DNA from: an uncultured Acidimicrobiia bacterium
GTDB taxonomy: Bacteria; Acidobacteriota; Vicinamibacteria; Vicinamibacterales; SCN-69-37
Direction of reading: 5' to 3'
Assembly: GCA_966252305.1 (NCBI GenBank)
Contig: CBINOO010000002.1
Coordinates: 20,089-84,088 of the forward strand
DNA: 64,000 nt
Position numbers and translations under genes: made by a program. This document shows, one piece after another, positions 1 through 64,000 of the stretch; the stretch's first letter is position 1, and the number at the start of each line of letters is the position of its first letter. Below the pieces are notes generated by a model. That model worked only from the letters and a program-made list of their open reading frames with translations. It was not told the DNA's origin and did no database searches.

Positions 1-1040
1 GTCTGGTTGTAGAAGTCGTACTGGCCCGACACCGTGATGTTGTCGGCCACCGTGGGCTGGAATGTCAGCTTGAGGTTGAAGCGCGGACTGACTTCCGTGC
101 GGACCGTGCGGGGGCCGTCCGGATCCTGCTTGATGGAGTACCGCTGCACACTCGCGAAGTAGAACGCCTTGTTGAGGCGCAGCGGCCCACCGAGCTGCAC
201 GGTGTAGTCGTTCATCTCGTCGACACCGGTTGCCTTGATGGACGGGTTGACCTGGGTGACCGCCGACGAGACATTGTCGGCACGCAGGCCCTTCTCGGTG
301 TAGCGGTATTCGAACAGGCCCGTACGGCGGTTGCTGCCCGACTTGGTGACCGTGTTGATCACCGCGCCACTGAATCCGCCCAGCTCTGCCGGCTGACCGA
401 TCGACCCAATCTGCACCTGGTCGATGATGTTGAAGTTGAAGAAGGCCCATGCCGTGCCGCCCTCGGGGTCGCGCACGTCGACGCCATCAAGCATCAGCGC
501 GTTGCCCGACGCCGAGGCGCCGCCAAACGCCGAACCGCTGTTGATGCCCGGCGCGTTGTTGAGGATGTTGACCGCGGCATTGGTCCGCGAGATCGGCATG
601 TTGAACAGCAGGTCCTGGGACAACTGCGTGTCGGTGGCGGTGGTGGTCGTGTCCACCTTCGCGGCGGAGACTTCGACGGTGATGGCCTCCGTCAGGCCGC
701 CCACTTCCAGTGTCAGGTTCACGGCGACCGTGCGGCCAATCGTGATTTCGATTCCACCCCGGGCGCGTGGCTTGAAGCCCTGCAACGTGGCGCGCACTTC
801 GTACACGCCGGGGTCGACGCCGAGGAAGCGGTAGTCGCCCTGCGCATCGGTGGTCTGGCTGACTTCACCCATGCGTCCGACGAGGGTGACCGTCACGCCC
901 GGCAAGGCGCCGCCGGAGGCGTCAACGATCCGCCCGGTGATCGTGCCGCTGATGGACTGCGCAGCCGTGGGAGCCGCGATGAGGAGTGCACAGGCCAGTG
1001 CCGCGGCACCAGCAATCAATCGTGTGAGTCGTGTCTGCAT
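1..1040 (-). CDS. TonB-dependent receptor with CarboxypepD_reg-like N-domain (partial; C-terminus lies left of the window)
   Basis: Own minus-strand translation from ATG at 1040-1038. It gives MQTRLTRLIAGAAALACALLIAAPTAAQS (signal peptide), then ISGTITGRIVDASGGALPGVTVTL..TDAQGDYRFLGVDPGVYEVRA (beta-sandwich), then the plug-like NALMLDGVDV. The frame is open to position 1, so it is absent from the ORF track. Confidence 0.85.
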   Translation of the reverse strand, partial: MQTRLTRLIAGAAALACALLIAAPTAAQSISGTITGRIVDASGGALPGVTVTLVGRMGEVSQTTDAQGDYRFLGVDPGVYEVRATLQGFKPRARGGIEITIGRTVAVNLTLEVGGLTEAITVEVSAAKVDTTTTATDTQLSQDLLFNMPISRTNAAVNILNNAPGINSGSAFGGASASGNALMLDGVDVRDPEGGTAWAFFNFNIIDQVQIGSIGQPAELGGFSGAVINTVTKSGSNRRTGLFEYRYTEKGLRADNVSSAVTQVNPSIKATGVDEMNDYTVQLGGPLRLNKAFYFASVQRYSIKQDPDGPRTVRTEVSPRFNLKLTFQPTVADNITVSGQYDFYNQ

Positions 1041-1046
1041 GATGAC

Positions 1047-1394
1047 CTACCGGTTCAGTCCCTTGATGCGATCGTTTTTGGCCGAGTAGATCGCGTAACC
1101 GGTGCCGACGACGAAGGCGCCCAGAATGAGGACGCCGGCTCGGCTCTTGAAGAACGACTCACTGCCGGATTGTTTCGGGGCCTTGGGGGCCGGCGCAGCC
1201 GGTGCCGTGGCGGGGGCGGCCACCGCCGGTGTCGATGCGGCAACGACCCTGGCGATGGCACGTTTCGATAACGGTCCTGGCGTCCTGTCCGGCGTGGCGG
1301 CAAATGCCGGCGCCGTTCCGGCCGTGAGCAGGGCAGTGGTCACTGCCGTTCCCACAAGCCGCCGCACGAATGCGGATGCTCCTGTCTGTTTCAT
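1047..1394 (-). CDS. Small exported Ala/Pro-rich protein with C-terminal TM helix (hypothetical)
   Basis: ORF track 115 aa. Signal-like N-terminus ending AFAATP, AP-rich linker, hydrophobic GVLILGAFVVGTGYAIY. Lies 6 nt upstream of the TonB receptor start. Confidence 0.5.
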   Translation of the reverse strand: MKQTGASAFVRRLVGTAVTTALLTAGTAPAFAATPDRTPGPLSKRAIARVVAASTPAVAAPATAPAAPAPKAPKQSGSESFFKSRAGVLILGAFVVGTGYAIYSAKNDRIKGLNR

Positions 1395-1527
1395 GGGGTC
1401 AGTCCTTTCACATGGGTGTTACACGGGTGCCCGGAACTATACGCCTGTGCTGTTTCGGACGCCAGTCAGATTCACGATTGGGCACACGCCATTGACGCAC
1501 GATCCCTGCTGAGTCACCATTCGACCC

Positions 1528-3852
1528 ATGAAGACCGTTTCGAGAGCCTGGCTTGGGCTCCTGAGTGTCTCGATTGCGGTCATTTTTGTCGTCTGGTTCT
1601 GGTGGGGCCCAGGTGCCCCCGCGCGGCCTCGCAACGTCGTCCTCATCACGCTTGACACCCTCCGCGCCGACCATCTGGGCGCGTACGGCGCCACGCAGGT
1701 GCGCACTCCCCACCTGGACCGCCTAGCCGCCGATGGGGTGGTTTTTGACCAGGTGATGGCCACCGCACCCCTCACCCTGCCGGCACACAGCAGCATCATG
1801 ACGGGCCATTTCCCGCCCCGGCATGGCGTGCGCGACAACGGCGGCTTCTTCCTGTCGCCGGACCAGACGACACTGGCCGAAGTGCTGGCCGGTCAGGGCT
1901 TCCGGACCGGTGCGACCGTCGGCGCCTTTGTGCTCGACAGCAAGTGGGGCCTCGACCAGGGCTTCGAGAGTTATCAGGACGACTTCGACCTCACCAACGT
2001 CCGGGCGATGTCGCTGGCCTCGGTGAAGCGCCCGGGCAACGAAGTGGTCGACCTGGCGCTTGGCTGGATGAGCGATGTTGCCGACCAGCCGTTTTTCGCG
2101 TGGATGCACCTCTACGATCCGCACGCGCCCTACGAGTCACCCGAACCGTTTCGGTCGCAGTACCCGGGCCACCCCTATCGCGGCGCCATCGCTTTCACCG
2201 ACGCCCAGGTCGGACGCGTGCTCGATTTTCTCGATCAGCGTGGACTCGCCGACAACACCCTCGTCATCGTCACGGCCGACCACGGGGAAGGACTGGGAGA
2301 ACACGGGGAAGAGACACACGGCTTTTTTGTCTACCAGAGCACGATGCGGGTCCCGCTCATCATGCGCGTGCCCGGGCGTGATCGGGGCCCAGCGCGTGTC
2401 ACGCAGCCGGTGCGGTCGGTGGACATCATGCCGACGGTGCTGGACTTGCTCGGGGTGCCCGAACCGGGTCCCATCGAAGGCACGACGCTGGTGCCGCTGC
2501 TGACCGGTGCGGCACGTGAGCTCGGCCGCGACCTGGTGGGATACGGCGAGGCGATGTATCCGCTCCACCACTATGGATGGAGCGAGCTGACGTCACTGCG
2601 GTCCGATCGCTTCAAACTCATCGACGCGCCGCGGCCGGAGTTGTATGACCTTGAGCAGGATCCGGGTGAATTGCGAAACCTGTTCGACGATCGTCGGTCC
2701 GTGGCCGATGTGTTGCTGCGCGAGTTACGTGACCGTCGGCAGCAGATGTCGGCAGCCGCGCCCGCCGCGCAGGAATCGGAGGAGGTCGACCCCGAGACGC
2801 GCGCGCGACTGGCCGCGCTGGGCTACGTGGGTTCGTTTGTCGCCACCGACACCGGGCCGTCATCCTCGCGCGCCGATCCCAAGGACAAGATTGGCCTGTT
2901 CAACCTGATGTCCAACGCGCGCGACCTCAGCAAAGGCACCGGAGATCCCGGCGCCGCAGCCATCGCCATGTTGCGTCAGGTGGTCGCCGAGGATCCGCAG
3001 GTCATCGACGCCTGGTTCATGCTCGGCAACGAATTCTTCAAGCAGGAGGCGTGGACCGAGGCGATTGACATGTTCCGTCGCGCGCTGGAACTCAAACCCG
3101 ACTACGACCTGGCGATCATCAACATGGCCAACGCGTATCGGCGTCTCGGACGAGACGACGCGGCGCTGGCGGGATACGAGCGCTACGTCGAGATCGATCC
3201 AAAAAACGCCTACGTGCGATACCAGATCGGCGAGATCTACCTGGACCGCGGCGAACTCGAGCGCGCCGCCACGGAATTTGCCGAAGCGCTGTCGATCGAT
3301 CCCAAGCTCGCCTCAGCAAAGGTCGCCACGGGAGCCATCGCGCTGCAGCGTGGTGACGTCGCGCAGGCGACGAGCCTGCTCCAGGAAGCCCTGGCGTTGA
3401 AGAAGGATGTGCGGCTCGCGCACTTCAATCTCGGAGTCATCGCCGAAGGCCGACAGGATTGGACGACCGCCGAGGCGGAGTATCTGGCGGAGCTTGAGGT
3501 GCACGCGAGCGCATACAAGGCCGCGTTCAACCTTGGCCGCCTGCACGCGCGCCGGCAGAATCCGCGCGCAGCGGCGGAGTGGTACCGGAGGTCCATCGAG
3601 ATCAACGACACGTTCGCGGAGGGCCATTTCTACCTGGCGAAGTCCCTGCTCGACGAGGGAGGCAACCTGCCGGAGGCGATTACACTCGCCCGCCGGGGGC
3701 TGTCGCTGCAACCCGAGGGGGAGATCTCCCCGATGGGGCACTTCGTCATCGGCAGCGCGCTGATGCAGCAGGGCAGGCAGGCGGAGGCCGATCGCGAGCT
3801 GGCCGCAGGACTCGCGCTGGAGAAGCGCCTGGCGGCGCGAGGGCGCCGTTAA
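1528..3852 (+). CDS. Sulfatase-like (alkaline phosphatase superfamily) hydrolase/transferase fused to TPR repeats
   Basis: N-terminal TM helix. LITLDTLRADHLGAYG and TADHGEGLGEHGE metal-site motifs. The nucleophile position reads TLPAH rather than C/S-x-P-x-R. The C-terminal half carries repeated TPR-like AWxxLGxxYxxxGxxxEA units. Confidence 0.85.
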   Translation: MKTVSRAWLGLLSVSIAVIFVVWFWWGPGAPARPRNVVLITLDTLRADHLGAYGATQVRTPHLDRLAADGVVFDQVMATAPLTLPAHSSIMTGHFPPRHGVRDNGGFFLSPDQTTLAEVLAGQGFRTGATVGAFVLDSKWGLDQGFESYQDDFDLTNVRAMSLASVKRPGNEVVDLALGWMSDVADQPFFAWMHLYDPHAPYESPEPFRSQYPGHPYRGAIAFTDAQVGRVLDFLDQRGLADNTLVIVTADHGEGLGEHGEETHGFFVYQSTMRVPLIMRVPGRDRGPARVTQPVRSVDIMPTVLDLLGVPEPGPIEGTTLVPLLTGAARELGRDLVGYGEAMYPLHHYGWSELTSLRSDRFKLIDAPRPELYDLEQDPGELRNLFDDRRSVADVLLRELRDRRQQMSAAAPAAQESEEVDPETRARLAALGYVGSFVATDTGPSSSRADPKDKIGLFNLMSNARDLSKGTGDPGAAAIAMLRQVVAEDPQVIDAWFMLGNEFFKQEAWTEAIDMFRRALELKPDYDLAIINMANAYRRLGRDDAALAGYERYVEIDPKNAYVRYQIGEIYLDRGELERAATEFAEALSIDPKLASAKVATGAIALQRGDVAQATSLLQEALALKKDVRLAHFNLGVIAEGRQDWTTAEAEYLAELEVHASAYKAAFNLGRLHARRQNPRAAAEWYRRSIEINDTFAEGHFYLAKSLLDEGGNLPEAITLARRGLSLQPEGEISPMGHFVIGSALMQQGRQAEADRELAAGLALEKRLAARGRR

Positions 3853-3895
3853 ACGACCGCAGGCCGTAGATCCGGGCTGCCGAGGGGCTTTCTGG

Positions 3896-3901
3896 TAGCA
3901 T
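3896..3901 (+). promoter_or_regulatory. -10-like TAGCAT, 6 nt before ATG 3908 (leaderless candidate)
   Basis: tggTAGCATttgcctATG. Confidence 0.5.
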
Positions 3902-3907
3902 TTGCCT

Positions 3908-4450
3908 ATGTCCCGCCTGAAGACGCTGATTGTGCCGACGCTCGTTGCGGGTGTGCTCGTGGCCGCGCCGCTGACCTCGAATCTGCTCGCCCAAGCCCAG
4001 GGCCAGGGTGTGGCCGGCGCCGCCGGTGGCAAGCCGACGGTCAACAAGTCGGGCTACATGTTCCTCGACTTCTGGTTCCTCGCCGGATTCGACTACAACC
4101 CGAATGAACCGTTCGAGCCGTCGCCCAAGCAGGTGAAGGGCACGATTCCTGCGAACATCCTCGCGCTGCAGGGCAAGAAGGTCGAAATCTACGGCAACAT
4201 CCTGCCGCTCGACTACGACAGCTCCGGAACGTCGACGTTCATTCTCAACGCCAGCGTCGATGCCTGCGGCTTCGGCGGCGTGCCTCGCATCAACGAATGG
4301 ATCTACGTGACGATGAAGCCGGGTCAGAAGGCGCGCACGTACGGCGCCGGGTACGAAATCCTCGTCCGCGGCACCTTCAGCATTGCTGAAGAAGTCGAGA
4401 AGGGCCGCGTTGTGGGCCTCTACTCGATCGTGGCTGACAGCGTGCAGTAG
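3908..4450 (+). CDS. DUF3299-like exported protein
   Basis: Signal peptide, then STFILNASVDACGFGGVPRINEWIYVTMKPG, which resembles the DUF3299 core (eFlLvP..aC.h.p.p..q.vyV). Immediately upstream of an ABC ATPase and an FtsX permease. Confidence 0.7.
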   Translation: MSRLKTLIVPTLVAGVLVAAPLTSNLLAQAQGQGVAGAAGGKPTVNKSGYMFLDFWFLAGFDYNPNEPFEPSPKQVKGTIPANILALQGKKVEIYGNILPLDYDSSGTSTFILNASVDACGFGGVPRINEWIYVTMKPGQKARTYGAGYEILVRGTFSIAEEVEKGRVVGLYSIVADSVQ

Positions 4451-4464
4451 CGGAAGTCGTCGAC

Positions 4465-5166
4465 GTGCTCCTAACAGTTACCGACCTGAAAAAGGGTTTT
4501 GCTGCGCCCGACGGCGAGCGTACGCTCATCGTCGACCTGCCGACGTTTTCGCTGGCGGCGGGTGAACAGGTCGCCGTGCGTGGCGCCAGTGGATCGGGCA
4601 AGACCACGTTCCTGAATCTGATTGCCGGCATCCTGCAGGCCGACAGCGGCACCATCGTGCTCGACGGTCAGGACATGACACGGATGTCCGAGAGCGGCCG
4701 TGATCGCGTGCGGGCAAAGACACTCGGCTACGTGTTCCAGAACTTCAATCTGCTGCAGGGCTACACCGCGCACGAAAACGTGATGCTCGGGATGTTGTTT
4801 GGCCCCGGCGTTGACGCGAAACATGCGCGCGGGTTGCTCGAACGCGTCGGGTTGTCACATCGCATCAACTACCGGCCCGCCCAGTTGTCGATTGGTCAGC
4901 AGCAGCGTGTGGCCGTCGCGCGCGCCCTCGCCAATCGTCCCAAACTCGTGCTGGCGGACGAACCGACGGGCAACCTCGACCAGCGTCATGCCGGTGAGGC
5001 GCTCGCGCTGATTCGCGAGGTCTGCCGGGAGAACGGCGCCGCCCTGCTGCTGGTCAGCCATGACCCGATGATTCTGGAGTCGTTTGAACGCAGCGAGGAC
5101 TTGAGCGCGCTCAACCGCGCGGCCGCTGCCCATGCCGCACCCGCGGCCGGAGGAGCCGGCCGATGA
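4465..5166 (+). CDS. ABC transporter ATP-binding protein (MacB/LolD-like)
   Basis: Walker A GASGSGKTT, Q-loop, signature LSIGQQQRVAVARAL, Walker B LVLADEPTGNLD, H-loop SHD. Confidence 0.95.
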   Translation: MLLTVTDLKKGFAAPDGERTLIVDLPTFSLAAGEQVAVRGASGSGKTTFLNLIAGILQADSGTIVLDGQDMTRMSESGRDRVRAKTLGYVFQNFNLLQGYTAHENVMLGMLFGPGVDAKHARGLLERVGLSHRINYRPAQLSIGQQQRVAVARALANRPKLVLADEPTGNLDQRHAGEALALIREVCRENGAALLLVSHDPMILESFERSEDLSALNRAAAAHAAPAAGGAGR

Positions 5167-6416
5167 GCCTGATGTCCATCGTGCGCCGCAGCCTGCGGCA
5201 GCATGCGCTTTCGTCGTTTGTCACCATCCTGTCTGTCGGCCTCGCCGCCGGCCTCACGATGTCCGTGTTTGCGATCAACACGCAGACGTACGACGCGTTC
5301 ACGGGTGGGCGTGTCGGGTTCGACGCCGTGCTCGGCGCCCGCGGCTCGCAGCTGCAGCTGGTGCTCAACACCATCTTTCACCTCGAGACGTCGCCCGGTA
5401 ACATTCCGTGGACGCTCTACAAGGAAATCGCCGACGACCCGCGCGTGACGCTGGCCATTCCCTACGCGGTTGGCGACAACTACCAGGGCTACCGCATCGT
5501 CGGCACGACGACGCAGCTGTTTACGGACTTCGAGTACCGCGAAGGACAGGGATTCGTCATCAAGGATGGCGGCCGCGCGTTCGACCCGACGAAGAAGGAA
5601 GCCGTGCTCGGCTATTACGTCGCGGAGAAACTCGGCATGGCGGTGGGAGCCACGTTCCAGCCGTACCACGGGCTCCAGTTCAGCGAACGCGAGAAACACC
5701 AGGAGGAATACACCGTGGTCGGCATCATGGAGCCGACCAATGGACCATCCGACCGCGTGGTGTGGATCCCCATCGAAGGGATCTACAACATGCAGGGGCA
5801 TGTGTTGCGCGGATCGGGCACGGTGTACCGACCGTCCGCCGATGAAATCGTCCCCGAGGAACACCGGGAAGTCAGCGCCGTCATGCTGAAGCTGCGTAAT
5901 CCGCAGGCCGGTTTCATCCTCAATCAGACGATCAACCAGCAGGGCAAGGTGGCGACGCTGGCGTGGCCGATTGGCCGCGTGATGGCTGAGCTGTTCCAGC
6001 GCATCGGCTGGGTCAGCCGCATTCTCACCATGGTGGCCTACCTGATCGTGGTCGTGGCGGCCGGATCGATCCTCGCCAGCATCTACAACACGATGAACGA
6101 GCGCCGCCGCGAGTTTGCCATTCTGCGTGCGCTGGGCGCGCGGCGCGGCACGGTGTTCTCCGCGATCGTGCTCGAATCCACCACCATTACCGCGCTTGGA
6201 GCCCTGGTGGGATTCCTGGTGTACGCGGGCATTCTGTCGGCGGCCTACGTCATCGTCCGCGCCCAGACCGGTGTGGTGCTCGATGCGCTGCGCTTTGACC
6301 ATGCGTTGTGGATGACGCCTGTCGGGATGATCGTGCTTGGCGCCCTGGCCGGCCTCGTGCCCGCGTTCAAGGCGTATCGCACGGATGTGGCGTCGAACCT
6401 GACGCCGCTCTCCTGA
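5163..6416 (+). CDS. FtsX-family ABC transporter permease (MacB-like periplasmic domain)
   Basis: ATGA overlap with the ATPase gene. N-terminal TM helix, large extracytoplasmic domain, and a C-terminal FtsX motif REFAILRALGARR followed by 3 TM helices. Confidence 0.9.
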   Translation: MSLMSIVRRSLRQHALSSFVTILSVGLAAGLTMSVFAINTQTYDAFTGGRVGFDAVLGARGSQLQLVLNTIFHLETSPGNIPWTLYKEIADDPRVTLAIPYAVGDNYQGYRIVGTTTQLFTDFEYREGQGFVIKDGGRAFDPTKKEAVLGYYVAEKLGMAVGATFQPYHGLQFSEREKHQEEYTVVGIMEPTNGPSDRVVWIPIEGIYNMQGHVLRGSGTVYRPSADEIVPEEHREVSAVMLKLRNPQAGFILNQTINQQGKVATLAWPIGRVMAELFQRIGWVSRILTMVAYLIVVVAAGSILASIYNTMNERRREFAILRALGARRGTVFSAIVLESTTITALGALVGFLVYAGILSAAYVIVRAQTGVVLDALRFDHALWMTPVGMIVLGALAGLVPAFKAYRTDVASNLTPLS

Positions 6417-6603
6417 GGACACGCGCAACGCCCGCGAGCCGGCGCCCGGCGTCCACGAAGAACTCCCTGGTACACGCCTTGAAATAACACTGGCTGCCGA
6501 CCGGCACATGCCCGGTTGGCCGCAACCGATGCAGTAGGGGTGGATCTCCTCTGCCACCTCTCTGCATCGCGTTGCCGCATTGTGGCCACGTGTGGAGGGT
6601 GTG

Positions 6604-8079
6604 GTGAGCAGAGAAGAGTTCACGCCCGTGGCCTCGAGTGGAATCCCCGGGCTGGATGAAGTGCTCACGGGCGGTTTCGCGAGGCGACGGATGTTCCTCG
6701 TGGAAGGCGTACCCGGTTCTGGAAAAACGACCCTTGCGCTGCAGTTTCTGCGGCAGGGCGTGCAGGACGGTGAGACCGTTCTGTACGTCACGTTGTCAGA
6801 AACCGCCGAGGAGCTCCGGGCGGTGTCCCGCGCGCGAGGCTGGAATCTCGACGGCATTGAGCTGCGTGAGCTTGGGGCGCCGCCGTCTGCGCTCGATGGC
6901 GACGAGCTGAACACCATGTTCCACCCGTCCGAGGTCGAGCTGGTGGAAACGATGAAGCCCATCCTCGACGATGTCGACCGCATCCGGCCTCAGCGCATCG
7001 TCATTGACTCCCTGTCGGAGCTGCGGCTGCTGGCCGGCAGTCCGCTTCGCTACCGGCGCCAGATTCTCGCGCTCAAGCAGTTCTTCGCGACCAGGGACTG
7101 CACGGTGTTGCTGCTTGACGACCTGACGGCCAGCGATCGGGACCTGCAGGTGCAGAGCATTGCTCATGGTGTCGTGTTGCTCGAACTGCTGAGTTCGCAA
7201 TATGGGGCCGATCGCCGGCGGCTGCGCGTCGTGAAATACCGCGGTATCAACTTTCAGGGGGGATATCACGACTACATCATCTCGATGGGGGGGCTTGAGG
7301 TCTTTCCCCGGCTCGTTGCCGCGCGTCATCGGACGACGGCCACCGACGGGAAACGCCCGAGTGGGCTGGACGCGCTCGACAGGCTGATGGGGGGTGGCGT
7401 CCAGGAAGGGACGTGCACCCTGATCGCCGGCGCGTCAGGGACGGGCAAGTCGACCCTGGCGGCGCAGTTCTGCGCAGCAGCGGCTGCCAGCGGCAGGCGC
7501 AGCGCGATGTTCCTGTTCGACGAGCGACCGGAGACGCTCCTGCTCCGATGCAGGTCGCTCAACGTGGACCTGCAACGCCACCTTGACGCGGGCACGATTG
7601 AGATGCGGCAGGTCGATCCGGCGGAACTGACTCCCGGTGAACTCATCTATGCCATTCGTCAGGCCGTCGAAGACCGCGGCGTCGACATGGTGGTGATCGA
7701 CAGCTTGAATGGCTATCTCAACGCGATGCCCGAAGAGCGCTTCCTGGTCATCCAGCTGCACGAACTGCTGGCGTACCTCGGCCAACGGAACGTGGCGACC
7801 CTGCTCGTCGGGACCCATCAGAGCCTCATGGGCTCGGACATGCAGGCGCCGGCGGACACGACATACCTTGCCGATACCGTCATTCTCCTGCGGTACTACG
7901 AGGTGGAAGGCGAGGTGCGCCAGGCCATTTCCGTGGTCAAACAACGCGGGGGGCACCACGAGCGGACCATTCGCCGGTTCGAGATGAGCGGGTCACGGAT
8001 CCATGTGGGCGATGTGCTGCGCCAGTTTCGGGGAGTGCTGACCGGGACACCACATGCCCTGGAGCCAGGTGAGCGCTGA
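6604..8079 (+). CDS. kaiC: KaiC-like double RecA-domain ATPase
   Basis: Two Walker A motifs (GVPGSGKTTLALQF, GASGTGKSTLAAQF). The tail ADTVILLRYYEVEGEVRQAISVVKQRGGHHERTIRRFEMS resembles the cyanobacterial KaiC CII tail. GGAGGG at 6593-6598 lies 5 nt before GTG 6604; TTG 6580 from the ORF track is an alternative start. Confidence 0.9.
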   Translation: MSREEFTPVASSGIPGLDEVLTGGFARRRMFLVEGVPGSGKTTLALQFLRQGVQDGETVLYVTLSETAEELRAVSRARGWNLDGIELRELGAPPSALDGDELNTMFHPSEVELVETMKPILDDVDRIRPQRIVIDSLSELRLLAGSPLRYRRQILALKQFFATRDCTVLLLDDLTASDRDLQVQSIAHGVVLLELLSSQYGADRRRLRVVKYRGINFQGGYHDYIISMGGLEVFPRLVAARHRTTATDGKRPSGLDALDRLMGGGVQEGTCTLIAGASGTGKSTLAAQFCAAAAASGRRSAMFLFDERPETLLLRCRSLNVDLQRHLDAGTIEMRQVDPAELTPGELIYAIRQAVEDRGVDMVVIDSLNGYLNAMPEERFLVIQLHELLAYLGQRNVATLLVGTHQSLMGSDMQAPADTTYLADTVILLRYYEVEGEVRQAISVVKQRGGHHERTIRRFEMSGSRIHVGDVLRQFRGVLTGTPHALEPGER

Positions 8080-9628
8080 GTTCGACCGGCGCGTGCTGGT
8101 TCTGGCGGCGACCCGAAAGGACGCTGCCCTGGCGCAGGACATGTTGACCGGCGCATCAGTGCGCGTGGAAGTGTGCGCGTCGTTCGACGCGGTCGTCGAC
8201 GAGATGCCTCGTGGGGCGGCGGTCGTGTTGTTCGCGGAGGAAGCACTGACGTCCACGCGCACCCAGGTGATGGCCGCGTTGCTGGCCCAGCAGCCGGCAT
8301 GGTCGGATCTTCCGCTCCTGATCGTCGCCAGGCCCGGCGCTGATTCAAGTGAGCTGGGTGAGGCCCTGCGCGCCCTGGGCAACGTGACCCTGCTCGAGCG
8401 GCCCTTGCGGCGTGCGACGCTGCTCAGCGCCGTGCAGTCAGGCTTGCGCGCCCGTGATCGGCAGTACCAGATCCGGAGCCACCTCGCGGAACAGGCCAGG
8501 TCTGCCGAGCTGCTGCGACAGGCCGATCGGCGCAAGGATGAATTCCTGGCAACTCTCGGTCACGAATTGCGCAATCCTCTTGCGCCCCTGGTTACCGGGC
8601 TGCACGTGCTCAAGTCCAGCACACACAACGAGGCACGCGTGCTTCATATCGCGACGGTCATGGAGCGTCAGGTGTCACACCTGACGCGGCTGGTCGACGA
8701 CCTGCTGGAACTGTCGAGGATTACCCGCGGCATCATCGATGTGCAGCGCCGGCCGATGGACCTGTTGTCGGCCGTCACCTCGGCGATCGACACCACCGCC
8801 GCGGCCTTCGAGGCGAACAACGTGACGGTTCATGCGGATCTGCCAGATGCGGTGATTCCCGTCGAAGGCGACATGATGCGTCTGAGTCAGGTGTTCATCA
8901 ATCTGCTCGGCAACGCCGCAAAGTACTCGCACGCCGGAGGACATGTCTGGCTCACCGTTCGCGCGACCACCCGCCATGTGGTCGTCAGCGTGCGGGACGA
9001 AGGTATCGGTATCCCCGGGGACCACCTGCAATCGGTCTTCGACATGTTCACGCAGGTCGACCGTTCGAATCGTCGGTCGCAGGGCGGCCTTGGCGTCGGC
9101 CTGACCATCGTCCAGAGTCTCGTCGCGCAGCACCACGGGTATGTGGAGGCGCGAAGTCAGGGGCCTGGTGCAGGTTCCGAGTTCATTGTCACGCTGCCTC
9201 TGGCATCTCCCCAGGCGATCGGGGCGCCAACGGCGGCGCCACTCGCGCCGGTCGCGTATTGTCGGGTGCTCGTGGTTGATGACAATGAGGACGCTGCCGA
9301 CACGCTTGGCTTGCTGCTGGAGTCACTGGGCGCAACGGTAGAGGTGGCCTACGATGGCCGTCATGCGATCGACGCCGTGGCGGCTTTCAGGCCGAATGTC
9401 GTGTTGCTCGACATCGGAATGCCCGGGATGGACGGGTACGAAGTCGCGAGGACCATCCGGGCAAGGTCATCGAGCGCCGACATGCCCATGCTCGTGGCCT
9501 TAACCGGCTGGGGCACGATGCGTGATCGCGAACGCTCCCGTGAGGCCGGGATTCATCAGCACATGGTCAAGCCGCCAGACGTTGTGGCGTTGCGAGACCT
9601 GATTGCCACGGCCCACCGCACGCACTGA
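8054..9628 (+). CDS. Hybrid sensor histidine kinase (N-terminal pseudo-receiver, HisKA, HATPase_c, C-terminal receiver)
   Basis: The N-terminal receiver-like fold lacks the acidic pocket (VLVLAATRKD, VVLFAEEAL). H-box FLATLGHELRNPL. ATPase boxes NLLGNAAKY, DEGIGI, GGLGVGL. True receiver VLVVDDNEDAADTL..VVLLDIGMPGMDG..KP. Overlaps the kaiC 3' end; GTG 8069 is an alternative start. Confidence 0.9.
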   Translation: MPWSQVSAEFDRRVLVLAATRKDAALAQDMLTGASVRVEVCASFDAVVDEMPRGAAVVLFAEEALTSTRTQVMAALLAQQPAWSDLPLLIVARPGADSSELGEALRALGNVTLLERPLRRATLLSAVQSGLRARDRQYQIRSHLAEQARSAELLRQADRRKDEFLATLGHELRNPLAPLVTGLHVLKSSTHNEARVLHIATVMERQVSHLTRLVDDLLELSRITRGIIDVQRRPMDLLSAVTSAIDTTAAAFEANNVTVHADLPDAVIPVEGDMMRLSQVFINLLGNAAKYSHAGGHVWLTVRATTRHVVVSVRDEGIGIPGDHLQSVFDMFTQVDRSNRRSQGGLGVGLTIVQSLVAQHHGYVEARSQGPGAGSEFIVTLPLASPQAIGAPTAAPLAPVAYCRVLVVDDNEDAADTLGLLLESLGATVEVAYDGRHAIDAVAAFRPNVVLLDIGMPGMDGYEVARTIRARSSSADMPMLVALTGWGTMRDRERSREAGIHQHMVKPPDVVALRDLIATAHRTH

Positions 9629-9653
9629 ACGTCCGGTGAGTCGGCGACGTCCT

Positions 9654-10991
9654 CTATGGCCTCGCGCGAATCGCGAACAGATGCTGCAGCCCCCGCATGT
9701 AGATCGTACCGTTGGCCAGCGCCGGTGACGCGTAGACGGGTTCCCCGACACTGTTGGTTCGCACGATCTCGTGTGTGGCTCCGGCCTTGACGACGAATGT
9801 GTCGCCTTCTTCGCTGGTCATGTACAGGTGCCCGCCGAACACCACCGGCGACGAGAAGAAGGCTGACGGCACCGGCGGCCTGCCGCCTTCGTAGACGACG
9901 GCCCCGGTGTCGGCCTTCAGGCACGTGAGGATGCCGCCGTCCGACATGATGTAGACCAGTCCGTCGTGAGCCGTCGGTGAGACCACGTACGCCGAGCCCT
10001 TGCGGTAGTCCCACGTCTGACGCGTCTCGCCCTCCGCAAGTGGACCCAGTTTCAACGCGATGGTGATCTTCTTCGGACTCCCGGTGCTGATGATGACGTG
10101 GCGGCCGGAGACGACGGGCGACGGCACCGCGTAACTTTCCAGGCCCGGCTCGCTCCACAGTTCCCGTCCGGTTGCCGGGTCGTACGCAATGATGCGCGTG
10201 TCGGTGGTGGTGATCAGTTCAGGCCGCCCGCCCGCGCTGGTCAGCAGTGGCGTTGCCCAGCTGATCGGCATGGCCTTGCGTGCCACGCGCCAGACGTCCT
10301 TGCCGGTCTTGCCGTCGAGCGCAGCGATGAAGGACGTCTCGCCGTTGTCTTCGTCAGCCTGCACGATGACCAGCCCGCCGTACATGACGGGGGATGTGCT
10401 GACGCCCACACTCAAGCCGGCCACCTTGCCGAGCTGCCGGCTCCAGACCGGGTCACCGTCCAGCGTGTACGCGTGGATGCCTTCGGTGCCGAAGTACGCG
10501 TACACACGCTCGCCGTCTGTCACTGGTGTGGGCGCGGCGTAGGAGCCACGAGAGTGCCGGTCGTCGTACATCGGTCCTTCGTATGCCGTCTGAACCCACT
10601 GGATTTTGCCGGCCTCGGCGTCCACGCTCAGGACCTGCAACGTGTGGCGCCGATTGCCGCCGACGGCATCGGGGCTGCGCCATTCGCTGCCTTCAATCGT
10701 GTGTTTGAGCGGGGTGTGGCCGGGGATCTCCGCGCCTTCAATCGCCGTCGTGAGAAACACGCGGTTGCCCCAGACGATCGGCGAGGAATGCGCGCGGCCG
10801 GGGATCGCAGTCTTCCACGCGATGTTGCTGTCCGGCGTCCAGCGGGTCGGCAGGGCGGTCTCGTCGGAGCCGCCGCCCCCGTCGTGTCCACGCCATCCCG
10901 GCCACGTGGGTCCGGCGACCGGTGCGACTGAGGCGGCCAGGGTCGTGGCCAGGGTAGCCGAGAGGCAGCAGCGGAGCAGGAGGTGGCGCAT
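9654..10991 (-). CDS. PQQ-like beta-propeller repeat protein (BamB/outer-membrane-assembly-like fold), exported
   Basis: Signal peptide MRHLLLRCCLSATLATTLAASVA, taken from the internal ATG at 10991. Repeated SSPIVWGNRVFL / SPVMYGGLVIV / SPVVFGGHLYM blades. Confidence 0.8.
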   Translation of the reverse strand: MRHLLLRCCLSATLATTLAASVAPVAGPTWPGWRGHDGGGGSDETALPTRWTPDSNIAWKTAIPGRAHSSPIVWGNRVFLTTAIEGAEIPGHTPLKHTIEGSEWRSPDAVGGNRRHTLQVLSVDAEAGKIQWVQTAYEGPMYDDRHSRGSYAAPTPVTDGERVYAYFGTEGIHAYTLDGDPVWSRQLGKVAGLSVGVSTSPVMYGGLVIVQADEDNGETSFIAALDGKTGKDVWRVARKAMPISWATPLLTSAGGRPELITTTDTRIIAYDPATGRELWSEPGLESYAVPSPVVSGRHVIISTGSPKKITIALKLGPLAEGETRQTWDYRKGSAYVVSPTAHDGLVYIMSDGGILTCLKADTGAVVYEGGRPPVPSAFFSSPVVFGGHLYMTSEEGDTFVVKAGATHEIVRTNSVGEPVYASPALANGTIYMRGLQHLFAIRARP

Positions 10992-10998
10992 GCGGGGA

Positions 10999-11004
10999 AG
11001 GGTA
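10999..11004 (-). promoter_or_regulatory. -10-like TACCCT, 7 nt before ATG 10991
   Basis: Minus strand: ggtTACCCTtccccgcATG. Confidence 0.45.
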
Positions 11005-11071
11005 ACCGGTTGGTGCAGTTGCGGGGCTGTCATTTGACGAACGGTGGGCCACCTGGGACGGAGTGGCAGAA

Positions 11072-11467
11072 TTACCGCGCCACGTCCTCCTCCCGCAGCT
11101 GCGAGACACGGGCCAGTGCGCCGAAGTCGCGGTCCGCATGTAACACGGTCAGGTTGTGGCGAATCGCACACGCCGCGATGAGGCAGTCCACGCCGGACCG
11201 TATCGTGAGACCTGCCCGGCGGGCGCGACGGTACAACTCGATCGCATCCTCAACCACCACGGCCGACATCGGGGACTCGACGATGGGGAACGCCCACATC
11301 GCCGTGCGCGCTTTCCGGTAGAGATCTTCGCGGTCGAAGCCCTGGAGCACTTCCTGCACGACGGGCAGGCACGTGACGATCTCGTCAAGGTCGACCAACG
11401 AATCAATGCGAACGGGATTCACACGCCGGAACGTCGAGATCCAGACGGACGTGTCAACGAGTACCAC
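11072..11467 (-). CDS. vapC: PIN-domain toxin VapC
   Basis: VLVDTSVWI (first acidic residue) and a C-terminal LTVLHADRDFGALA motif. GTG at 11467 overlaps the vapB stop by 14 nt; the exact start is uncertain. Confidence 0.8.
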   Translation of the reverse strand: MVLVDTSVWISTFRRVNPVRIDSLVDLDEIVTCLPVVQEVLQGFDREDLYRKARTAMWAFPIVESPMSAVVVEDAIELYRRARRAGLTIRSGVDCLIAACAIRHNLTVLHADRDFGALARVSQLREEDVAR

Positions 11468-11705
11468 GCGCGCTCTTTCGAGAACGACCGCCTTCGTAGG
11501 TCGTGGCGCGCTCACGCATCAGCGCAAGGTCGCCCTGCCATCCGCCGGAGCCGGTCAGCTCCAGAATCGTCTGTGCTTTCGCCCTGCGTACGAACTCCGC
11601 CAGCGCACGCTCGACGGTCTTCGACATTGTCCGCTCGCCGCTCAGCCGATGGGCCTCGTCCAGAAGAGCCGCATCAAGCACAAGATTTGTGCGTTTCATG
11701 TGCAT
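11454..11705 (-). CDS. vapB: VapB-family antitoxin
   Basis: KRTNLVLDAALLDEAHRLSGERTMSKTVERALAEFVRR is a typical short ribbon/helix antitoxin. Lies directly upstream of the PIN gene. Confidence 0.8.
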   Translation of the reverse strand: MHMKRTNLVLDAALLDEAHRLSGERTMSKTVERALAEFVRRAKAQTILELTGSGGWQGDLALMRERATTYEGGRSRKSARGTR

Positions 11706-11710
11706 AGTGT

Positions 11711-11730
11711 GCCATGACGACGGACATGGC
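11711..11730. promoter_or_regulatory. Inverted repeat GCCATG-N8-CATGGC upstream of vapB (candidate operator)
   Basis: Seen in the vapB/acid-phosphatase divergent intergenic region. Confidence 0.35.
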
Positions 11731-11732
11731 GC

Positions 11733-11738
11733 TACGAT
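11733..11738 (+). promoter_or_regulatory. -10-like TACGAT, 6 nt before ATG 11745
   Basis: gcTACGATaggcgcATG. Confidence 0.5.
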
Positions 11739-11744
11739 AGGCGC

Positions 11745-12476
11745 ATGACTCGCCGCGTCCTGACTCTTGCCATCGTTGTCGCCCTGACTGGTTGTGCCGC
11801 GCGGACGCCCTCAGCCGGAACGCCGGCGCCGGCCCCAACGCAGGCAACCAGGCCGCTGACGTTCAACTCCTGGGTGGAACGCTCCGTTGAGTACCCCGCG
11901 CTGGTCCGGCAGGTGTATCGCCAGGCGACGGCCGCCGTCGAACGGCTGGCCGCCGGCAAAGCACGCGGCTCGTGGGCGGTCATTCTTGATGCCGACGAAA
12001 CGGTGATCTCGAACCTCGCGTTCCAGCTCGAGCTTGAACGCACCGGACGCGCCTACACACCCATCCTCTGGAACGACTGGACGAAGCGACGCGAGGCCAC
12101 ACCCTTGCCAGGTGCGAAGGGTTTTCTGGATCGTGTACGCGCCCTTGGTGGCCGCATCGCCATCGTGACCAACCGGCTTGAGCTTGAATGCGCCGATACA
12201 CGCGCCGTGTTTGACACGCACGCGCTGGTCTACGACGTGATGATGTGCCGGCCGAACACCGCACCGTCCGACAAGAACCCGCGGTTTGCCGCCGTGGCTG
12301 CGGGCGCCTGGCAGTCGCCTCCCGCGCCCATCGAGGTCGTCGCCTGGCTCGGCGACAACATCCTCGATTTTCCGGGGCAGTCGCAGGCGCTGCGCCAGCA
12401 GGGCGAGAGCGCGTTCGCGGATTTCGGTGCCCGGTTCTTCGTGCTGCCCAACCCGATGTACGGCAGCTGGCAATAG
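11745..12476 (+). CDS. HAD-superfamily class B/e(P4)-like acid phosphatase lipoprotein
   Basis: Lipobox LTGC. HAD motif I ILDADETV. IAIVTNR and GDNILDF motifs. Confidence 0.8.
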   Translation: MTRRVLTLAIVVALTGCAARTPSAGTPAPAPTQATRPLTFNSWVERSVEYPALVRQVYRQATAAVERLAAGKARGSWAVILDADETVISNLAFQLELERTGRAYTPILWNDWTKRREATPLPGAKGFLDRVRALGGRIAIVTNRLELECADTRAVFDTHALVYDVMMCRPNTAPSDKNPRFAAVAAGAWQSPPAPIEVVAWLGDNILDFPGQSQALRQQGESAFADFGARFFVLPNPMYGSWQ

Positions 12477-12479
12477 GAT
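12474..12479 (+). promoter_or_regulatory. -10-like TAGGAT, 6 nt before ATG 12486
   Basis: caaTAGGATcaacccATG. The TAG is also the stop codon of the upstream gene. Confidence 0.4.
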
Positions 12480-12485
12480 CAACCC

Positions 12486-12848
12486 ATGTTTGTGATGTCG
12501 CTTGTTCTTGCGCTGACCGTTGGCTCACAAACCGCAGCGCCTACGTGTCCTGCCAACGCCGGCAAACCCCAACAGGCAGTGGCGGGACTGCAGGTCTGCA
12601 CGACCGGCGTGCCGCTTGTGCTTGATGGCGGCAAGGAAGTCGGCATCGTCGTGGCGGCAATTGACGCCGACAGTGCGCTGGCGAAGAGTGGCTTGCGCGC
12701 CGGCGATGTGATCGTCCGCATCGAGGGCGAACGTATCAGGACCCCCAAAGACGTCACGGCCCAGCTCACGGCGAACAAGGACGCCCGCGAGGTACTGATC
12801 AACTTCCGGCGCAACGACCTGCCGCTGCTGGTGCGCGTCGGACGCTGA
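12486..12848 (+). CDS. Small exported PDZ-domain protein
   Basis: Signal peptide, then GIVVAAIDADSALAKSGLRAGDVIVRIEGERI (PDZ carboxylate-loop plus helix pattern). Confidence 0.6.
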   Translation: MFVMSLVLALTVGSQTAAPTCPANAGKPQQAVAGLQVCTTGVPLVLDGGKEVGIVVAAIDADSALAKSGLRAGDVIVRIEGERIRTPKDVTAQLTANKDAREVLINFRRNDLPLLVRVGR

Positions 12849-12876
12849 AGGGGCTCGGGCGGGCATCCCTCCGAAG

Positions 12877-12890
12877 TTGCTCCGGCGCAA
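12877..12890. promoter_or_regulatory. FNR/CRP-superfamily box TTGCTCCGGCGCAA upstream of the RIC gene
   Basis: TTGNN-N4-NNCAA architecture. The centre is 42.5 bp upstream of ATG 12926, which itself sits 6 nt after TAGCGT. Confidence 0.6.
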
Positions 12891-12913
12891 AGACAGGGCG
12901 CCAGGACCTCACG

Positions 12914-12919
12914 TAGCGT
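12914..12919 (+). promoter_or_regulatory. -10-like TAGCGT, 6 nt before ATG 12926
   Basis: acgTAGCGTggggccATG, with the FNR-type box centred about 42 bp upstream. Confidence 0.6.
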
Positions 12920-12925
12920 GGGGCC

Positions 12926-13630
12926 ATGCAGATTACGACTGACACCCACGTTGCCGATCTTGCCACCACGTTTCCAGGCACGATCCGCGTTTTTCAGCAC
13001 TACGGCCTCGACTTCTGCTGCGGCGGCAAGCGGCCGTTGGGCGATGTCTGCCGCCAAAACGGCCTCAACGTCGACGAGCTCATCAAGGTCCTGACGGATT
13101 CGCTGACTGAAGTTCGAGACGACGTGGATTGGTCGACGCGTCCCGTGTCCGACCTGACCGCGCATATCCTTCACCGATTCCACCAACCGCTTCGGGAGGA
13201 GTTGCCGCGCCTGCGCGCCATGCTCGACAAGGTCATCAGCCGCCATGGGGACACCTTCGGCACGGTGCTGGAGCCACTATCGCGGACCTTCGACGACTTC
13301 CACGCCGACCTGCTGAGCCACATGCAGAAGGAGGAGGTCATCCTGTTCCCGGCCATCGACGCCAGGGATCGCGGGGACCACGACCAGCCGCTGCCGTGCG
13401 GAACGATTGCCGCCCCCGTGGCCGTGATGGAGATGGAGCATGAACATGCGGGGGAGGCGCTGCAGACCATGCGGCGTCTGACCGACGGATTCACGCCGCC
13501 AGAGTGGGCGTGTCCCACCTTCCGCGGCCTGTACCACGGGCTCGCGGAACTCGAGCGCGAGATGCACCTGCACGTGCACCTCGAGAACAACGTGCTCTTC
13601 CCACGAGCACTGGCCGCGCCGCAGGGCTAA
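12926..13630 (+). CDS. ytfE: Iron-sulfur cluster repair di-iron protein (RIC/YtfE/ScdA family)
   Basis: N-terminal FQHYGLDFCCGGKRPL (ScdA_N), followed by hemerythrin-like H..E / H...H motifs (HRFHQPLREE, MEMEHEHAGE, HLHVHLENNVLFP). Confidence 0.9.
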   Translation: MQITTDTHVADLATTFPGTIRVFQHYGLDFCCGGKRPLGDVCRQNGLNVDELIKVLTDSLTEVRDDVDWSTRPVSDLTAHILHRFHQPLREELPRLRAMLDKVISRHGDTFGTVLEPLSRTFDDFHADLLSHMQKEEVILFPAIDARDRGDHDQPLPCGTIAAPVAVMEMEHEHAGEALQTMRRLTDGFTPPEWACPTFRGLYHGLAELEREMHLHVHLENNVLFPRALAAPQG

Positions 13631-14484
13631 CGCCCTGCGGCCTGCCGCACGATGTCGAGCGCCTGCTCGACCGTCCAGTCATTCCCTCGCAGCACTGTGC
13701 GAACTACCGCGTCAGGACCAATGACGGCGGTGGCCAGCGAATGGTCGATACCAACGGCCGATGGGCGGGCAACCACAGCGAACGCGGCCGTGATTGCCTC
13801 GAGTTCGCTGGTGTCGCCCGTCACGAGCGTGAATGGGGCATCCGACACACCGTGGGCCTCGGCGTACGCCGCAAGAATTTCCGGCGTATCAAATGCGGGA
13901 TCCAGCGTGATGGCCAGCGCCCGGACGCGATCGCGCAGTGAGGCCTCCGACGCCGTTCGCGTCAGCAGGTGTTTCAGGCGCGTCATCATCGCCGGGCAGT
14001 AGTCGGGCAAAGGACACCTGGTGAAGATGAACGTCGCCACCGTGACGACGCCTGAAAGATCGGCCTCGGTGAACGGCCTTCCTGCCTGATCGACGAGCCT
14101 GAACGGCCCGACACGGTCGCCTTCTCGGAGTCGCGCGCTGCCGACGGCTCCCCCTGACGTGATCCGCCTGAGTCCGACCGGGTCCTTGCCGGTGACGCGG
14201 ATGCTCTCAATGGTCGTTCGTTCCCCCACCCGCAATGTAAATGACACCCGGTCCCCCGCGACCAGACCTTCGATGTCCGCTGGAGACGTGGCCGAGAACG
14301 GCATGGTCATGGCCGGCATGAATCCGGGAATGTCGTCGTGTGCGACCTGAAGTGTGACGCCTTCGGGCGCCGCGATGACCAGACCCGTGACGGCAAAACG
14401 ACGCGCCCCATCACCTGTGCCGCAGCCGGCGGCGACCGTGGCAACGAGGAGAACGCAACAGGCGGGAATCAGCCGAATACGCAT
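13627..14484 (-). CDS. CusF-like copper-binding domain fused to SCO1/SenC thioredoxin-like domain, lipoprotein
   Basis: Start taken at ATG 14484 (MRIRLIPACCVLLVATVAAGCG lipobox). VAHDDIPGFMPAMTMPF matches the CusF H..M.M site. FIFTRCPLPDYCP matches the SCO family Cys pair. Confidence 0.8.
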   Translation of the reverse strand: MRIRLIPACCVLLVATVAAGCGTGDGARRFAVTGLVIAAPEGVTLQVAHDDIPGFMPAMTMPFSATSPADIEGLVAGDRVSFTLRVGERTTIESIRVTGKDPVGLRRITSGGAVGSARLREGDRVGPFRLVDQAGRPFTEADLSGVVTVATFIFTRCPLPDYCPAMMTRLKHLLTRTASEASLRDRVRALAITLDPAFDTPEILAAYAEAHGVSDAPFTLVTGDTSELEAITAAFAVVARPSAVGIDHSLATAVIGPDAVVRTVLRGNDWTVEQALDIVRQAAGR

Positions 14485-14490
14485 GAGCCG

Positions 14491-14496
14491 AGCATA
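14491..14496 (-). promoter_or_regulatory. -10-like TATGCT, 6 nt before ATG 14484
   Basis: Minus strand: tggcTATGCTcggctcATG, with the palindromic box at -41.5. Confidence 0.6.
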
Positions 14497-14518
14497 GCCA
14501 CGGATTTCTTTCCGGAAG

Positions 14519-14532
14519 TTGCGCTGGCGCAA
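14519..14532. promoter_or_regulatory. Perfect palindromic FNR/NnrR-type box TTGCGCTGGCGCAA between the divergent SCO and azurin-nosZ genes
   Basis: The centre is 41.5 bp from the A of minus-strand ATG 14484. It would also sit at -41.5 of a plus-strand transcription start near 14567, just before the GGAGG of the azurin gene. Confidence 0.65.
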
Positions 14533-14580
14533 TGACGCCCGCGGTCGGACCCGGCAGACTGCCGTCATGGAGGTTCGATC

Positions 14581-15087
14581 GTGAAGAGATTCCTGGCAGT
14601 TGTCTCCGTGGTTGCCGTGGCGGTGGGCGTCAGTGGGTGCGGGCAGCCGTCAAGCGACGCTGCGCCGCCTGCGCCGGTGGCGGCCGCCGCGCCGGTCGTG
14701 CATGACGGGCGACCCGTGGCCATCACGGCCAACGACACCATCAAGTTCTCGGTGACCGAGATCACCGCGACGCCCGGTGAGCGCCTCAGCGTCACGCTGA
14801 CCAATGTCGGCAGCATGCCGAAGTTCTCGATGGGGCACAACTTCGTGCTCCTGGCCGGCGGCACCGACACCGCAGCATTCCTGACGGCCGCTGCCTCGGC
14901 GCCAACCACCGACTACGTTCCGGCTGCCATGGCCAACGTCGTGCTGGCCTCCACCTCGCTGCTGGGACCTGGCGAGAAGGCGACGGCCACGTTCACGGCA
15001 CCGACCACGCCCGGGCGATACGAGTTCATCTGCTCGTTCCCGGGACATTTCCAGGTGGGCATGCGTGGCGTGCTCATCGTGCAGTAA
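14581..15087 (+). CDS. Azurin-type cupredoxin, lipoprotein with Ala/Pro-rich linker
   Basis: GGAGG at 14569-14573 precedes GTG 14581. Lipobox GVSGC. Linker APPAPVAAAAPVV. Copper ligands in MGHNFVL and CSFPGHFQVGM. Confidence 0.85.
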   Translation: MKRFLAVVSVVAVAVGVSGCGQPSSDAAPPAPVAAAAPVVHDGRPVAITANDTIKFSVTEITATPGERLSVTLTNVGSMPKFSMGHNFVLLAGGTDTAAFLTAAASAPTTDYVPAAMANVVLASTSLLGPGEKATATFTAPTTPGRYEFICSFPGHFQVGMRGVLIVQ

Positions 15088-15102
15088 GTGACTCCGGAGG
15101 TC

Positions 15103-16971
15103 ATGATGAGAATACGAACAGTGCTGGTCGGAGCGGCGGCAGTCGCTCTTGTGTCGTTCCTGATCGTGTCGCCAGGGTGCGGCAGCGTGGAGCCGACGGT
15201 CTCGGCCAATCTCGCTGAGCGCTCGTTCGTGGCGCCGGGCGATCTCGACGAGTACTACCTCTTCTACTCAGGCGGCCATTCCGGTCAGGTCTATGTTGCG
15301 GGCTTGCCGTCGATGCGCCACATCTCGACGATCCCCGTATTTGCGCCATACCCGGCCACCGGGTACGGCTTCGACGAAGAAAGCCGGCAGATGCTCGGCG
15401 ACTTCCGCTGGGGTGATGTGCACCACCCGGCGTTGTCACAGACAGACGGCAAGTACGACGGCCGCTGGCTCTTCGTCAACGACAACGCCAACTCGCGTGT
15501 CGCCCGGGTAGACCTCCGCGATTTCAAGACCAAACAGATCTTCGGACCGATCCCCAACTCCGCCGGCACCCACGGGTCGTCGTTCGTGACCGAAAACTCC
15601 GAATACGTCCTCGTCGCCACCCGTTTCTCGATTCCCCTGCCGAAGGGCCGCTACGCACCGACGACAAGTTATCAGCAGGAGTACAGCGGGATGGTCAGTG
15701 GCCTGGCCGTCGATCCGAAGACGGGTTCGTTGTCGGTGGGCTGGCAGATCAAAACGCCGCCGTTCAACTGGGATCTCGGATCAACAGGCAAGGGGCCAAG
15801 TTCCGGCTGGGCGTTCTGGACTTCCTACAACACGGAAATGGCGCACGAGAAGCTGGAAGCGACATCGACCCAGGGCGAACGCGACCTTGCGGCGTTCGTG
15901 AACTGGCGCGCGGCTGCACAGGCAGTGCAGGAAGGCAAGGCGACGATGGTCGACGGCGTGCCGATGATTGATCCCGCCGCCGTTCCCGGCCTGATGTACT
16001 TCGTGCCCGTGCCGAAGTCACCACACGGCATCGACACCGATCCGACCGGTCGCTGGATTTCCACGGGCGGCAAGCTGGCACCGGTGGTCACGGTCTTCGA
16101 CTTCGAGAAGGTGAAGGCGGCCATCGACAAGCGCGACTTCGACGGCGAAATGCGCGGCGTGCCAATTCTCCGCTACGAGTCGATCGTCGAAGGCGAGGTT
16201 CCCGTGGGGCTCGGCCCGCTCCACACGCAGTACGACGGCAAGGGCAACGCCTACACCTCCCTGTTCATTGAATCGGTCGTGACGAAGTTCCGTCTCCCAC
16301 CGTGGACGCCGGAGGAGAAGGCCGACCTGAACAAGGTCGTGGTCGAGAAAATTCCTGTCCATCTGAGCATCGGCCATCTGGTCGTGGGTGGCAGCGACAC
16401 CCGTGAGCCGTACGGCAAGTACCTGGTCGCCATGAACAAGTTGTCGAAGGGACGGCATGTCAGCGTCGGACCGTCGCAGCCCGAGTCGAGCCAGCTCATC
16501 GACATCTCCGGCGAGAAGATGGTGATGCTGGCGGAGGCCTACACCGAACCGGAGCCGCACTTCGCGCAGATCCTGAAGGCCGACCTGATTCAGCCGATCG
16601 AGGTGTACCCGAGGGCCGAGAACACGCACCCGAACGCCATCTGGGACGAGTCGCAGGCGTCGGTCACGCGCAACGGCAACAAGGTGGAAGTGAAGATGAT
16701 CGGGATCCGCAGCCGCTTCATTCCAGACACGATTGATGTGCGCCAGGGCGACGAGGTCACGATCCACGTGACCAACATCGAGCAGACGACCGACATGCTG
16801 CACGGGCTCGGCATCACGGGCTACGACATCAACGTCGTCATCGACCCCGGGGAAACCAAGACCGTGAAGTTCATCGCCGACAAACCCGGCGTCTTCCCCT
16901 TCTATTGCACCAACTTCTGTTCGGCGCTGCATCAGGAGATGCAGGGCTATCTCGGCGTGCGGCCTCGGTAA
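15103..16971 (+). CDS. nosZ: Nitrous-oxide reductase NosZ, Sec-type (clade II-like)
   Basis: C-terminal CuA motif CTNFCSALHQEM (C-x3-C-x3-H-x2-M). GDVHHP His motif in the propeller part. N-terminus MMRIRTVLVGAAAVALV lacks a twin-arginine. GGAGG at 15096-15100. Confidence 0.95.
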   Translation: MMRIRTVLVGAAAVALVSFLIVSPGCGSVEPTVSANLAERSFVAPGDLDEYYLFYSGGHSGQVYVAGLPSMRHISTIPVFAPYPATGYGFDEESRQMLGDFRWGDVHHPALSQTDGKYDGRWLFVNDNANSRVARVDLRDFKTKQIFGPIPNSAGTHGSSFVTENSEYVLVATRFSIPLPKGRYAPTTSYQQEYSGMVSGLAVDPKTGSLSVGWQIKTPPFNWDLGSTGKGPSSGWAFWTSYNTEMAHEKLEATSTQGERDLAAFVNWRAAAQAVQEGKATMVDGVPMIDPAAVPGLMYFVPVPKSPHGIDTDPTGRWISTGGKLAPVVTVFDFEKVKAAIDKRDFDGEMRGVPILRYESIVEGEVPVGLGPLHTQYDGKGNAYTSLFIESVVTKFRLPPWTPEEKADLNKVVVEKIPVHLSIGHLVVGGSDTREPYGKYLVAMNKLSKGRHVSVGPSQPESSQLIDISGEKMVMLAEAYTEPEPHFAQILKADLIQPIEVYPRAENTHPNAIWDESQASVTRNGNKVEVKMIGIRSRFIPDTIDVRQGDEVTIHVTNIEQTTDMLHGLGITGYDINVVIDPGETKTVKFIADKPGVFPFYCTNFCSALHQEMQGYLGVRPR

Positions 16972-16995
16972 CCGCTGACGCCAACGGAGACACCC

Positions 16996-17610
16996 ATGAC
17001 CCGCGAGGCCACAGTTCATGCCTTCCTGCAGCGGCCGCTGACGACGGCCTCGCGGGTCTTGTTGCTGGCCGGCATCGGTTTTCTCATCGCCGGTGCGTTG
17101 CTGCCGCTGTGGCGCATCCATCTGGTTGCGCCTCAGTACCGCGAAGGCCTGTCGATCGACATGTACGCCTACAAGCTTGTGGGCGGCAACGGTGGGCAGG
17201 ACCTCGCGGAAATCAACACACTGAACCACTACATCGGCATGCACGGTATCGAACCGTCCGATTTCGTCGAGATGAAGTGGATTCCCTTTGCCATCGGCGT
17301 GTTCGTGCTGGTCACGATGCGAGCCATCGTCATTGGTCGCGTTGGCAGTCTGGTGGACCTGGCCGTGATGTTCCTGTACTTCGGCGCGTTTTCATTCGCC
17401 AGCTTCGGCTACCGGCTCTATTCGTATGGCCACCACCTCGATCCGAAGGCGCCGATGGCGGTCGAGCCCTTCATGCCAATCCTGATAGGGCGACAGCAGA
17501 TCGCGAACTTCGTGCAGACGAGTCTCCCGCTGGCGGGGACGTTCTGCATGGCCGTGTTTCTGGGCCTCGTGTTCGCCGCGATCTGGCGCGCGCACTCGTC
17601 GGAGGTGTGA
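16996..17610 (+). CDS. Four-TM membrane protein of the kind found only in clade II nos clusters (NosB-like)
   Basis: 204 aa with 4 hydrophobic helices. Position between nosZ and nosD. The assignment is by context and from memory of nosB, not by motif. Confidence 0.6.
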   Translation: MTREATVHAFLQRPLTTASRVLLLAGIGFLIAGALLPLWRIHLVAPQYREGLSIDMYAYKLVGGNGGQDLAEINTLNHYIGMHGIEPSDFVEMKWIPFAIGVFVLVTMRAIVIGRVGSLVDLAVMFLYFGAFSFASFGYRLYSYGHHLDPKAPMAVEPFMPILIGRQQIANFVQTSLPLAGTFCMAVFLGLVFAAIWRAHSSEV

Positions 17611-17614
17611 CGCG

Positions 17615-18928
17615 ATGACGCGACGCGCGAGTGTGATCGCCGCGGCAGCCGCGGCGTTGTGCACGATGGTCGCGGGTGCTGGCGCCGGCAGCGCCAGCAT
17701 GGGCGATGCGGACTGGCTGCGCGCGCAGCTGGCCGATGGCGGGCCCCTGGTCATCGACGTGCCGGCCGGCGTGTATGCCGGGCCATGGGTCATCGCCAGG
17801 CCGGTTCACCTGCGTGGGCATGGCCGAGCGAGGTTGCAGGGTGACGGCAAGACGCATGTCGTGGCGATCACCGCCGCCGACGTCATTGTCGAGGGCTTTG
17901 ACATCCGCGGCTCCGGGATGGACCTGACGAAGGACCATGCGGCGATTCACATCTCCGCGCCACGGGTGACGGCGCGCAACAACGTCATCGCCGAGAGCCT
18001 GCACGGCGTGTACGTGAAGGGCGCAGACCACGTCACCATTGAGGGCAACTCCATCGAGGGGCAACAGACCACCTGGGAGGCCGTGGACCCCGACTCACTC
18101 ACCCCAGTGCCGTCTGGCGGTGAGATGTGTGAGGTGTCGCTGGATCAGAACTGGCGCGGCAACGGGATCCATCTCTGGAATTCGAGTGGGCACATGGTGC
18201 GCGGCAATCACATCAGCCACACCCGGGACGGAATCTACTTCTCCTTCGTGTCGCGGTCCAGGGTGGAGCACAACGAGATCGAGGATGCCCGGTACGGACT
18301 GCACTACATGTATTCGGACGACAACCAGTTTGAAGGCAACGTCTTCAGGAAGAGCGCTGCGGGAGCCGCGCTCATGTTTTCCAAGGGGTTGCGCCTCCGG
18401 GAGAACCGCTTCGAAGCGAATCGCAGCCAACGCGCATACGGACTGCTGTTGCAGTCGGTCGACTTTTCCACGATCGAGCGCAATCACATCGTCGGCAACA
18501 CGATGGGGATGTTTCTCGAAGGCAGCACCGGCAACCGTGTCATCGACAACAAGATTGCCGGCAACCACGTCGGCATTCGCGTCTCGGACAGCTCGGATCA
18601 GAACGTGATCGTGGGCAATGCCTTCCTGGGCAACCTCCACGGTGTCGAGACGGTCGGTCGACAGCGGACCAACAGGTGGACCGAAGACGGGCGCGGCAAC
18701 TACTGGGAGGGGGCCTTGCGCCTGGATCTCGACGCGAACGGCATTGCAGACGTTCCCCACCGGGAGCTGGATGTGCTCGGGGGCCTTCGCCGGGACCTTC
18801 CCCAGGTCGCGCTCCTGGTCGGCAGCCCTGGGGAGCGCCTGCTTCGCTTCGTGCACGCGCGCATTCCCCTCGAGCGCCGATCCGGCATCACCGATACGGC
18901 GCCACTCATGACGCGGAGTTCACGATGA
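17615..18928 (+). CDS. nosD: NosD, periplasmic copper-binding parallel beta-helix protein
   Basis: Repeated xxGNxIxxN beta-helix turns (GNSIEG, RGNHISHTRDGIYF, HNEIEDARYGLHYMYS, GNVFRKS, ENRFEAN, RNHIVGN, DNKIAGNHVGI). Confidence 0.9.
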   Translation: MTRRASVIAAAAAALCTMVAGAGAGSASMGDADWLRAQLADGGPLVIDVPAGVYAGPWVIARPVHLRGHGRARLQGDGKTHVVAITAADVIVEGFDIRGSGMDLTKDHAAIHISAPRVTARNNVIAESLHGVYVKGADHVTIEGNSIEGQQTTWEAVDPDSLTPVPSGGEMCEVSLDQNWRGNGIHLWNSSGHMVRGNHISHTRDGIYFSFVSRSRVEHNEIEDARYGLHYMYSDDNQFEGNVFRKSAAGAALMFSKGLRLRENRFEANRSQRAYGLLLQSVDFSTIERNHIVGNTMGMFLEGSTGNRVIDNKIAGNHVGIRVSDSSDQNVIVGNAFLGNLHGVETVGRQRTNRWTEDGRGNYWEGALRLDLDANGIADVPHRELDVLGGLRRDLPQVALLVGSPGERLLRFVHARIPLERRSGITDTAPLMTRSSR

Positions 18929-19587
18929 TTGCTGCTCACGGCCTTTCGAAGTCATATGGCGGCAGGCAAGTGCTGTCGGACTTGTCGTTTGAGGTCTCGC
19001 CGGGCGGCGTCACCTTGCTTGTTGGCGCCAATGGATCCGGAAAATCGACGACCATGCGCGTGCTGGCGGGCCTGGCGGAGACCAGCGCCGGCCGAGTGGC
19101 CATGGCCGGATCCGCGTCGTACCTCCCGCAGTCGCCGCGTTTTCATCCGCGTCTGACGGTGACGCAAACACTGCAGTTCTACGCATCTCTACGGGCCCTG
19201 GCGTCATCACGGCTCGACGACGTAATGCATCGTTGGGGATTGGAGTCCTGGCGTGACGTGTCGTCTGCCGCACTATCAGGAGGAGTGCGCCAGCGCCTGG
19301 CGCTCGCCGTGTTCTCGCTGCCGGACGCGGACGTGCTGCTCCTTGATGAGCCTGGACTCAGTCTCGATCCTGACTGGCGGCGTACGCTGCAGGATCAATT
19401 GCGCACCGCCGCGGCGGACGGCCGAACCGTGCTGGTCGCCACACATCTGCTGGGCGAGTGGGAGGGGCACGCAGACCGGTGTCTGTTGCTCGAGCGCGGT
19501 CGGATTACCCGCGAACTCGCGCCGCATCGCCTGCGCGACGCGTTTCCCTTCTCCGCAGGTCGCACATCACAGGTCGCTGTCTCATGA
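18925..19587 (+). CDS. nosF: NosF, ABC ATPase
   Basis: ATGA overlap with nosD. Walker A GANGSGKST, signature LSGGVRQRLALA, Walker B LLLDEP. Confidence 0.9.
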   Translation: MIAAHGLSKSYGGRQVLSDLSFEVSPGGVTLLVGANGSGKSTTMRVLAGLAETSAGRVAMAGSASYLPQSPRFHPRLTVTQTLQFYASLRALASSRLDDVMHRWGLESWRDVSSAALSGGVRQRLALAVFSLPDADVLLLDEPGLSLDPDWRRTLQDQLRTAAADGRTVLVATHLLGEWEGHADRCLLLERGRITRELAPHRLRDAFPFSAGRTSQVAVS

Positions 19588-20372
19588 CCCCTCGAACAAT
19601 CGTCATGGCCGTGTTCCATCGAGAGCTGATGGCGCAGCGCCTCAGCAGGTTCCTGCAGACGCACCTGGCGTTTGCGGTGACAGCCGGTGCACTGCCGTTG
19701 CTGGCCGACGGTCAGGTGGCGGCGTCGGCGCCGTGGTGGATGCTGCAGGCCGTGCTGTACGGGCTATCGCTGTCGTCGATGTTGCTTGGGCTCAGCTCCG
19801 CTCAGAGTGAGCGGGAGGAGTGGGCAATGATCTTCTCGCAGCCTATGGCTCGTTGGGCCTGGTTGACCGGCAAGGTCGCGGCGATTGCCGTCATTCTGAT
19901 GCCGGCGGCATTTCTGCTGGTGTTGCCGACGGCGCTGGTCTCCGGCCTCACCACGCGCCTGGCAGCGGTCATGCTCGCAGCCGGCGGTGTCACGCTGGTG
20001 ATGGCCCTGGTCGGCCTCGCCCTCGGCTGTGCCATTCGCGATGGCGTACGCGGTGTGCTCGCGTGCCTGAGCCTCTGGTTCATCCTGTTGTTTGGTGTGG
20101 ATCTGATGTCGCTCGGCGTGGCGTCACTCAGCGTGAGCCGGCAATGGCCGGCGCTGTTTGTCGCGCCGATGATGCTCAATCCGCTCGATGCGCTGCGTGT
20201 CGCGTTTCTGTTTGCGCTGGAACAGGCCGCGCCCCCGGCGCTCGACACCCAGGGACTGTCGGCGTGGTGGATGCGCCACAGTGTTGCCTGGGGAGTGACG
20301 ATCGTTCTGGTCTGGCTGTCGGTCGCGTTTGCAGGCGCGCTGGTGACCCTGCGCCGGGAGGTCGAGGCCTGA
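19584..20372 (+). CDS. nosY: NosY, ABC-2 type permease
   Basis: ATGA overlap with nosF. Six hydrophobic helices, about 262 aa. Confidence 0.8.
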   Translation: MTPRTIVMAVFHRELMAQRLSRFLQTHLAFAVTAGALPLLADGQVAASAPWWMLQAVLYGLSLSSMLLGLSSAQSEREEWAMIFSQPMARWAWLTGKVAAIAVILMPAAFLLVLPTALVSGLTTRLAAVMLAAGGVTLVMALVGLALGCAIRDGVRGVLACLSLWFILLFGVDLMSLGVASLSVSRQWPALFVAPMMLNPLDALRVAFLFALEQAAPPALDTQGLSAWWMRHSVAWGVTIVLVWLSVAFAGALVTLRREVEA

Positions 20373-20377
20373 CGGCT

Positions 20378-21073
20378 TCAGTCGCGGTCGTGTCCGCCCG
20401 CGAGCTGAGCGAGGTGCCGGGGTTGGCGGATCAGCAGTTGTTTGCGGGTGGAACGCAGCAGGCCGTCTTCCTCCCATTGCGCCAGCGTGCGGCTCGCCGT
20501 GTACAGTGTCGTTCCCGCCAGTTCCGCCAGCTCCTGGCGGGTCAATGCATGCGCGATCAGAATGCCTTCGTCTGTGGGCCGGCCGATCTGCCGGGCCAGT
20601 CGCACAAGCGTGAGTGCGAGCCGTTCGCCCACGCGCAGCGTGGTCATCTCGCGCACCCGCGTGAGCGCGTCGGTCATGTGCAGGGTCATCTCCCGCATGA
20701 TGTTCGCGCGTACCGTGGGAAACGTGTCGAGGACGTCGCGCAGGGCCCGGCTGTCCCACGCGCAGCCCTCGGTGGGTTCGATCGTGATGGCGCTGACTGG
20801 ATACGGCACGCGGTCCACCGCGACGACGCCGCCGAACACGCCGCCCGGGCCGACGTAACGCACGATCAGTTCTTCGCCGTCGCGGTTGGATTGCAGCAAC
20901 TTGAGCATGCCGCTGGTGATGGCGTAGATGGCGGTCGCGGGTTCCCCCTGGCGAGCGACCCAGTGCCCGCGCTTGAAAGAGACACGATGCCCTTTCGCGA
21001 CACAGGCGTGACGGTCAGACTCGGAGAGTCCTTCGAGCAATCGACACTCTCGCAGCTCCATCCAGACCCGCAT
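20378..21073 (-). CDS. Crp/Fnr-family transcription regulator without N-terminal Cys cluster (Dnr/NnrR-like)
   Basis: cNMP-binding-like beta-roll (RQGEPATAIYAITSGMLKL..ELIVRYVGPGGVFG) and a C-terminal HTH LTRQELAELAGTTLYTASRTLAQWEEDGLL. ATG 21061 is an alternative start. Confidence 0.85.
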   Translation of the reverse strand: MRVWMELRECRLLEGLSESDRHACVAKGHRVSFKRGHWVARQGEPATAIYAITSGMLKLLQSNRDGEELIVRYVGPGGVFGGVVAVDRVPYPVSAITIEPTEGCAWDSRALRDVLDTFPTVRANIMREMTLHMTDALTRVREMTTLRVGERLALTLVRLARQIGRPTDEGILIAHALTRQELAELAGTTLYTASRTLAQWEEDGLLRSTRKQLLIRQPRHLAQLAGGHDRD

Positions 21074-21094
21074 TGTGGCACATCGACGTTGCCC

Positions 21095-22312
21095 ATGTGG
21101 TACCTCGGCACCGCACACGCCGGCCTCGGACTCGCGCTGGCGTTGTTGATCGTGTGGCCCGAACTGCCGGGTGGGTACTTCTATCACCCCCGCATGGTGG
21201 CGCTCGTCCATCTGCTGACACTGGGGTGGCTGACCAGCTCCATCGTCGGAGCGTTCTACATCGTCGGGCCATTGGCGTTCCGGATCTCGATGGTGGTGAC
21301 TCGTCTGGATTGGTGGTTGGCGGCGGCGTTTGCCATCGGCGCATCCGGCGTGATTGCGCACGCCTGGATTGGCAGTTATGACGGCCTTGCGTGGTCGGCA
21401 CCACTGGTGCTGCTGCCTGTCCTGTGTATCGGACGTGCGGCGATTCGTGGATACGTGGCACGTCCCGCACTGCGCCCGGCGCTCCTGCACGTCGTCCTTG
21501 CGTGCGGCAACTTGCTCGCAGCAGCGGCTTACGGTGCGGTCATCGCCTGGGATCGTCGCAGGGGTGGCATTGCGATATCGCCGTTGTCAATGGCGCTGGC
21601 GCACGCGCATCTGGCCTCCATCGGATGGGTGCTGATGATGATCGTGGGGTGCGCGTACCGTCTGGTCCCGATGTTCGTGCCGTGCCGGCCCGCGCAGGGC
21701 CGCGTGCCGATTCTTGGCGCAGTGCTTCTGCAGAGCGGTGCGCTGATGCTGGCCGTCGCGCACACGGCAGGGCTATCGGTGTTGCCTGGCGCGCTCATCG
21801 CTGTCGCCGGTATCGTCGTCAGCACCGTGATGGTTCTGGGGGGCCTCCGCCATCGATTGCCACGCCCGCCGGCGCTGCCGTCGACCGACTGGTCACTGCG
21901 ACAGGTCGCCACGGCAGCGGCGTGGATGGCCGTGGCCGTGGGCTGCGGCGTATGGATCTCCGCATCGGGGATGACGAGGCCCGCGCTCGCGTGGGTGTAT
22001 GGCGTCGCCGCGTTGCTCGGAGCCTTCGGTCAGATGGTGGCAGGCATGGCTGGTCGCCTCGTGCCCATGTGGGTGTGGTTTCGCGCGCAGGCCGTGACGG
22101 GTACGGTGCCGGCGTTCAGCGCGCACGACGTACCGTCGGCCGGCTGGGCACGCACCATCTGGGTGCTGTGGCTGGCCGGGGTACCGCTACTGGCGGCCGG
22201 GCTGGCGCTTGTGGAACCCGCGATAGTGCGCCTCGGCGCCGGCGTCATGTTCGCCGCAGTCGCGGCCGGCGCGTATGACCTGCGTCGGATGATGCTGGTG
22301 GCGCGCCTATAG
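21095..22312 (+). CDS. 12-TM integral membrane protein, family not recognised (NnrS-like is only a contextual guess)
   Basis: Only the C-terminal 405 aa of ORF 19820..22312 has membrane-protein composition. Recurrent H..(L)GW....IVG..Y..VP..F motif in helices 2 and 6, with a weaker copy in helix 10. Confidence 0.7.
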   Translation: MWYLGTAHAGLGLALALLIVWPELPGGYFYHPRMVALVHLLTLGWLTSSIVGAFYIVGPLAFRISMVVTRLDWWLAAAFAIGASGVIAHAWIGSYDGLAWSAPLVLLPVLCIGRAAIRGYVARPALRPALLHVVLACGNLLAAAAYGAVIAWDRRRGGIAISPLSMALAHAHLASIGWVLMMIVGCAYRLVPMFVPCRPAQGRVPILGAVLLQSGALMLAVAHTAGLSVLPGALIAVAGIVVSTVMVLGGLRHRLPRPPALPSTDWSLRQVATAAAWMAVAVGCGVWISASGMTRPALAWVYGVAALLGAFGQMVAGMAGRLVPMWVWFRAQAVTGTVPAFSAHDVPSAGWARTIWVLWLAGVPLLAAGLALVEPAIVRLGAGVMFAAVAAGAYDLRRMMLVARL

Positions 22313-22421
22313 TTGACCCATGTCCTGGCCCTCAACGATTGCGCTGGTAGTTGGCCAGCTCACTACCGCCGGCCGCCTTCCAGCGCTCGATGAACGCGCG
22401 TCTGGGGACACGGACGAGTGA

Positions 22422-22520
22422 TTACACGTCCTCGACCGCCAGGAGCTTCAGGGACGATACTTTGGTGATCTGCACGAAGTCGTCGTCCATCGAAAGAAGC
22501 TGATGCCATCCGGCCGACGT
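22422..22520 (-). pseudogene. vapC: 3' remnant of a PIN-domain vapC toxin gene
   Basis: Own translation of a third minus-strand frame gives ..GWHQLLSMDDDFVQITKVSSLKLLAVEDV*, a PIN C-terminal (l)L(s/t).D.DF motif. No upstream PIN sequence remains. Confidence 0.55.
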
Positions 22521-22705
22521 TCCTTCTTGTAGTCGAAGGCCGGGTCATAGTCGACGGCGCCAAACATCGTAACGAGGTCCCGGCGCTGCCGGCGTTGGAT
22601 AAACTCCTGGAGCGCATCGTTCACGGTCTGTCGCTTCGTCTTGCGGCCGCCGATTCGCTGGGCCTCCTCGAGCAGCCGATCGTCAATCGCCAGGTTCGTG
22701 GGCAT
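22448..22705 (-). CDS. vapB: VapB-family antitoxin, now without a cognate toxin; 3' end altered by deletion
   Basis: MPTNLAIDDRLLEEAQRIGGRKTKRQTVNDALQEFIQRRQRRDLVTMFGAVDYDPAFDYKKERR is a complete VapB-like sequence. The ORF then runs about 20 extra codons into the vapC remnant. Confidence 0.75.
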   Translation of the reverse strand: MPTNLAIDDRLLEEAQRIGGRKTKRQTVNDALQEFIQRRQRRDLVTMFGAVDYDPAFDYKKERRPDGISFFRWTTTSCRSPKYRP

Positions 22706-22713
22706 ACACATCT

Positions 22714-22719
22714 AGCCTA
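22714..22719 (-). promoter_or_regulatory. -10-like TAGGCT, 8 nt before ATG 22705
   Basis: Minus strand: gtgTAGGCTagatgtgtATG. Confidence 0.4.
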
Positions 22720-22735
22720 CACACTGAGAGTGTGT
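22719..22735. promoter_or_regulatory. Inverted repeat ACACACT-GAG-AGTGTGT abutting the -10 of the orphan vapB (candidate operator)
   Basis: 7-bp perfect arms lying 14 nt upstream of ATG 22705. Confidence 0.45.
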
Positions 22736-22770
22736 GGGTCAACGCATCGCACGAAGCGCCGATCACCGCC

Positions 22771-24300
22771 CTACTTCCGCAGTCCCCGGTCGATGAAACT
22801 CAGCAGGTTGTCGCGCAGGGCCACGCGATCTTCGTCGCGCAGATACATCATGTGGCCGGCCTGGTAGTACTTGAGCGTGATGTTCTGCTGCAGCCGTGCG
22901 GGCAGGCCCAGGTGCGACATGGTGAACTCCGCCGGGAAAAACGGCGTGGCCATGTCGTAGTAGCCGTTTTCCACCTGCACGACCATGTGCGGGTTCGCAA
23001 TCATCGCTGCGACGAGGTCACTCTGCACGTTCGGCGCGCTGGGGAAGAAGCCGCGGCCTCCACCCTGCCGCACCCAGTTCCATCGGCCACCCGCGCCGTT
23101 GGTGTTGAGGTACGGACGATCGCCGCCAAACTTCAGGACTTCACGCGAGTAGTGGTTGACCGCGGCCGTGTAAGCGCTGCCAACGGCGTTGTTGAAGGGG
23201 TCGTTCTCCGAGTTCTCGGTGAGCTGGTTGAAGGTGTCGCCGGCAAACCGCGCGTCAATGCGTCCGGCCGTCATGCGGCGTGAGCGCATGAGTTCGGCGT
23301 TGAACTGCGCGAGTGTGGGGCGCAGGTTCGCACGCTTGAGATAGTCGACCGGAAGGCCCGTGAAGGACGACAACTTCGTCGCCACCGCGGTCATCTCGGC
23401 ATCGGTCAGGGCCGAACCCTTCATCAGCGCCGACGCGTAGTCGGACACCGCGTAACGGCGCGCGTCCTCGAGCAGCTGTTCCAGCGATGCCGGCTTGTTC
23501 TGCAGCACGCCGTGATACTAGGCGACCGCGGCGTAGCTCGGCAGGTAGTAGATGTACGGACGGTCGTCTCCGGGCGCAAAGGTGATCGTCGAGAGATCGA
23601 GCACCATCGACAGCAGGTTGAGACCGTTGAGGTGCACACCGCGCTGCTGCAGCATGTTCGAGACGACGGCGCCGCGGAACGTGCCGTAGCTTTCGCCGAT
23701 GATGAACTTGGGCGAGTTCCAGCGGCCATTGCGGCTCAGCCACGTCGTGATGAACTGCGTGAACGCCGCGCCATCTTCATCCACGCCGTAGAAGTCGCGC
23801 TCGGTGCCCTTGCCAACGATGCGGCTGAAGCCGGTGCCCATGGCATCAATGAAGACCAGGTCCGTGCGATGGAGCAGCGTTTCCGGGTTGTCGACAATCG
23901 TGTACGGCGCCGGGGGGGTGTACTGACCGTTGGTGGTGAGCACGCGCTTGGGGCCGACTGAGCCCATGTGCAGCCACATGGATGCCGAGCCCGGCCCACC
24001 GTTGAACAGGAAGGCCACGGGGCGCGCGGCGGCGTCGCCGGCGTCGGTGCGCAGGTACGACACCGAGTACATCAGGCCGAGCGTGTCTCCGGCATCGTTC
24101 TTGATGGCCGTCGTGCCGGCTTTGGCGTCGTAGGTGAGCGTCTGGTTCCCCACGCGCATCGAGTGCGTCGTCGTGCTCCACTCCTCCGCAGGGATGGCCG
24201 GCGCCGCCTGCGCCTGCGACGCGGGTGCCTGTGCAGCGGGCCGATTGGCGGCGAGGCCGACGATGATGATGGCGGCGGCAAGTGTGATGAATCTGCGCAT
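22771..24300 (-). pseudogene. Peptidase S10 (serine carboxypeptidase) family gene interrupted by an in-frame TAG
   Basis: ORFs 23518..24603 and 22771..23508 are in the same frame and are separated only by TAG (23518-23520): ..LPSYAAVA*YHGVLQNKP.. Signal peptide from ATG 24300. GESYG nucleophile upstream of the stop; QAGHMMY His downstream. Confidence 0.75.
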
Positions 24301-24308
24301 GAGAAACC

Positions 24309-24938
24309 TCAGGGGCGAATCGTGACCTTGCGAATGACCGGGGGCGTGAGCGGCTGGCTGGCTTCGCCGCCCGGGCCCATGCGGACCTGCGTGTCGGCAA
24401 GGGCGTCCACCGTGGCCATCCCGGCCACGACGCGACCAAAGATCACGTAGTTGGGCGGCAGCGGATAGTCCGCGTGCATGATGAAGAACTGGCTGCCGTT
24501 GGTGTTCGGGCCCGAGTTGGCCATCGCCACGATGCCGCGCTGATACCCGGCCTGGTACAGCTCGGAGCTGCGGACGATCTCGTCGGGGAATGGTGGTCCC
24601 CACGCGCTGAGGCCACCTGACCCGTCACCATTGGGGTCGCCCCCCTGGATCATGAAGCCCTTCACGATGCGATGGAACGTCAGTCCGTCGTAGTAGCCAT
24701 GTTCGGCGAGCAGTCGGAAGTTCTCGACCGCATTCGGCGCGGCGTCGGGCAGGAATTCGATCACGATTTCACCCTGAGCCGTTTCGATCACGCCGTGTCT
24801 GCCGCCCGAACTCCTGGCGTCGGCCGGCACCTTGGGATTCGTGATCTTTTCCGGAGTGTTGTTGCATGCGGCGACGGTCAACACGCATGCGACGGCGACG
24901 ACACACAGGCGAAGTGAGCGAAGTGAGAAGGGGTTCAC
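24309..24938 (-). CDS. Cyclophilin-type peptidyl-prolyl cis-trans isomerase, lipoprotein
   Basis: Lipobox TVAAC. FHRIVKGFMIQGGDP and GIVAMANSGPNTNGSQFFI motifs. Confidence 0.95.
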   Translation of the reverse strand: MNPFSLRSLRLCVVAVACVLTVAACNNTPEKITNPKVPADARSSGGRHGVIETAQGEIVIEFLPDAAPNAVENFRLLAEHGYYDGLTFHRIVKGFMIQGGDPNGDGSGGLSAWGPPFPDEIVRSSELYQAGYQRGIVAMANSGPNTNGSQFFIMHADYPLPPNYVIFGRVVAGMATVDALADTQVRMGPGGEASQPLTPPVIRKVTIRP

Positions 24939-24945
24939 GGTAATG

Positions 24946-24951
24946 AGGATA
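24946..24951 (-). promoter_or_regulatory. -10-like TATCCT, 7 nt before GTG 24938
   Basis: Minus strand: cgtcTATCCTcattaccGTG. Confidence 0.45.
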
Positions 24952-24969
24952 GACGATCCAGCAATCCCG

Positions 24970-24975
24970 TAGCAT
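24970..24975 (+). promoter_or_regulatory. -10-like TAGCAT, 8 nt before ATG 24984
   Basis: ccgTAGCATaggcgggcATG. Confidence 0.45.
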
Positions 24976-24983
24976 AGGCGGGC

Positions 24984-25853
24984 ATGTGGTCGGTCGCAGG
25001 CAAGACGGTTGTGGTCACCGGGGCAACGTCGGGCATTGGGCTGGAGGCAGCCCGGGTGCTTGCCGGAGCCGGGGCTCGACTTGTGCTGGTGGGGCGGAAC
25101 GCGGAACGGCTCGCCACCGCGCGCGCACTCGTTGGCGGGGCAGGTGCGGTGCCCCCGGAAACATACGAGGCGGACTTTGCCTCGTTACGGTCCGTCAGCG
25201 GCCTGGCGGACGCGTTGCTTAGGGACCTTCCCCGGATCGACGTGCTCATCAACAACGCGGGCAGCGTCTTCGCGCGTCGGACCGTGACGGAGGACGGCAT
25301 TGAGGCCACGTTTGCGGTCAACCACCTGGCGCCGATGCTGCTGACACAACGGTTGCTTCCGTTGCTGGCCGCGGGCGCGCCCTCGCGGATCATTACCGTG
25401 GCATCGGGACGACACTTCAAAGCTACGCTCGACTTCGACGATCTCGGCTTTGAGCGCGGCTACCAGATCCTCCGGGCGTACGCACGCTCCAAGCTGGCGA
25501 ACGTGATGTTTGCGTCCGAGCTGGCGCGCAGGACCGCGGGCATGGGCATCACGTCCTGCAGCCTGCATCCCGGCCGGGTTGCGACCAACATCTGGTCGGG
25601 CGCGCCGCGCTGGTCCAAGCCGCTCATCACCTACTGGCTGAGTCGCACGTTCATCAGCGTGGAAGAAGGCGCCGCGCCGGTGGTGGCACTCGCGACGCGC
25701 GAGGATCTGCCACCAAGCGGGCAATACTTCGATCGACTTGACCCGGCTCAGCCGTCACTGCTTGCGCAGGACGCAGCGCTGGGCCTGCGGTTGTGGAAGG
25801 AAAGCGAGCGCCTGATCGCGCTGGCGCTCAGCGGCTCGCCCGCAACACGCTGA
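24984..25853 (+). CDS. Short-chain dehydrogenase/reductase (SDR)
   Basis: TGATSGIG cofactor motif, NNAG, and the catalytic YARSK. Confidence 0.9.
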   Translation: MWSVAGKTVVVTGATSGIGLEAARVLAGAGARLVLVGRNAERLATARALVGGAGAVPPETYEADFASLRSVSGLADALLRDLPRIDVLINNAGSVFARRTVTEDGIEATFAVNHLAPMLLTQRLLPLLAAGAPSRIITVASGRHFKATLDFDDLGFERGYQILRAYARSKLANVMFASELARRTAGMGITSCSLHPGRVATNIWSGAPRWSKPLITYWLSRTFISVEEGAAPVVALATREDLPPSGQYFDRLDPAQPSLLAQDAALGLRLWKESERLIALALSGSPATR

Positions 25854-26787
25854 GCACCTCGATACAGCGCGGGTTGTTGGTGACCTGAATCGACGTCTCA
25901 GCCCAGCCTTCCGCCGAGGCGTCGTACTGCTCATCTCGCAGCGACGTGTCGGCACCGGCGTCGAGCAGCAGGCGCACCATCTCCACGTCTCCGTTCCAGG
26001 CGGCCGAGTGCAGCGCGGTATGGCGGCTCCGGGCACCAGACCGCGCATTGGCCGAGGCGCCCTGCGAGAGCAGCCACGTGACGATGTCCCGATGGCCGAA
26101 GTCGACAGCGCCCATCATCACCAGGTCATCGAGTACTGCGCCAGGCTGGTCCTTCGCCAGCGCTTGCAGCCTGGGCAGATCGCCCAGACGGGCGTACTCC
26201 TGCGGTGCGGCCTCCACGCCGCGCGCGATCAGATGGGCGACCAGTGGCCGGCCCTTGTCGCCGAGGCGGCTGAAGGCGTCGATGGGCGCCGAGCCCCACC
26301 GGTCCTTCTGCGTCGTCGATGCGCCGAGCTCGAGCAGGCGATCGATCGCGTGTGTGGTCCGTGCGAACGCGAGCAGGGAACCACCATTGGGAGACAACGT
26401 CGGCAGTGGACCGCGGCCCAGCCACGCGTCCATCTCCTCGTCGTTGCCGAGCATCAGGGATTCAAGCAGTCCAATGCGTGCACCGCGGCGAACGAGTTCA
26501 TCACGCATCTCGGTGTGACCGCGCTGGATGGCGAGCATCAGCGGCGACCAGTGGTCGTAGCCGTCGTTGGTACCGTTGACGTCCGCGCCGCGTGCCAGGA
26601 GCAGCTCGAAGATGTCCTGCCGATTGGCTTCAATTGCGAGATGGAGTGCCTGTGGGCGGCCCCCCCAGAACGGATGTGGCGCGACGGCGTTGACAAAGTC
26701 CGGAGCGGCGTCGAGGGCATCGCGCACAGCCGCGGTGTCGCCTTTGCCGACAAGTTCAAGCAAGCGCTGAGCGGTCATGGCCGCCAT
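25828..26787 (-). CDS. Ankyrin-repeat protein
   Basis: Repeated ..LH.A...G....V..LL..GAD.N units (ALHLAIEANRQDIFELLLARGADVN; TALHSAAWNGDVEMVRLLLDAGADTS). The start is uncertain (ATG 26778, 26787 or 26817). The Arg-rich upstream extension of the ORF was rejected. Confidence 0.75.
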   Translation of the reverse strand: MAAMTAQRLLELVGKGDTAAVRDALDAAPDFVNAVAPHPFWGGRPQALHLAIEANRQDIFELLLARGADVNGTNDGYDHWSPLMLAIQRGHTEMRDELVRRGARIGLLESLMLGNDEEMDAWLGRGPLPTLSPNGGSLLAFARTTHAIDRLLELGASTTQKDRWGSAPIDAFSRLGDKGRPLVAHLIARGVEAAPQEYARLGDLPRLQALAKDQPGAVLDDLVMMGAVDFGHRDIVTWLLSQGASANARSGARSRHTALHSAAWNGDVEMVRLLLDAGADTSLRDEQYDASAEGWAETSIQVTNNPRCIEVLSVLRASR

Positions 26788-27102
26788 TGTCGCCCAGGAC
26801 GGCACCGTGGGGCTCATGAACAGCCGTGCCCGGCAATTCGGAGACCATCCCGTGGATCTCGAGTCCCGACGACGGCGATTAAACGCGATACCTCTGGCGC
26901 GTTCGACGCTGCCGCGCCCGAGTGGTACTGGTTCGTTCTGGGACTGGCTCTCTGTGCGGTGCCCTATATTGTGCCGGTCGGTCCGGGGCGAAAGCGGGCG
27001 TGGCCGGGCATGGACCACGGTTTACGCACTGCGCCTCGCCGAATGGGGGACGGCGGCACTGCCAGGGCGCGACGCGTCAGAACAGGCGGATGAACCTCTC
27101 GC

Positions 27103-27378
27103 TCAGGTGTGCCGGAACGTGCGGACCTCTCCCAGCGCCGTCGCCAGGCGCCCTTCCACATCGCCTGGCACCGGATCGGGTGCGCCGAGCTGCTCACGGG
27201 CCGCAGCCACCATCGTTGCGAACTCCTCGCCGAACGTCGCGCACAGCGAGCACGCGCTGACATGACGGGCGATGGCGTCTCGCTGGTCGGCAGGCAACTC
27301 CCCATCGAGAAATGCGCTCAGGTCTTCCATGACGTCAGAGCAACTGAGCCCGGCGATGATGCGTTCATCGGGTCGCAT
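27103..27378 (-). CDS. Soluble zinc-binding anti-sigma factor (ZAS, RsrA-like)
   Basis: 91 aa with no TM helix. H-x3-C-x2-C motif (HVSACSLC) plus an upstream Cys (LSCSDV). GGAG precedes the ATG. Overlaps the sigma gene stop. Confidence 0.75.
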   Translation of the reverse strand: MRPDERIIAGLSCSDVMEDLSAFLDGELPADQRDAIARHVSACSLCATFGEEFATMVAAAREQLGAPDPVPGDVEGRLATALGEVRTFRHT

Positions 27379-27931
27379 GCGGAGACTCCTTCTGCAGTTG
27401 CGCGGCCAGCGCAAGCCGGGCGCGGTGCAGCCGGCTTTTCATCGCGGGGACACTGACGCCGAGCAGGGCGGCGGTGTCCTCGCCAGACAGCCCTTCGAGA
27501 TCCCGCAGCGTCAGGATTTCGCGAGCGCCGCCATCGAGCCGCGAGAATGCGGCGCGAAGGTCGTGACGCCGCTGCGCGCGAATGGCGAGGGCTTCCGGTG
27601 ACACCGCTCCCCACCCGGCACGCACTCCAAGATCGGCAATCGTGTCGGGGTCCGCTCCGGCTGACGCGGCCAGTGGGTCGTGCCCTCGACGCGCGCGCAA
27701 TGTCAGCGCGGTGTTGCGTGTGATGGTGAGCAGCCAGGTGCGCGCAGACGCGTCACCGCGAAACTGCTCACGCGCCCGCCAGGCGCGAAGAAATGTCTGT
27801 TGCAGGACGTCTTCCGCGTCGGCGGGATCGTGTGTGAGCAGGCGAGCCAGGCGGAACACGCTGGCCTGGTGCTCCCGCACCAGCGTGTCAAACGCCTCGG
27901 CCGTGCTCAGGCCTTGCTCTTCACCGGACAC
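27365..27931 (-). CDS. ECF-type sigma-70 factor
   Basis: Region 2 (ADAEDVLQQTFLRAWRA) and region 4 (ILTLRDLEGLSGEDTAALLGVSVPAMKSRLHRAR). GTG 27931 is assumed as the start. Confidence 0.85.
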   Translation of the reverse strand: MSGEEQGLSTAEAFDTLVREHQASVFRLARLLTHDPADAEDVLQQTFLRAWRAREQFRGDASARTWLLTITRNTALTLRARRGHDPLAASAGADPDTIADLGVRAGWGAVSPEALAIRAQRRHDLRAAFSRLDGGAREILTLRDLEGLSGEDTAALLGVSVPAMKSRLHRARLALAAQLQKESPHATR

Positions 27932-28116
27932 GTGGAAATGCCGAGCAGGCTGTACAGCGGGCAGGACCCAAGAGCGCCAGTCAGGACGGGCACCACGCCG
28001 ATGTAGCCCCACGCGCCAATCGTGCCCTGGTATGCGAGCACGATGAGTGTCGCACCAACCGCCACGCGCACGACTCGTTCAATCGGATGTTCGTTGACCC
28101 CAAGGAATCCAGCCAT
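27907..28116 (-). CDS. DUF2892 (YgaP-like) small membrane protein
   Basis: ERVVRVAVGATLIVLA..GVVPVLTGALGSCPLYSLLGIST is the typical family pattern. AGGAGG lies 5 nt upstream of the ATG. Confidence 0.8.
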   Translation of the reverse strand: MAGFLGVNEHPIERVVRVAVGATLIVLAYQGTIGAWGYIGVVPVLTGALGSCPLYSLLGISTCPVKSKA

Positions 28117-28173
28117 TGTCGCCTCCTGAAAACGTCCTTCGCCGCCAATAGACCTCGGCGCGCGAAAAAGGAT

Positions 28174-28779
28174 TCAGGGCCGCTTGTAGATTCCCGACAC
28201 GACCGCCTTGCCCCGCACCCTGCCGGCAATTGCGGCCATCACGGCTTCGCGAATCGCCGGGACCGACGCGCCCGGTGGTCCCAGGGCCGGCACGTTGACC
28301 GTGCCTTCGACCGCGAACAATTCGAACAGGTACACGTGCGGAGGCCCCGAAGCCGGCGCCGCAGGCCCACGGTATTGCGGGCCAGTCACGCTGATCTGTC
28401 GTGTGCCGTCGGCAAGTTGAGGTCCTTGGGGCACAGCTTCCGGAAGGCTGCGGGCCGTGGCCGGGATGTTCCAGACCAGCCAGTGCAGGGTGTCACTGGT
28501 GCCAGGCGCGACCGGCGCGCTGACGTCATGGACGACGAGCACGAAGCTGCCGGTGCCGTCGGGCGGATCGGTCCAGGTCAATGCCGGCGACACGTCATCA
28601 CCGGCCTGCGTGAACTTGACTGGGATGGCACCGCCCGGCGCCCACGGCGCGGTGAGGGTCATGATCTGCATGCCGCCGCGGCCGCGGCCCTGAGCGGCGG
28701 CGGGCGTCTGCAGGCCCGTCCCCGACAGGAGCAGCGCCAACGTCAACGTGACGGATGAGGATCGCATCGGGTGTCGCAT
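28174..28779 (-). CDS. YbhB/YbcL (PEBP / Raf-kinase-inhibitor-like) family protein, exported
   Basis: Signal peptide. SPALTWTDPPDGTGSFVLVVHDVSAP and LHWLVWNIP, PHVYLFELFA motifs. Confidence 0.85.
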   Translation of the reverse strand: MRHPMRSSSVTLTLALLLSGTGLQTPAAAQGRGRGGMQIMTLTAPWAPGGAIPVKFTQAGDDVSPALTWTDPPDGTGSFVLVVHDVSAPVAPGTSDTLHWLVWNIPATARSLPEAVPQGPQLADGTRQISVTGPQYRGPAAPASGPPHVYLFELFAVEGTVNVPALGPPGASVPAIREAVMAAIAGRVRGKAVVSGIYKRP

Positions 28780-28788
28780 GACGGTTCC

Positions 28789-29631
28789 TCAGCGATACCC
28801 TGCGGGTTGGCTCGCGCGCCACGCATCGTATCGCTGACGCAGTGTCTTGACCGGGTTGAGGTTCTCGCCTGCGCGAATGGCGCCCGCACCGCGGTTGTCG
28901 CCGGGCTGCGACACGCTCAGGTACATCGCATATTTGCCGTTGTTGTGCGAATCACCGTTGGTGTCGTTTGTGTTGGCCATGAGGATGTACGCGACGTGCG
29001 CCGTCTTGCCGTCACAGGCGATGGCCGGTCTGCTCCCGTCGCTCGGCCACGGTGGACACGCACACCGGCTGTCGCCACCCGAGCCGTCTGCCGCTTCCAT
29101 CGCCGCCATCACCCGATCCGTCAACGCGCCGGTTGCCGCCAGAAACGCCGCTTCCGCGTTTGGCACCACGAGACCAGGCCGCAGGATGTTGCCTTGAATC
29201 GAATAGTAGATGCCCGTGCCCGGCACACGACCCTGCACGTCCTGGGAGACGTACCCGTTGGTCAGTCCGGAGTGCCCTGCTGCGCGTCCCTGCAAGTCCA
29301 CGATGCCGAATTGGCGGGATTGAAATGCCGGGTCGGCGCTCAGCATCGTGATGATGTTGGCAGGGGACGTGCCCTTCTGCAATTCCCGGAATACCAGCAT
29401 CTGGTTCTGCTTGGTGCCGTCGACCGACGCCTGGCACGCCGCAACACCCTTGCCGGGAACAACAACCGCCTGCACTCCCATCAGGAACTGGTCGTCGCGA
29501 TCCACGCAGGTCGCTGAGGCGATGACCACCCGACCGGTGGCCGTATCGACGGCAACGATGGACCAGGTGGCCCAGGCGGGTGAGGGCAGGAGACACACCA
29601 GCAGGGCGAATCTCAGGAATCGTGTGCGCAT
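28789..29631 (-). CDS. DUF1028-family (Ntn-hydrolase-like) protein, exported
   Basis: After the signal peptide the mature end reads TWSIVAVDTATGRVVIASATCV, characteristic of DUF1028. ATG 29631 is chosen as the start. Confidence 0.75.
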   Translation of the reverse strand: MRTRFLRFALLVCLLPSPAWATWSIVAVDTATGRVVIASATCVDRDDQFLMGVQAVVVPGKGVAACQASVDGTKQNQMLVFRELQKGTSPANIITMLSADPAFQSRQFGIVDLQGRAAGHSGLTNGYVSQDVQGRVPGTGIYYSIQGNILRPGLVVPNAEAAFLAATGALTDRVMAAMEAADGSGGDSRCACPPWPSDGSRPAIACDGKTAHVAYILMANTNDTNGDSHNNGKYAMYLSVSQPGDNRGAGAIRAGENLNPVKTLRQRYDAWRASQPAGYR

Positions 29632-29638
29632 GCGCGGG

Positions 29639-29644
29639 ATTATA
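29639..29644 (-). promoter_or_regulatory. -10 TATAAT, 7 nt before ATG 29631
   Basis: Minus strand: gaccTATAATcccgcgcATG. Confidence 0.6.
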
Positions 29645-29733
29645 GGTCCTGTCCGACGTCGCTCAGTTATGACCTCCGCTGAGGACAAAAACCTGGCACT
29701 TCGGTTGCACAAGGGCAGAGCGGAGAGTGTCGT

Positions 29734-30405
29734 ATGACTCGTTTCAAGTACGTATCCGCCGCAGGTCTTGCCTCCATCGTCATGTTGTCCAGCGCTACGC
29801 TCGGCGCAACGAATGAGGCGTTGCTGAGGGACTGGTTCGAGGGGCGCCGCGTGCGTGTGCGCATTGACATGCCGGGCACGCATGAAGGCGTCAACCTGCA
29901 TCCGGATTCACGGCGCGTGCTCGATACCGGAGACTATCGCGACAACCTTCGTCGCTACGGTGTCGCGATCCCCGCCGGTGAGACCGCGGTCATCACTCTG
30001 GTCAAGGTCAAGAAGGACCTCATCGAAGTGCAGCTCAACGGTGGAGGCTTCGGCACGTTCTTCGACGACACCGACACGTCGGTGCACATCCCGTTTCTGG
30101 GAAAGTCCGACCGTGAACGACAACTCGAGCGCGACCTGAACCGGGAAAACAACCGTGAGCGACGTCGCAGGCTCGAGCGCGAACTCAACGAGCTTCGCAG
30201 CTGGCGCGCGCGGGAGAACGCGCGCATCGCGTTCGAGCGGGAGCGATTGTCGAGTTACAAGGAGCGCCGGGTTCAGTTCAACCGCGATACCGGCGGCGCG
30301 CGATTCAATCTGCGTTTCCGTGACCGTGTGCCCTACGGACTCGGGCCGGACGACATCATGGACATGCTGGCGGAGTACGTCGACTTCGACGTCAGGCGCC
30401 GCTAG
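29734..30405 (+). CDS. Hypothetical exported protein with Arg/Glu-rich coiled-coil segment
   Basis: Signal-like N-terminus. ERQLERDLNRENNRERRRRLERELNELRSWRARE. GGAGAG precedes the ATG. Confidence 0.55.
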   Translation: MTRFKYVSAAGLASIVMLSSATLGATNEALLRDWFEGRRVRVRIDMPGTHEGVNLHPDSRRVLDTGDYRDNLRRYGVAIPAGETAVITLVKVKKDLIEVQLNGGGFGTFFDDTDTSVHIPFLGKSDRERQLERDLNRENNRERRRRLERELNELRSWRARENARIAFERERLSSYKERRVQFNRDTGGARFNLRFRDRVPYGLGPDDIMDMLAEYVDFDVRRR

Positions 30406-30421
30406 CGACAACGGGCGGACT

Positions 30422-30952
30422 CTAGTGAAGGGCGACCCGGTCGCCGCGCATGCGATACAGGCTGTCGACCAGGCCGTCCTTCACGTCTTCGCCCACCTCG
30501 AGCACGCCGAACACGGTGACCGGCGCGGTGCCGGGCGCAGGGATGCGTCGATTGCCGGACATCTTCACGTAGATCCACTCGTCGGGACCACCAATGACCC
30601 CGAAGTGACACGAGTCGATGTTCGACGAGAGGATGAACTCACTGATCCCGTTGCGGTCGACGTCGATGGGCACAACATACCCGCGAATCGAGACCTTCTG
30701 CTGGTGAAACGCACGGGCGCCCGAGGGAATGAGCGAGGCCGACGGCGCGGGGCGCGATGCGGAACCCAGATCGTGGCGCGGGGGCAATGGCGCATCCAGG
30801 TGTGTGAGTTGCGAGAACCGGACGAACGGGTATTCCCGCTTCGCCGCGTTGATCTGGCTGTTGGGCACCACGACTGACTGCGCCGCGACCACGGCAACCG
30901 CGGCGCCGCTCACGACCAGCACAGGCACGAGGTGGATCAGCCGTCGCAACAT
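30422..30952 (-). CDS. DUF3299-like exported protein (paralog of 3908..4450)
   Basis: Internal ATG 30952 gives the signal peptide MLRRLIHLVPVLVVSGAAVAVVAAQ. The core ISEFILSSNIDSCHFGVIGGPDEWIYVKMSG parallels the first copy. Confidence 0.7.
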   Translation of the reverse strand: MLRRLIHLVPVLVVSGAAVAVVAAQSVVVPNSQINAAKREYPFVRFSQLTHLDAPLPPRHDLGSASRPAPSASLIPSGARAFHQQKVSIRGYVVPIDVDRNGISEFILSSNIDSCHFGVIGGPDEWIYVKMSGNRRIPAPGTAPVTVFGVLEVGEDVKDGLVDSLYRMRGDRVALH

Positions 30953-30958
30953 GCCCTC

Positions 30959-30964
30959 AGTATA
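30959..30964 (-). promoter_or_regulatory. -10-like TATACT, 6 nt before ATG 30952
   Basis: Minus strand: gcgTATACTgagggcATG. Confidence 0.55.
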
Positions 30965-30977
30965 CGCACCGCGTGCG

Positions 30978-31412
30978 ATGATGGCCCCCATGCTGCGCGC
31001 CGCTTCACACCTGGTGCTTGCCACCGCCGATGTCCCGGCCATCACGCGCTTTTTTTCCGAGGTATTCGACCTCGCGGCTGCGTTCGAAAATGACATGTTC
31101 TCGGAGTTCGTCCTGCCCTCGAAGTTCCGGATTGCGTTCTTCGTGCCGGTGGGCGCCTCTGCAAAGACCTTTGAGGCCGGGAGTCCTCGCGCGGCGAGTT
31201 CCATCGGGCTGACCGTCGATGACGTGGATGGCGTGTATGCCCGCATCCGGTCGATGCAGGAGCAATGGCCATGCGACGTCAGCGGACCGCCGAAGGATCA
31301 CCCCTGGGGCGAACGCAGCTTCCTGCTCACCGATCCCGACGGCAATCGATGGGAAATCACACGCTCACCATCCACCGACGGCCTGCTGGTTGATCACGGT
31401 GGTTTGGGGTAG
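30978..31412 (+). CDS. Glyoxalase/bleomycin-resistance/VOC family protein
   Basis: HLVLATADVPAITRFFSEVF.. and a C-terminal WGERSFLLTDPDGNRWEI. Start at ATG 30978, 30981 or 30990. Confidence 0.75.
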   Translation: MMAPMLRAASHLVLATADVPAITRFFSEVFDLAAAFENDMFSEFVLPSKFRIAFFVPVGASAKTFEAGSPRAASSIGLTVDDVDGVYARIRSMQEQWPCDVSGPPKDHPWGERSFLLTDPDGNRWEITRSPSTDGLLVDHGGLG

Positions 31413-31425
31413 TCTGGACGGCACT

Positions 31426-32199
31426 ATGACACGACGATGGATAACGGCGGCCGTGGCCGTATTGTGCCTCGCGCCGTGGTTGACTGCGGCGCCCCAGCGC
31501 GCCGGCGCGCCGGTGCAGGGTTTCACCGTTGTGAAGACATTCCCGCACGATCCCGCGGCATTCACGCAGGGGCTGATCTACGTCGACGGCGAGTTCTATG
31601 AAAGCACGGGGCTCAACGGTGAATCCTCGTTGCGCCGCGTCGAGATTGCCACCGGCAAGGTGCTGCAGCGCCGCGCGGTCGATGCGAAGTACTTCGCGGA
31701 AGGCCTGGCGCTGGTGGGCGACGAGCTGCTGCAACTGACGTGGCAGCACAACGTGGGATTTGTGTACGACCGCAAGACCTTCACCCCCAAAGGCACGTTC
31801 AGTTACCCCACCGAAGGCTGGGGGATTGCGTATGACCCCAAAGGGGGGCTCGTGATGAGCGACGGCAGCGACAAGTTGACGTGGCTCGATCCGACGACCC
31901 GCAAGGTGCTGCGCAGTATCGCGGTCACCGATGCCGGGCGCCCGGTGCGCGACCTGAATGAACTCGAGTGGATTGAAGGCGAGATCTGGGCCAACGTCTG
32001 GATGACCGATCGCATCGCCCGCATCAATCCCTCAACCGGCGCGGTCACCGCCTGGATCGACTTCACCACACTCTGGCCCGCGTATCGCCGCTCGCCGACC
32101 TCGGACGTGTTCAACGGCATCGCCTACGACGCGGCGGGCAAGCGCATTTTTGTGACGGGCAAGAAGTGGCCGAACGTGTACCAGGTCACCGTCAAATAA
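31426..32199 (+). CDS. Glutamine (glutaminyl-peptide) cyclotransferase, beta-propeller type
   Basis: FPHDPAAFTQGLIY.DGEFYESTGLNGESSLRRV.., LTWQHNVGFVYD, and WANVWMTDRIARINPSTG are characteristic motifs. Signal peptide from ATG 31426. Confidence 0.85.
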   Translation: MTRRWITAAVAVLCLAPWLTAAPQRAGAPVQGFTVVKTFPHDPAAFTQGLIYVDGEFYESTGLNGESSLRRVEIATGKVLQRRAVDAKYFAEGLALVGDELLQLTWQHNVGFVYDRKTFTPKGTFSYPTEGWGIAYDPKGGLVMSDGSDKLTWLDPTTRKVLRSIAVTDAGRPVRDLNELEWIEGEIWANVWMTDRIARINPSTGAVTAWIDFTTLWPAYRRSPTSDVFNGIAYDAAGKRIFVTGKKWPNVYQVTVK

Positions 32200-32224
32200 C
32201 GTCGTTCAAATCAGGAGGATCGTC

Positions 32225-32935
32225 ATGCGAGCAATGTCAGTGGCCACGGTTGCCGTGGCCGTAGCAGTCGTGGTGTCATCGGTGTCGGCGCAGCAGGATC
32301 TTGATCGTGTGGTGCCCGGCGGCGGCATCACCGGAGACGGCTGGCACGGCAATGTGATCGACGCAAACTCGATCAAGCAGGGACGCGCCATTGGTGACTC
32401 CAAGTTCACCGCCAGCGGCAACACGATTGACATCAATGCCGGGCCGAACGCCATCTACTGGAACACCGCGCATCGCGCCTCGGGCAACTTCACCGTCAAG
32501 GCCACGTTCGCCGAGACGAACCACCTCAAACACAGCAGCCACGCGCATCCCTATGGGGTATTCATCGGCGGCGCGAACCTTGATACGGCGAAGGCGAACC
32601 TTCTGTATTGCGCGGCCTACGGCAACGGGACGTTCATCTTCAGAGGATTTGCGCCGGATTCACCGAACGGCGTCTTCCGTCTCGGAGGCAACCGCGCAAC
32701 CGCCAACGAGGCGATTCACAAGGCCGGCGCCGATGGCACCGTTTCACAGGAGATTGCGATCAGCGTCAATGGCGATACGGTCTCGTGTTCGGTGAACGGC
32801 ACGCAGGTCGCGTCCTACCCGAAGGCCGAGGTGGTCGGCGCGGGCAAGCTGGCGTCCACCGACGGCTTTGTCGGCCTTCGCATCGGTCACAACCTCGACG
32901 TCAAGGTCACGAACTTCTCGCTGACCAGGCAGTAG
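32225..32935 (+). CDS. Exported hypothetical protein, possibly concanavalin/LamG-like (DUF1080-like)
   Basis: AGGAGG precedes the ATG. Signal peptide, beta-rich composition, and a GNFTVKATF / VGLRIGHN pattern. The family call is tentative. Confidence 0.6.
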   Translation: MRAMSVATVAVAVAVVVSSVSAQQDLDRVVPGGGITGDGWHGNVIDANSIKQGRAIGDSKFTASGNTIDINAGPNAIYWNTAHRASGNFTVKATFAETNHLKHSSHAHPYGVFIGGANLDTAKANLLYCAAYGNGTFIFRGFAPDSPNGVFRLGGNRATANEAIHKAGADGTVSQEIAISVNGDTVSCSVNGTQVASYPKAEVVGAGKLASTDGFVGLRIGHNLDVKVTNFSLTRQ

Positions 32936-33007
32936 CACCATTCTCCATATCGAATTCACCATGCCCGTGATGACTGCATGGTGAAGCACTCGCGACCGGT
33001 CGGCGAC

Positions 33008-34123
33008 TCAGCGCTCTTCAGCGACGTCGTCGACCGGCTCTGCCGCATCGGCAAGAACGATGCGCGGTGAGCCATCCACGAGTTCGTCACGGTAGGCCAG
33101 CCCGAAGATCTGCCAGCCGGTGACGAACAGTCCGGCCAGCACCGGGCCGATGATGAAGCCGAGCGGCCCGAAGACCGCCAGGCCGCCCAGCGTCGAGAAC
33201 AGAATCACGAGATCGTGCATCCGTGTGTCGCGCCCAACGAGCCGTGGGCGCAGCAGGTTGTCGACCGACCCCACAATGAGCGCGCAGAAGATTGTCAGCC
33301 CGATGGCCTTGGCCACGGCACCGGTGGCAAAAAGAATGATCGCCGCCGGAACCCAGACGATCGCCGCGCCAATGACCGGCAGGATCGACATCACGACCAT
33401 GACCACCGTCCAGAACGCCGCGTTGGGAATGCCGAACACCCAGAACGCGATGCCGGCCATTGACCCCTGAAGGATCCCGATGATGATGGTGCCCCGAATG
33501 GTGGCGCGTGTGACCGACATGAAACGGTCGGTCAGGAGCTGCTTCTCATCGACGTGCAGCGGCAGGTGGTCGAGGATCGCGCGCAACATCCCCGGGCCGT
33601 CCATCAGCAGGAAAAACACCGTGTAGAGCGCGATGAAGAAGTGGAACAGGAAGGTGACGGTGCCGCGTGTGCCGCTCTGCAGCGAATTCATCAGGAACCG
33701 GCCGATGGACGACACCACGTCGCCGGCCGTCGTCAGAATCTGCTGCCGGTACGGCGCGACGTATTCGTAGCCGGGCAGCTGCCGCAACAGGCGATCCAGG
33801 TACGTCGGTTCGTTGATGGCCCGTTCCACGACCGGCCGGATGTTCTCCGTAATACTCGACGCCTGCGAGACGACCAGGCTCACGATTCCGAACAGCGGAC
33901 CCACAAGCAGCAGGAACGCGAGGAGCAGGGTCACGCCGGCCGCTGCTCCTTGTCGACCACCGAACCACCGACACAGGCGGACGTACAGCGGATACAACAG
34001 GCCCGCCATGACGGCCGCCACGACGATCGTCATCAGGAAGCCCTGCAGGACAATCAGCAGGCCGACGGTCAGCGAGACGACCAGGAAGACGAGGAACGCC
34101 TTGCGGAATTGGGTGTCTGACAT
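33008..34123 (-). CDS. AI-2E family transporter (PerM/UPF0118)
   Basis: About 8 TM helices. Conserved C-terminal ..LVILFSTLGGLAVFGPLGFIIGPVL. Confidence 0.85.
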   Translation of the reverse strand: MSDTQFRKAFLVFLVVSLTVGLLIVLQGFLMTIVVAAVMAGLLYPLYVRLCRWFGGRQGAAAGVTLLLAFLLLVGPLFGIVSLVVSQASSITENIRPVVERAINEPTYLDRLLRQLPGYEYVAPYRQQILTTAGDVVSSIGRFLMNSLQSGTRGTVTFLFHFFIALYTVFFLLMDGPGMLRAILDHLPLHVDEKQLLTDRFMSVTRATIRGTIIIGILQGSMAGIAFWVFGIPNAAFWTVVMVVMSILPVIGAAIVWVPAAIILFATGAVAKAIGLTIFCALIVGSVDNLLRPRLVGRDTRMHDLVILFSTLGGLAVFGPLGFIIGPVLAGLFVTGWQIFGLAYRDELVDGSPRIVLADAAEPVDDVAEER

Positions 34124-34147
34124 CGGGGTACGTCCAGTCTAGCGCGG

Positions 34148-34153
34148 TATCAT
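34148..34153 (+). promoter_or_regulatory. -10-like TATCAT, 7 nt before ATG 34161
   Basis: cggTATCATcaccttcATG. Confidence 0.5.
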
Positions 34154-34160
34154 CACCTTC

Positions 34161-34727
34161 ATGCGGACCCGATGGACACGACTCTCAGGCGCAGCGTGTG
34201 TGATGGCGATGGTCTCTGTGTCACTGCTTGCGCAGGCGCCAGGGCGGCTGGCCTACACACCCGCGCCGGCGTGGAAGCCGGTCGCCGTCACGTCGATGAT
34301 GCGCGTCGGTGAATTCGCCCTGCCAAAGTCCGGCGCCGATCGGGAGGATGCCTCCCTGATTGTGTATTTTTTCGGAGGCACCGGCGGCACCGTGCAGGCG
34401 AATATCGACCGCTGGCTGGGTCACATCAACCAGCCGGATGGTCGGCCTACCAGGGAAGTGGCCAAGGTGACTCGCCGGCTGATCAATGGATTGTCGGTAT
34501 CGGAGTTCGACGCGACGGGCACGTACGGAGCGGAGGTGTCCCCGGGTTCGCCCGAACGCCACAACAAGCCGGGATTCCGGCTTCGCGCGGCCGTCGTTGA
34601 GACACCGCGAGGGCCGTATTTCGTGCGGGTCGTCGGTCCCGAGGCCACCGTCGCGAAGTGGGCGCCGGAAATCGAAGCGTTCTTTCAGAGCCTGACCTTC
34701 AGCCCTACAACCAGCCGGCCTTTCTGA
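34161..34727 (+). CDS. Exported hypothetical protein
   Basis: Signal peptide AMVSVSLLAQA. Coding-like composition. No family recognised. Confidence 0.55.
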   Translation: MRTRWTRLSGAACVMAMVSVSLLAQAPGRLAYTPAPAWKPVAVTSMMRVGEFALPKSGADREDASLIVYFFGGTGGTVQANIDRWLGHINQPDGRPTREVAKVTRRLINGLSVSEFDATGTYGAEVSPGSPERHNKPGFRLRAAVVETPRGPYFVRVVGPEATVAKWAPEIEAFFQSLTFSPTTSRPF

Positions 34728-35670
34728 ACCGGTACACCAGGTAGGCGTCAAGGCCGACCATCGCACTGACGGCGGCCGGATATCCGAAACGCCAGTCAAG
34801 TTCCGGCATGTGCGTGAAATTCATCCCGTAAATGCCGGCAATCATCGTGGGCACCGCGACCAGCGCGGCGTAGGCGGCCAGCCGCTTGGTGACTTCACTC
34901 TCCTGCAACGTGATGAGCGACAGGTTCACCGACAGCGCGGTGCTCACCATGTCGCGCAGGTTGTCGGTGGTCTGGTCGAGCCGGATCAGGTGGTCGTAGA
35001 CGTCGCGAAAGTAGTCGTGCAGACCCGCGCAGATCGGTGGGACGCGACCGCCGTGCAACTTGCTGGTGACCTCAATGAGCGGCGTGATCGCGTGGTCGAG
35101 CAACATCAGGCGTTGCTTGAACATGTACAGGGCTTCGATGGTGGCCCGGGTCGTCTGCGCGGCGAAGATGCGCTCTTCGATGTCTTCGATTTCCCTGGTC
35201 AGCGCGTCAATCAGCGGGAAATAACGATCGACCACGGCGTCCATCAACGCGTACAGCACGTAGCCGGGGCCATGGCGCAGCAGGTCGGGCTCGTGTTCGC
35301 ATCGGCGACGGACGTCCGAGAAGCCGACCTCCGCGTTGTTGCGGACGGAGACGATGTACTGCGGCCCCACGAAGACCGCAACCTCGGCGACCGCCAGGTC
35401 CGGGCCACGCGCCTCCACCATGTGCAGGACCACGAACAGAGACGATCCGTATTCTTCGATCTTCGGTCGTTGGTGACCGTGCCGCGCGTCTTCGACCGCC
35501 AGCTCGTGGAGATCGAATTCCTCCTGCAATTGGTCGAGTTCCTGCGGTTCGGGGTCCTTGAGGGCCACCCAGACGAATCCTCGAGGATTCGCCAGATGGC
35601 CTCGGATGCCACTGATGGGAATGTCTGCGACCCGGCGGCCGTCGTCATATGCGGCGCAGTTGACCAGCAC
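34705..35670 (-). CDS. corA: CorA magnesium/cobalt transporter
   Basis: YGMNF signature ([15 protein letters not shown]) followed by 2 C-terminal TM helices. GTG start. Confidence 0.95.
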
Positions 35671-35676
35671 TCTGCG

Positions 35677-35682
35677 ATTCTA
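35677..35682 (-). promoter_or_regulatory. -10-like TAGAAT, 6 nt before GTG 35670 (corA)
   Basis: Minus strand: gcgTAGAATcgcagaGTG. Confidence 0.55.
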
Positions 35683-35707
35683 CGCGTCCATGCCGCAATC
35701 GCGCTGC

Positions 35708-35713
35708 TACAAT
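35708..35713 (+). promoter_or_regulatory. -10 TACAAT, 6 nt before ATG 35720 (SOD)
   Basis: tgcTACAATcggggcATG. Confidence 0.6.
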
Positions 35714-35719
35714 CGGGGC

Positions 35720-36433
<714 letters not shown>

Positions 36434-36437
36434 ACGA

Positions 36438-38867
36438 CTACACGCGACGCGTCAGCGCGACCAGCGGACTCAGTCGTCTCGCCCGTCGAATCGGCCAGAC
36501 ACTCGCAGTCACACTGACGAGCAGCACGACACCCGAGACGACTGCCAGCGGCACGGCCTCGGGTGTTGTGCCGTACAGCCAGGACGCCAGCGCCTGCTGG
36601 GCGCCAAATACGACGGCAAGGCCGGCAACCAGACCGGCCAGCACAGGGACCAGCGCCTGCCTGAGCATCAATCTGGTCACAGCGCCTCCGTCGGCACCCA
36701 GCGCCACGCGCAAACCAATCTCGCGTGTGCGCGCATTCACCGCGTGTGAGAGCACACCAAAGATGCCCAGGGCCGACAACGCCAGGGCAAGCACGCTGAA
36801 CACTGTGAGGACTCCGGCTGCGGCGCGTCGCGTGGCGGTGCCGGCGGCGTACGCCTCCTCCACGGTGCCGATCGCGTACATCGGTTGACCAGGGTCGATG
36901 CCGCGTACGATGCCGCGGAGATCGGGCAGGACCGCCGTCGGCGTCGAGTGCGTCCGCACGACCAGGTACACCTGCGTGCGACGCCTGTCCGGGATCTGGC
37001 GCACGCTGGCAAACATCTCCGGCTGCACCTGTCCGACGAGTCCGCTGTTCCTCACGTCCGCGACAACTCCGACGATGTCGGCTGGGACACCGTCACCGGC
37101 GGCGCCCTGGACGATGATTCGGCGGCCGAGCGGACTGTCTCCGGCGAAGTAGCGCGCGACCAGCGTCTCGTTGACCACCACCTCCCGCGGACCCGACACC
37201 GAGGCCGCGTCGTCGAGCCAGCGACCCTGCCGCAGCTGAAGGTCCATCGTCTGCGGATACCGCGATCCGACCGTCGAATAGAACATCGACGGGGTTCGGC
37301 CGCCGTCTGTGGGAGCAGTGCCGACGATCGTGAACGAACTGCGCGAGAACACGCCGGGCGGAGGCTGATTCGACAAGGTCGCATCCACGACCGTCGGCAG
37401 GGCGCGCGTGCGTTCGAGCAGTGTGTCGAAGAACTGCAGCGCCGTGGTTCCGTCGTATTTGGTCAGCGGCAGGGTGAAGCGCGCGGTCAGGATGTTCGAG
37501 CTGTCAAAGCCGCGGTCGACATCCAGGAGACGGAGCGTCTTGACGGTCATCATCGTCGCGCTGCCCGCGACGATCACGGCGGCGGCAACCTGAAAGGCGA
37601 CGATGCCCGCATGGAGACGACGCGTGGCCGGGCTCAGGCCTGAACGTCCGCCATCGGTGACCAGCACCTCTGCCGGGGCGGTGCGCAGCAGCTGCGCCGT
37701 GGGTGCCACCGTCACGACAACCGCGGCCAGCAGGGCCAGCGTTGCCAGGTAGCCGACCAGGAGAGGGCTGAGTGTGATGGCGGCGTCGGCGGGCAACAGG
37801 CCGGCAGGCAGCAGTGTCGGCAGCGCCCGGATTCCAAGCCACCCGAGCAACAGACCGGCCGTGAGGCCGATGCCCGCCTGCATCAGCGTCTCGGTCGCCA
37901 TCTGTGTGATCAACGTCCGGCGACCCGCACCAAGCGCCGTGCGGATGGCCATTTCGCCTCTCCGGCCGGCGGCCCGGGCCGCGAGCAGGCTCGCCAGGTT
38001 GCTGGCGACGAGCACGAGCAGCAGGCCCACCGCGCCGAAGGCGATAGTGGTGACGTTGGTCAGACCCCAGACTTGAATCTGTGTCCATGGCCGCGCGGCC
38101 ATCGTGAAGCCCTCGTATTCGGGCGTGGATGACTGATGCGCCCCGGCAAGTCCCGACGCGAGGCGCGCGAGATCCTGATTGGCCTGATCGAGGGTCACGC
38201 CAGGTGCCAGGCGAGCCAGCACGTTGAACTGACGACGATTCCTGGGCAGCGAGGATGCGGACTCGCGCATTGGCACCCAGAGGTCCGTGTCCCACAGCCG
38301 CATACGCGCCGGCATGACGCCGACGATGACGTGCGCCTGCCCCGCGACCTGCAGGGTGCCGCCGACCGCATCCGCCCGGCCACCCAGACGGGTCTGCCAG
38401 AACGTATGGCTCACGACCGCCACCGACGCGCCCGTGCGCAGTTCCTCCGGGTCGAACGAGCGACCCAGCGACGCGGGCATCGCCAGCGTGCGCAGAGGGT
38501 CGCTCCAGACAAACGCCGTGAACACCCGTTCCGGCGTGTCACCCAGCAGGACGGGTTCGTTGCCAAGGTCAAAGGCCGACACGTGTTGCAGCGACGTCAG
38601 GCCGGCAATGTCGACATACTCCGGGCCGGACAAGCTCTCGAAAAAACTCAGTGGCCGGTTGATGGCGGGATACGCCGCGCCAAGTCCAACGACACGGTCC
38701 GGTTCGGGGAAGGGGAACGGGCGCAGGATGGCACCGTCGACCACCGCAAACAGGATGGCGTTGGCAGCGAGGCCGACACCCAGGGACATGGTCACCAGCG
38801 CGGTCAGGGTTGGTCGCGCTCGAAGCGACGACCAGGCGTGAGACAGGTGCGTTCGAAGGAGGTCCAT
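36438..38867 (-). CDS. ADOP-type duplicated FtsX/MacB-like permease
   Basis: 809 aa containing two TM-periplasmic-domain-FtsX modules (..EMAIRTALGAGRR.. and ..EIGLRVALGADGG..). Confidence 0.9.
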   Translation of the reverse strand: MDLLRTHLSHAWSSLRARPTLTALVTMSLGVGLAANAILFAVVDGAILRPFPFPEPDRVVGLGAAYPAINRPLSFFESLSGPEYVDIAGLTSLQHVSAFDLGNEPVLLGDTPERVFTAFVWSDPLRTLAMPASLGRSFDPEELRTGASVAVVSHTFWQTRLGGRADAVGGTLQVAGQAHVIVGVMPARMRLWDTDLWVPMRESASSLPRNRRQFNVLARLAPGVTLDQANQDLARLASGLAGAHQSSTPEYEGFTMAARPWTQIQVWGLTNVTTIAFGAVGLLLVLVASNLASLLAARAAGRRGEMAIRTALGAGRRTLITQMATETLMQAGIGLTAGLLLGWLGIRALPTLLPAGLLPADAAITLSPLLVGYLATLALLAAVVVTVAPTAQLLRTAPAEVLVTDGGRSGLSPATRRLHAGIVAFQVAAAVIVAGSATMMTVKTLRLLDVDRGFDSSNILTARFTLPLTKYDGTTALQFFDTLLERTRALPTVVDATLSNQPPPGVFSRSSFTIVGTAPTDGGRTPSMFYSTVGSRYPQTMDLQLRQGRWLDDAASVSGPREVVVNETLVARYFAGDSPLGRRIIVQGAAGDGVPADIVGVVADVRNSGLVGQVQPEMFASVRQIPDRRRTQVYLVVRTHSTPTAVLPDLRGIVRGIDPGQPMYAIGTVEEAYAAGTATRRAAAGVLTVFSVLALALSALGIFGVLSHAVNARTREIGLRVALGADGGAVTRLMLRQALVPVLAGLVAGLAVVFGAQQALASWLYGTTPEAVPLAVVSGVVLLVSVTASVWPIRRARRLSPLVALTRRV

Positions 38868-38934
38868 GCTGACTCCGGTGCACGGAGTGTAACAGCCGAC
38901 TGAGGTACCATGCCGGTTTTGGGAGGAAGCGTTG

Positions 38935-39441
38935 ATGACCGGTGACCAGGCGAAGTTCTACGTCGAGCAACTTGTGAACACACTGCGTTTTGAGATGGGT
39001 ACGACGGCGAAAGTGCTGGCGGCCGTCACGGAAGAAGGGCGCGGATACCGCCCGGATCCGAAGTCGCGCACGGCGTGGGAGCTGGCGACCCACATCGCGA
39101 CAGGCGACGTCTGGTTCCTCACCAGCGCGCTCAACGGTTCGTTTGTGTGGGATGCCGAGGCCAGCAAAGCGGCCGAGGCCCAGTTCAAGACGGTGAAGGA
39201 TGTTGTCGACTTCTATCAGCGCGAGTTTGGTGCTGCGCTCGACCGGGCCGCATCGGCTCCGGCTGACGTGCTTACGAGAGACGTCGACTTCTTCGGGCAG
39301 ATGAAGATGCCCGCGGTCAGCTACCTGATGCTGACGATCACTCACAGCGTGCATCATCGTGGTCAGCTGGCCGCGTACCTGCGCGCGCTCGGATCGAAGG
39401 TGCCGAACATCTACGGCGCGTCGGGTGACGCGGAGCAATAA
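38935..39441 (+). CDS. DinB-family (DinB_2) protein
   Basis: Four-helix His triad pattern (ELATHIATGD, THSVHHRGQLAAYLR). GGGAGGA precedes the start. Confidence 0.8.
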   Translation: MTGDQAKFYVEQLVNTLRFEMGTTAKVLAAVTEEGRGYRPDPKSRTAWELATHIATGDVWFLTSALNGSFVWDAEASKAAEAQFKTVKDVVDFYQREFGAALDRAASAPADVLTRDVDFFGQMKMPAVSYLMLTITHSVHHRGQLAAYLRALGSKVPNIYGASGDAEQ

Positions 39442-41342
39442 TGTCGTCGCGCCGGTCGTCGTCGTGGCTGTATCCGCTGATCGTCGCGGCGGCGGCCGGC
39501 ATTGTCTACAGCGGAAGTCTCGACCACCCATTCCTGTTCGACGACATGGGATCGGTGGTGCACAACCCGCAGATCCGCAGCCTTGATCCCGCAGTCGCTC
39601 TCGCGCCGCCACCGGAGACACCGGTGGGTGGCCGTCCACTGGTCAATCTGTCGTTTGCGCTCAACTACGCCGTGGGCGGTCTCGATCCTGCGGGATACCA
39701 CCTGGTGAACATCCTGCTGCACATCGGCAACGCGCTCCTGTTGTTCGGAGTGGTTGCCGGTGTAGGCAGGCGGCTTGCCCACCGCAGCCTTGGCGAAGGT
39801 GCAGGTATTGCCGTCGCGTTGTTGTGGGCCGTGCATCCGCTGAACTCGGAGGCCGTGAACTACATGACGCAGCGTACCGAGCTGCTCATGGCGTTTTTCT
39901 ACCTGACAACCCTGTATGCGTCCGTGCGCTCGTGGGAAGGCACCAGGACGACCGTCTGGACGACGCTTGCCGTGTTCGCCTGCATCGCCGGGATGGCGTG
40001 CAAAGAAACCATGGTTACCGCGCCAGTGGCGGTGCTTGTGCTCGACCGGGTGTTTCGGTACGGCTCGTGGGGTGAGGCGCTGCGCCAGCGGCGCGGGCTG
40101 TATGCGGGGTTCGTGGTGGCCTGGGGCGCCCTCGCGCTGCTGATGCTGAACGTGCCGCGCACCTCAGGGTCGGGATTTGCCACCACACACGTGTCGACGT
40201 GGACGTACCTGCTCAACCAGAGCGAGATGCTTGTGCGCTATGGGCGGCTCGCGTTCTGGCCTGATGCGCTGGTGTTGTATTACGGCTGGGCGACACCTCG
40301 CGCGCTGGCGGATGTGTGGCCTTATGTGGCGCTGGTGCTGGCGGCGATCGGCGGCACCGTCGTCCTCATGGTCCGCGCCCCCCGGCTCGGGTATGTCGCC
40401 TTCTTCGTATTCCTGACGCTGGCGCCGACCAGCAGTGTTGTGCCGATCGGGTCCGAGGTCGGTGCGGAACGGCGCATGTATCTGCCGCTGGCTGGCCTGA
40501 TCACTCTGTCAGTCGTCGCCATTGGCGAGTTGGCGAGGCGTCAACGTGTGCAGGGTGGCGCTATAGCCGTTGGTGTCGTGGCCGTGGTCTTCGGGTATCT
40601 GACGATCGAACGCACGAAGGAATACGCCACGCCCCTCGGTATGGCGCAGACGGTGCTCGAGCGCTGGCCGACGCCGTCGGCGCACTACATGGTGGGAACG
40701 GAGCTTGTGACGGCGGGACGTGTGGCGGAGTCCGTGCCGCATCTGCGACAGGCTGCGGCGGCGATTCCTCCAGCGCGCTACAACCTCGGGTCGGCGTTGT
40801 TCACATCGGGGCAGCGCGACGAAGGTATCCGCGAACTCGAGTCGTTCCTGCGCGCGGAACCGGATCTGGTCTCGTCGCGTGATGCGCGTCTGCTGCTGGC
40901 GCGAGGATATGCGGAGAGCGGACGGGCCGAGGAATCACTGGTCATCGCGCGGCAGGTGCTGGCGCGAACCCCCGGGGACCATGCTGCGCACGCCCTCATC
41001 GCTGAAGCCCTGATGGCGCTGGGCCGATTCGACGAAGCGATCCCCCACTTTCAAGGCTACCTCCGGGTGCAGGCCGACGATGGGGCAGGCTGGACGGGGT
41101 TGGGGATTGCCTCCATCCAGATGGGACGCGTGGCTGAAGCCGTCGCGGCGTTTCAGCGGGCGGTGGCCTCGGCGCCAAACCACGCGGGCTACCGCATGAA
41201 TCTCGCCCGGGCGCTGATCGACGCGGGGCAGTTTGAGGCCGCACGCGAACACGCCGATCGCGCCGTGCAGTTGACTCAGGGGGACCCGGCCGCGCTTGAA
41301 CTTCAGGCCCGGGCCCGGGGTGGCGGTCTGCCCCCTCGCTGA
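39441..41342 (+). CDS. Polytopic membrane protein (PMT/TMTC-like glycosyltransferase-C fold candidate) fused to C-terminal TPR repeats
   Basis: TAATG overlap with the DinB gene. About 9-11 N-terminal TM helices with an early FDD motif (HPFLFDDMGSV). The C-terminal 230 aa consist of TPR-like repeats. Confidence 0.75.
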   Translation: MSSRRSSSWLYPLIVAAAAGIVYSGSLDHPFLFDDMGSVVHNPQIRSLDPAVALAPPPETPVGGRPLVNLSFALNYAVGGLDPAGYHLVNILLHIGNALLLFGVVAGVGRRLAHRSLGEGAGIAVALLWAVHPLNSEAVNYMTQRTELLMAFFYLTTLYASVRSWEGTRTTVWTTLAVFACIAGMACKETMVTAPVAVLVLDRVFRYGSWGEALRQRRGLYAGFVVAWGALALLMLNVPRTSGSGFATTHVSTWTYLLNQSEMLVRYGRLAFWPDALVLYYGWATPRALADVWPYVALVLAAIGGTVVLMVRAPRLGYVAFFVFLTLAPTSSVVPIGSEVGAERRMYLPLAGLITLSVVAIGELARRQRVQGGAIAVGVVAVVFGYLTIERTKEYATPLGMAQTVLERWPTPSAHYMVGTELVTAGRVAESVPHLRQAAAAIPPARYNLGSALFTSGQRDEGIRELESFLRAEPDLVSSRDARLLLARGYAESGRAEESLVIARQVLARTPGDHAAHALIAEALMALGRFDEAIPHFQGYLRVQADDGAGWTGLGIASIQMGRVAEAVAAFQRAVASAPNHAGYRMNLARALIDAGQFEAAREHADRAVQLTQGDPAALELQARARGGGLPPR

Positions 41343-41351
41343 CGAAGCCTG

Positions 41352-41357
41352 TACAAT
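41352..41357 (+). promoter_or_regulatory. -10 TACAAT, 7 nt before ATG 41365
   Basis: ctgTACAATcggggtgATG, with TGCCCC 17 bp upstream. Confidence 0.5.
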
Positions 41358-41364
41358 CGGGGTG

Positions 41365-41712
41365 ATGCTGCAACACCGCATTTCCGCGATGGTCGTGCTG
41401 GCCGCCCTGGTGGGCAGCCTCGGACTGCCGTGGATCACTGACTCACACCGCTTCAACGACGACCCGCACTGGGCCGTCTCGGGGTTCGGTCGTGAGGATG
41501 CCTCCGTCAATGATGCGAATGGCACGGCAGGCGACGGGTCCCACTGCGAAGTCTGCCATTGGCTTCGCACCATGCGCTCGGCCGACGGCGTCGCGCCGAC
41601 GATCTTCCTTCCAGATGTCCGGCCCGTGGTGCCGCCGGCGTCCCCGCTCTCACGCACTGTCGCAGCGTCGCTGCGCACGTTTGCCGCACGCGCCCCTCCC
41701 GCGCTGAGCTGA
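41365..41712 (+). CDS. Small exported protein with HCEVCHW motif (hypothetical; DUF2946-like is a guess)
   Basis: Signal-like MLQHRISAMVVLAALVGSLG. A single CxxCH. Directly upstream of a TonB-dependent receptor. Confidence 0.45.
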   Translation: MLQHRISAMVVLAALVGSLGLPWITDSHRFNDDPHWAVSGFGREDASVNDANGTAGDGSHCEVCHWLRTMRSADGVAPTIFLPDVRPVVPPASPLSRTVAASLRTFAARAPPALS

Positions 41713-41787
41713 TCGTCCGGTCCGTCGTTTCGTTTCACAGAATTTCAGCAAGCAGGCGGCAGCCGCATGCGCTGCCAGGGAGAACAC

Positions 41788-44079
41788 ATGCGTACGTTTG
41801 TTCGTTTCACGGTAACGACCGTGGCGGTGTTGGCGGCATGGTCGGGAATGGCCATCGCGCAGACCCCCGCCGGTACCGTTACCGGCAAAGTCACATTTCA
41901 ATCCACGGGGACGCCGGTTCACGGCGCAACCGTCATCATCATCGGCGCCAGGCGCACGACCACGACCAACGAAGACGGTGCGTTCACCGTGGCGAACGTC
42001 CCGCCGGGGGCCTACGAAGTGGTCGCGCAACGTGAACATTTCTCCGCGGCACGCAAGTCGGTCATCGTGAGCGCCGGCCAGACGGCGACCGTTGATTTTG
42101 CGCTCGCGCTCGAGACCGTGCACGAGACATTGACCGTCACTGCCAGCGCGGCCGGCACGTCAACGACGTTCGAGTCGTTCAACGCGATCACCAGTCTCGA
42201 CGGGGTCGAACTGGCCCGCAACATCGGGACCTCGATTGCCGACGCCCTGAGCACCGTGCCTGGCGTGTCGAAGCGGTCGTTCGGGCCGGGCAGCGGCCGA
42301 CCCATCATCCGAGGGTTTGACGGCGATCGCGTGCTCATCATGCAGGACGGCGTGCGCACCGGTGATTTGTCGAGCCAGTCGGGCGACCACGGTGTGTCGA
42401 TTGACGCCGGCGGCCTTGACCGGCTGGAGGTGGTCAAGGGGCCGGCCACGCTGCTGTATGGCAGCAACGCGATTGGCGGCGTCGTGAACGCCATCAGTCC
42501 GCAGGATGCGTTTCGCGTATCCCCATTCGTGGGCTCACTGGGTGGACTGACGTTTGATGCGAGCAGCGCCGATGAAGCCGTTGGCGCCAACGGCAGCGTC
42601 CAGTACGGCAAGGGCGGATGGACCGTGTGGGCCGGCGGCGGCGCGCGCCGCAGCAGCGACTACAAGACTCCGGACGCGACGATCGAGAACTCGGCGAGCC
42701 GCCTGCAAAACGGGCGAGCCGGCTTTGGGTACGTGGGTGAGCGCGCGTTCTTCAGTGCGGGCGCCTCGATCGAGGACGGCCGTTTTGGTATTCCGTTTGC
42801 GGGACTCTTCCACCACCATCACGAAGGGGAAGCGGAAGAAGAGGAACACGAGGGCGAGGAGCACGGCGCACAGGTCGACATCGCATCGTTGCGCAAGGAC
42901 TTCCGGGCCGACTTCGGACTGCGGAACCTTGCCGTCTCGTTCCTCGATACGGTCAAGCTGACGTTCAACTACACCGACTACAGCCACGACGAACTTGAAA
43001 TCGAGGACGGTGTCGAAGCCATCGGCACCCAGTTCACGAACAACACCGCGTCGCTGCGCGCCGAACTCGAACAGAAGCGCCGCGGCCGCCTGACCGGACG
43101 CATGGGCGGCGAATGGTTCCGCCGAGACTATGACGCCACGGGTGAAGAGGCTCTGGCGCCCAAGACCCAGCAGGATTCGCTCGCAGGATTCGTGTACGAA
43201 GAGATGGGCTTTGACCGCTTCCGCCTGCAGTTCGGCGCTCGCGTCGAGCACACCCGCTACGACGTCGGCGCGCGGCCGGAGGTCGAGCACGAGCATGAAG
43301 CCCCGCCTGTGCGGGACCGCTCGTTCACGGCCGTGTCAGGGTCCTTCGGTGTGCATGCCAACCTCGGCACCACCGGCGCGTTTGTCGTCAATCTGAGTGG
43401 GGCGTCACGCGCGCCTGCGCTGGAGGAGCTCTACAACTTCGGTCCTCACGTGGGCAATCTCGCCTTCGAAGTCGGCAATCCGGAACTCGACATCGAGCGG
43501 ACGCTCGGCATCGACGTGAGCCTGCGCAGCCGCGCGCAGAAGGCGCAGGGTGAACTCAATCTGTTCGCCTACAACATCAGCAACTTCGTCTTCCTTGACC
43601 TGCACGACGAGTTGATCGACGGGTTGCGCGAGGCGGATGTCGTGCAGGCCGACGCGCGGTTCATCGGCGTCGAGGCGTCCGGCAGTGTTGACCTGCACGA
43701 GCGGTTGCATCTGCACGCGGGCGCGAGCTACGTGCGTGCGTCACTCACCGACTCGAGCGAGGCCCTGCCGCGGATTCCTCCGTTTTCGGCCCGCATCGAA
43801 CTGGACATGCCGTTTGGTGACTTCAAGGTCGGGCCTGAACTGGTGCTGACCGCCGCGCAGAACCGGGTGTTCCGCAACGAGACGACGACTGACGGATCGG
43901 CCGTGCTCAACCTCAACGCCACCTATCTGGTCGCGCGAGGCCATGCGACGCACACGGTGGCGCTGAAGGCCTACAACCTGACCAATGAGGCCTGGCGGCT
44001 GCACACGTCCTTCATCAAGGATCTGGCGAACGAGATGGGCCGTGGCGTGAAGGTGACCTACAGCGTGAAGTTCTTCTAA
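41788..44079 (+). CDS. TonB-dependent receptor with CarboxypepD_reg N-domain and His/Glu-rich loop
   Basis: GGGAGA precedes ATG 41788. Signal peptide, GTVTGKVTF..GAYEVVA, plug motifs (DALSTVPGV, RGFDGDRVLIMQDGV), and a C-terminal ..VKVTYSVKFF terminal Phe. Contains FHHHHEGEAEEEEHEGEEHG. Confidence 0.9.
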   Translation: MRTFVRFTVTTVAVLAAWSGMAIAQTPAGTVTGKVTFQSTGTPVHGATVIIIGARRTTTTNEDGAFTVANVPPGAYEVVAQREHFSAARKSVIVSAGQTATVDFALALETVHETLTVTASAAGTSTTFESFNAITSLDGVELARNIGTSIADALSTVPGVSKRSFGPGSGRPIIRGFDGDRVLIMQDGVRTGDLSSQSGDHGVSIDAGGLDRLEVVKGPATLLYGSNAIGGVVNAISPQDAFRVSPFVGSLGGLTFDASSADEAVGANGSVQYGKGGWTVWAGGGARRSSDYKTPDATIENSASRLQNGRAGFGYVGERAFFSAGASIEDGRFGIPFAGLFHHHHEGEAEEEEHEGEEHGAQVDIASLRKDFRADFGLRNLAVSFLDTVKLTFNYTDYSHDELEIEDGVEAIGTQFTNNTASLRAELEQKRRGRLTGRMGGEWFRRDYDATGEEALAPKTQQDSLAGFVYEEMGFDRFRLQFGARVEHTRYDVGARPEVEHEHEAPPVRDRSFTAVSGSFGVHANLGTTGAFVVNLSGASRAPALEELYNFGPHVGNLAFEVGNPELDIERTLGIDVSLRSRAQKAQGELNLFAYNISNFVFLDLHDELIDGLREADVVQADARFIGVEASGSVDLHERLHLHAGASYVRASLTDSSEALPRIPPFSARIELDMPFGDFKVGPELVLTAAQNRVFRNETTTDGSAVLNLNATYLVARGHATHTVALKAYNLTNEAWRLHTSFIKDLANEMGRGVKVTYSVKFF

Positions 44080-44092
44080 GCCTGACCGGAGG

Positions 44093-45253
44093 TCAGCGCT
44101 TCGCGGGGGCGGGCGCGCGGCCCACTCGGAGCATATTGAGGGGGGCGGCCTCGCGCAAGACTCGGAGCATGTTGCGGCCGGCGATCTTCCGGATGTCCTC
44201 ATCGGAGTAGCCGCGCCGCAACAGTTCCGCCAGCAGATCGGGATACGTTGAGGTGTCTTCCAGACCCATGACGACCTGCGTGATGCCGTCGAAGTCGCCA
44301 CCCAGTCCAATCGCATCGATGCCGGCCACCTCGCGGATGTGGTCGATGTGATCGGCCACCTGGATCAACGTGGCGCGCGGCACTTCCTTGCCGGCGCGCT
44401 GATCGGCGGGCAGGGCATTAAAGTCCGCCACCTCCTGCGACACGAATCCCGGCACGAACGTCACCATGATGATCCCGCGGTTGGCTTTCAACTGCCGCAG
44501 GATGTCATCAGGCACATTGCGTGAGACGTTGGTGACGGCCTTGGCGGCCGCGTGCGAAAACATCACCGGCGCGGTCGTGACCCGCAGCGCATCGGCCATC
44601 GTCTCTGGCGAGACATGGCTGAGATCGACCAGCATGCCGAGCCGGTTCATTTCTCGGACGATCTCCTCGCCGAACTCCGTCAGACCGTTGTGCTCGGGGG
44701 CCATGGCAGCCGAGTCGGCCCACGGGGTGTGGTTGTTGTGGGTGAGCGTCATGTAGCGCGCGCCGAGGCGATACATCATCCGCAACGCGCCGATCGAGTT
44801 GCCGATCGAGTGGCCGCCTTCCATCCCGATGAGCGACGCGATCTTGCCTGACTTCTGGATCCGTTCGACGTCGGCGGCCGACAGCGCCAGCTCGAGTTTC
44901 TGCGGCCAGGCCGCAATCATGCGGTGGACGGTGTCGATCTGTTCAAGCGTCGCCAGGGTCGCGGTCGGGCCCGGCAGCGAAGACGGCACGTACACCGACC
45001 AGAACTGAGCGCCGACGCCGCCCTGTGCCAGCCGCGCGAAGTCGGTGTGCAGCTTCGGCTGCGGCGCCGTCAACGGGAACTGCGTCAGGTCGCCCTTCGC
45101 CAGTTCGCGGATCTGCCACGGGTAGTCGTTGTGACCGTCAAATACGGGGACTTCCCGCAGGAGTCGTCGAGCGCGTTCAATCATGGGGTCGGATTGCTGG
45201 GCCGTGACGGTCGCCACACCAAGAAGCGCACAGATCAGCCACGTGAATCTCAT
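44093..45253 (-). CDS. Membrane dipeptidase (peptidase M19)
   Basis: [24 protein letters not shown] and DLSHVS motifs. Signal peptide. Confidence 0.9.
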
Positions 45254-45259
45254 CTGCGA

Positions 45260-45265
45260 ATTATA
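45260..45265 (-). promoter_or_regulatory. -10 TATAAT, 6 nt before ATG 45253 (dipeptidase)
   Basis: Minus strand: ttcacTATAATtcgcagATG. Confidence 0.6.
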
Positions 45266-45293
45266 GTGAACCCGCGCCCGTGAACGCGCGAGG

Positions 45294-47936
45294 TCAGTCG
45301 CGCAGCGTCGAGACCGGGTTCACGCGTGCGGCGGCACGCGCCGGCAGCAGTGTGGCAAGCACGGCCACGGTGCCAAGCACGACGGGGCCGAGAATGAAGA
45401 GGATCGGCTCGAATCCGATGACGCCGAACAACATGTTCTGCATGCCGCGCGCCAGCAACGCGCCGAGTGTCAACCCGATGCCGATCCCGATGGCCGCCAT
45501 GCGGAGACCCTGACGCAGTGTGAGCGACAGCACCTGTCGCGCTGAGGCGCCGAGCGCCATGCGCACGCCGATTTCGTGACGCCGCTGAGACACGTAGTGC
45601 GCCATGACGCTGTAGATGCCGGCGCTCGCCAGGAACAACGAGATCACGCCGAATGCGGCCATGAACTGCGAGATGAATCGCAGTCCGGTCGTGCGCGTCC
45701 GGATGGCCGCATGCATCGTCTCGGTGTTGAAGACCGGCAGGTGGGGGTCGGTGGCCGAGACGGCTCCACGCAGCGCCTCAATGTGCGCGCCATCGCTGCC
45801 CGGGCCACGGGCGAGCAGATGGATCTCGGTGCTGGGGAATTGATCGACGGGCACGTAGATCGTCGGGGCGTTGCGCGATGAGAACCAGTCATCCAGCACG
45901 TTGCCGGAGACGCCGACGATGGTCAGCCATTGGTCTGCTGTTGGGCTCAGCTTGACCCGACGGCCAAGGGGCGACTCGTCGGGCCAGTACAGATTGGCGA
46001 GCGACTGGCTGACGATGGCCACCGGTTCCCGATCGTGCCGATCGTCCGCGGTGAATGCCCGTCCCTGAAGCATCGGAATGCGCAGGACGGCGTGGAAGGC
46101 AGGGGACACGGCGCGGTAGTTGATCCATCGGGGACCATCCGGCTCAGGCGCGCGCCCGTCCAGGACGAGCTGTCGTCGCTGGTTGCTCGACGTGGATGGC
46201 GCGACCGACGTGGTGGCGTACTCGGCGACGCCCGGCGCCGCTGCCGTTCGGGCCAGCAGGCGCGCCGTGAAATCACGCCGGGCGGCCAGGTCGGGATAAG
46301 CCCCTTCCGACAGGCTCATTCGCACGCGCACCAGGCCATCGGGCTCGTAGCCTTGTGGGCCGGAGGCCAGCCGGTGTGCCGCCATCGCGGCGAGGCCCGC
46401 GCACAGGAGCAGTGGCAATGCGAATGAAATCTCGGCGACCACCAGTGCGCGGCGCACGCGGTTGCGCCCCGCGCCGGATGTCTGGGATCGACCGCCGTCC
46501 TTGAGCGCCGACGTGAGGTTCGGACGTGAGGCCTTGAGCGCAGGCAGCAGGCTGAAGATGACGGCGCACACGATGGAGAACACCGCCGTCGCGAGAATGA
46601 CGCGCCCATTCACGTTCATCGAGGTCCAGCCTGGAACGAACCGCAGCAGCTCGGGCGGCATCACGGTTCGAGCGACGCCGATCGCCCCTTTGGCCACGAG
46701 CAGGGCCAGCGGCAGGGCGACCAGGGACAACACGACGCCTTCAACAAGCAGCTGCCTTACGAGTTTCCAGCGCGATGCTCCAATCGCCAGACGAACGGCC
46801 AGTTCGCGTTCGCGATCGGCACTGCGCGCCAGGAACAGGTTGATCACGTTGGTGCCAGCGATCAACATCAGCAGGAGTGCGGCCGCTTGCCACAGCCCCA
46901 ACACTCGCGGAAGGCCGTAATCGACCATCGCCGACCCAAACGGCAGGACGGTGAGGGAGTAGCGTCTGTTGTCGGCGTGTGCGTCCTTGAGCGGCGCGTA
47001 GGCGGCAGTCATTTCCGCCTGTGCCTGCGCGGTCGTCGTTCCTGGTGTGAGCTCGCCGACGACTGTCAGATACCGGCTTCGGCGATTCGCGCGATCGTCC
47101 GCGGAGAACGTCGCCGGCGTCCAGAGTTCGGAGCCGGTTGGAAAGCCGAATTCGGCCGGAGCTATGCCGATCACCGTATACGGTTCACCATCGAGCTGGA
47201 CCGCGCGGCCGATGATGTCGGCCGCCTGTCCGAAACGCCGGTGCCACAACGTCTCGCTGATGACGACGGTCTTTGCCGCGCCTTCGCGTTCATCGTCGCT
47301 GTTGAAAAAGCGTCCCTGGACGGGTTGTTGGCCCAGCATCGAAAAGAAGTCGGCGCCGACCTGCGAGCCCGAGAGGCGTTCAGGCTGGTCACCTCCGGAG
47401 AGATTGGCATCCCACCAGTTGATCGTGGTCATGCGACTGATTGCGCCACCGGCGCGTGCGCGCAGATCCCAGTAGTTGCCCGGGGCCACAGATTCCTGTG
47501 GAAACGGCTCCTCGGGCGAGAGCTCGGACACGACGACGAGGCGGTCGACGGTGGGGATCGTGAATGGCCGCAGCAGCAGGCCATCCACCATGCCGAAGGT
47601 GGCCGCGTTGAGGCCAAGGCCGACGGCGAGTGTGAGGATGATGGCGGCACTGACCGTGCGTTGTCGCAGCATTGTGCGAAGTGCCAGCCGGCAGTCGTTC
47701 AAGAGCGTGCGCATCAGGGAATCTCCGTGACCAACCGGACCGGCGGCGGTCGTTGACGATGAAGGCAGCGTCAGCCGCCAGGTTTCGAGCCAGTACCAGC
47801 GTGAAGCGGCCGCGCGGCCACGCCGGCGTGCCATGACCTCGAATTCCTCGCGCAAGTCGCCCAGCGTGACGTCCAGCCAGGGCTGATGCCTGAGGCGGCG
47901 CTTGAGGAGAGCGGTGGCGAGGCGAGGGGGTGTCAT
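45294..47936 (-). CDS. ADOP-type duplicated FtsX permease with N-terminal prefix domain
   Basis: 880 aa. Two FtsX modules ([26 protein letters not shown]). The start overlaps the PadR stop (TGATG). Confidence 0.9.
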
Positions 47937-48292
47937 CAGCGTTTCGGGGAGAGCAATGGAGCCAGCCCTGCGGCCATGGTCATCACTGCCGACTGGGCGT
48001 GTCGCACTGCCTTCAGGCCCAGTGGGGTGACGTCGTAGTAACGCCGCGCGCGACCGCCGCGCACGGCCAATGGCTCACCCATCGTTGACTGGACCAGGCC
48101 CTTGGCTTCGAGGCGGTCAAGCGAGGTGTGGACCGCGCCTCTCGCGACTGTGCGGCCTGTTTTGTCGATGAGCAGCTGGCGGATGGGCACGGTGTACGCC
48201 TCGACGTCTTCCTGGCGGCATTGCAGGATGGCCAGGAGCAGGAGGTGTTCAAATTCGCCGATGGGCGGCAGGGATTTCGACATGGCCGTCAT
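47936..48292 (-). CDS. PadR-family transcriptional regulator
   Basis: FEHLLLLAIL..YTVPIRQ..GAVHTSLDRLEAKGLV..RRYYDVTPLG is a winged-helix PadR pattern. Confidence 0.85.
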   Translation of the reverse strand: MTAMSKSLPPIGEFEHLLLLAILQCRQEDVEAYTVPIRQLLIDKTGRTVARGAVHTSLDRLEAKGLVQSTMGEPLAVRGGRARRYYDVTPLGLKAVRHAQSAVMTMAAGLAPLLSPKR

Positions 48293-48299
48293 TGTAGGC

Positions 48300-48305
48300 A
48301 AAATA
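48300..48305 (-). promoter_or_regulatory. -10-like TATTTT, 7 nt before ATG 48292 (PadR)
   Basis: Minus strand: cccgTATTTTgcctacaATG. Confidence 0.45.
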
Positions 48306-48362
48306 CGGGCCTGGGGGGATCCGGGTTCCCGCCCTCCCTCATTCCCTTGCGCGTTGTTGTGT

Positions 48363-48379
48363 TCTGACGTACTGTCAGA
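48363..48379. promoter_or_regulatory. Inverted repeat TCTGAC-N5-GTCAGA overlapping the putative -10 of the PadR gene at 48386 (candidate PadR operator)
   Basis: 6-bp perfect arms lying 7 nt upstream of the ATG. Confidence 0.45.
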
Positions 48380-48385
48380 CTGCCT

Positions 48386-48670
48386 ATGGTGTCCGACCTC
48401 GAAGCACTCATCCTCGACCTGCTGTCGGCCAACGCGCCGACGTATGGCCTTGACCTTGTCGCCGCCTCGAAAGGCCGTCTCAAACGGGGATCGGTCTACG
48501 TCACGCTCCAGCGCATGGAGCAGAAGGGGCTCGTCACCTCGCACCTCGACGAGCGCCCGGGGGAAGGTCCACCTCGTCGGCTCTACGAACCCACCGCCTA
48601 CGGCCTCCGGGCCCTTATCGCCGCTCGCATCATGGACGGCGACCTGCCCATGGGGGCGCATCTCAGGTGA
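48386..48670 (+). CDS. PadR-family transcriptional regulator
   Basis: LEALILDLLS..YGLDL..GSVYVTLQRMEQKGLV..RRLYEPTAYG. Confidence 0.85.
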   Translation: MVSDLEALILDLLSANAPTYGLDLVAASKGRLKRGSVYVTLQRMEQKGLVTSHLDERPGEGPPRRLYEPTAYGLRALIAARIMDGDLPMGAHLR

Positions 48671-51381
48671 CGAGGTGGCGAGGCTTGCCGGGCCGTAGCC
48701 TTGGCGAAGGCCGGTGCGAGATGAGTGTCTGGCGGCAAATCTGGGCTGATGTTGTCCATGAGTGGCAAGCCGCGCGTGGGCTCGGACGGTGCGCCGTCGT
48801 CATTGGCGCACTGCTGGCAGCGCTGCGAACCACTCTCGCGTTGTCTCCGAGGGGCCTGATGCCGATGCGAGACCTTGGCCGTGACGTGGCCCACGCCGGG
48901 CGACGCCTGAAAGCGTCGCCGATGTTCACACTCTTTGCGATTCTGACTCTCGCGCTGAGTATTGGGGCGACGACCGCCGTGTACTCGGTCGTTCACGCAG
49001 TGGCATTCAAGGCGCCGGCGATCGACGACGTGGAACGGGTCGTCAAGCTCTATCACGCGCCGGGGGGCGGTGCCTCCATCTCGGGCTTCTCGTGGCTGGA
49101 CTTCAACGACTTGAAGATCCGCCAACAGACGTTCAGCCATGTCGCGGCATGGTCTCGCTTCTCCAGCGCCATGGCGACACCGTCCGGCTCAAGGTCAGTC
49201 ACCGGGGAGATGGTGGACGGCGACTACTTTGCCACCGTCCGCGCCCTGCCGCTGCACGGACGGTTGCTGCAACCTGCTGACGACGATCCAGGCGCAGAGC
49301 CGGTGATCGTATTGGGCGCGGAGTTCTGGCAGTCGGCGTTCAACAGCGATCCTGCAGTGGTGGGCACGTCCGTCGCACTTGGCGGTGCGCCGTTTGTCGT
49401 CGTCGGGGTCGCTCATCCGGATGTGCGTGGCGTCGACATGCCCACGCTTGCTCCATCCGCGGCGTGGATTCCGATACAGCAGCGGACAAAGCTCGCCCGG
49501 CCCGGGGACCTCGCGTTCGGGAACGATGACGACCGCAACCGGCGCTGGGTGCGTGCGATTGCGCGCCTTCGTGAGAAAGAGACAGTTGAGAGCGCCGGGC
49601 TCGAATTGCGTGAAATGGGGGCCGCACTTGATGCGGCGGCGCCGATCGGGGCTGCGAACCCGTCCGCGCCAGACTCTCGTCGCGACTACAGCAACAGTCG
49701 GGGATGGTTTGCCCGTCGCTTCTCGGACGTGCGGATCCACGAGAGCATGGATCGCGTGGCGACGCCGGTGATCGCAACGCTGTTCGTCTCGGTCGGTCTG
49801 GTCCTGCTGGTGGCCTGCACGAATCTGGCGAACCTCCTGCTGGCGAGAGGCGCGGCGCGTCGCCATGAGATGTCGGTGCGCCGAGCGCTCGGAGCATCGC
49901 GTGCGCGAGTGATTCGGGAACAGCTGGTGGAGTGTGCCGTGCTGGCTGTGGCCGGCGGAGGCGCCGGTGTTCTCGTCGCCAGGTGGCTGCTGGTCATGTT
50001 GTCGACAGACTTCAGCGTGGGCGACAACCCGGGCATCGTGATCAGCGTGCGACCCGAGTTGAATCCGGCAGCCTTGCTGGTGGCGTCGGCCGCCACGGCA
50101 TTGGCCATGGCCGTCTGCGGCCTGGTGCCGGCGTGGCACTCCACCGGTGGCGACGTCAGAGCCGCCATCGCACGTGATGGCGGCGGTGCCCTGCCGCGCT
50201 GGCGAGGGCGCCGCTTCCTGATTGGCGCACAAGTCGCGGTGTCTGTGGCCCTGCTGGCCCTCACGGCCGTCAGTGCCGGCAATGCGTGGCGGATGGCACG
50301 CGCTGACACCGGCATTGCCCTCGACCAGCTGTCGCTGGTCACGGTGGACCCGAGCGCATCGAGGCTGTCGACCGGCGACGCCATTGCCCTCTTTGACCGC
50401 GCCGCCTCCCGCGCTCGCCAGACGCCAGGCGTCTCAGCCGTCGCCATCGCCACGGGCCTGCCCGTCGGCACAGGGTCCACCAATCTGGCTCTGCGCACAG
50501 CTGATCAACCGCAACCAGGCTCATGGGTGCGCGCGGTCGAAGCCGGTGCCGGTTATCTGACGACCGCCGGCTGGCCTGTGCTGCACGGCCGTGATCTGAC
50601 CGTGGATGACCAGGGGGGAACGGCGATTCTGATCAGCGCGGGTGCGGCCAGGCGTGTGTTCGGGCGTGTCGACGTAGTCGGCCGCGCGCTCACGTATCGC
50701 CGCCAGGCATATCTCGGCGAACCCGACCCCGTCGACGCCACGGCCACCATCGTCGGTGTCGTGTCTGACGTCAGTGACCCCGGCAGGCGATTCGGCGACG
50801 AGGGCTTCGCCGTGCTGGCGCTTGGTCCACAGACGTCAAATCGTCGGCTGACTCTGATCGCGAAGACATCGATGCCGGTCGACACCGTGGCCGCCCTCCG
50901 AGCGGCCGTCTCTGACGTCGATGCGCGCCTGGCGGTCACGCAGGTCGCGACCGGCGCCTCGCTCATCGATGGGATGACGATGTTGTTGCGGGTTGTGGGG
51001 AGCACGGCAGGAGTCCTTGGTGGTTTCGCCTTGTTGCTGGCATTGGTGGGGCTCTACGGCGTGTTGTCGTTCGTCGTCGCCCGTCGGCGCCGGGAGATCG
51101 GTGTGCGGATGGCGCTGGGGGCGGAACGGTCCACCGTGCACCGGATGGTGTTGCGCGACGGCCTTCAGCCGGTGGGCTGGGGTCTGCTGATTGGCAGCCT
51201 TGTGGCAGCGCCGGTGCTGCTGAGTCCGCTGGGACGTTCCATGCTGCGCCTGGATGCGGGTGGCCTGACGTGGGCAGTGCTGGCTCCGCTCACGATGTAC
51301 GTCCTGTCGGTTGTCGCCATCTGGATTCCCGCCCGCCGCGCGTCCACCGTCAATCCGACCATCGCGCTCCGGGACCACTGA
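48667..51381 (+). CDS. ADOP-type duplicated FtsX permease
   Basis: GTGA overlap with the PadR gene. 904 aa. Two FtsX modules ([26 protein letters not shown]). Confidence 0.9.
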   Translation: MTRWRGLPGRSLGEGRCEMSVWRQIWADVVHEWQAARGLGRCAVVIGALLAALRTTLALSPRGLMPMRDLGRDVAHAGRRLKASPMFTLFAILTLALSIGATTAVYSVVHAVAFKAPAIDDVERVVKLYHAPGGGASISGFSWLDFNDLKIRQQTFSHVAAWSRFSSAMATPSGSRSVTGEMVDGDYFATVRALPLHGRLLQPADDDPGAEPVIVLGAEFWQSAFNSDPAVVGTSVALGGAPFVVVGVAHPDVRGVDMPTLAPSAAWIPIQQRTKLARPGDLAFGNDDDRNRRWVRAIARLREKETVESAGLELREMGAALDAAAPIGAANPSAPDSRRDYSNSRGWFARRFSDVRIHESMDRVATPVIATLFVSVGLVLLVACTNLANLLLARGAARRHEMSVRRALGASRARVIREQLVECAVLAVAGGGAGVLVARWLLVMLSTDFSVGDNPGIVISVRPELNPAALLVASAATALAMAVCGLVPAWHSTGGDVRAAIARDGGGALPRWRGRRFLIGAQVAVSVALLALTAVSAGNAWRMARADTGIALDQLSLVTVDPSASRLSTGDAIALFDRAASRARQTPGVSAVAIATGLPVGTGSTNLALRTADQPQPGSWVRAVEAGAGYLTTAGWPVLHGRDLTVDDQGGTAILISAGAARRVFGRVDVVGRALTYRRQAYLGEPDPVDATATIVGVVSDVSDPGRRFGDEGFAVLALGPQTSNRRLTLIAKTSMPVDTVAALRAAVSDVDARLAVTQVATGASLIDGMTMLLRVVGSTAGVLGGFALLLALVGLYGVLSFVVARRRREIGVRMALGAERSTVHRMVLRDGLQPVGWGLLIGSLVAAPVLLSPLGRSMLRLDAGGLTWAVLAPLTMYVLSVVAIWIPARRASTVNPTIALRDH

Positions 51382-51390
51382 CGTCCACCG

Positions 51391-51438
51391 GCCACCCGCC
51401 GCCACCTGCCGCCACCTGCCCCGCCTGCCGCCACTTGC
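51391..51438. repeat. Tandem decamer array (GCCACCYGCC-like, about 5 units) immediately upstream of the OsmC -10 box
   Basis: Units: gccacccgcc gccacctgcc gccacctgcc ccgcctgcc gccacttgc. Confidence 0.8.
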
Positions 51439-51439
51439 T

Positions 51440-51445
51440 TACAAT
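51440..51445 (+). promoter_or_regulatory. -10 TACAAT, 6 nt before ATG 51452 (OsmC)
   Basis: gctTACAATctctccATG, with TGCCCC 17 bp upstream. Confidence 0.6.
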
Positions 51446-51451
51446 CTCTCC

Positions 51452-51853
51452 ATGGCCGTTCCCTCTCTTTCGCTCCAGTGGCACAGTGAGTTCAATCTTT
51501 CAGCCCCAGAAGGCTTCCCGCCGATCACGCTCGACAGCGGCAAGCCCGACATTCCGTCCCCGATGCAGGCGGTGGCCTACGGCCTCATGGGGTGCATGGC
51601 CATGGACATCGTCCTCATCCTGCAGAAAGGGCGTCATGACCTGCGGGGTCTGACCGCACACTTCGACGGCGAACGCGCTGAGACCCATCCAAAGCGCTAC
51701 GTGAAGATGCACCTTCGATTCGAGATCACGGGCAACGTGCCGGAGGACGCCGTCAAACGCGCGATCGAGCTTTCGCACAGCACGTATTGCTCCGTGTCGA
51801 ACTCCCTGCGTCAGGACATCGACTTCACCACGTCGTTTACGATTACCGCCTAA
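51452..51853 (+). CDS. OsmC/Ohr-family peroxiredoxin-like protein
   Basis: GLMGCMAMDIV and SHSTYCSVSNSL provide the two conserved Cys. Internal ATG 51452 of ORF 51311..51853. Confidence 0.8.
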   Translation: MAVPSLSLQWHSEFNLSAPEGFPPITLDSGKPDIPSPMQAVAYGLMGCMAMDIVLILQKGRHDLRGLTAHFDGERAETHPKRYVKMHLRFEITGNVPEDAVKRAIELSHSTYCSVSNSLRQDIDFTTSFTITA

Positions 51854-51923
51854 CTCCGGGACTCCGGCACCTCGGAACCCCGGCACCTCGGCACCTCGGA
51901 ACTTCGGAACTTCGGAACCTCGC
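51852..51923. repeat. Tandem octamer array (NACYYCGG, 9 units, 72 bp) filling the OsmC to DUF1624 gene gap
   Basis: Units: aactccgg gactccgg cacctcgg aaccccgg cacctcgg cacctcgg aacttcgg aacttcgg aacctcgc. Confidence 0.85.
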
Positions 51924-51924
51924 C

Positions 51925-52977
51925 TTGCGCCGCAGATACGTCGACTGGCTTCGTGGCGTTGCCGTGCTGATCATGATTGAGTGGCACGCGGTTGACGCAT
52001 GGACGGCGACGGCTGAGCGTGACCGTGATCTGTTCTGGTGGCTCGGTTTCATCGGCGGCTGGGCCGCGCCATTGTTCCTGTTCCTGGCCGGGCTGGCGTT
52101 GCCACTGGCGGCCGCCGCGCAACGTCAGCGGGGCCGATCGGCCGACGAGGCCGGGCAGGGGCTGCAGCGACGCGGTTGGCAGATCTTCGTGTACGCACAT
52201 GTGTTTCGGTTGCAGTCCTATCTGCTCAACCCGAACGCCGTGTGGCACGGCGTGCTCACGCCCGACATCCTGAACATCCTCGGCCTGGGCATCGTGCTCG
52301 TTGCGTCATGTCTTCGGTGGGCGCGCACCGGCGTGGCGCGTGCAGCTGCTCTCGGGGGACTGCTGCTGACCGTGCTGATCCTCACACCCTACAGCCGGCT
52401 CTGGCAGTGGCCGGATGTCCTGCATCCTCGACTCGAGGCCTACATTCGTCCCAATGGCGGCTTCGGGCAGTTCTCCCTGTTTCCCTGGCTGACGTATCTC
52501 ATCGCGGGTGGCCTCGTAGGTCTCTGGATGGCGCGCGAACGAGCCGAGACGGAGGAATCGCACTTTCATGCGCAGCTCGCGCTCGCCGGCCTGCTGTGTA
52601 TGGCTGCCGGCTGGTTTGGCGCCTACCTGCCCGCCATCCTTCCCACCAGCGGCGGCACCTCCTGGTCGTTCCTGATCGGCCGCATTGGCACGATGATGCT
52701 CATGCTGGTGGTGGCCTGGCTGTGGATGACCCGGCCAACCGCCTCCCGCTGGAGTCCGATGGTCGTGTTCGGCCAGACGTCATTGTTCGTGTACTGGGTG
52801 CACGTCGAGTTGGCGTACGGTCTGCTCAGTGTCACCATTCACCGGTCGTTCACCATCGCGGAGTCGCTGATCGCTTATGGCGCCTTTACGCTCTTCATGC
52901 TTGGCCTTGCCGTCTGGTGGCAGCGGCGGAGCACCCAACCATGGATCCCCGCTCACCTGAAAGCTCAGGGCGCGTGA
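51925..52977 (+). CDS. DUF1624 / HGSNAT-like membrane acyltransferase family protein
   Basis: RRRYVDWLRGVAVLIMIEWHAVDAW is the typical N-terminal motif. About 9 TM helices. Start assumed at TTG 51925; TTG 51787 inside the OsmC gene is the only in-frame alternative. Confidence 0.75.
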   Translation: MRRRYVDWLRGVAVLIMIEWHAVDAWTATAERDRDLFWWLGFIGGWAAPLFLFLAGLALPLAAAAQRQRGRSADEAGQGLQRRGWQIFVYAHVFRLQSYLLNPNAVWHGVLTPDILNILGLGIVLVASCLRWARTGVARAAALGGLLLTVLILTPYSRLWQWPDVLHPRLEAYIRPNGGFGQFSLFPWLTYLIAGGLVGLWMARERAETEESHFHAQLALAGLLCMAAGWFGAYLPAILPTSGGTSWSFLIGRIGTMMLMLVVAWLWMTRPTASRWSPMVVFGQTSLFVYWVHVELAYGLLSVTIHRSFTIAESLIAYGAFTLFMLGLAVWWQRRSTQPWIPAHLKAQGA

Positions 52978-54710
52978 GCCGCCGGCGCGCGCCGCTGGTC
53001 TTGGGCGCGGTGATGTCGCTGGCCCTTGGCGCGCAGGACGGCTGGCGACCCGTGGCGTTGACGATGCCGCAGCCGCAAGGGTCGTCGGTATTGGCCGGTT
53101 GTGTCGCCGATACCGACACGCCCGCATTTCGTGTCGGCGCCGGCGGAATGCCCGCGGTGGAAGCCATGTGCGGCCGGCAGACGCTCGTCCGCTGCAATGT
53201 CCCCGGCCTGGAGCCGCTCGACGTTGACCTCGATCAGCTTTGTCGTGGACGAGATTACCGCCTCGTGTCCACCGAACGGTCTGTGGTCCCAAGCTGGGCG
53301 CTTCGCGTGCCGGCCACGATCGAGTGGCGCGGCTGGCGCGACGGCGTGTCCTACCTGATCGCCACCAGGCGCGTGGATGCGCAGTCGGTGGAGCCGTGGC
53401 CGCTCTCCGCGGAACTTCGGCTGCTCAGGGTGGTCCGGCCCGATTCATCGCCGGTCACGTTCGTGATTCCTCACGCTGATGGGGAGGCCGTTGACGTCAC
53501 TGTGGCCGTACCCCCAGCGCAACCTGGAGGCGAGTTGCTGATTGCGCTCGCCGACAACGAGCGGCAGGTGCCGACGCTGGTCGTGCGCGGACAGGAAACT
53601 CGCGTGGTGGGCATCAACGGCGCGCCGGTCGTGGCGGTGTCCGGCCTTCCGGCCGGAGACTACGAGGTCACCCTTGGATCCCTTGACGTCGCGCTCAGCG
53701 CGCCCACAGCCGTTCGTGTCATCGAGGGCGACACGGTGGAGATGTCCTCGCGCCTGCCGGTGGTGGCCGGCGAATATCGCATCAGCGGAACCGTGACGCT
53801 CAACGGTGAACCGCTCCGCCGGCGCACGTTGTGGCTGTCCCACCTGTCCACGGATGCGGTGCGCTCGGTGACAACCGACGATCGCGGTCGGTACGCGGTC
53901 ACGGTCGATCGCGAGGGCCGGTATGTCGTTCGTGCCCACGAGGAGGATCTCGGCTACGCGTCGAAGGACACAGTCGTCCAACTCGGGGACAACGTTGTTG
54001 ATCTCGATCTCACCGGCGGAGATCTGGATGTCGCGTTTTCGATGCAGGGATCGCCTGCGCAGGACGGTGCTCGCGTGACGTTCACGCTTGACGGCCCCAT
54101 CCGGTTCTCGGCGGCGGTCGATCCCGCGACGCCGCTGCAATTGACGATGCTGCCCGTCGGCACGTACACCATCGCGGCGTCAACCGCGCCGGACCTTGTC
54201 GCAGACACGGCCATTGTCACCATCGATGCCACGGGGCAGACGCGGCGCCTGTTGCTCGACCTGCGTCCACAGGGCGCATCCCTGCGTATCGTGGACACAC
54301 CGGGTGTGCGCGCCCGTGCCGGACGGAGCATCCTTCGATCGCCGGCCAATGACGGCACGTTTGACGTGCGACAGGTCTCGCCGGGCACCGAAATCATCGG
54401 ACGCGCGCCGGGGCGCGTGCCGGGCTGTGTCAAACTCGCGCCTGGAGTCGCGCACGTCCTCGCGCTCGGCACGGAGACCGCTGCGATCACCTTCCACTTC
54501 GCCGGCGCGTCAACAATGCGCGTGCCCTCCGGCCGCGTCCGGCTCTCGGTCGTGGACCAGTGCACCGTTCCGCTCGAAGAGTTCGAATGGAGGCGGGTGC
54601 CCGACGGTTTCGAGATCCTCAATTTCCCGCGTGGCGTGCCGGTCGTGTATGAACTCCAGGGCCTGACGATGGAGGTCGTCGCTCCGTCTGGTCCCGTGGT
54701 GGTGAAGTGA
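52974..54710 (+). CDS. Secreted multi-beta-sandwich protein, paralog A (no family recognised)
   Basis: GTGA overlap with the upstream gene. Signal peptide RRRAPLVLGAVMSLALGA. CarboxypepD_reg-like strands (GDYEVTLG, GEYRISGTVTLNGEPL, DDRGRYAV, GTYTIAAS). The C-terminal module is shared with the next two genes. Confidence 0.75.
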   Translation: MSRRRAPLVLGAVMSLALGAQDGWRPVALTMPQPQGSSVLAGCVADTDTPAFRVGAGGMPAVEAMCGRQTLVRCNVPGLEPLDVDLDQLCRGRDYRLVSTERSVVPSWALRVPATIEWRGWRDGVSYLIATRRVDAQSVEPWPLSAELRLLRVVRPDSSPVTFVIPHADGEAVDVTVAVPPAQPGGELLIALADNERQVPTLVVRGQETRVVGINGAPVVAVSGLPAGDYEVTLGSLDVALSAPTAVRVIEGDTVEMSSRLPVVAGEYRISGTVTLNGEPLRRRTLWLSHLSTDAVRSVTTDDRGRYAVTVDREGRYVVRAHEEDLGYASKDTVVQLGDNVVDLDLTGGDLDVAFSMQGSPAQDGARVTFTLDGPIRFSAAVDPATPLQLTMLPVGTYTIAASTAPDLVADTAIVTIDATGQTRRLLLDLRPQGASLRIVDTPGVRARAGRSILRSPANDGTFDVRQVSPGTEIIGRAPGRVPGCVKLAPGVAHVLALGTETAAITFHFAGASTMRVPSGRVRLSVVDQCTVPLEEFEWRRVPDGFEILNFPRGVPVVYELQGLTMEVVAPSGPVVVK

Positions 54711-56392
54711 TGGTGTCGCCTCTGCTGGTGTCCACCGTGCTCGCGGCCACGACATGGTTTGCCACGGGAACAGTGGTTGTCGACATCGAAGAAAGCGCGG
54801 TGCAACCCGTGTCGATTCGCCTCGCTGGCCCCGCAGCGGGCGAGTGGCCGCTCGAGGGGCGATCCCGTGTCGTGTTGGCCGGCCTCGCTCCGGGCGAGTA
54901 TTCGGTGACGCCGGTGTTTGCCGGCAAGACCACGCCGTTCAACCCGAAGGTGGAGGTCCGCGCCGCGACGATACAGTCCCTGCGCGTGCCAACGGCGGCG
55001 TACGGTGGCGTGCGGCTTGATGCCGACGCCGGCATGTGTGAGTCGGACGATCCGTGGCAACTCGTGTCCGTGACGATGACGGTCGCGATGCCGGGCGGGC
55101 GGACGCGGAGCCAGCACATGACCAACGTGCAGGCGGCCACTCACACGTGTGTGCGTGAGCTTGGCGGGCTCCTGCCGGGCAGGTATCAGTTCAAGGTCAC
55201 GCCGCCCGCAGCTCGCATGCCGGCGTTCACCATCGCTTTCACTGTGGCCGCCGGAAAGTGGACGGAGGAGCGGCTGGCAGCGCCGCCCGTTGTGGTGCGC
55301 GGACAGGTGACGTATGCCGGCGAGCCGTTGTCAGGAGTGACCGTTGGCTTCGTGCCGGAGGGAGTTCCCACGCCGCCTGCGAGGCCGGCCGAACTGGAGA
55401 CGTGGTTGACCTCGTCCATGGGCGCCTTTTTCGTCAACCGGACAGACGAAGGCGGTCGCTTTGCACTGGCCGTCGTCCGGTCCGGAACCCATGTGCCGCA
55501 GGCCTCGAACGTGTTGGGCCCCCTCGATGTCCAGCATCCAGCCACCGCGATCGACCTTGCTGCCGGCATCAACGAAGTGGACATCCGCCTTGGTGGCGCC
55601 CGCCTCAGCGTCGAACTTCGACGATCCGACCGGAACAACACACAGCCGATTGCAGCTGCAGTCGTCGTGCACCATATCCGCGGTGCGTCGAGAACCCTGG
55701 CCGTCAACGACGTCAACCAGGCCACGACGATCGATGCGTTGCCACTCGGGATGTACTCCGTCACTGCCAGTGGTACCACCGCCGACGGGCAGGGGAACCC
55801 CGTCACTCTCGTTGCGTCCCGGGTGCAAAACGTCACGGTCGCAGAGGCCGGCGCATCAGTGGTGCTCGAACTGGTTGAACGCGCAGCCATACTTGAAGTC
55901 CTTGATGCGGTGGGAAGCCCGCTGGACGGCGCGTCGATTGTGCCAAGGCCGGCCACAGAGACGATCAAGACCGACGCCGCAGGCCGCGCGGCCATTGACC
56001 GCCTGGCGGTTGGCACGGAGGTCACGATCCGGAGCCGCACCTGGGACACCACCTGTCACGTCGTGAGCGACCAGCCGCTCCAACGCGTCGTGATTCCCGC
56101 GGCGACTGCGGAGGTGCTCCTTACTTGGCCCGTTGAGCCTGAGCGTGCATCGTCTGTTGTCCTTCCGCCGGGCGCGACAGCCGCGCGAGCCAAGGGACCT
56201 TTCGCAGGCGCACGGATTTCCGGTCTGCTCGGGGCCGGCTGCGTTATTCCGCTGTCCTCGATGTCGGTGGCCACGGTTCGTGTGCCCCGGCCCGGACTGA
56301 TGATCAACCTGCCGCCGGGCGCGTACACGATCACGCTGGCCGATGGCCGCGAGTTCGCATTCACGGCGCCCGGGCGTCTTGAGGTGAAGTGA
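54707..56392 (+). CDS. Secreted multi-beta-sandwich protein, paralog B
   Basis: GTGATG overlap. Hydrophobic N-terminus. GEYSVTP, GRYQFKV, TDEGGRFAL. C-terminal module GTEVTIRSRTWDTTCHVV..GAGCVIPL..LPPGAYTITL..APGRLEVK. Confidence 0.75.
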   Translation: MMVSPLLVSTVLAATTWFATGTVVVDIEESAVQPVSIRLAGPAAGEWPLEGRSRVVLAGLAPGEYSVTPVFAGKTTPFNPKVEVRAATIQSLRVPTAAYGGVRLDADAGMCESDDPWQLVSVTMTVAMPGGRTRSQHMTNVQAATHTCVRELGGLLPGRYQFKVTPPAARMPAFTIAFTVAAGKWTEERLAAPPVVVRGQVTYAGEPLSGVTVGFVPEGVPTPPARPAELETWLTSSMGAFFVNRTDEGGRFALAVVRSGTHVPQASNVLGPLDVQHPATAIDLAAGINEVDIRLGGARLSVELRRSDRNNTQPIAAAVVVHHIRGASRTLAVNDVNQATTIDALPLGMYSVTASGTTADGQGNPVTLVASRVQNVTVAEAGASVVLELVERAAILEVLDAVGSPLDGASIVPRPATETIKTDAAGRAAIDRLAVGTEVTIRSRTWDTTCHVVSDQPLQRVVIPAATAEVLLTWPVEPERASSVVLPPGATAARAKGPFAGARISGLLGAGCVIPLSSMSVATVRVPRPGLMINLPPGAYTITLADGREFAFTAPGRLEVK

Positions 56393-57261
56393 TCCGGCTG
56401 CTGGTCGTGCTGGTGATGGCTGCGGGCCTGCAGGCGCCGGCGACCGGCACCGTCCGCCTGTCGTTCGGCGAAAACGGCAGGGTTGGGACCACCGCCCTGA
56501 TGGGCTCGATCTACTTCGAAGTGCTGGGCGGCGGAGTGCGGGAGTTTCCGGTTCGTGATTTCAGTCGACCGATTGAAATCCCCCGGCTGGCACCTGGAAC
56601 GTACCGGTTCTCCGTCGTCGCACAGACAACCACTCGGGCGCTGGTGTCGGCGGAAGTCGCGGTCGGAACCATTCGGAGCGCGGGAGACGTCGTCGATCTC
56701 ACCATCAACCTCATCGAACGTAAAGGCACCATTCGTGTGATCAACAGCCTCGGTGTACCGGTGGCCGGCGCGCACTTCTACACACGACCGCCGGCGGTGA
56801 GCAGCAGCGCCGACGAATCGGGACGTATTCCACTCGCGCTGCTTGCCGCAGGCACCGAGCTCACGGTCCGCACGATCGACTGGGGCATGACCTGTCACCT
56901 CGTGACGGCCAACGCGCAGCAGACCATCGTTGTGCCTGATGCTGTCGAAGAGCTCGTCATCGCCACGCCGATCGTTCCGCCTGATGCCCTGCTGCGTCGG
57001 CGCCACATCGTCTCGTCTCCGCTGCTGGCCGGAGCATCGATCGCGGGAATTCCCGGCGCTGACTGCGCAGTTCCCCTTGCACACTTTCCGGTGACGCTGG
57101 CGAACCACAACGGCCACACCGAACACACGGTGCTGCTCCCGTTTGGTGAGTACACGCTCCGGATGCCGACTGGTCGCGTGATTCCCGTATCGGCGCCTGG
57201 GCGAGTCGACGTCACCACCGGGCTCCCCCCTTTACCGGTTGTGGCCGAACCCGATCGGTAG
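56389..57261 (+). CDS. Secreted beta-sandwich protein, paralog C
   Basis: GTGA overlap. Signal peptide MIRLLVVLVMAAGLQA. GTYRFSV. C-terminal module GTELTVRTIDWGMTCHLV..GADCAVPL..LPFGEYTLRM..APGRVDV. Confidence 0.75.
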   Translation: MIRLLVVLVMAAGLQAPATGTVRLSFGENGRVGTTALMGSIYFEVLGGGVREFPVRDFSRPIEIPRLAPGTYRFSVVAQTTTRALVSAEVAVGTIRSAGDVVDLTINLIERKGTIRVINSLGVPVAGAHFYTRPPAVSSSADESGRIPLALLAAGTELTVRTIDWGMTCHLVTANAQQTIVVPDAVEELVIATPIVPPDALLRRRHIVSSPLLAGASIAGIPGADCAVPLAHFPVTLANHNGHTEHTVLLPFGEYTLRMPTGRVIPVSAPGRVDVTTGLPPLPVVAEPDR

Positions 57262-57276
57262 AATGCTCGGCCTTCC

Positions 57277-58266
57277 ATGTTGGCCATCGTGCAATCCGGG
57301 TTTGGTGATCCACACAAAGTACTGGCGCTGACTGAGATCGATCAACCCGAGTCGTCAGACAATGACGTCATCGTTCAGGTCCAGGCCGTCGGCATCGCCA
57401 AGGGTACGTGGTTGATGACGATGGGACTGCCGTACATTGCGCGGCCGATGTATGGGTTCCGGACGCCCAAGCAGCGCGTTGCCGGCCTGCAGTTTGCAGG
57501 AATTGTTGCGGCGGTTGGCGCTGCCGTCACCACCGTTTCTGTGGGTGACACGGTGTTCGGGTTGCACGGTGGCACGCTCGCCGAGTACATCACCACGCCG
57601 GCGGCGATGGTGGTCCCCGTCCCGCTCAATATCAGCGTCGAACAAGCGTCGGTGACTCCCGTCTCGGGCATCACAGCCCTGCAGGCCGTTCGTGACGCAG
57701 GCCAGGTTCGCCCGGGCCAGCGTGTGCTCGTCCTTGGAGCGTCAGGAGGCGTCGGGTCATTTGTCGTGCAGATCGCGAAAGCGTCCGGCGCAGACGTCTC
57801 GGCCGTCGCCAGCGCCCGGAATGCTGCCCTGCTCAGGGAGATCGGCGCGGATCAGACGATCGACTACACCGCCGCGGATCCGCTTGCGGGCAGTCCTGGC
57901 TACGACGTCATCATCGATATCGCCGGCAACCGGCCTGTCTCGCGCATGCGCGCGGCGCTGGGCGCATCCGGCACGCTGGTCATCGTCGGTGGCACCGGCG
58001 GGAGAACCACGATGGGGTTTGGCCGAACGGTTGGCGGCATCATCGTGGGGAAGTTCGTGCGTCACCGGATCGTTGGACTCATCTCCGATCCGTCACCCAG
58101 GGACCTGGCCGCCCTGGCGGCGCTGATGGCCAGCGGGCGGGTCGTGCCTGTGGTGCACCCGGCGCCGTATCCCATGGCACGGGCGGCTGACGCCTTCGAT
58201 GCCGTTTGGACCGGACGTGGTGCCGGGACGCCGGTGGTCACACTCGGGGGCATCGCCCAGGTGTGA
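57277..58266 (+). CDS. Medium-chain dehydrogenase/reductase, NADPH:quinone oxidoreductase-like
   Basis: GDTVFG.., VLVLGASGGVGSFVVQIAK nucleotide-binding motif, about 329 aa. Confidence 0.85.
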   Translation: MLAIVQSGFGDPHKVLALTEIDQPESSDNDVIVQVQAVGIAKGTWLMTMGLPYIARPMYGFRTPKQRVAGLQFAGIVAAVGAAVTTVSVGDTVFGLHGGTLAEYITTPAAMVVPVPLNISVEQASVTPVSGITALQAVRDAGQVRPGQRVLVLGASGGVGSFVVQIAKASGADVSAVASARNAALLREIGADQTIDYTAADPLAGSPGYDVIIDIAGNRPVSRMRAALGASGTLVIVGGTGGRTTMGFGRTVGGIIVGKFVRHRIVGLISDPSPRDLAALAALMASGRVVPVVHPAPYPMARAADAFDAVWTGRGAGTPVVTLGGIAQV

Positions 58267-58267
58267 G

Positions 58268-58306
58268 AAAGAAAAAAGCCGGGCACTGCATGTCGCAGTG
58301 CCCGGC
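58268..58306 (-). terminator. Intrinsic terminator of the M14 gene
   Basis: 12-bp perfect GC-rich stem GCCGGGCACTGC / GCAGTGCCCGGC with a 5-nt loop. On the minus strand it is followed by TTTTTTCTTT. Confidence 0.8.
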
Positions 58307-58330
58307 CGTGTGAGTGCCGATCGTGTCGGT

Positions 58331-61300
58331 TTACTTGTCGTTCCAGTTCACGATCGAGTTGAACACCATGTTGAACTCGCCGTGGTTCTGCCATCGGTAG
58401 ATCGGGTTGTTCGCGAACAGGATGACGCGGCCCTTGCCGTTGTAGGCGTTGGGGACGTCAATCGCGATTGGGCGTCCGGCCAGGGTGTCGGCGCCGGTCA
58501 TCAAACCCGAGATCACTGCCGCATCGCCGCCCTTGTAGCGCGCGAGCACGTTGCCCTGCTCGGCCAGGCCGGTGCGCAGGAACGGGCCGTTGACGTACTT
58601 CACGGCGAACTCGGGCTTGCCGTAGCCGTAGAAGACCGGGTGTTCCGGCTTCGAGATCTCGGCTTCGACCAGCGGGCGTTGAGCGGAGATCCCTGATACC
58701 TGGTCGGTGTCGACCGTGCGGGTGAACCCGAACTCAATCGGGAAGCGGACGGCGTTGTGCGCCGCGATCAGGGTGCCGCCCGCCTCGAGGAACGCGGCGA
58801 ACGCATCCACACCGGCCTGTCCGAAGCCGCCCGTGACGTTGTCGCTCTCTCCATACATGCCGAGGAACTGGAACTTGTCCGTCTTCTTGTAGGGCACGGC
58901 GCGCGCGGCGGGCTCCTGCATCACCGACTGCCTGTTGATGCCCTGATACGCCATGACAATCACGTCATAGTCGTTCTTCAGGTTGCCCTGCATCACGCGC
59001 TCCTTGTAGATCAGGTCGAACGGGATGCCGAACTGATCAAACGCGTGACGATACCAGCCCAGTTCCTGCGTGCCGCTCCACTGCGAGTAGATCGCCACCC
59101 GGGGCACGTCCGCGTCGTGCGTTTCGACCGTCGGCACCGACGCCAGCGCCGCCGCCGTCAAGCCGTACTTCTCGACCGCTGCACGCGCGCCCGCGATGTT
59201 GGTGGTGACGATGAAGGAGCCGGCGGGGAATTCAATCCCACCCGCGGTGAAGCTCTTGCGCGCGACTTTCATCGGCGTGTCCTTCATTGCGAAGCGGAAC
59301 GAGATCATGTTGTTCGAGCCGAAGTGGGCGACGGCCAGCGCCGCCGATCCGGATCCGGAGAGGCTGGCGCCGTGGGTGGACTGCTTGACCAGCGTCATCG
59401 GCACTTCCAGGATCTGGGCGTCCGCAATCTCCACGACATTGACACCCATCGCCGGTCCCATCGTCCAGCCCGAGTCGTCGTAGGTGGAGAGTCGCTCGTC
59501 GGGGTAGTCCTGCTTTTCGAGCAGGTTCTTGGCGAGGCTCCAGTACGGCTGGCCGGCCTTTACGACGTAGGAGCCCGCCGGGTACTTCTGATCGCCCAGC
59601 GTGAACTCGCTCTTGGCCTGATGTACTTCAATGCCCTGAATCGCGAAGATGCGGAGCATCTCGGCGACGCGCGTCATGTCGCGCTGCACGGGGATGACGT
59701 ACGCGTGCGGCGGTTCTTCGAGGCCGCGCTGAATCGAGTTGCGCGTCTTGATGTAGAAGTTCTCGAGGACGAGATTCGGCACCATCGAGGTGAACTGCAG
59801 CGACGAGAGCACACCCGTCTGCATGTAGTTCGTGTTGTTGCGTCGCGAAAAGTTCGCGACGGCATCCGGCGGCACCGGCAGGCCGCGGTACCATTCGCGC
59901 GGCTGGCTGCCACCGGCGCCCGTGGGCACGCCCCCGGCGCGACCGCCGCCTCCGCCGCCGGCACGGCCCGCACCGGCGCGACCGCCCGCGGCGGCCCCGC
60001 CTGCGCGACCTTGTGGGGCGCCCGCGCGTCCACCGGCGCCTTCACCCGCCTGCGCGTCACCGCCGCGGCCACCACGGGCACCCGCGGCCTGACCCCGCCC
60101 ACCTGCGCCACCTTCGCGCCCCGCCGCGGCGTTTGCTTCACGCTGCGCACGGTTGTCGTTGCCCGACTGGGTCTCGTACATCTTCATCATGCCGTTGTGG
60201 TTGTAGGCGATCGAGCCGAGGTAACCCGGCGACCACCCATCCATGAAGGCGTGGGTATACACGCCCGGCATGCCGTACTTCGTCATCTGCGAGAGTTCGT
60301 AGTCGGCCCACAGGCGGAGATCGGCAAAGAGGATCGGATCCAGGTTCGGGTTCTGGGGCGGACCACCGCTGTAGGTGTAGAGCAGGGTCAACGATTCATG
60401 CAGGTCGTGCATGATGGGCGGGTACGCGGTGAAGTACCAGTCGCCCAGTGCGCGCATCTGCACCTGCGAGAGATTAATGTCGCGGTTGTTGTCGTGGTAG
60501 ACGTATTTGCCCCAGTACGGAATGGCGGCGCCGCCGCCGCGCCCGCCACCACCGCCGCCGGCGCCTGCGGCACCAGCTCCACGGCCGCCAGCGCCCGTGG
60601 CCGCGGCCTGCAGGTCACGGGTCTGGAACGTCCAGTCGAGGTTGCGGTCGCGTCCGTCCGCGTCGGCCACCGGTGTCACCGACACGATGACGTTGTCTCG
60701 AATCTGGTTGATGGTCGGCGACGTCTCGACCGCAAGGCGGTAGACCAGCTCCATCAGCATCTCGGGGGGGCCCAGCTCGCCTGAGTGGAGGCCGCCCATG
60801 AGGTGGTAGTGCGGCTTCGTGTTGCTGATGAGCCTGCGCACCTCGGCGTCGTTCAGGCCGCGGGGGTCGGCCAGCCGCTTGAGGTTGTCGCGGTTCTGCT
60901 GGAGGTTCTTGATGTTGGCATCCGAGGACACCCACACCACCACCAGTTCGCGGCCTTCATCAGACCGGCCGATGGTCTCGACCCGCACCCGGGGGGTGGC
61001 CGCCGCCAGCGCCCGGTAGTACTTCAGGATGTCGGCGTAATAGGTCAGTTTTTCGGGGGCCCCGATGTAGTACCCCAGGACGTCCTTCGGGGTGGGGATG
61101 CCCGGGGCAAGGGGGAGATGGTCGACCAGGGGGGACCCATACATCGGGTCGCCGGTCCACTCCTTGTAGAGTTTCGCGAATTCTTCGTCCTGTGCCTGCT
61201 TGGGATCCCGGGTATCGGTGACCCACTGCTGGGCCGGCAAGGTCGCTACGGTCAGGGAGAAGACGGCGACGCCCAGGGCGCAGACGCCCAGGACGGTGCG

Positions 61301-61336
61301 GATCCGTCGAGAGACTCCAGCGACGTTCATTGTCAT
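58331..61336 (-). CDS. M14-family zinc carboxypeptidase-like protein (about 1000 aa) with Gly/Arg/Ala low-complexity insertions
   Basis: AGGAG precedes ATG 61336. Signal/anchor VLGVCALGVAVFSL. HYHLMGGLHSGELG contains the HxxE zinc motif. Two G/R/A-rich tracts. The rest of ORF 58331..61963 (upstream of 61336) was rejected. Confidence 0.8.
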   Translation of the reverse strand: MTMNVAGVSRRIRTVLGVCALGVAVFSLTVATLPAQQWVTDTRDPKQAQDEEFAKLYKEWTGDPMYGSPLVDHLPLAPGIPTPKDVLGYYIGAPEKLTYYADILKYYRALAAATPRVRVETIGRSDEGRELVVVWVSSDANIKNLQQNRDNLKRLADPRGLNDAEVRRLISNTKPHYHLMGGLHSGELGPPEMLMELVYRLAVETSPTINQIRDNVIVSVTPVADADGRDRNLDWTFQTRDLQAAATGAGGRGAGAAGAGGGGGGRGGGAAIPYWGKYVYHDNNRDINLSQVQMRALGDWYFTAYPPIMHDLHESLTLLYTYSGGPPQNPNLDPILFADLRLWADYELSQMTKYGMPGVYTHAFMDGWSPGYLGSIAYNHNGMMKMYETQSGNDNRAQREANAAAGREGGAGGRGQAAGARGGRGGDAQAGEGAGGRAGAPQGRAGGAAAGGRAGAGRAGGGGGGRAGGVPTGAGGSQPREWYRGLPVPPDAVANFSRRNNTNYMQTGVLSSLQFTSMVPNLVLENFYIKTRNSIQRGLEEPPHAYVIPVQRDMTRVAEMLRIFAIQGIEVHQAKSEFTLGDQKYPAGSYVVKAGQPYWSLAKNLLEKQDYPDERLSTYDDSGWTMGPAMGVNVVEIADAQILEVPMTLVKQSTHGASLSGSGSAALAVAHFGSNNMISFRFAMKDTPMKVARKSFTAGGIEFPAGSFIVTTNIAGARAAVEKYGLTAAALASVPTVETHDADVPRVAIYSQWSGTQELGWYRHAFDQFGIPFDLIYKERVMQGNLKNDYDVIVMAYQGINRQSVMQEPAARAVPYKKTDKFQFLGMYGESDNVTGGFGQAGVDAFAAFLEAGGTLIAAHNAVRFPIEFGFTRTVDTDQVSGISAQRPLVEAEISKPEHPVFYGYGKPEFAVKYVNGPFLRTGLAEQGNVLARYKGGDAAVISGLMTGADTLAGRPIAIDVPNAYNGKGRVILFANNPIYRWQNHGEFNMVFNSIVNWNDK

Positions 61337-61396
61337 GACTCCTATCAGAAACGGCGGAAAAACAGGGGATTGCGCCGACAGCCTACCACGATGCGC

Positions 61397-61402
61397 TACA
61401 AT
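61397..61402 (+). promoter_or_regulatory. -10 TACAAT, 9 nt before ATG 61412 (DGQHR gene), with -35-like CCGACA at a 17-bp spacing
   Basis: CCGACAgcctaccacgatgcgcTACAATcccggttccATG. Confidence 0.55.
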
Positions 61403-61411
61403 CCCGGTTCC

Positions 61412-62542
61412 ATGATCAGTGTCGCCGCGCTCAGAATGCAGCAGTTTGGCGTGCAGTTCTACCAGGCCTCCCTGACTGCCAAGGATATCGACAAGCTTGT
61501 CAGGTTCGAGGTACTCGATTACGAGAACCACGGCTCGCAGACAGGCGTTCGTGGGGCAGCCCGCCAGAGCAAGGTCCGGTGGGACCTCCTCGAGCGGCGT
61601 ATCGCCGCCACGGACAAGGCGTACCAACGCCAGATCATTCGAAAGAAGATCGACGAACTGGTCGGTTACTACGAACAGTGCCGCCAGGCGCGCGACCTGC
61701 CGTCGATTGCCGGCGCCGTCATCATCTCGTGTGACGAACCACTCAAGTTCGAGGCCATGCCCGGCGAGCCCTCCCTCGGCATCCTGAAGGTGCCCGAGCG
61801 GGAAGGCATCCTGCGCGCCATTGACGGCCAGCACCGCCTGCTCGCGCTGCATGCCGGCATCGAGCAGTTTGGTGACGAACCTTTCACCGTGCCTGCCGTG
61901 ATTTTCGACCGTCTGCCCGAGGATCACGTCGTGCAGATGTTCGTCACCATCAACGCGAAACACACGCGCCTCAATGCGTCACACCTGGTCTCGCTCTCGG
62001 GCCGGCAGCTGTACCGCGATGAAAACCTCGCTGCGGCGCACGACGTCGTGCGCGCGCTGAGTGAGCGCGAAGACTCACCGCTGCACGGCGACATCAAGTT
62101 GCTTGGTGTTGGTCACGGGCGCGTGGCTCAGGCGCCGCTCGCGCAGGAACTCAAGAAACTGTTTGCGTCCGAAGCGTTTGGCACCGGCCGGAAAGCCGAC
62201 GACTTCCGCGACGAAGCGACCCGCTTCTTCGTGAACTACTTCAAGCAGGTCGCGGTGGTCTTCACGGCCGCGTGGAACGGCCGCAAGTACTCGATTCGCA
62301 CGGCTCCGGCGCTGCGCGCCTTCATCCGCGTGGCTCCGGACATCGTCAAGCACCTTGATCAGCAGCGCGCCGACCGCGCGGACTTCCGTGCCATCGGCCG
62401 CATCATTGCGCCGTGGGGCCGCCGCATCGGTGACCTGCGGTTCGAGACGGATGGCGCGTGGAAGCGCTCGGGTTCCACCGTTGATCAGCTGGCCAAGGAA
62501 CTGCGCCTCGCGCTGCAGTATCCGGAAGGCACGCTGGGATAA
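61412..62542 (+). CDS. DGQHR-domain (DndB-like, ParB/Srx-fold) protein
   Basis: Literal AIDGQHRLLAL motif followed by MFVTINAKHTRLNASH. About 377 aa from the internal ATG 61412 of ORF 60785..62542. Confidence 0.8.
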   Translation: MISVAALRMQQFGVQFYQASLTAKDIDKLVRFEVLDYENHGSQTGVRGAARQSKVRWDLLERRIAATDKAYQRQIIRKKIDELVGYYEQCRQARDLPSIAGAVIISCDEPLKFEAMPGEPSLGILKVPEREGILRAIDGQHRLLALHAGIEQFGDEPFTVPAVIFDRLPEDHVVQMFVTINAKHTRLNASHLVSLSGRQLYRDENLAAAHDVVRALSEREDSPLHGDIKLLGVGHGRVAQAPLAQELKKLFASEAFGTGRKADDFRDEATRFFVNYFKQVAVVFTAAWNGRKYSIRTAPALRAFIRVAPDIVKHLDQQRADRADFRAIGRIIAPWGRRIGDLRFETDGAWKRSGSTVDQLAKELRLALQYPEGTLG

Positions 62543-62548
62543 CGGGCC

Positions 62549-64000
62549 CTACTGATTTCTGAGAGCGACGACCGGATTCACGCGCATCGCCGTGAGCGTC
62601 GGCAGCAGCAACGCCAGCGCCGACACACCGGCGATCGCTGCTGCGATCCCGATGAGGATGCCGGCCGGCTCGACCCTCACGGCTTCAACAGCGTTCGAGA
62701 ACACCTGCGTCATCGCGAGTCCCAGGGCCATGCCCAGGGTCAGACCAACGATCACCTGGCGGCCGCCCTGGCTGACGACGAGGCGAAGCAGATCCTGACG
62801 GGTGGCGCCGAGCGCTACGCGGATTCCGAACTCCCTCGTTCGCACCGCCACCAGCAATGCCATGACGCTGTAGAGACCCACAGCCGTCAGCGTCAGCGCT
62901 CCCACTCCGAACAGGCTGAACAGACCCGACAGCACGGTCAGCACTCGTTTGTCTCGCAGTGCGGCCTCCCGCAACGGGTACGTCTCGTAAAGTGGAAGGT
63001 CTCTGTCGACCGTGTCGATGGCGTGCCTGAGTGTGCGCGGCGTGATGCCTCCGGCCGCGATGACGCGGACACCGTACGGCCGAAGCTGATGTATCGAGGC
63101 ATAGATGCCGTCCTGGCGCTCGTCCTGAATGTCTCCGGGCATGAGGTCGGGCACGACGCCCACAACGGTCAGTTCCCGGGTGCCGACGGCGATGCGAAGA
63201 CCCAGAGGATCGCGGTCGGATGCATAACGGCGGACGAAACTCTCGTTAACCACTGCGACCAGTGGCGCACCTTCACGGTCGCGCTCGTCGAACAGGCGGC
63301 CCCGCGTCGCCGAGGTATTCAGCGTGGCGAAGAATCCCTCCGAAACCATCGTCAGCGCCGTGGCGCCGGCCGGAGGGCCGGCCGGTCCCTCCAGCGAGAA
63401 CTGCCAGCTGCCGGCGCCACTTCCGGGCAATGCGCTGGTCAGGGCGGCGCGGCCTCCCGTCGCTGATTCCAGCGCGGTTTGCAGATCACGCAGCAACCGC
63501 AGGCGGTGCGCCGGTTCGTTCATTGCCGAGAGAGGAATCGAGACGTTCGTCGACAGGATCGCGTTGGCGTCAAACGGCCAGTCGCGTTGTTGCAGCGAGA
63601 GGGCCGACCGTCCCAGCAGCAGGGTCAGCGCGAGCAGCGCGCACGCAAACGTGATCTGGGCCGTGACCAGCACTCGACTTGTCCGGCTGGCGGAGTGTTG
63701 CGTGGCTCCGCCACCATCACGCAGCGTGTGCACGACATCCATGCGCGCAGCCCGCCAGGCGGGAAGCACTGCGGCGGCGATCGCAGCCGCGAGTGCCAGC
63801 GCGGTGGACCATGTCAGCACCGCCGCGTCGACACTGAAGTGGACCCAGTACGCTTCGATGATGTGCCCCGTGTTTGCCGCGAACACCGCTGTGCCCGCGT
63901 ACGCCATGGCAATGCCGAGCAGGCATGCCGGTGTCGCCAGCGCGAGCGCCTCGCCGGCGTGTTCAGCCAGCAGCACGCGCCGGCTGGCTCCGAGTGCCAG
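62549..64000 (-). CDS. ADOP-type/FtsX permease (partial; N-terminus lies right of the window)
   Basis: The C-terminal FtsX module EFGIRVALGATRQ is followed by 3 TM helices. The reading frame stays open through 64000 (..LALGASRRVLLAEHAGE..). Confidence 0.85.
   Translation of the reverse strand: MALGASRRVLLAEHAGEALALATPACLLGIAMAYAGTAVFAANTGHIIEAYWVHFSVDAAVLTWSTALALAAAIAAAVLPAWRAARMDVVHTLRDGGGATQHSASRTSRVLVTAQITFACALLALTLLLGRSALSLQQRDWPFDANAILSTNVSIPLSAMNEPAHRLRLLRDLQTALESATGGRAALTSALPGSGAGSWQFSLEGPAGPPAGATALTMVSEGFFATLNTSATRGRLFDERDREGAPLVAVVNESFVRRYASDRDPLGLRIAVGTRELTVVGVVPDLMPGDIQDERQDGIYASIHQLRPYGVRVIAAGGITPRTLRHAIDTVDRDLPLYETYPLREAALRDKRVLTVLSGLFSLFGVGALTLTAVGLYSVMALLVAVRTREFGIRVALGATRQDLLRLVVSQGGRQVIVGLTLGMALGLAMTQVFSNAVEAVRVEPAGILIGIAAAIAGVSALALLLPTLTAMRVNPVVALRNQ

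Follow-up and report, generated by a model that had tools for sequence, protein, structure and literature searches.

An SCO-azurin-type nos gene cluster lacking nosL in an uncultured soil acidobacterium

Results

Genes of the nos cluster

The window, by which we mean the whole 64,000-nucleotide stretch of DNA that was analyzed, belongs to a 97.5%-complete genome (4.5 Mb, 199 contigs) of an uncultured Vicinamibacteria-like soil acidobacterium. Within it, a CusF-Sco lipoprotein gene is divergent from genes for an azurin-like lipoprotein, clade II NosZ, NosB, and NosDFY, with genes for RIC, a Crp/Fnr regulator, and a 12-transmembrane-helix (12-TM) protein as flanks (Table 1). The analysis confirmed that this gene content is real, and the described open reading frames (ORFs) are all intact, with their metal ligands kept.

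Table 1. Genes and sites of the nos cluster and its flanks (positions in the window)
Feature	Position	Strand	Description
FNR-type box	12877..12890		TTGCTCCGGCGCAA; 5′ of RIC; one base off the nos box
RIC/YtfE-type di-iron Fe-S repair protein	12926..13630	+	TIGR03652, 232 bits (cutoff, 204.7); Hemerythrin and ScdA_N domains
CusF-Sco lipoprotein	13627..14484	-	CusF-like Cu(I) domain fused to Sco1/SenC thioredoxin-fold domain
FNR/Dnr-type box	14519..14532		Perfect palindrome TTGCGCTGGCGCAA in the SCO-azurin intergenic region
Azurin-like lipoprotein	14581..15087	+	Lipid-anchored type 1 cupredoxin (azurin/auracyanin-like), Ala/Pro linker
NosZ	15103..16971	+	Clade II (Sec-type) nitrous oxide reductase; ORF open from GTG 15088
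NosB	16996..17610	+	Membrane protein with four hydrophobic helices (4-TM), restricted to nos clusters of clade II
NosD	17615..18928	+	Periplasmic beta-helix maturation protein; TIGR04247, 379 bits (cutoff, 300); PF05048, 165.8 bits
NosF	18925..19587	+	ABC ATPase; PF00005, 85.5 bits; syntenic homologs in related loci
NosY	19584..20372	+	ABC-2 type permease; weak PF12679 match, 18.7 bits
Crp/Fnr-family regulator (Dnr/NnrR-like)	20378..21073	-	PF00027, 65.4 bits; PF13545, 50.2 bits
12-TM protein	21095..22312	+	Heme-copper oxidase subunit I fold; divergent from the regulator gene

NosZ scored 836.4 bits with the model of Sec-dependent NosZ (TIGR04246; cutoff, 625), whereas the Tat-type model (TIGR04244) reached 486 bits, below its cutoff of 625. 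The N terminus (MMRIRTVLVGAAAVALVSFLIVSPGC) lacks an RR-x-F motif; its hydrophobic stretch is closed by a lipobox-like Cys (…LIVSPGC, followed by G) that ends the signal peptide and is kept in relatives, and NosZ is probably a lipoprotein. The likely start is ATG 15103, with GGAGG 3 nt upstream. Alignment to solved NosZ chains (5e-113) paired the CuZ/CuA histidines and the CuA ligands, and in comparison with 9f8x every His/Cys/Met ligand position was matched (HH, HG, PHG, LHT, GH, PH, LHG, and the CuA motif CTNFCSALHQEM). With ligand identities as in Pseudomonas stutzeri NosZ, the protein has the full CuA set (H, C-x3-C-x3-H-x2-M) as well as the seven histidines of CuZ. The initial annotation had assigned NosZ to clade II from its CuA motif and non-Tat N terminus, and this assignment held.

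NosB matched no Pfam or NCBIfam model. The predicted 4-TM NosB-like gene after nosZ was nevertheless verified by its four helices and by the motifs LNHYIGM and YGH, which have been named as NosB motifs (PMC9697520). Of the 80 closest NosZ loci, which served as the comparison set, 76 have a homolog (41 to 78% identity) directly 3′ of nosZ. NosY has syntenic homologs (31 to 62% identity) in the loci that carry the SCO-azurin module described below. The genes from nosB to nosY had been described as joined by ATGA overlaps; this is true of nosD/nosF and nosF/nosY only, whereas nosB and nosD are 4 nt apart.

The cluster thus has nosB directly 3′ of nosZ, has nosDFY, and lacks nosR and nosX, as in other clade II clusters, but the linked c-type cytochrome(s) and NosL that are usual in described clusters were found neither in the window nor, for NosL, in the genome. 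NosL was searched for in the 97.5%-complete genome with Pfam PF05573, a custom HMM (best E = 3), and a custom profile, none of which found it, and no FMN_bind match that would indicate NosR was obtained there. ApbE is encoded twice, on C11 and on C1, two contigs that differ from that of nos. No real CXXCH ORF was found in the window, and no genes for NosC-type cytochrome c or NosG/H at the cluster; the genome contains 19 cytochrome c domain matches (PF13442), none of them on the window's contig. The claimed lack of nosL, nosR, nosX, nosG/H, and cytochrome c genes was therefore upheld for the window and, for nosL and nosR, extended to the genome. The genome also has possible electron sources, namely a gene for cytochrome b and, adjoining cytochrome c and COX1 genes, one for an NrfD-like protein.

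The CusF-Sco and azurin-like lipoproteins

We placed the start of CusF-Sco at ATG 14484, so that its signal peptide reads MRIRLIPACCVLLVATVAAGC; the frame itself stays open to 14568. The protein matched PF11604 (43.7 bits; cutoff, 27) and PF02630 (85.5 bits; cutoff, 22.8) as well as ScoI in the PDB (4e-11). The CusF domain has an H-x9-M-x-M site in HDDIPGFMPAMTM, which is kept in 34 of 34 nos-linked copies; where Escherichia coli CusF has a Trp, these proteins have F, Y, or L. The Sco domain has the conserved His (DHS). The proposed fusion, divergently transcribed from a shared box, was thus recovered, but its Sco domain does not contain the copper-binding motif CxxxC: the actual motif is Cx5C (CPLPDYC), which in the alignment has a 2-residue insertion compared to CP--DVCP of Bradyrhizobium japonicum ScoI. 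Cx5C is kept across the CusF-Sco family, whether nos linked or not.

CusF-Sco fusions as such are widespread and mostly unlinked to nos, and the CusF domain is kept in housekeeping paralogs equally as in every nos-linked copy. Since the genome has six other SCO-family matches and PCuAC, the nos-linked copy is not the general one. An SCO tree placed 34 of 34 nos-adjacent copies inside a single clade of 39 members (SH-aLRT, 99), as expected from the suggested association of the fusion with clade II nosZ. Three of the five other members lie beside a second azurin-nosZ cluster (L143 to L145); the remaining two are the copy of locus L020 itself and that of L146, close to where a 6-kb contig ends. 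The housekeeping SCO paralogs of the module genomes fall in other clades. Judged by its sequence relationships, the CusF-Sco at this locus is a nos-dedicated paralog.

The cupredoxin gene ends 15 nt 5′ of nosZ and has the same orientation. Its product matched PF00127 (plastocyanin/azurin family) with 48.8 bits (cutoff, 21.2), and among proteins of solved structure it is closest to an auracyanin-like blue copper protein (PDB 6kol; 7.7e-20), Laz (3ay2; 1.5e-17), and auracyanin B (1.6e-15). The type 1 (blue) copper ligands, MGHN followed by C-SFPG-H-FQVG-M (GHN, C-x4-H-x4-M), coincide in the alignments with the ligand residues of 6kol, Laz, and azurins, and the lipobox VSGC is kept in all relatives. 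NF051440 was matched weakly (34.9 bits). The strict azurin equivalog TIGR02695 gave 74.9 bits, below its cutoff of 105.1. Of the lipid-anchored azurin that had been annotated, the lipobox, linker, ligands, and co-orientation with nosZ stood, but not the strict azurin assignment. For clade I NosZ, small cupredoxins (pseudoazurin/azurin) are generally accepted as electron donors. The cupredoxin described here resembles Laz of Neisseria and the auracyanins of Chloroflexus and Roseiflexus in being a type 1 cupredoxin that is predicted to be lipid tethered via a flexible Ala/Pro linker; it differs from these proteins and from the clade I donors in scoring below the azurin equivalog cutoff and in being encoded inside a clade II nos operon.

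Regulatory sites and flanking genes

The SCO-azurin intergenic region contains the identical 14-mer in 9 acidobacterial loci and TTGATN4ATCAA in most verrucomicrobial loci, and TTG-N8-CAA was present between the two genes in 22 of 26 divergent loci. This conservation of an FNR-type box argues for coregulation of SCO and azurin-nosZ; over the whole window, matches to the FNR-type pattern were not above chance (4 found versus 4.2 expected). The Crp/Fnr regulator, homologs of which (40 to 64% identity) adjoin nosY in acidobacterial loci, is a candidate for binding the TTGCG-N4-CGCAA boxes. The RIC gene is convergent with the SCO gene, has homologs near nos in several related loci, and probably shares an NO/anoxia regulon with nos.

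The AF2 model of the 12-TM protein (pLDDT, 85.7; pTM, 0.87) was matched by Foldseek to cbb3 CcoN and to ba3 and aa3 subunit I (query-normalized TM, 0.63 to 0.73). Only three histidines are invariant (H39, H170, and H172), and Pfam COX1 matched three of eight homologs (best, 9e-12). Homologs are encoded near 10 module loci.

Distribution of the SCO-azurin module among related nos loci

Azurin and/or SCO genes were found in 34 of the 80 loci, namely those with a NosZ identity of at least 62%, and the other 46 had neither. Both genes occur in 31 loci, divergently in 26 and with SCO placed or oriented differently in 5. The module is common to Vicinamibacteria, Opitutaceae, Chthoniobacterales, Verrucomicrobiales, and one Planctomycetota metagenome-assembled genome (MAG), which together represent three phyla, and some genomes have two copies. 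Phylogenetic placement showed that the NosZ proteins of module loci form essentially one clade.

In 39 of the 46 nonmodule loci, an ORF for a cytochrome c with 4 to 5 CXXCH motifs was located at positions -1300 to -100 from nosZ, the slot that is held by azurin in the module; no module locus has such an ORF in this slot. NosL was detected by Pfam in 0 of 31 module genomes versus 29 of 34 others, and by Pfam plus a more sensitive profile in 0 of 33 module genomes (our genome and 32 others) versus 31 of 34 comparison genomes, counts that are not independent because the module genomes represent essentially one NosZ lineage. Of the genomes that were negative by Pfam, 7 turned out to encode NosL, and the sensitive profile detected it in every one of them. 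Profile searches and gene order together show the distribution of the module to be complementary to that of NosL and of the multiheme cytochrome c gene 5′ of nosZ; with a single NosZ lineage, this complementarity may go back to one event in the past. NosL and a nos-linked SCO are both missing from two Gemmatimonadales genomes and one unclassified genome, so NosL can be lost without replacement by SCO.

Discussion

With SCO-family and azurin genes immediately 5′ of nosZ, the locus belongs to an SCO-azurin type of cluster that is not new. A 2026 study (ISME J, PMC13122619) described SCO and azurin genes 5′ of nosZ in two strains, Luteitalea pratensis KCTC52215 and Opitutus terrae PB90-1. As in the window, these clusters have SCO-family and azurin genes upstream of a clade II nosZ followed by nosDFY, and the phyla agree: in a Luteitalea MAG (locus L031), the gene order is the same and NosZ is 78% identical to ours. 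L. pratensis reduces N2O, the reduction is inhibited by acetylene and is not coupled to exponential growth, and the authors likewise suggested copper delivery or electron transfer for SCO/azurin (PMC13122619). The organism described here represents a different, uncultured lineage, its nearest NosZ being 89% identical. The published description does not include the CusF domain, the Cx5C motif, the absence of NosL from the genome, the exchange of position with the multiheme cytochrome, or the monophyly of nos-linked SCO; new here are the complementarity with NosL and cytochrome, a clade of dedicated SCO proteins, and the Cx5C motif of this clade.

Canonical clade II clusters are represented by Wolinella succinogenes (nosZ-B-D-G-C1-C2-H-F-Y-L) and by the arrangement cytochrome c-nosZ-nosB-nosD-nosF-nosL-nosY (loci L038 to L081). 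The window shares with them a Sec-type NosZ, the position of nosB, nosDFY, and the lack of nosR and nosX, but lacks NosC-type cytochrome c, NosG/H, and NosL and has azurin in the cytochrome slot and a divergent CusF-Sco. Its Sco domain keeps the Sco1/SenC fold and the Cys, Cys, and His positions of Paracoccus denitrificans Sco/SenC2 and B. japonicum ScoI (PDB 4wbj). Unlike these proteins, it is part of a CusF-fused lipoprotein with Cx5C, encoded in a nos locus of a genome without NosL.

The cytochrome slot swap and the NosL counts support, at the level of sequence comparison, the interpretation of the initial annotation, in which azurin is the proposed electron donor and CusF-Sco the proposed factor for copper delivery or CuA maturation in NosL's place. 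Of the outcomes that would have spoken against this interpretation, neither nosL or nosR genes elsewhere in the genome nor a lack of association between the CusF-Sco fusion and nosZ was observed. A less likely account is that SCO is confined to CuA, like Sco/SenC2 in Paracoccus and in oxidases, that NosL was simply lost and not replaced, and that NosDFY fills CuZ from unchaperoned periplasmic copper. In P. denitrificans, senC2 and pcuC mutants show less N2O reduction at low Cu, NosL serves CuZ only, and a nosL mutant has no defect at sufficient copper (reviewed in PMC7558416), so NosL may simply be dispensable; the NosL-less clade II clusters of Gemmatimonadales without linked SCO point the same way. 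This account is opposed by the completeness of the NosL complementarity and by the presence of a CusF-type Cu(I) hand-over domain in every nos-linked copy, although housekeeping paralogs have it equally.

The departure of Cx5C from the copper-binding CxxxC is a point against copper delivery by SCO, and the 19 cytochrome c domains matched on other contigs, as possible electron donors, count against azurin in this role. Both would fit an SCO that acts as a TlpA-like thiol-disulfide reductase or as a copper buffer protecting NosZ maturation, with the cupredoxin serving another enzyme or copper handling and NosZ receiving its electrons from a cytochrome c whose gene lies elsewhere. The PDB matches show the thioredoxin fold of Sco proteins, and CopI-type cupredoxins, to which the weak NF051440 match may relate, act in copper resistance. 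We nevertheless regard this explanation as improbable: the Sco His and the CusF His/Met site are kept, the type 1 ligand set is intact, and the co-oriented azurin gene directly precedes nosZ in the slot that holds cytochrome c in sister clusters. No RNA run containing this DNA was listed, which speaks neither for nor against expression of the cluster. That these genes are a remnant, decaying or silent, with no active NosZ, as the absence of NosL, NosR, and linked cytochromes might suggest, is very hard to reconcile with intact ORFs and ligands, with retention of the module in 34 loci of three phyla (twice in some genomes), and with N2O reduction by L. pratensis, which has the same genes 5′ of nosZ (PMC13122619).

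We therefore favor, with some reserve, a functional clade II nitrous oxide reductase cluster of the SCO-azurin subtype that would work as follows. Under anoxia or NO, the Crp/Fnr regulator would activate both promoters. The lipid-anchored cupredoxin would take electrons from a housekeeping quinol oxidoreductase, candidates being a cytochrome b/c complex on contig C31 and an ACIII-like cluster on C3, and would reduce CuA of membrane-tethered NosZ, thereby doing the job of cytochrome c. NosDFY and NosB would act as in other clade II systems. The CusF-Sco lipoprotein would capture periplasmic Cu(I) at its His/Met site and pass it via the Sco Cys/His site to apo-NosZ, most likely to CuA, and it might in addition supply NosD with copper for CuZ, as NosL does in other systems.

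Gene content of the nos locus

An ORF listing and family scans recovered all elements of the Sec-type nos locus that the initial annotation had proposed, namely, genes for an azurin, NosZ, a NosB-like protein, NosDFY, and a CusF-SCO fusion. What that annotation described is a genuine and conserved nos subtype, and the observation was careful and correct, although several of its details could be refined. The likely NosZ start is the ATG at 15103, which has GGAGG in front of it. The Cys motif of the Sco domain is CPLPDYC (Cx5C), 2 residues longer than the CxxxC of ScoI. ATGA overlaps join nosD to nosF and nosF to nosY but were found at no other joint of the cluster. The putative azurin is a cupredoxin (azurin below), but it scored 74.9 with the azurin equivalog model against a cutoff of 105.1; among solved structures, 6kol (a blue copper protein of the auracyanin kind), Laz, and auracyanins are its closest relatives, with classical azurins ranking behind. 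The Tat-type model gave 486 bits on the window's NosZ, which is under its cutoff. Solved NosZ chains align to this protein end to end (5e-113), and the CuZ and CuA ligand positions hold His, Cys, and Met. The two motifs of the 4-TM protein are those of NosB (PMC9697520). The signal peptide of the CusF-Sco protein is MRIRLIPACCVLLVATVAAGC, and its ORF stays open as far as 14568.

Features of the nos locus (window positions) and further SCO-family genes of the host genome (contig:positions; C numbers are contigs of this genome, C2 being that of the window)
Feature	Position	Strand	Evidence or context
RIC/YtfE gene	12926-13630		Flank; TIGR03652, 232 bits
CusF-Sco lipoprotein	13627-14484	-	CusF_Ec PF11604, 43.7 bits, then SCO1/SenC PF02630, 85.5 bits
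Lipoprotein cupredoxin	14581-15087	+	PF00127, 48.8 bits; divergent from CusF-Sco gene
NosZ	15088/15103-16971	+	TIGR04246 (Sec-dependent NosZ), 836 bits (cutoff, 625)
NosB, 4-TM	16996-17610	+	No family match; motifs LNHYIGM and YGH
NosD	17615-18928	+	TIGR04247, 379 bits
NosF	18925-19587	+	Follows nosD
NosY	19584-20372	+	Follows nosF
Crp/Fnr regulator	20378-21073	-	Flank of nos cluster
12-TM protein	21095-22312	+	Flank, beside Crp/Fnr regulator
Second full-length CusF-Sco paralogue	C103:13016-13825		
Canonical Sco	C184:294-698		Beside PCuAC
SCO-family match	C3:19982-20386		Inside ACIII/caa3-like cluster
SCO-family match	C2:88628-89008		4.5 kb past the window's end

Conservation of the module among NosZ relatives

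The best 80 NosZ loci of a one-genome-per-species GTDB set were surveyed with 10-kb flanks by querying with the window's proteins. The closest loci belong to acidobacterial MAGs (89% down to 74% NosZ identity), including Vicinamibacteraceae and a Luteitalea MAG, and are followed in the ranking by Opitutaceae and other Verrucomicrobiota. An azurin and/or CusF-Sco gene adjoined nosZ in 34 of the 80 loci (module loci; NosZ identity to the window, 62 to 89%), and neither gene was found in the other 46 (57 to 68%). Both genes were present in 31 of the 34 module loci. The two were divergent in 26 of these, with the SCO gene about 1.5 kb and the azurin gene about 0.5 kb upstream of nosZ, while the SCO gene lay elsewhere or was otherwise oriented in 5. 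The module is incomplete in L029, whose contig stops 1.2 kb upstream of nosZ; L013 has azurin without SCO at the locus, and L025 has SCO without azurin. The L013 genome carries a nos-clade SCO toward one end of a separate contig of 6 kb (L146). Three verrucomicrobial genomes contained two complete SCO-azurin-nosZ(BDFY) copies on different contigs (L143/G418, L144/G416, and L145/G412).

In a FastTree phylogeny of NosZ, 35 module sequences formed one group, joined by a single non-module sequence (L054), at a node whose own support was weak (0.13) and whose next node outward had a support of 1.0. The acidobacterial NosZ proteins were nested beside those of Opitutaceae. The closest locus, L003 (BTVE01000003.1, Acidimicrobiia bacterium AMX-MBFR-57; NosZ identity, 89%), has an identical gene order, including the Crp and 12-TM genes. 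Its Acidimicrobiia label is probably a mislabel or a binning error, because all of its tree neighbors are Acidobacteriota. Small shares of DNA runs from soil, rhizosphere, landfill, and sludge matched the locus, and no RNA run was among the matches listed.

Complementarity with NosL and the upstream cytochrome c

The host genome (4.5 Mb, 199 contigs, 97.5% complete) gave no match to the NosL family PF05573. A custom HMM, made from the NosL proteins of related nos loci (20 sequences) and run against every ORF of the genome with filters off, likewise found none (best E = 3), nor did the same alignment used as a profile in a genome search. FMN_bind, the hallmark of NosR, had zero matches. The absence of nosL and nosR noted for the window thus extended to the genome in these searches. 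CXXCH strings occur in the window only in noncoding frames. The genome has two ApbE copies, both outside contig C2, and 19 cytochrome c domain matches, none of them on C2. Contig C31 carries a cytochrome b gene that adjoins, or is fused to, cytochrome c, and on contig C3 an NrfD-like gene adjoins cytochrome c and COX1 genes in an ACIII-caa3-like arrangement. Four homologues of haem-copper oxidase subunit I were present, and no nirK was found over the cutoff in this genome.

By Pfam, NosL was found in 0 of 31 module genomes versus 29 of 34 genomes of non-module loci. The Pfam whole-genome search has false negatives, having missed 7 genomes that were later recovered by the custom profile; a search with PF00127 also missed the window's own azurin. 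The NosL test was therefore repeated with the custom HMM and profile. The HMM located NosL between nosF and nosY in five Pfam-negative acidobacterial loci (L167 to L171, from G288, G391, G059, G357, and G003), and PF05573 thus underdetects acidobacterial NosL. NosL of these five loci sits within extended open frames, so a fusion with its neighbor is possible. With the sensitive profile, all 7 recoverable negatives turned positive, and 33 of 33 module genomes stayed negative. The non-module genomes still without NosL were those of two Gemmatimonadales, that of L054, and one 81%-complete MAG.

A similar division was seen upstream of nosZ. Of the 46 non-module loci, 39 have an ORF containing four or five CXXCH motifs immediately ahead of the gene (about -1300 to -100); no module locus has one, and azurin occupies the slot there. 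As judged from these comparisons, the module on the one hand and NosL and the cytochrome c gene on the other are strictly complementary in their distribution. The counts cannot be treated as independent, since essentially a single NosZ lineage makes up the module genomes. Two Chthoniobacterales module loci, L027 (-3108 to -2221 from nosZ) and L032 (-2634 to -1909), have an ORF with 5 to 7 CXXCH motifs just past the SCO gene, on the strand opposite to it, so that a multihaem cytochrome is still encoded close to the module in some carriers. The two Gemmatimonadales MAGs (L037 and L056) have a one-CXXCH ORF upstream of nosZ and neither azurin nor a pentahaem cytochrome, and their genomes yielded no NosL with either profile and no nos-linked SCO. 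NosL can thus be absent without this SCO, and the layout looks like a third way to organize a clade II cluster.

A nos-linked clade of CusF-Sco proteins

In a sample of 401 Acidobacteriota genomes (tallies include the unpublished G024 and G152, on which no individual claim depends), 189 had a CusF-Sco match, full-length in more than 100, and only 32 had a clade II NosZ. Apart from the window's own genome, just three of the sample had the match beside nosZ. The idea that the fusion itself is nos specific was accordingly rejected, as most of the genomes with full-length homologues lack nosZ. The initial annotation would have been refuted by a lack of phylogenetic association between the fusion and nosZ, but an association was found. 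A tree of 94 sequences, comprising nos-linked copies, same-genome paralogues, and copies from nosZ-less genomes (quick IQ-TREE search, support by SH-aLRT only), placed all 34 nos-linked copies within one clade of 39 (SH-aLRT, 99), apart from the housekeeping paralogues. The five remaining members comprise three that adjoin a second azurin-nosZ cluster, a duplicate retrieval of the L020 copy, and one encoded close to where a 6-kb contig ends. H-x9-M-x-M and Cx5C are kept across all CusF-Sco proteins in the tree, nos linked or not; the Cys motif of verrucomicrobial housekeeping copies is CP[IV]ATMC.

The host genome has seven SCO-family matches in total. A role of the CusF domain as a stand-in for missing PCuAC was dismissed, since PCuAC and a canonical Sco are both encoded. 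No link between a CusF-like domain and Sco was found in the papers searched.

Membrane anchoring and a shared regulatory box

A lipobox and a linker of low complexity are features of all module azurins. Among the NosZ N termini compared (L003 to L082), 31 of the 34 from module loci end their signal peptide with a Cys in a context resembling a lipobox, and a Cys at the same position is also common among non-module clade II loci. These NosZ proteins are therefore more likely lipoproteins than soluble enzymes of the periplasm. The window's own NosZ lipobox (VSPGC; region considered, 15103-15180) is noncanonical at position -2. Donor, enzyme, and chaperone are thus all predicted to be membrane tethered.

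The perfect palindrome TTGCGCTGGCGCAA lies at 14519-14532, between the divergent SCO and azurin genes. Nine acidobacterial loci have the identical 14-mer at the same position although their SCO proteins share just 45 to 58% identity, and verrucomicrobial loci have TTGATN4ATCAA in the same intergenic region. Overall, 22 of 26 divergent SCO/azurin regions contain a TTG-N8-CAA palindrome, which we roughly estimate to occur by chance in fewer than 1 in 10 regions of about 300 bp. TTGCG-N4-CGCAA is not above chance in the window as a whole, so that only the cross-locus position of the box is informative. A copy with one mismatch lies ahead of the RIC gene. The predicted boxes fit a scheme in which the neighboring Crp/Fnr regulator controls RIC, SCO, and azurin-nosZ.

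The 12-TM protein (405 amino acids) gave no match in a PDB sequence search. Its structural model (pLDDT, 85.7) resembles haem-copper oxidase subunit I, i.e., cbb3 CcoN and ba3/aa3 subunit I (TM, 0.63 to 0.73). The only invariant His residues are H39 and H170/H172 of an AHAH motif; with just three, the protein lacks a full haem and CuB ligand set. In 10 loci, spread over both phyla, a homologue lies close to the module.

Proposed function and implications

The initial proposal that azurin serves as electron donor and CusF-SCO as copper-delivery factor is supported by every comparative test available, and the module is conserved and probably coregulated. The cupredoxin would carry electrons from a housekeeping quinol oxidoreductase (a cytochrome bc complex or ACIII) to CuA, and CusF-Sco would supply Cu(I) to NosZ. 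CuA is the likely Sco target because Paracoccus senC2 and pcuC mutants provide a Sco precedent and NosL is required only for CuZ, at low copper (PMC7558416); CuZ may be a further recipient, by way of NosD. We consider it possible but rather unlikely that N2O reduction here is all copper, with the lipid-anchored cupredoxin fully replacing c-type cytochromes as donor to lipid-anchored NosZ, the dedicated CusF-Sco(Cx5C) acting as a NosL analogue that delivers Cu(I) to NosD/NosZ to fill CuA as well as CuZ, and the whole module having been transferred between Verrucomicrobiota and Acidobacteriota.

The SCO-azurin architecture, the subtype, and the functional idea are already published (PMC13122619) and are hence not new. 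That study, on Luteitalea pratensis and Opitutus terrae, also reported acetylene-sensitive N2O reduction by L. pratensis, and according to it no other acidobacterial nosZ is as prevalent in the world's soils as that of Vicinamibacteria. New here are the CusF domain with Cx5C, the dedicated SCO clade, the strict complementarity with NosL and the multihaem cytochrome, and the shared FNR-type box.

CuA metallation of NosZ is still poorly defined in the field, and a Sco gene fixed in the nos operon makes the question directly testable; L. pratensis and O. terrae are culturable carriers in which the sharpened hypothesis can be addressed. Given the prevalence of Vicinamibacteria nosZ, the way in which the enzyme is supplied with electrons and twelve copper ions matters for N2O sinks in soil. 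Should the SCO-azurin module operate as proposed, these bacteria would reduce N2O without haem c and without NosL, and a different copper chaperone could shift the sensitivity of the process to copper supply, pH, and oxygen.

Follow-up and report, generated by a model that had tools for sequence, protein, structure and literature searches.

Acyltransferases of the TmAT superfamily carry their acyl-CoA-site residues in a DxxR motif in helix 1, an FxxxxG motif in helix 2, an arginine in helix 3 and an (S)xxxY motif in helix 9, and the extended helix-1 motif DxxRx10H has been defined in the same work (PMC12423673). In the two-domain enzyme OafB, an AT3 domain (residues 1-338) is followed by an 11th helix (residues 339-376) and then by a periplasmic domain (PMC9833829). 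Human HGSNAT has an extracytosolic beta-sandwich domain that likely aids the binding of long-chain heparan sulfate (PMC11199644). The bacterial NagX proteins of family PF07786 are 309-395 residues long, and have been proposed to acetylate periplasmic glucosamine from acetyl-CoA across the membrane (PMC9007349).

The locus described here combines an acyltransferase of this kind (G1) with three putative exported proteins (A, B and C). It lies in a window of 64,000 nucleotides, the whole stretch of DNA that was analysed, from a host described as an uncultured soil-type bacterium. Its features are:

51452..51853, + strand: OsmC-like gene, 133 aa, Pfam OsmC 1.7e-18; outside the interval of the preliminary description
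51865..51922, no strand: 8-bp tandem repeat CGGAACCT, 7.2 copies, Tandem Repeats Finder score 74
51925..52977, + strand: G1, 350-aa transmembrane acyltransferase of the TmAT superfamily (AT3/HGSNAT fold)
51943..51987, + strand: DxxRx10H motif of G1, DWLRGVAVLIMIEWH, in the first membrane helix; signature of the AT3-type acyl-CoA site and catalytic His
52974..54710, + strand: A, 578-aa predicted exported protein with Pfam CarboxypepD_reg match
52974..53039, + strand: signal-peptide-like segment of A, VSRRRAPLVLGAVMSLALGAQD, counterpart of the 11th helix in the fused proteins
54006..54707, + strand: copy in A of the shared C-terminal three-domain unit, with Cys485 (54426-54428) and Cys530 (54561-54563)
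54707..56392, + strand: B, 561-aa predicted exported paralog
55592..56389, + strand: copy in B of the shared unit (aa 296-561), with Cys450-His451 and Cys512
56389..57261, + strand: C, 290-aa predicted exported paralog
56446..56715, 56728..56970 and 57031..57213, + strand: domains D1, D2 and D3 of C
56893..56898 and 57064..57066, + strand: Cys169-His170 and Cys226 of C

The four genes are joined by overlapping stop and start codons, and all three junctions read as originally reported: GTGA between G1 and A at 52974 (...cagggcgcGTGAGC), GTGATG between A and B at 54707 (...gtggtgaaGTGATG) and GTGA between B and C at 56389 (...gaggtgaaGTGATC), with GGTGAAGTGAT common to the latter two. Overlapping or closely abutting junctions are also found in relatives. 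For G1, a start at the TTG at 51925 is supported by its homologs, which also start 2-4 residues ahead of the RRxYIDWLRG motif. For B, an alternative start at ATG 54710 is equally possible, and is used in the database protein P0001 (560 aa). Purifying selection acts on each of the four genes: dN/dS, computed gene by gene against the ortholog in locus L001, is 0.19 (G1), 0.18 (A), 0.16 (B) and 0.10 (C).

The assignment of G1 as a DUF1624/HGSNAT-type acyltransferase is supported by profiles and by structure. The protein matches Pfam HGSNAT_cat (1.7e-15, 57.6 bits, cut-off 22) and, over residues 4-330, Acyl_transf_3 (2.1e-13, 50.4 bits, cut-off 31), and is a member of the TmAT superfamily (Pfam clan CL0316; PF01757 and PF07786 profiles); a profile search against NCBIfam gave no model that names it. 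Hydropathy shows about ten hydrophobic segments, and the ten-helix core of TmAT proteins is also seen in the helical model of P0034, an ortholog in which G1 and A are fused. The P0034 model, only moderately confident (pLDDT 70, pTM 0.39), matches human HGSNAT cryo-EM structures in Foldseek (8vlg, 8vkj, 8vly and 8jkv; probability 1.00, TM-score on target 0.38-0.45, about 420 columns). Both termini of G1 are probably cytoplasmic, judging from hydropathy and the charge distribution, with a positively charged C-terminus.

The acyl-CoA-site motifs could be located in G1 as D7-W-L-R10 (DxxR), F51LFLAG56 (FLFLAG, 52075-52092) and S286LFVY290 (SLFVY, 52780-52794), all invariant in the orthologs. A conserved R83-G-W-Q likely supplies the helix-3 arginine, placed by position and not by structural alignment. 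The DxxRx10H motif continues from R10 through GVAVLIMIEW to H21, and is invariant or nearly so in 18 orthologs. A histidine ten residues after the helix-1 arginine is the hallmark of AT3 proper (PF01757-type). The HGSNAT/NagX type is instead recognised by a helix-1 Asn followed, about 11 residues on, by a catalytic His with its Asp partner in the extracytosolic loop (spacing from PMC11199644 and PMC9007349). In G1 the Asn position is occupied by His21, and comparison by motif register revealed no His between residues 22 and 91. The acyl donor would be an acyl-CoA, most likely acetyl-CoA.

In A, a hydrophobic N-terminal segment is followed by a four-Cys domain, by beta-sandwich repeats and, at the C-terminal end, by the shared three-domain unit; the protein matches Pfam CarboxypepD_reg at residues 270-340 (53781-53993; 1.8e-11, 44.7 bits, cut-off 32.3). 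Its link to the acyltransferase is stronger than had been proposed from gene order. In five related species-level loci, G1 and A form a single ORF of typically about 925 aa (916-931 aa in L006, L011, L013 and L015; about 840 aa in L012), and the same fusion occurs in 17 protein clusters (P0024-P0040) from independent JGI, ENA, NCBI and Logan assemblies, whose members are 58-85% identical to the query, the L006 fusion. The signal-peptide-like segment of A aligns with ...MRAPxVxLLL...Q.QWRPV of the fused proteins, and in the fused model a helix at residues 344-360 follows the ten-helix core and precedes an all-beta region. The fused proteins would have the topology of OafA/OatA, with a beta-sandwich array replacing the SGNH domain. 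The Pfam search gave no SGNH or Lipase_GDSL match at E<=1, and the periplasmic part is all-beta with CarboxypepD_reg matches; the fused orthologs have the 11th helix of two-domain AT3-SGNH enzymes, but not the SGNH domain with its Ser-His-Asp triad.

A, B and C are paralogs of one another, as had been claimed, and the motifs quoted for them are all present. B and C are similar over about 275 aa (BLASTP E 4e-28, 31% identity), and C therefore corresponds to the C-terminal half of B. BLASTP gave 2e-6 for A against B and 3e-5 for A against C, and an alignment of the C-family profile to that of the final 234 aa of the A family (hhalign, probability 97.5%, E 2.3e-11, 228 columns) pairs both cysteines. 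The shared C-terminal module, first put at about 150 aa, in fact measures about 230-260 aa and comprises three beta-sandwich domains with two cysteines. C consists of a signal peptide and this unit only, while the N-terminal half of B holds additional beta-sandwich repeats. The N-terminal hydrophobic segments of all three proteins fit the proposed export signals by a hydropathy heuristic.

The statement that these proteins belong to no recognisable family has to be withdrawn. Like A, B lies above the Pfam CarboxypepD_reg cut-off (33.2 bits against 32.3), at residues 398-440 (55898-56026) in the middle domain of the shared unit. C gave no Pfam match, and its CarboxypepD_reg fold was assigned by AlphaFold and Foldseek: the AlphaFold2 model (pLDDT 85.5, pTM 0.79) is all-beta with three tandem transthyretin/CnaB-like beta-sandwiches, and its Foldseek matches are tandem CnaB/transthyretin-like domains. 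For the module itself, the match in B removes part of the claim that it is unrecognised; the remainder stands, as characterised matches occur only at the level of generic structural domains. The two-cysteine D2-D3 unit defines an uncharacterised family of its own.

B orthologs were found at 78% and 58% identity. C is the most conserved of the three; homologs form 20 clusters, and it is found at every locus that reaches its position and carries an A or B paralog. A B/C profile retrieves an unfused A homolog (P0147) at E 2.6e-6 from a library of 1.84 billion proteins. Only the two cysteines and some Gly and Pro residues are invariant across A, B, C and the distant families. The His after the first cysteine (TCH) never varies in the B and C families; it is missing from the A family and not consistently kept in distant members. 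The two cysteines would form a disulfide.

The G1-A-B-C arrangement is found in variant forms throughout the clade, and the gene order is conserved beyond this genome. In a neighbour-joining tree of G1 domains all loci with A, B or C form one clade, suggesting that the set was acquired once. The whole block is syntenic in this clade, which makes gene order weaker as evidence for B and C. The view of a self-contained system of one DUF1624 protein and three paralogs could not be maintained. The enzyme does not depend on the paralogs: in sister lineages its orthologs stand without A, B or C (L029, L032, L035, L037, L039 and L041), and there the slot downstream of G1 is variable, taken by an ankyrin-repeat protein or by an ECF sigma/anti-sigma pair, or left empty. 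One species (L009) has kept A-C without G1, and proteins with the two-cysteine unit occur without an adjacent acyltransferase in four distant contexts (L018, L019, L020 and one JGI contig). Acyltransferase and two-cysteine-unit proteins thus do not strictly co-occur; they are found together, and often fused, within one clade.

The boundary of the system had also been drawn too narrowly, omitting the OsmC-like gene, the constant companion of G1. Its ortholog lies directly upstream of the G1 ortholog at every locus with upstream sequence, including the lineages without A, B or C, and the protein has GCMAMD and YCSVSNSL, with both OsmC-type cysteines in place. The tandem repeat fills the spacer between OsmC and G1 and ends 2 nt before the G1 start codon. 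L001 has the same 8-bp repeat at the same place in a longer run; in other relatives this place is taken by a TAGAAT box or a terminator-like hairpin. The genes near G1-A-B-C encode PadR, ADOP permeases, OsmC, a Zn-dehydrogenase, M14 and M19 peptidases, a TonB receptor and DndB, and none for an acceptor, for glycan synthesis or for export was found among them.

We tentatively propose, at somewhat below even odds, that G1 is an acyltransferase for which A, B and C serve as a periplasmic, non-catalytic acceptor-binding or scaffold arm, built onto an older OsmC-G1 pair. G1 would bind cytoplasmic acyl-CoA in a pore through the membrane, and an acceptor facing the periplasm would receive the acyl group. 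A would be the periplasmic arm, which most sister lineages encode as the C-terminal portion of the G1 polypeptide, held by the 11th helix; in this genome that helix would have become A's own signal peptide or signal anchor, and the GTGA overlap joins the two frames. B and C would have arisen by duplication of the beta-sandwich array of A; they keep the disulfide-type three-domain unit and would be exported to the periplasm, with the overlapping codons keeping their production in step with that of A. A non-catalytic partner role is suggested because A, B and C are beta-sandwich arrays in which only the cysteines and some Gly and Pro residues are invariant. The arrays may serve to bind a polymeric envelope or periplasmic glycan acceptor or to bring it into position, or else may build a scaffold that extends away from the inner membrane. 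Such a role has been put forward for the luminal beta-sandwich domain of human HGSNAT, and is unlike that of the catalytic SGNH domain in OafA/OatA. A/B/C would then be a clade-specific add-on, gained once, to the more widely conserved gene pair. Against this proposal stand the G1 orthologs without A/B/C, A-C without G1, the two-cysteine units without acyltransferase, and the lack of acceptor genes nearby.

The same observations would fit autonomous beta-sandwich proteins of the periplasm or surface (binding, structural or adhesin-like) with a function unrelated to acyl transfer, inserted by chance downstream of G1 and only membrane-anchored where fused. The lone G1 orthologs with their variable downstream slot, the L009 arrangement, the two-cysteine-unit proteins elsewhere and the weakness of gene order under whole-block synteny all favour such autonomy. 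We nevertheless consider it rather unlikely, since a fused ORF kept in at least 17 clusters diverged to 58% identity is hard to explain without joint function; moreover, the tether geometry is that of known two-domain AT3 enzymes, and overlapping junctions are kept where the G1 and A genes are split. A transport function for G1, as proposed for the related TfMurT of Tannerella, with A, B and C capturing substrate in the periplasm, would agree with the distant relationship of the NagX family to a putative N-acetylmuramate transporter (PMC9007349), and the nearby TonB-dependent receptor and peptidases suggest nutrient uptake. It is improbable, as DxxR, FxxxxG, SxxxY and the AT3-type His are all conserved.

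Two further readings give the two-cysteine unit a more specific role. Highly improbable, in our estimate, is that A, B and C assemble through it into a heteromeric stalk on the acyltransferase, a trans-envelope acylation machine with a tie to OsmC-like stress functions. If so, a stalk with the six or seven beta-sandwich domains of A would have the length needed to span the periplasm and would couple acylation to an acceptor at the outer membrane or close to it, in a machine without described counterpart, and the always-adjacent OsmC-like thiol peroxidase would link its activity to oxidative or organic-peroxide stress. Least probable is a catalytic relay in which B and C, as counterparts of SGNH, would receive the acyl group on the Cys-His dyad (W-G-x-T-C-H) and hand it to the final acceptor. 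Stand-alone AT3 proteins can pass acyl groups to separate periplasmic proteins, as from WecH to PatB (PMC9558356); TCH is invariant across B and C, as are, in the C family, the second Cys and several His residues (H232, H246). The His of the dyad is lost, however, in the A family (PxC[VLIA]) and varies in distant members, where R, H, I, V or Y follows the Cys; a disulfide is the simpler explanation for two invariant cysteines in an exported protein; and the plain beta-sandwich fold has no hydrolase or transferase match.

The proposed acyltransferase with its periplasmic arm can be compared with four known systems. To the CarboxypepD_reg/transthyretin-like and CnaB-type tandem beta-sandwich proteins, A and B are linked by their Pfam matches, and C and the fused model by Foldseek matches to the TIE protein, to pilins of Gram-positive bacteria, to FimD domains and to the transthyretin-like domain of carboxypeptidase D; the Foldseek likeness does not go beyond the fold (8-16% identity, low global TM-scores). 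Gram-positive sortase-assembled pilins and CnaB adhesins, the top Foldseek matches, are marked by a C-terminal LPXTG sorting signal with a hydrophobic tail, as well as by isopeptide-forming Lys/Asn(Asp) and a catalytic Glu/Asp. The C-termini of A (...SGPVVVK), B (...PGRLEVK) and C (...VVAEPDR) carry no LPXTG, which speaks against such an identity. NagX shares with G1 the Pfam family, a similar size, a stand-alone membrane protein and a proposed transmembrane acetyl transfer; it differs in its chitin/GlcNAc utilisation operons and its HGSNAT-type loop His, neither of which applies to G1.

For the membrane domain, human HGSNAT gives the best structural match; it is also the namesake of a Pfam profile whose cut-off G1 exceeds, and there too one extra helix joins the membrane domain to an extracytosolic beta-sandwich thought to help bind polysaccharide. 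In HGSNAT, however, this domain is N-terminal and single, and the first core helix has Asn286 and the next loop the catalytic His297-Asp307 dyad (PMC11199644); in G1 a His stands at the Asn position, and that loop has no His. The AT3-SGNH enzymes (OafA/OafB, OatA, PglI) have the same ten-helix acyl-CoA-binding domain with DxxRx10H, FxxxxG and SxxxY, and an 11th helix that puts the C-terminal domain in the periplasm, as in the fused orthologs here. They differ in that the periplasmic part of the present system is a beta-sandwich array lacking both the catalytic triad and a Pfam SGNH match, and in this genome is encoded by a separate gene and followed by two further paralogs. The locus represents a variant, undescribed though narrow in its distribution, of an enzyme design that is already known.

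The set consists of a membrane acyltransferase gene (G1) followed by three genes (A, B and C) for paralogous exported beta-sandwich proteins, and has a G+C content of 65%, as found throughout the window. Its members and their neighbours are located as follows:

45294-47936, minus strand: further MacB_PCD/FtsX permease gene
48386-48670, plus strand: PadR regulator gene, with a 4-nt GTGA overlap with the next permease gene
48667-51381, plus strand: duplicated MacB_PCD/FtsX 'orphan' permease gene
51452-51853: OsmC-like gene, with both catalytic (peroxidase)-type cysteines present
51865-51922: 8-bp tandem repeat CGGAACCT, 7.2 copies, filling the OsmC-G1 spacer and ending 2 nt short of the G1 start codon
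51925-52977, plus strand: G1, 350 aa, TTG start
52974-54710, plus strand: A, 578 aa
54707-56392, plus strand: B, 561 aa
56389-57261, plus strand: C, 290 aa
57277-58266, plus strand: Zn-dependent dehydrogenase/quinone-oxidoreductase-like gene, 15 nt after C
58277-58307: strong hairpin terminator of the M14 gene
58331-61330, minus strand: M14 carboxypeptidase-like gene (~1000 aa), convergent, with two long Gly/Ala/Arg-rich low-complexity inserts
61400-62542, plus strand: DndB-like gene (Pfam DndB, 6.8e-15)
62549-63976, minus strand: further MacB_PCD/FtsX permease gene

The ORF coordinates and sequence agree with the overlapping four-gene arrangement of the preliminary description: the sequence is GTGA at the G1/A junction, GTGATG at A/B and GTGA at B/C, and the latter two have GGTGAAGTGAT in common because A and B are paralogous and each end in ...V-K-stop. 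The paralogy of the three downstream genes, also part of that description, was confirmed. B and C are clearly related (E 4e-28), C corresponding to the C-terminal half of B, and A is a more distant paralog (E 2e-6 versus B, 3e-5 versus C); in a profile-profile comparison the C family matched the C-terminal 234 residues of the A family with 97.5% probability (E 2e-11), both cysteines being in register. The check on purifying selection that had been suggested gave dN/dS values of 0.19 (G1), 0.18 (A), 0.16 (B) and 0.10 (C) relative to the orthologs in the nearest related locus, L001 (68-86% amino acid identity). All four are thus real genes.

G1 scores above the curated Pfam cut-offs for HGSNAT_cat (formerly DUF1624) and Acyl_transf_3, and has about 10 hydrophobic helices and positively charged termini. 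The residues of the acyl-CoA site of the TmAT superfamily have been defined in a 2025 structural survey (PMC12423673); G1 has D7xxR10 with His21 ten residues on (the AT3-type DxxRx10H motif), F51xxxxG56 and S286xxxY290, and all three motifs are invariant among 18 orthologs. The AlphaFold model of a fused ortholog, in which G1 and A form a single polypeptide, matched human HGSNAT cryo-EM structures (prob 1.00, TM-score on target 0.38-0.45, ~420 aligned columns). No significant PDB match was obtained by sequence with G1 or A, or with the profiles of the fused protein and of B/C, and NCBIfam gave nothing above its cut-offs and no model naming G1. All TmAT and AT3 features tested are present in G1; it contains neither the SGNH domain of AT3-SGNH enzymes nor the loop histidine of the HGSNAT/NagX type. 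Assignment as a NagX ortholog was rejected on the missing loop histidine and the absence of nag genes nearby. The Pfam matches, motifs and structural match bear out the earlier view of G1 as a DUF1624-like membrane acyltransferase and, together with the missing histidine and the lack of an NCBIfam name, mark it as a bona fide transmembrane acyltransferase of an unnamed subfamily, which is probably active.

A, B and C had been described as belonging to no recognisable family and as sharing an unrecognised C-terminal module, neither of which could be maintained. The CarboxypepD_reg cut-off is passed by A (aa 270-340) and B (aa 398-440), the match in B falling within that very module, and C is modelled as tandem beta-sandwiches. 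This AlphaFold model is confident (pLDDT 85.5, pTM 0.79) and consists of a signal peptide and three beta-sandwich domains, D1 (20-109), D2 (114-194) and D3 (215-275), corresponding to the two-cysteine C-terminal unit common to A, B and C (the D1-D3 unit). Foldseek searches with the model of C retrieved tandem CnaB/transthyretin-like domains at 8-14% identity, in a Bacillus TIE protein, Gram-positive pilins, FimD domains and the carboxypeptidase D regulatory domain. The pilin or adhesin identity to which the top matches might point was ruled out, as the likeness is at the fold level only and there is no LPXTG motif. The A part of the fused model comprises a four-Cys domain of ~160 aa followed by an all-beta part as in C. 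A, B and C each begin with a hydrophobic segment and contain no lipobox or LPXTG motif, and are hence inferred to reside in the periplasm. The two cysteines are Cys485 and Cys530 in A, Cys450 and Cys512 in B, and Cys169 and Cys226 in C. When the A, B and C families are compared with each other and with their distant relatives, the invariant positions are limited to these cysteines and a few Gly/Pro residues; the histidine of the TCH motif occurs in the B and C families only. This suggests that the cysteines form a structural disulfide rather than an active site.

The arrangement recurs in related genomes, as variants of G1-A-B-C across one clade. The B family has only two other clusters and the C family 20; C was found in 8 of 185,579 GTDB species (one genome per species), all 8 being uncultured MAGs titled Vicinamibacterales, 'Solibacteraceae' or 'Acidimicrobiia'. 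The gene content of the C loci (ADOP permeases, TonB receptors with a CarboxypepD_reg N-terminus) fits Acidobacteriota. The MAGs of loci L010-L017 carry one syntenic block under the public labels Acidimicrobiia, Solibacteraceae or Vicinamibacterales; not all of these labels can be correct.

G1 and A form a single continuous ORF of 916-931 aa in L006, L011, L013 and L015 and of ~840 aa in L012, and are split in L001 and L017, as in the window; other loci contain G1-B-C (L008), A-C without G1 (L009) or a decayed A (L016). With the L006 fusion as protein query, 17 clusters of fused proteins were found (58-85% identity), and since these come from independent JGI, ENA, NCBI and Logan assemblies, the fusion is not an assembly artefact. 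By alignment and model, the signal-peptide segment of A corresponds in the fusions to a predicted helix (344-360) between the ten-helix core and the beta-rich part. This layout matches that of OafB, with its AT3 domain (1-338), 11th helix (339-376) and periplasmic domain (PMC9833829), and the conservation of a fusion with such a layout strongly supports joint action of G1 and A. In L017 an extra partial C-type unit (12989-13448; 54% identity over residues 163-275) lies ~4 kb downstream of the main cluster, which suggests ongoing duplication of the C-type module.

The OsmC-like gene lies directly 5' of G1 in every locus that extends upstream of G1. It holds this position in 24 of 25 metagenome loci and all genome loci with G1, and the two genes abut or nearly so in several (4-nt overlap in L035, 2-nt gap in L008). 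Going by this constant neighbour, OsmC-G1 is the older unit, and A/B/C was inserted between it and the M14 peptidase gene, which in all relatives marks the conserved downstream end of the locus. No functional link of OsmC to AT3/HGSNAT-type enzymes was found in the literature searched. The Zn-dehydrogenase gene is limited to the closest relatives (L001-L005) and missing from other loci, and is therefore placed outside the conserved set. The DndB-like gene adjoins the M14 gene in all relatives, and the examined stretches showed no further dnd genes.

A scan of 48000-58600 for sigma-70 promoters and terminators gave no more sites than shuffled controls and no promoter-like site from OsmC through C; the sole sigma-70-like promoter match (48277-48304) lies just upstream of PadR. 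The CGGAACCT repeat is also present in L001, in a longer run, and such a variable-number repeat 5' of a gene for envelope modification could affect how that gene is expressed. A conserved TAGAAT box ~8-10 nt 5' of the G1 start (L006 ~5778-5788, L011 ~3765-3775, L015 ~5180-5190, L017 ~3480-3490) could be a -10 element with a very short or absent leader, and the OsmC-G1 spacers of L012, L013 and L016 contain a terminator-like element (A-run, hairpin, T-run). Because of these boxes and spacers, G1 may start its own transcript in the lineages concerned.

An exhaustive search of 1.84 billion representative proteins with the B/C profile gave only 10 close relatives at E <= 1e-30. Beneath these were generic multi-repeat beta-sandwich proteins, and also more distant proteins with the D1-D3 unit and both cysteines, including A-like ones of 590-677 aa; four of these distant proteins were examined in their contigs, and no acyltransferase lies near any of them. 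A metagenome scan with the G1 alignment yielded 25 loci, five of which (L022, L023, L026, L027, L030) have A and/or C. In at least seven that extend far enough downstream (L028, L029, L032, L035, L037, L039, L041), A/B/C were absent by tblastn, as confirmed by HMM search for the five whose G1 ORF was in the scanned set, and G1 stands alone (352-362 aa), followed by the convergent M14 peptidase gene that the window also contains, an ankyrin-repeat protein, or an ECF sigma/anti-sigma pair. Neighbour-joining analysis of the G1 domains placed every A/B/C-bearing locus in one clade, which divides into the split forms (window, L001, L017) and, as their sister group, the fused forms together with L008; the tree is silent on the ancestral state. 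The proposal of a novel system of acyltransferase and paralogs is thus upheld for the G1-A link, through the fusions, and weakened by D1-D3 units without an acyltransferase and by G1 without A/B/C elsewhere.

We tentatively propose, with high confidence in the anatomy and a little less than even confidence in the inferred role, that G1 transfers acyl groups to the periplasm and that A, B and C are non-catalytic arms. G1 would use acyl-CoA in the cytoplasm as donor and acylate an acceptor in the periplasm; A would be its periplasmic arm, tethered in the fusions and detached in the window, and B and C would be duplicated arms with a common rigid disulfide-type unit. The arrays may bind a polymeric acceptor, position it, or act as a scaffold, and would not carry out the final transfer step, unlike SGNH domains, which perform it (PMC9558356). 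An acceptor-binding type of role has been proposed for the extracytosolic beta-sandwich domain of HGSNAT (PMC11199644). No glycan-synthesis genes occur near G1-A-B-C in the window.

The free-standing D1-D3 units and stand-alone G1 genes would also suit beta-sandwich proteins that are functionally independent of G1, which, set against the conserved fusions, we consider unlikely. That G1 is a transporter and A/B/C its capture proteins seems distinctly improbable beside the invariant acyl-CoA-site motifs. Most doubtful is a Cys-His acyl relay in B and C: the TCH motif would supply both residues, but the histidine is not conserved in A or distant members, and a catalytic relay was rejected as the main model for this reason.

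The significance of the acyltransferase with non-catalytic arms is limited by its narrow distribution (8 of 185,579 species representatives, all uncultured) and by its parts being of known folds. Its clade nevertheless offers a natural experiment, with the same enzyme alone, fused to an arm, or split with one or two extra arm paralogs, that would permit a direct test of what a non-catalytic domain contributes in the periplasm. How the membrane domain of AT3/TmAT proteins finds and presents the extracytoplasmic acceptor, and whether a partner is needed without SGNH, are open questions (PMC9558356). The bacterial AT3 architectures in the same review are AT3-only, AT3-SGNH and AT3-racemase (alanine racemase). 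NRF-AT3 and beta-HGSNAT-TM are eukaryotic architectures, and a full-text literature search gave no paper mentioning both CarboxypepD_reg and acyltransferase. A TmAT with a C-terminal beta-sandwich arm, sometimes detached and duplicated, in one clade of uncultured Acidobacteriota-like bacteria is therefore a further architecture of a known type of enzyme, an addition to these three, in which the place of the SGNH domain of AT3-SGNH enzymes is taken by the C-terminal beta-sandwich arm of G1-A.
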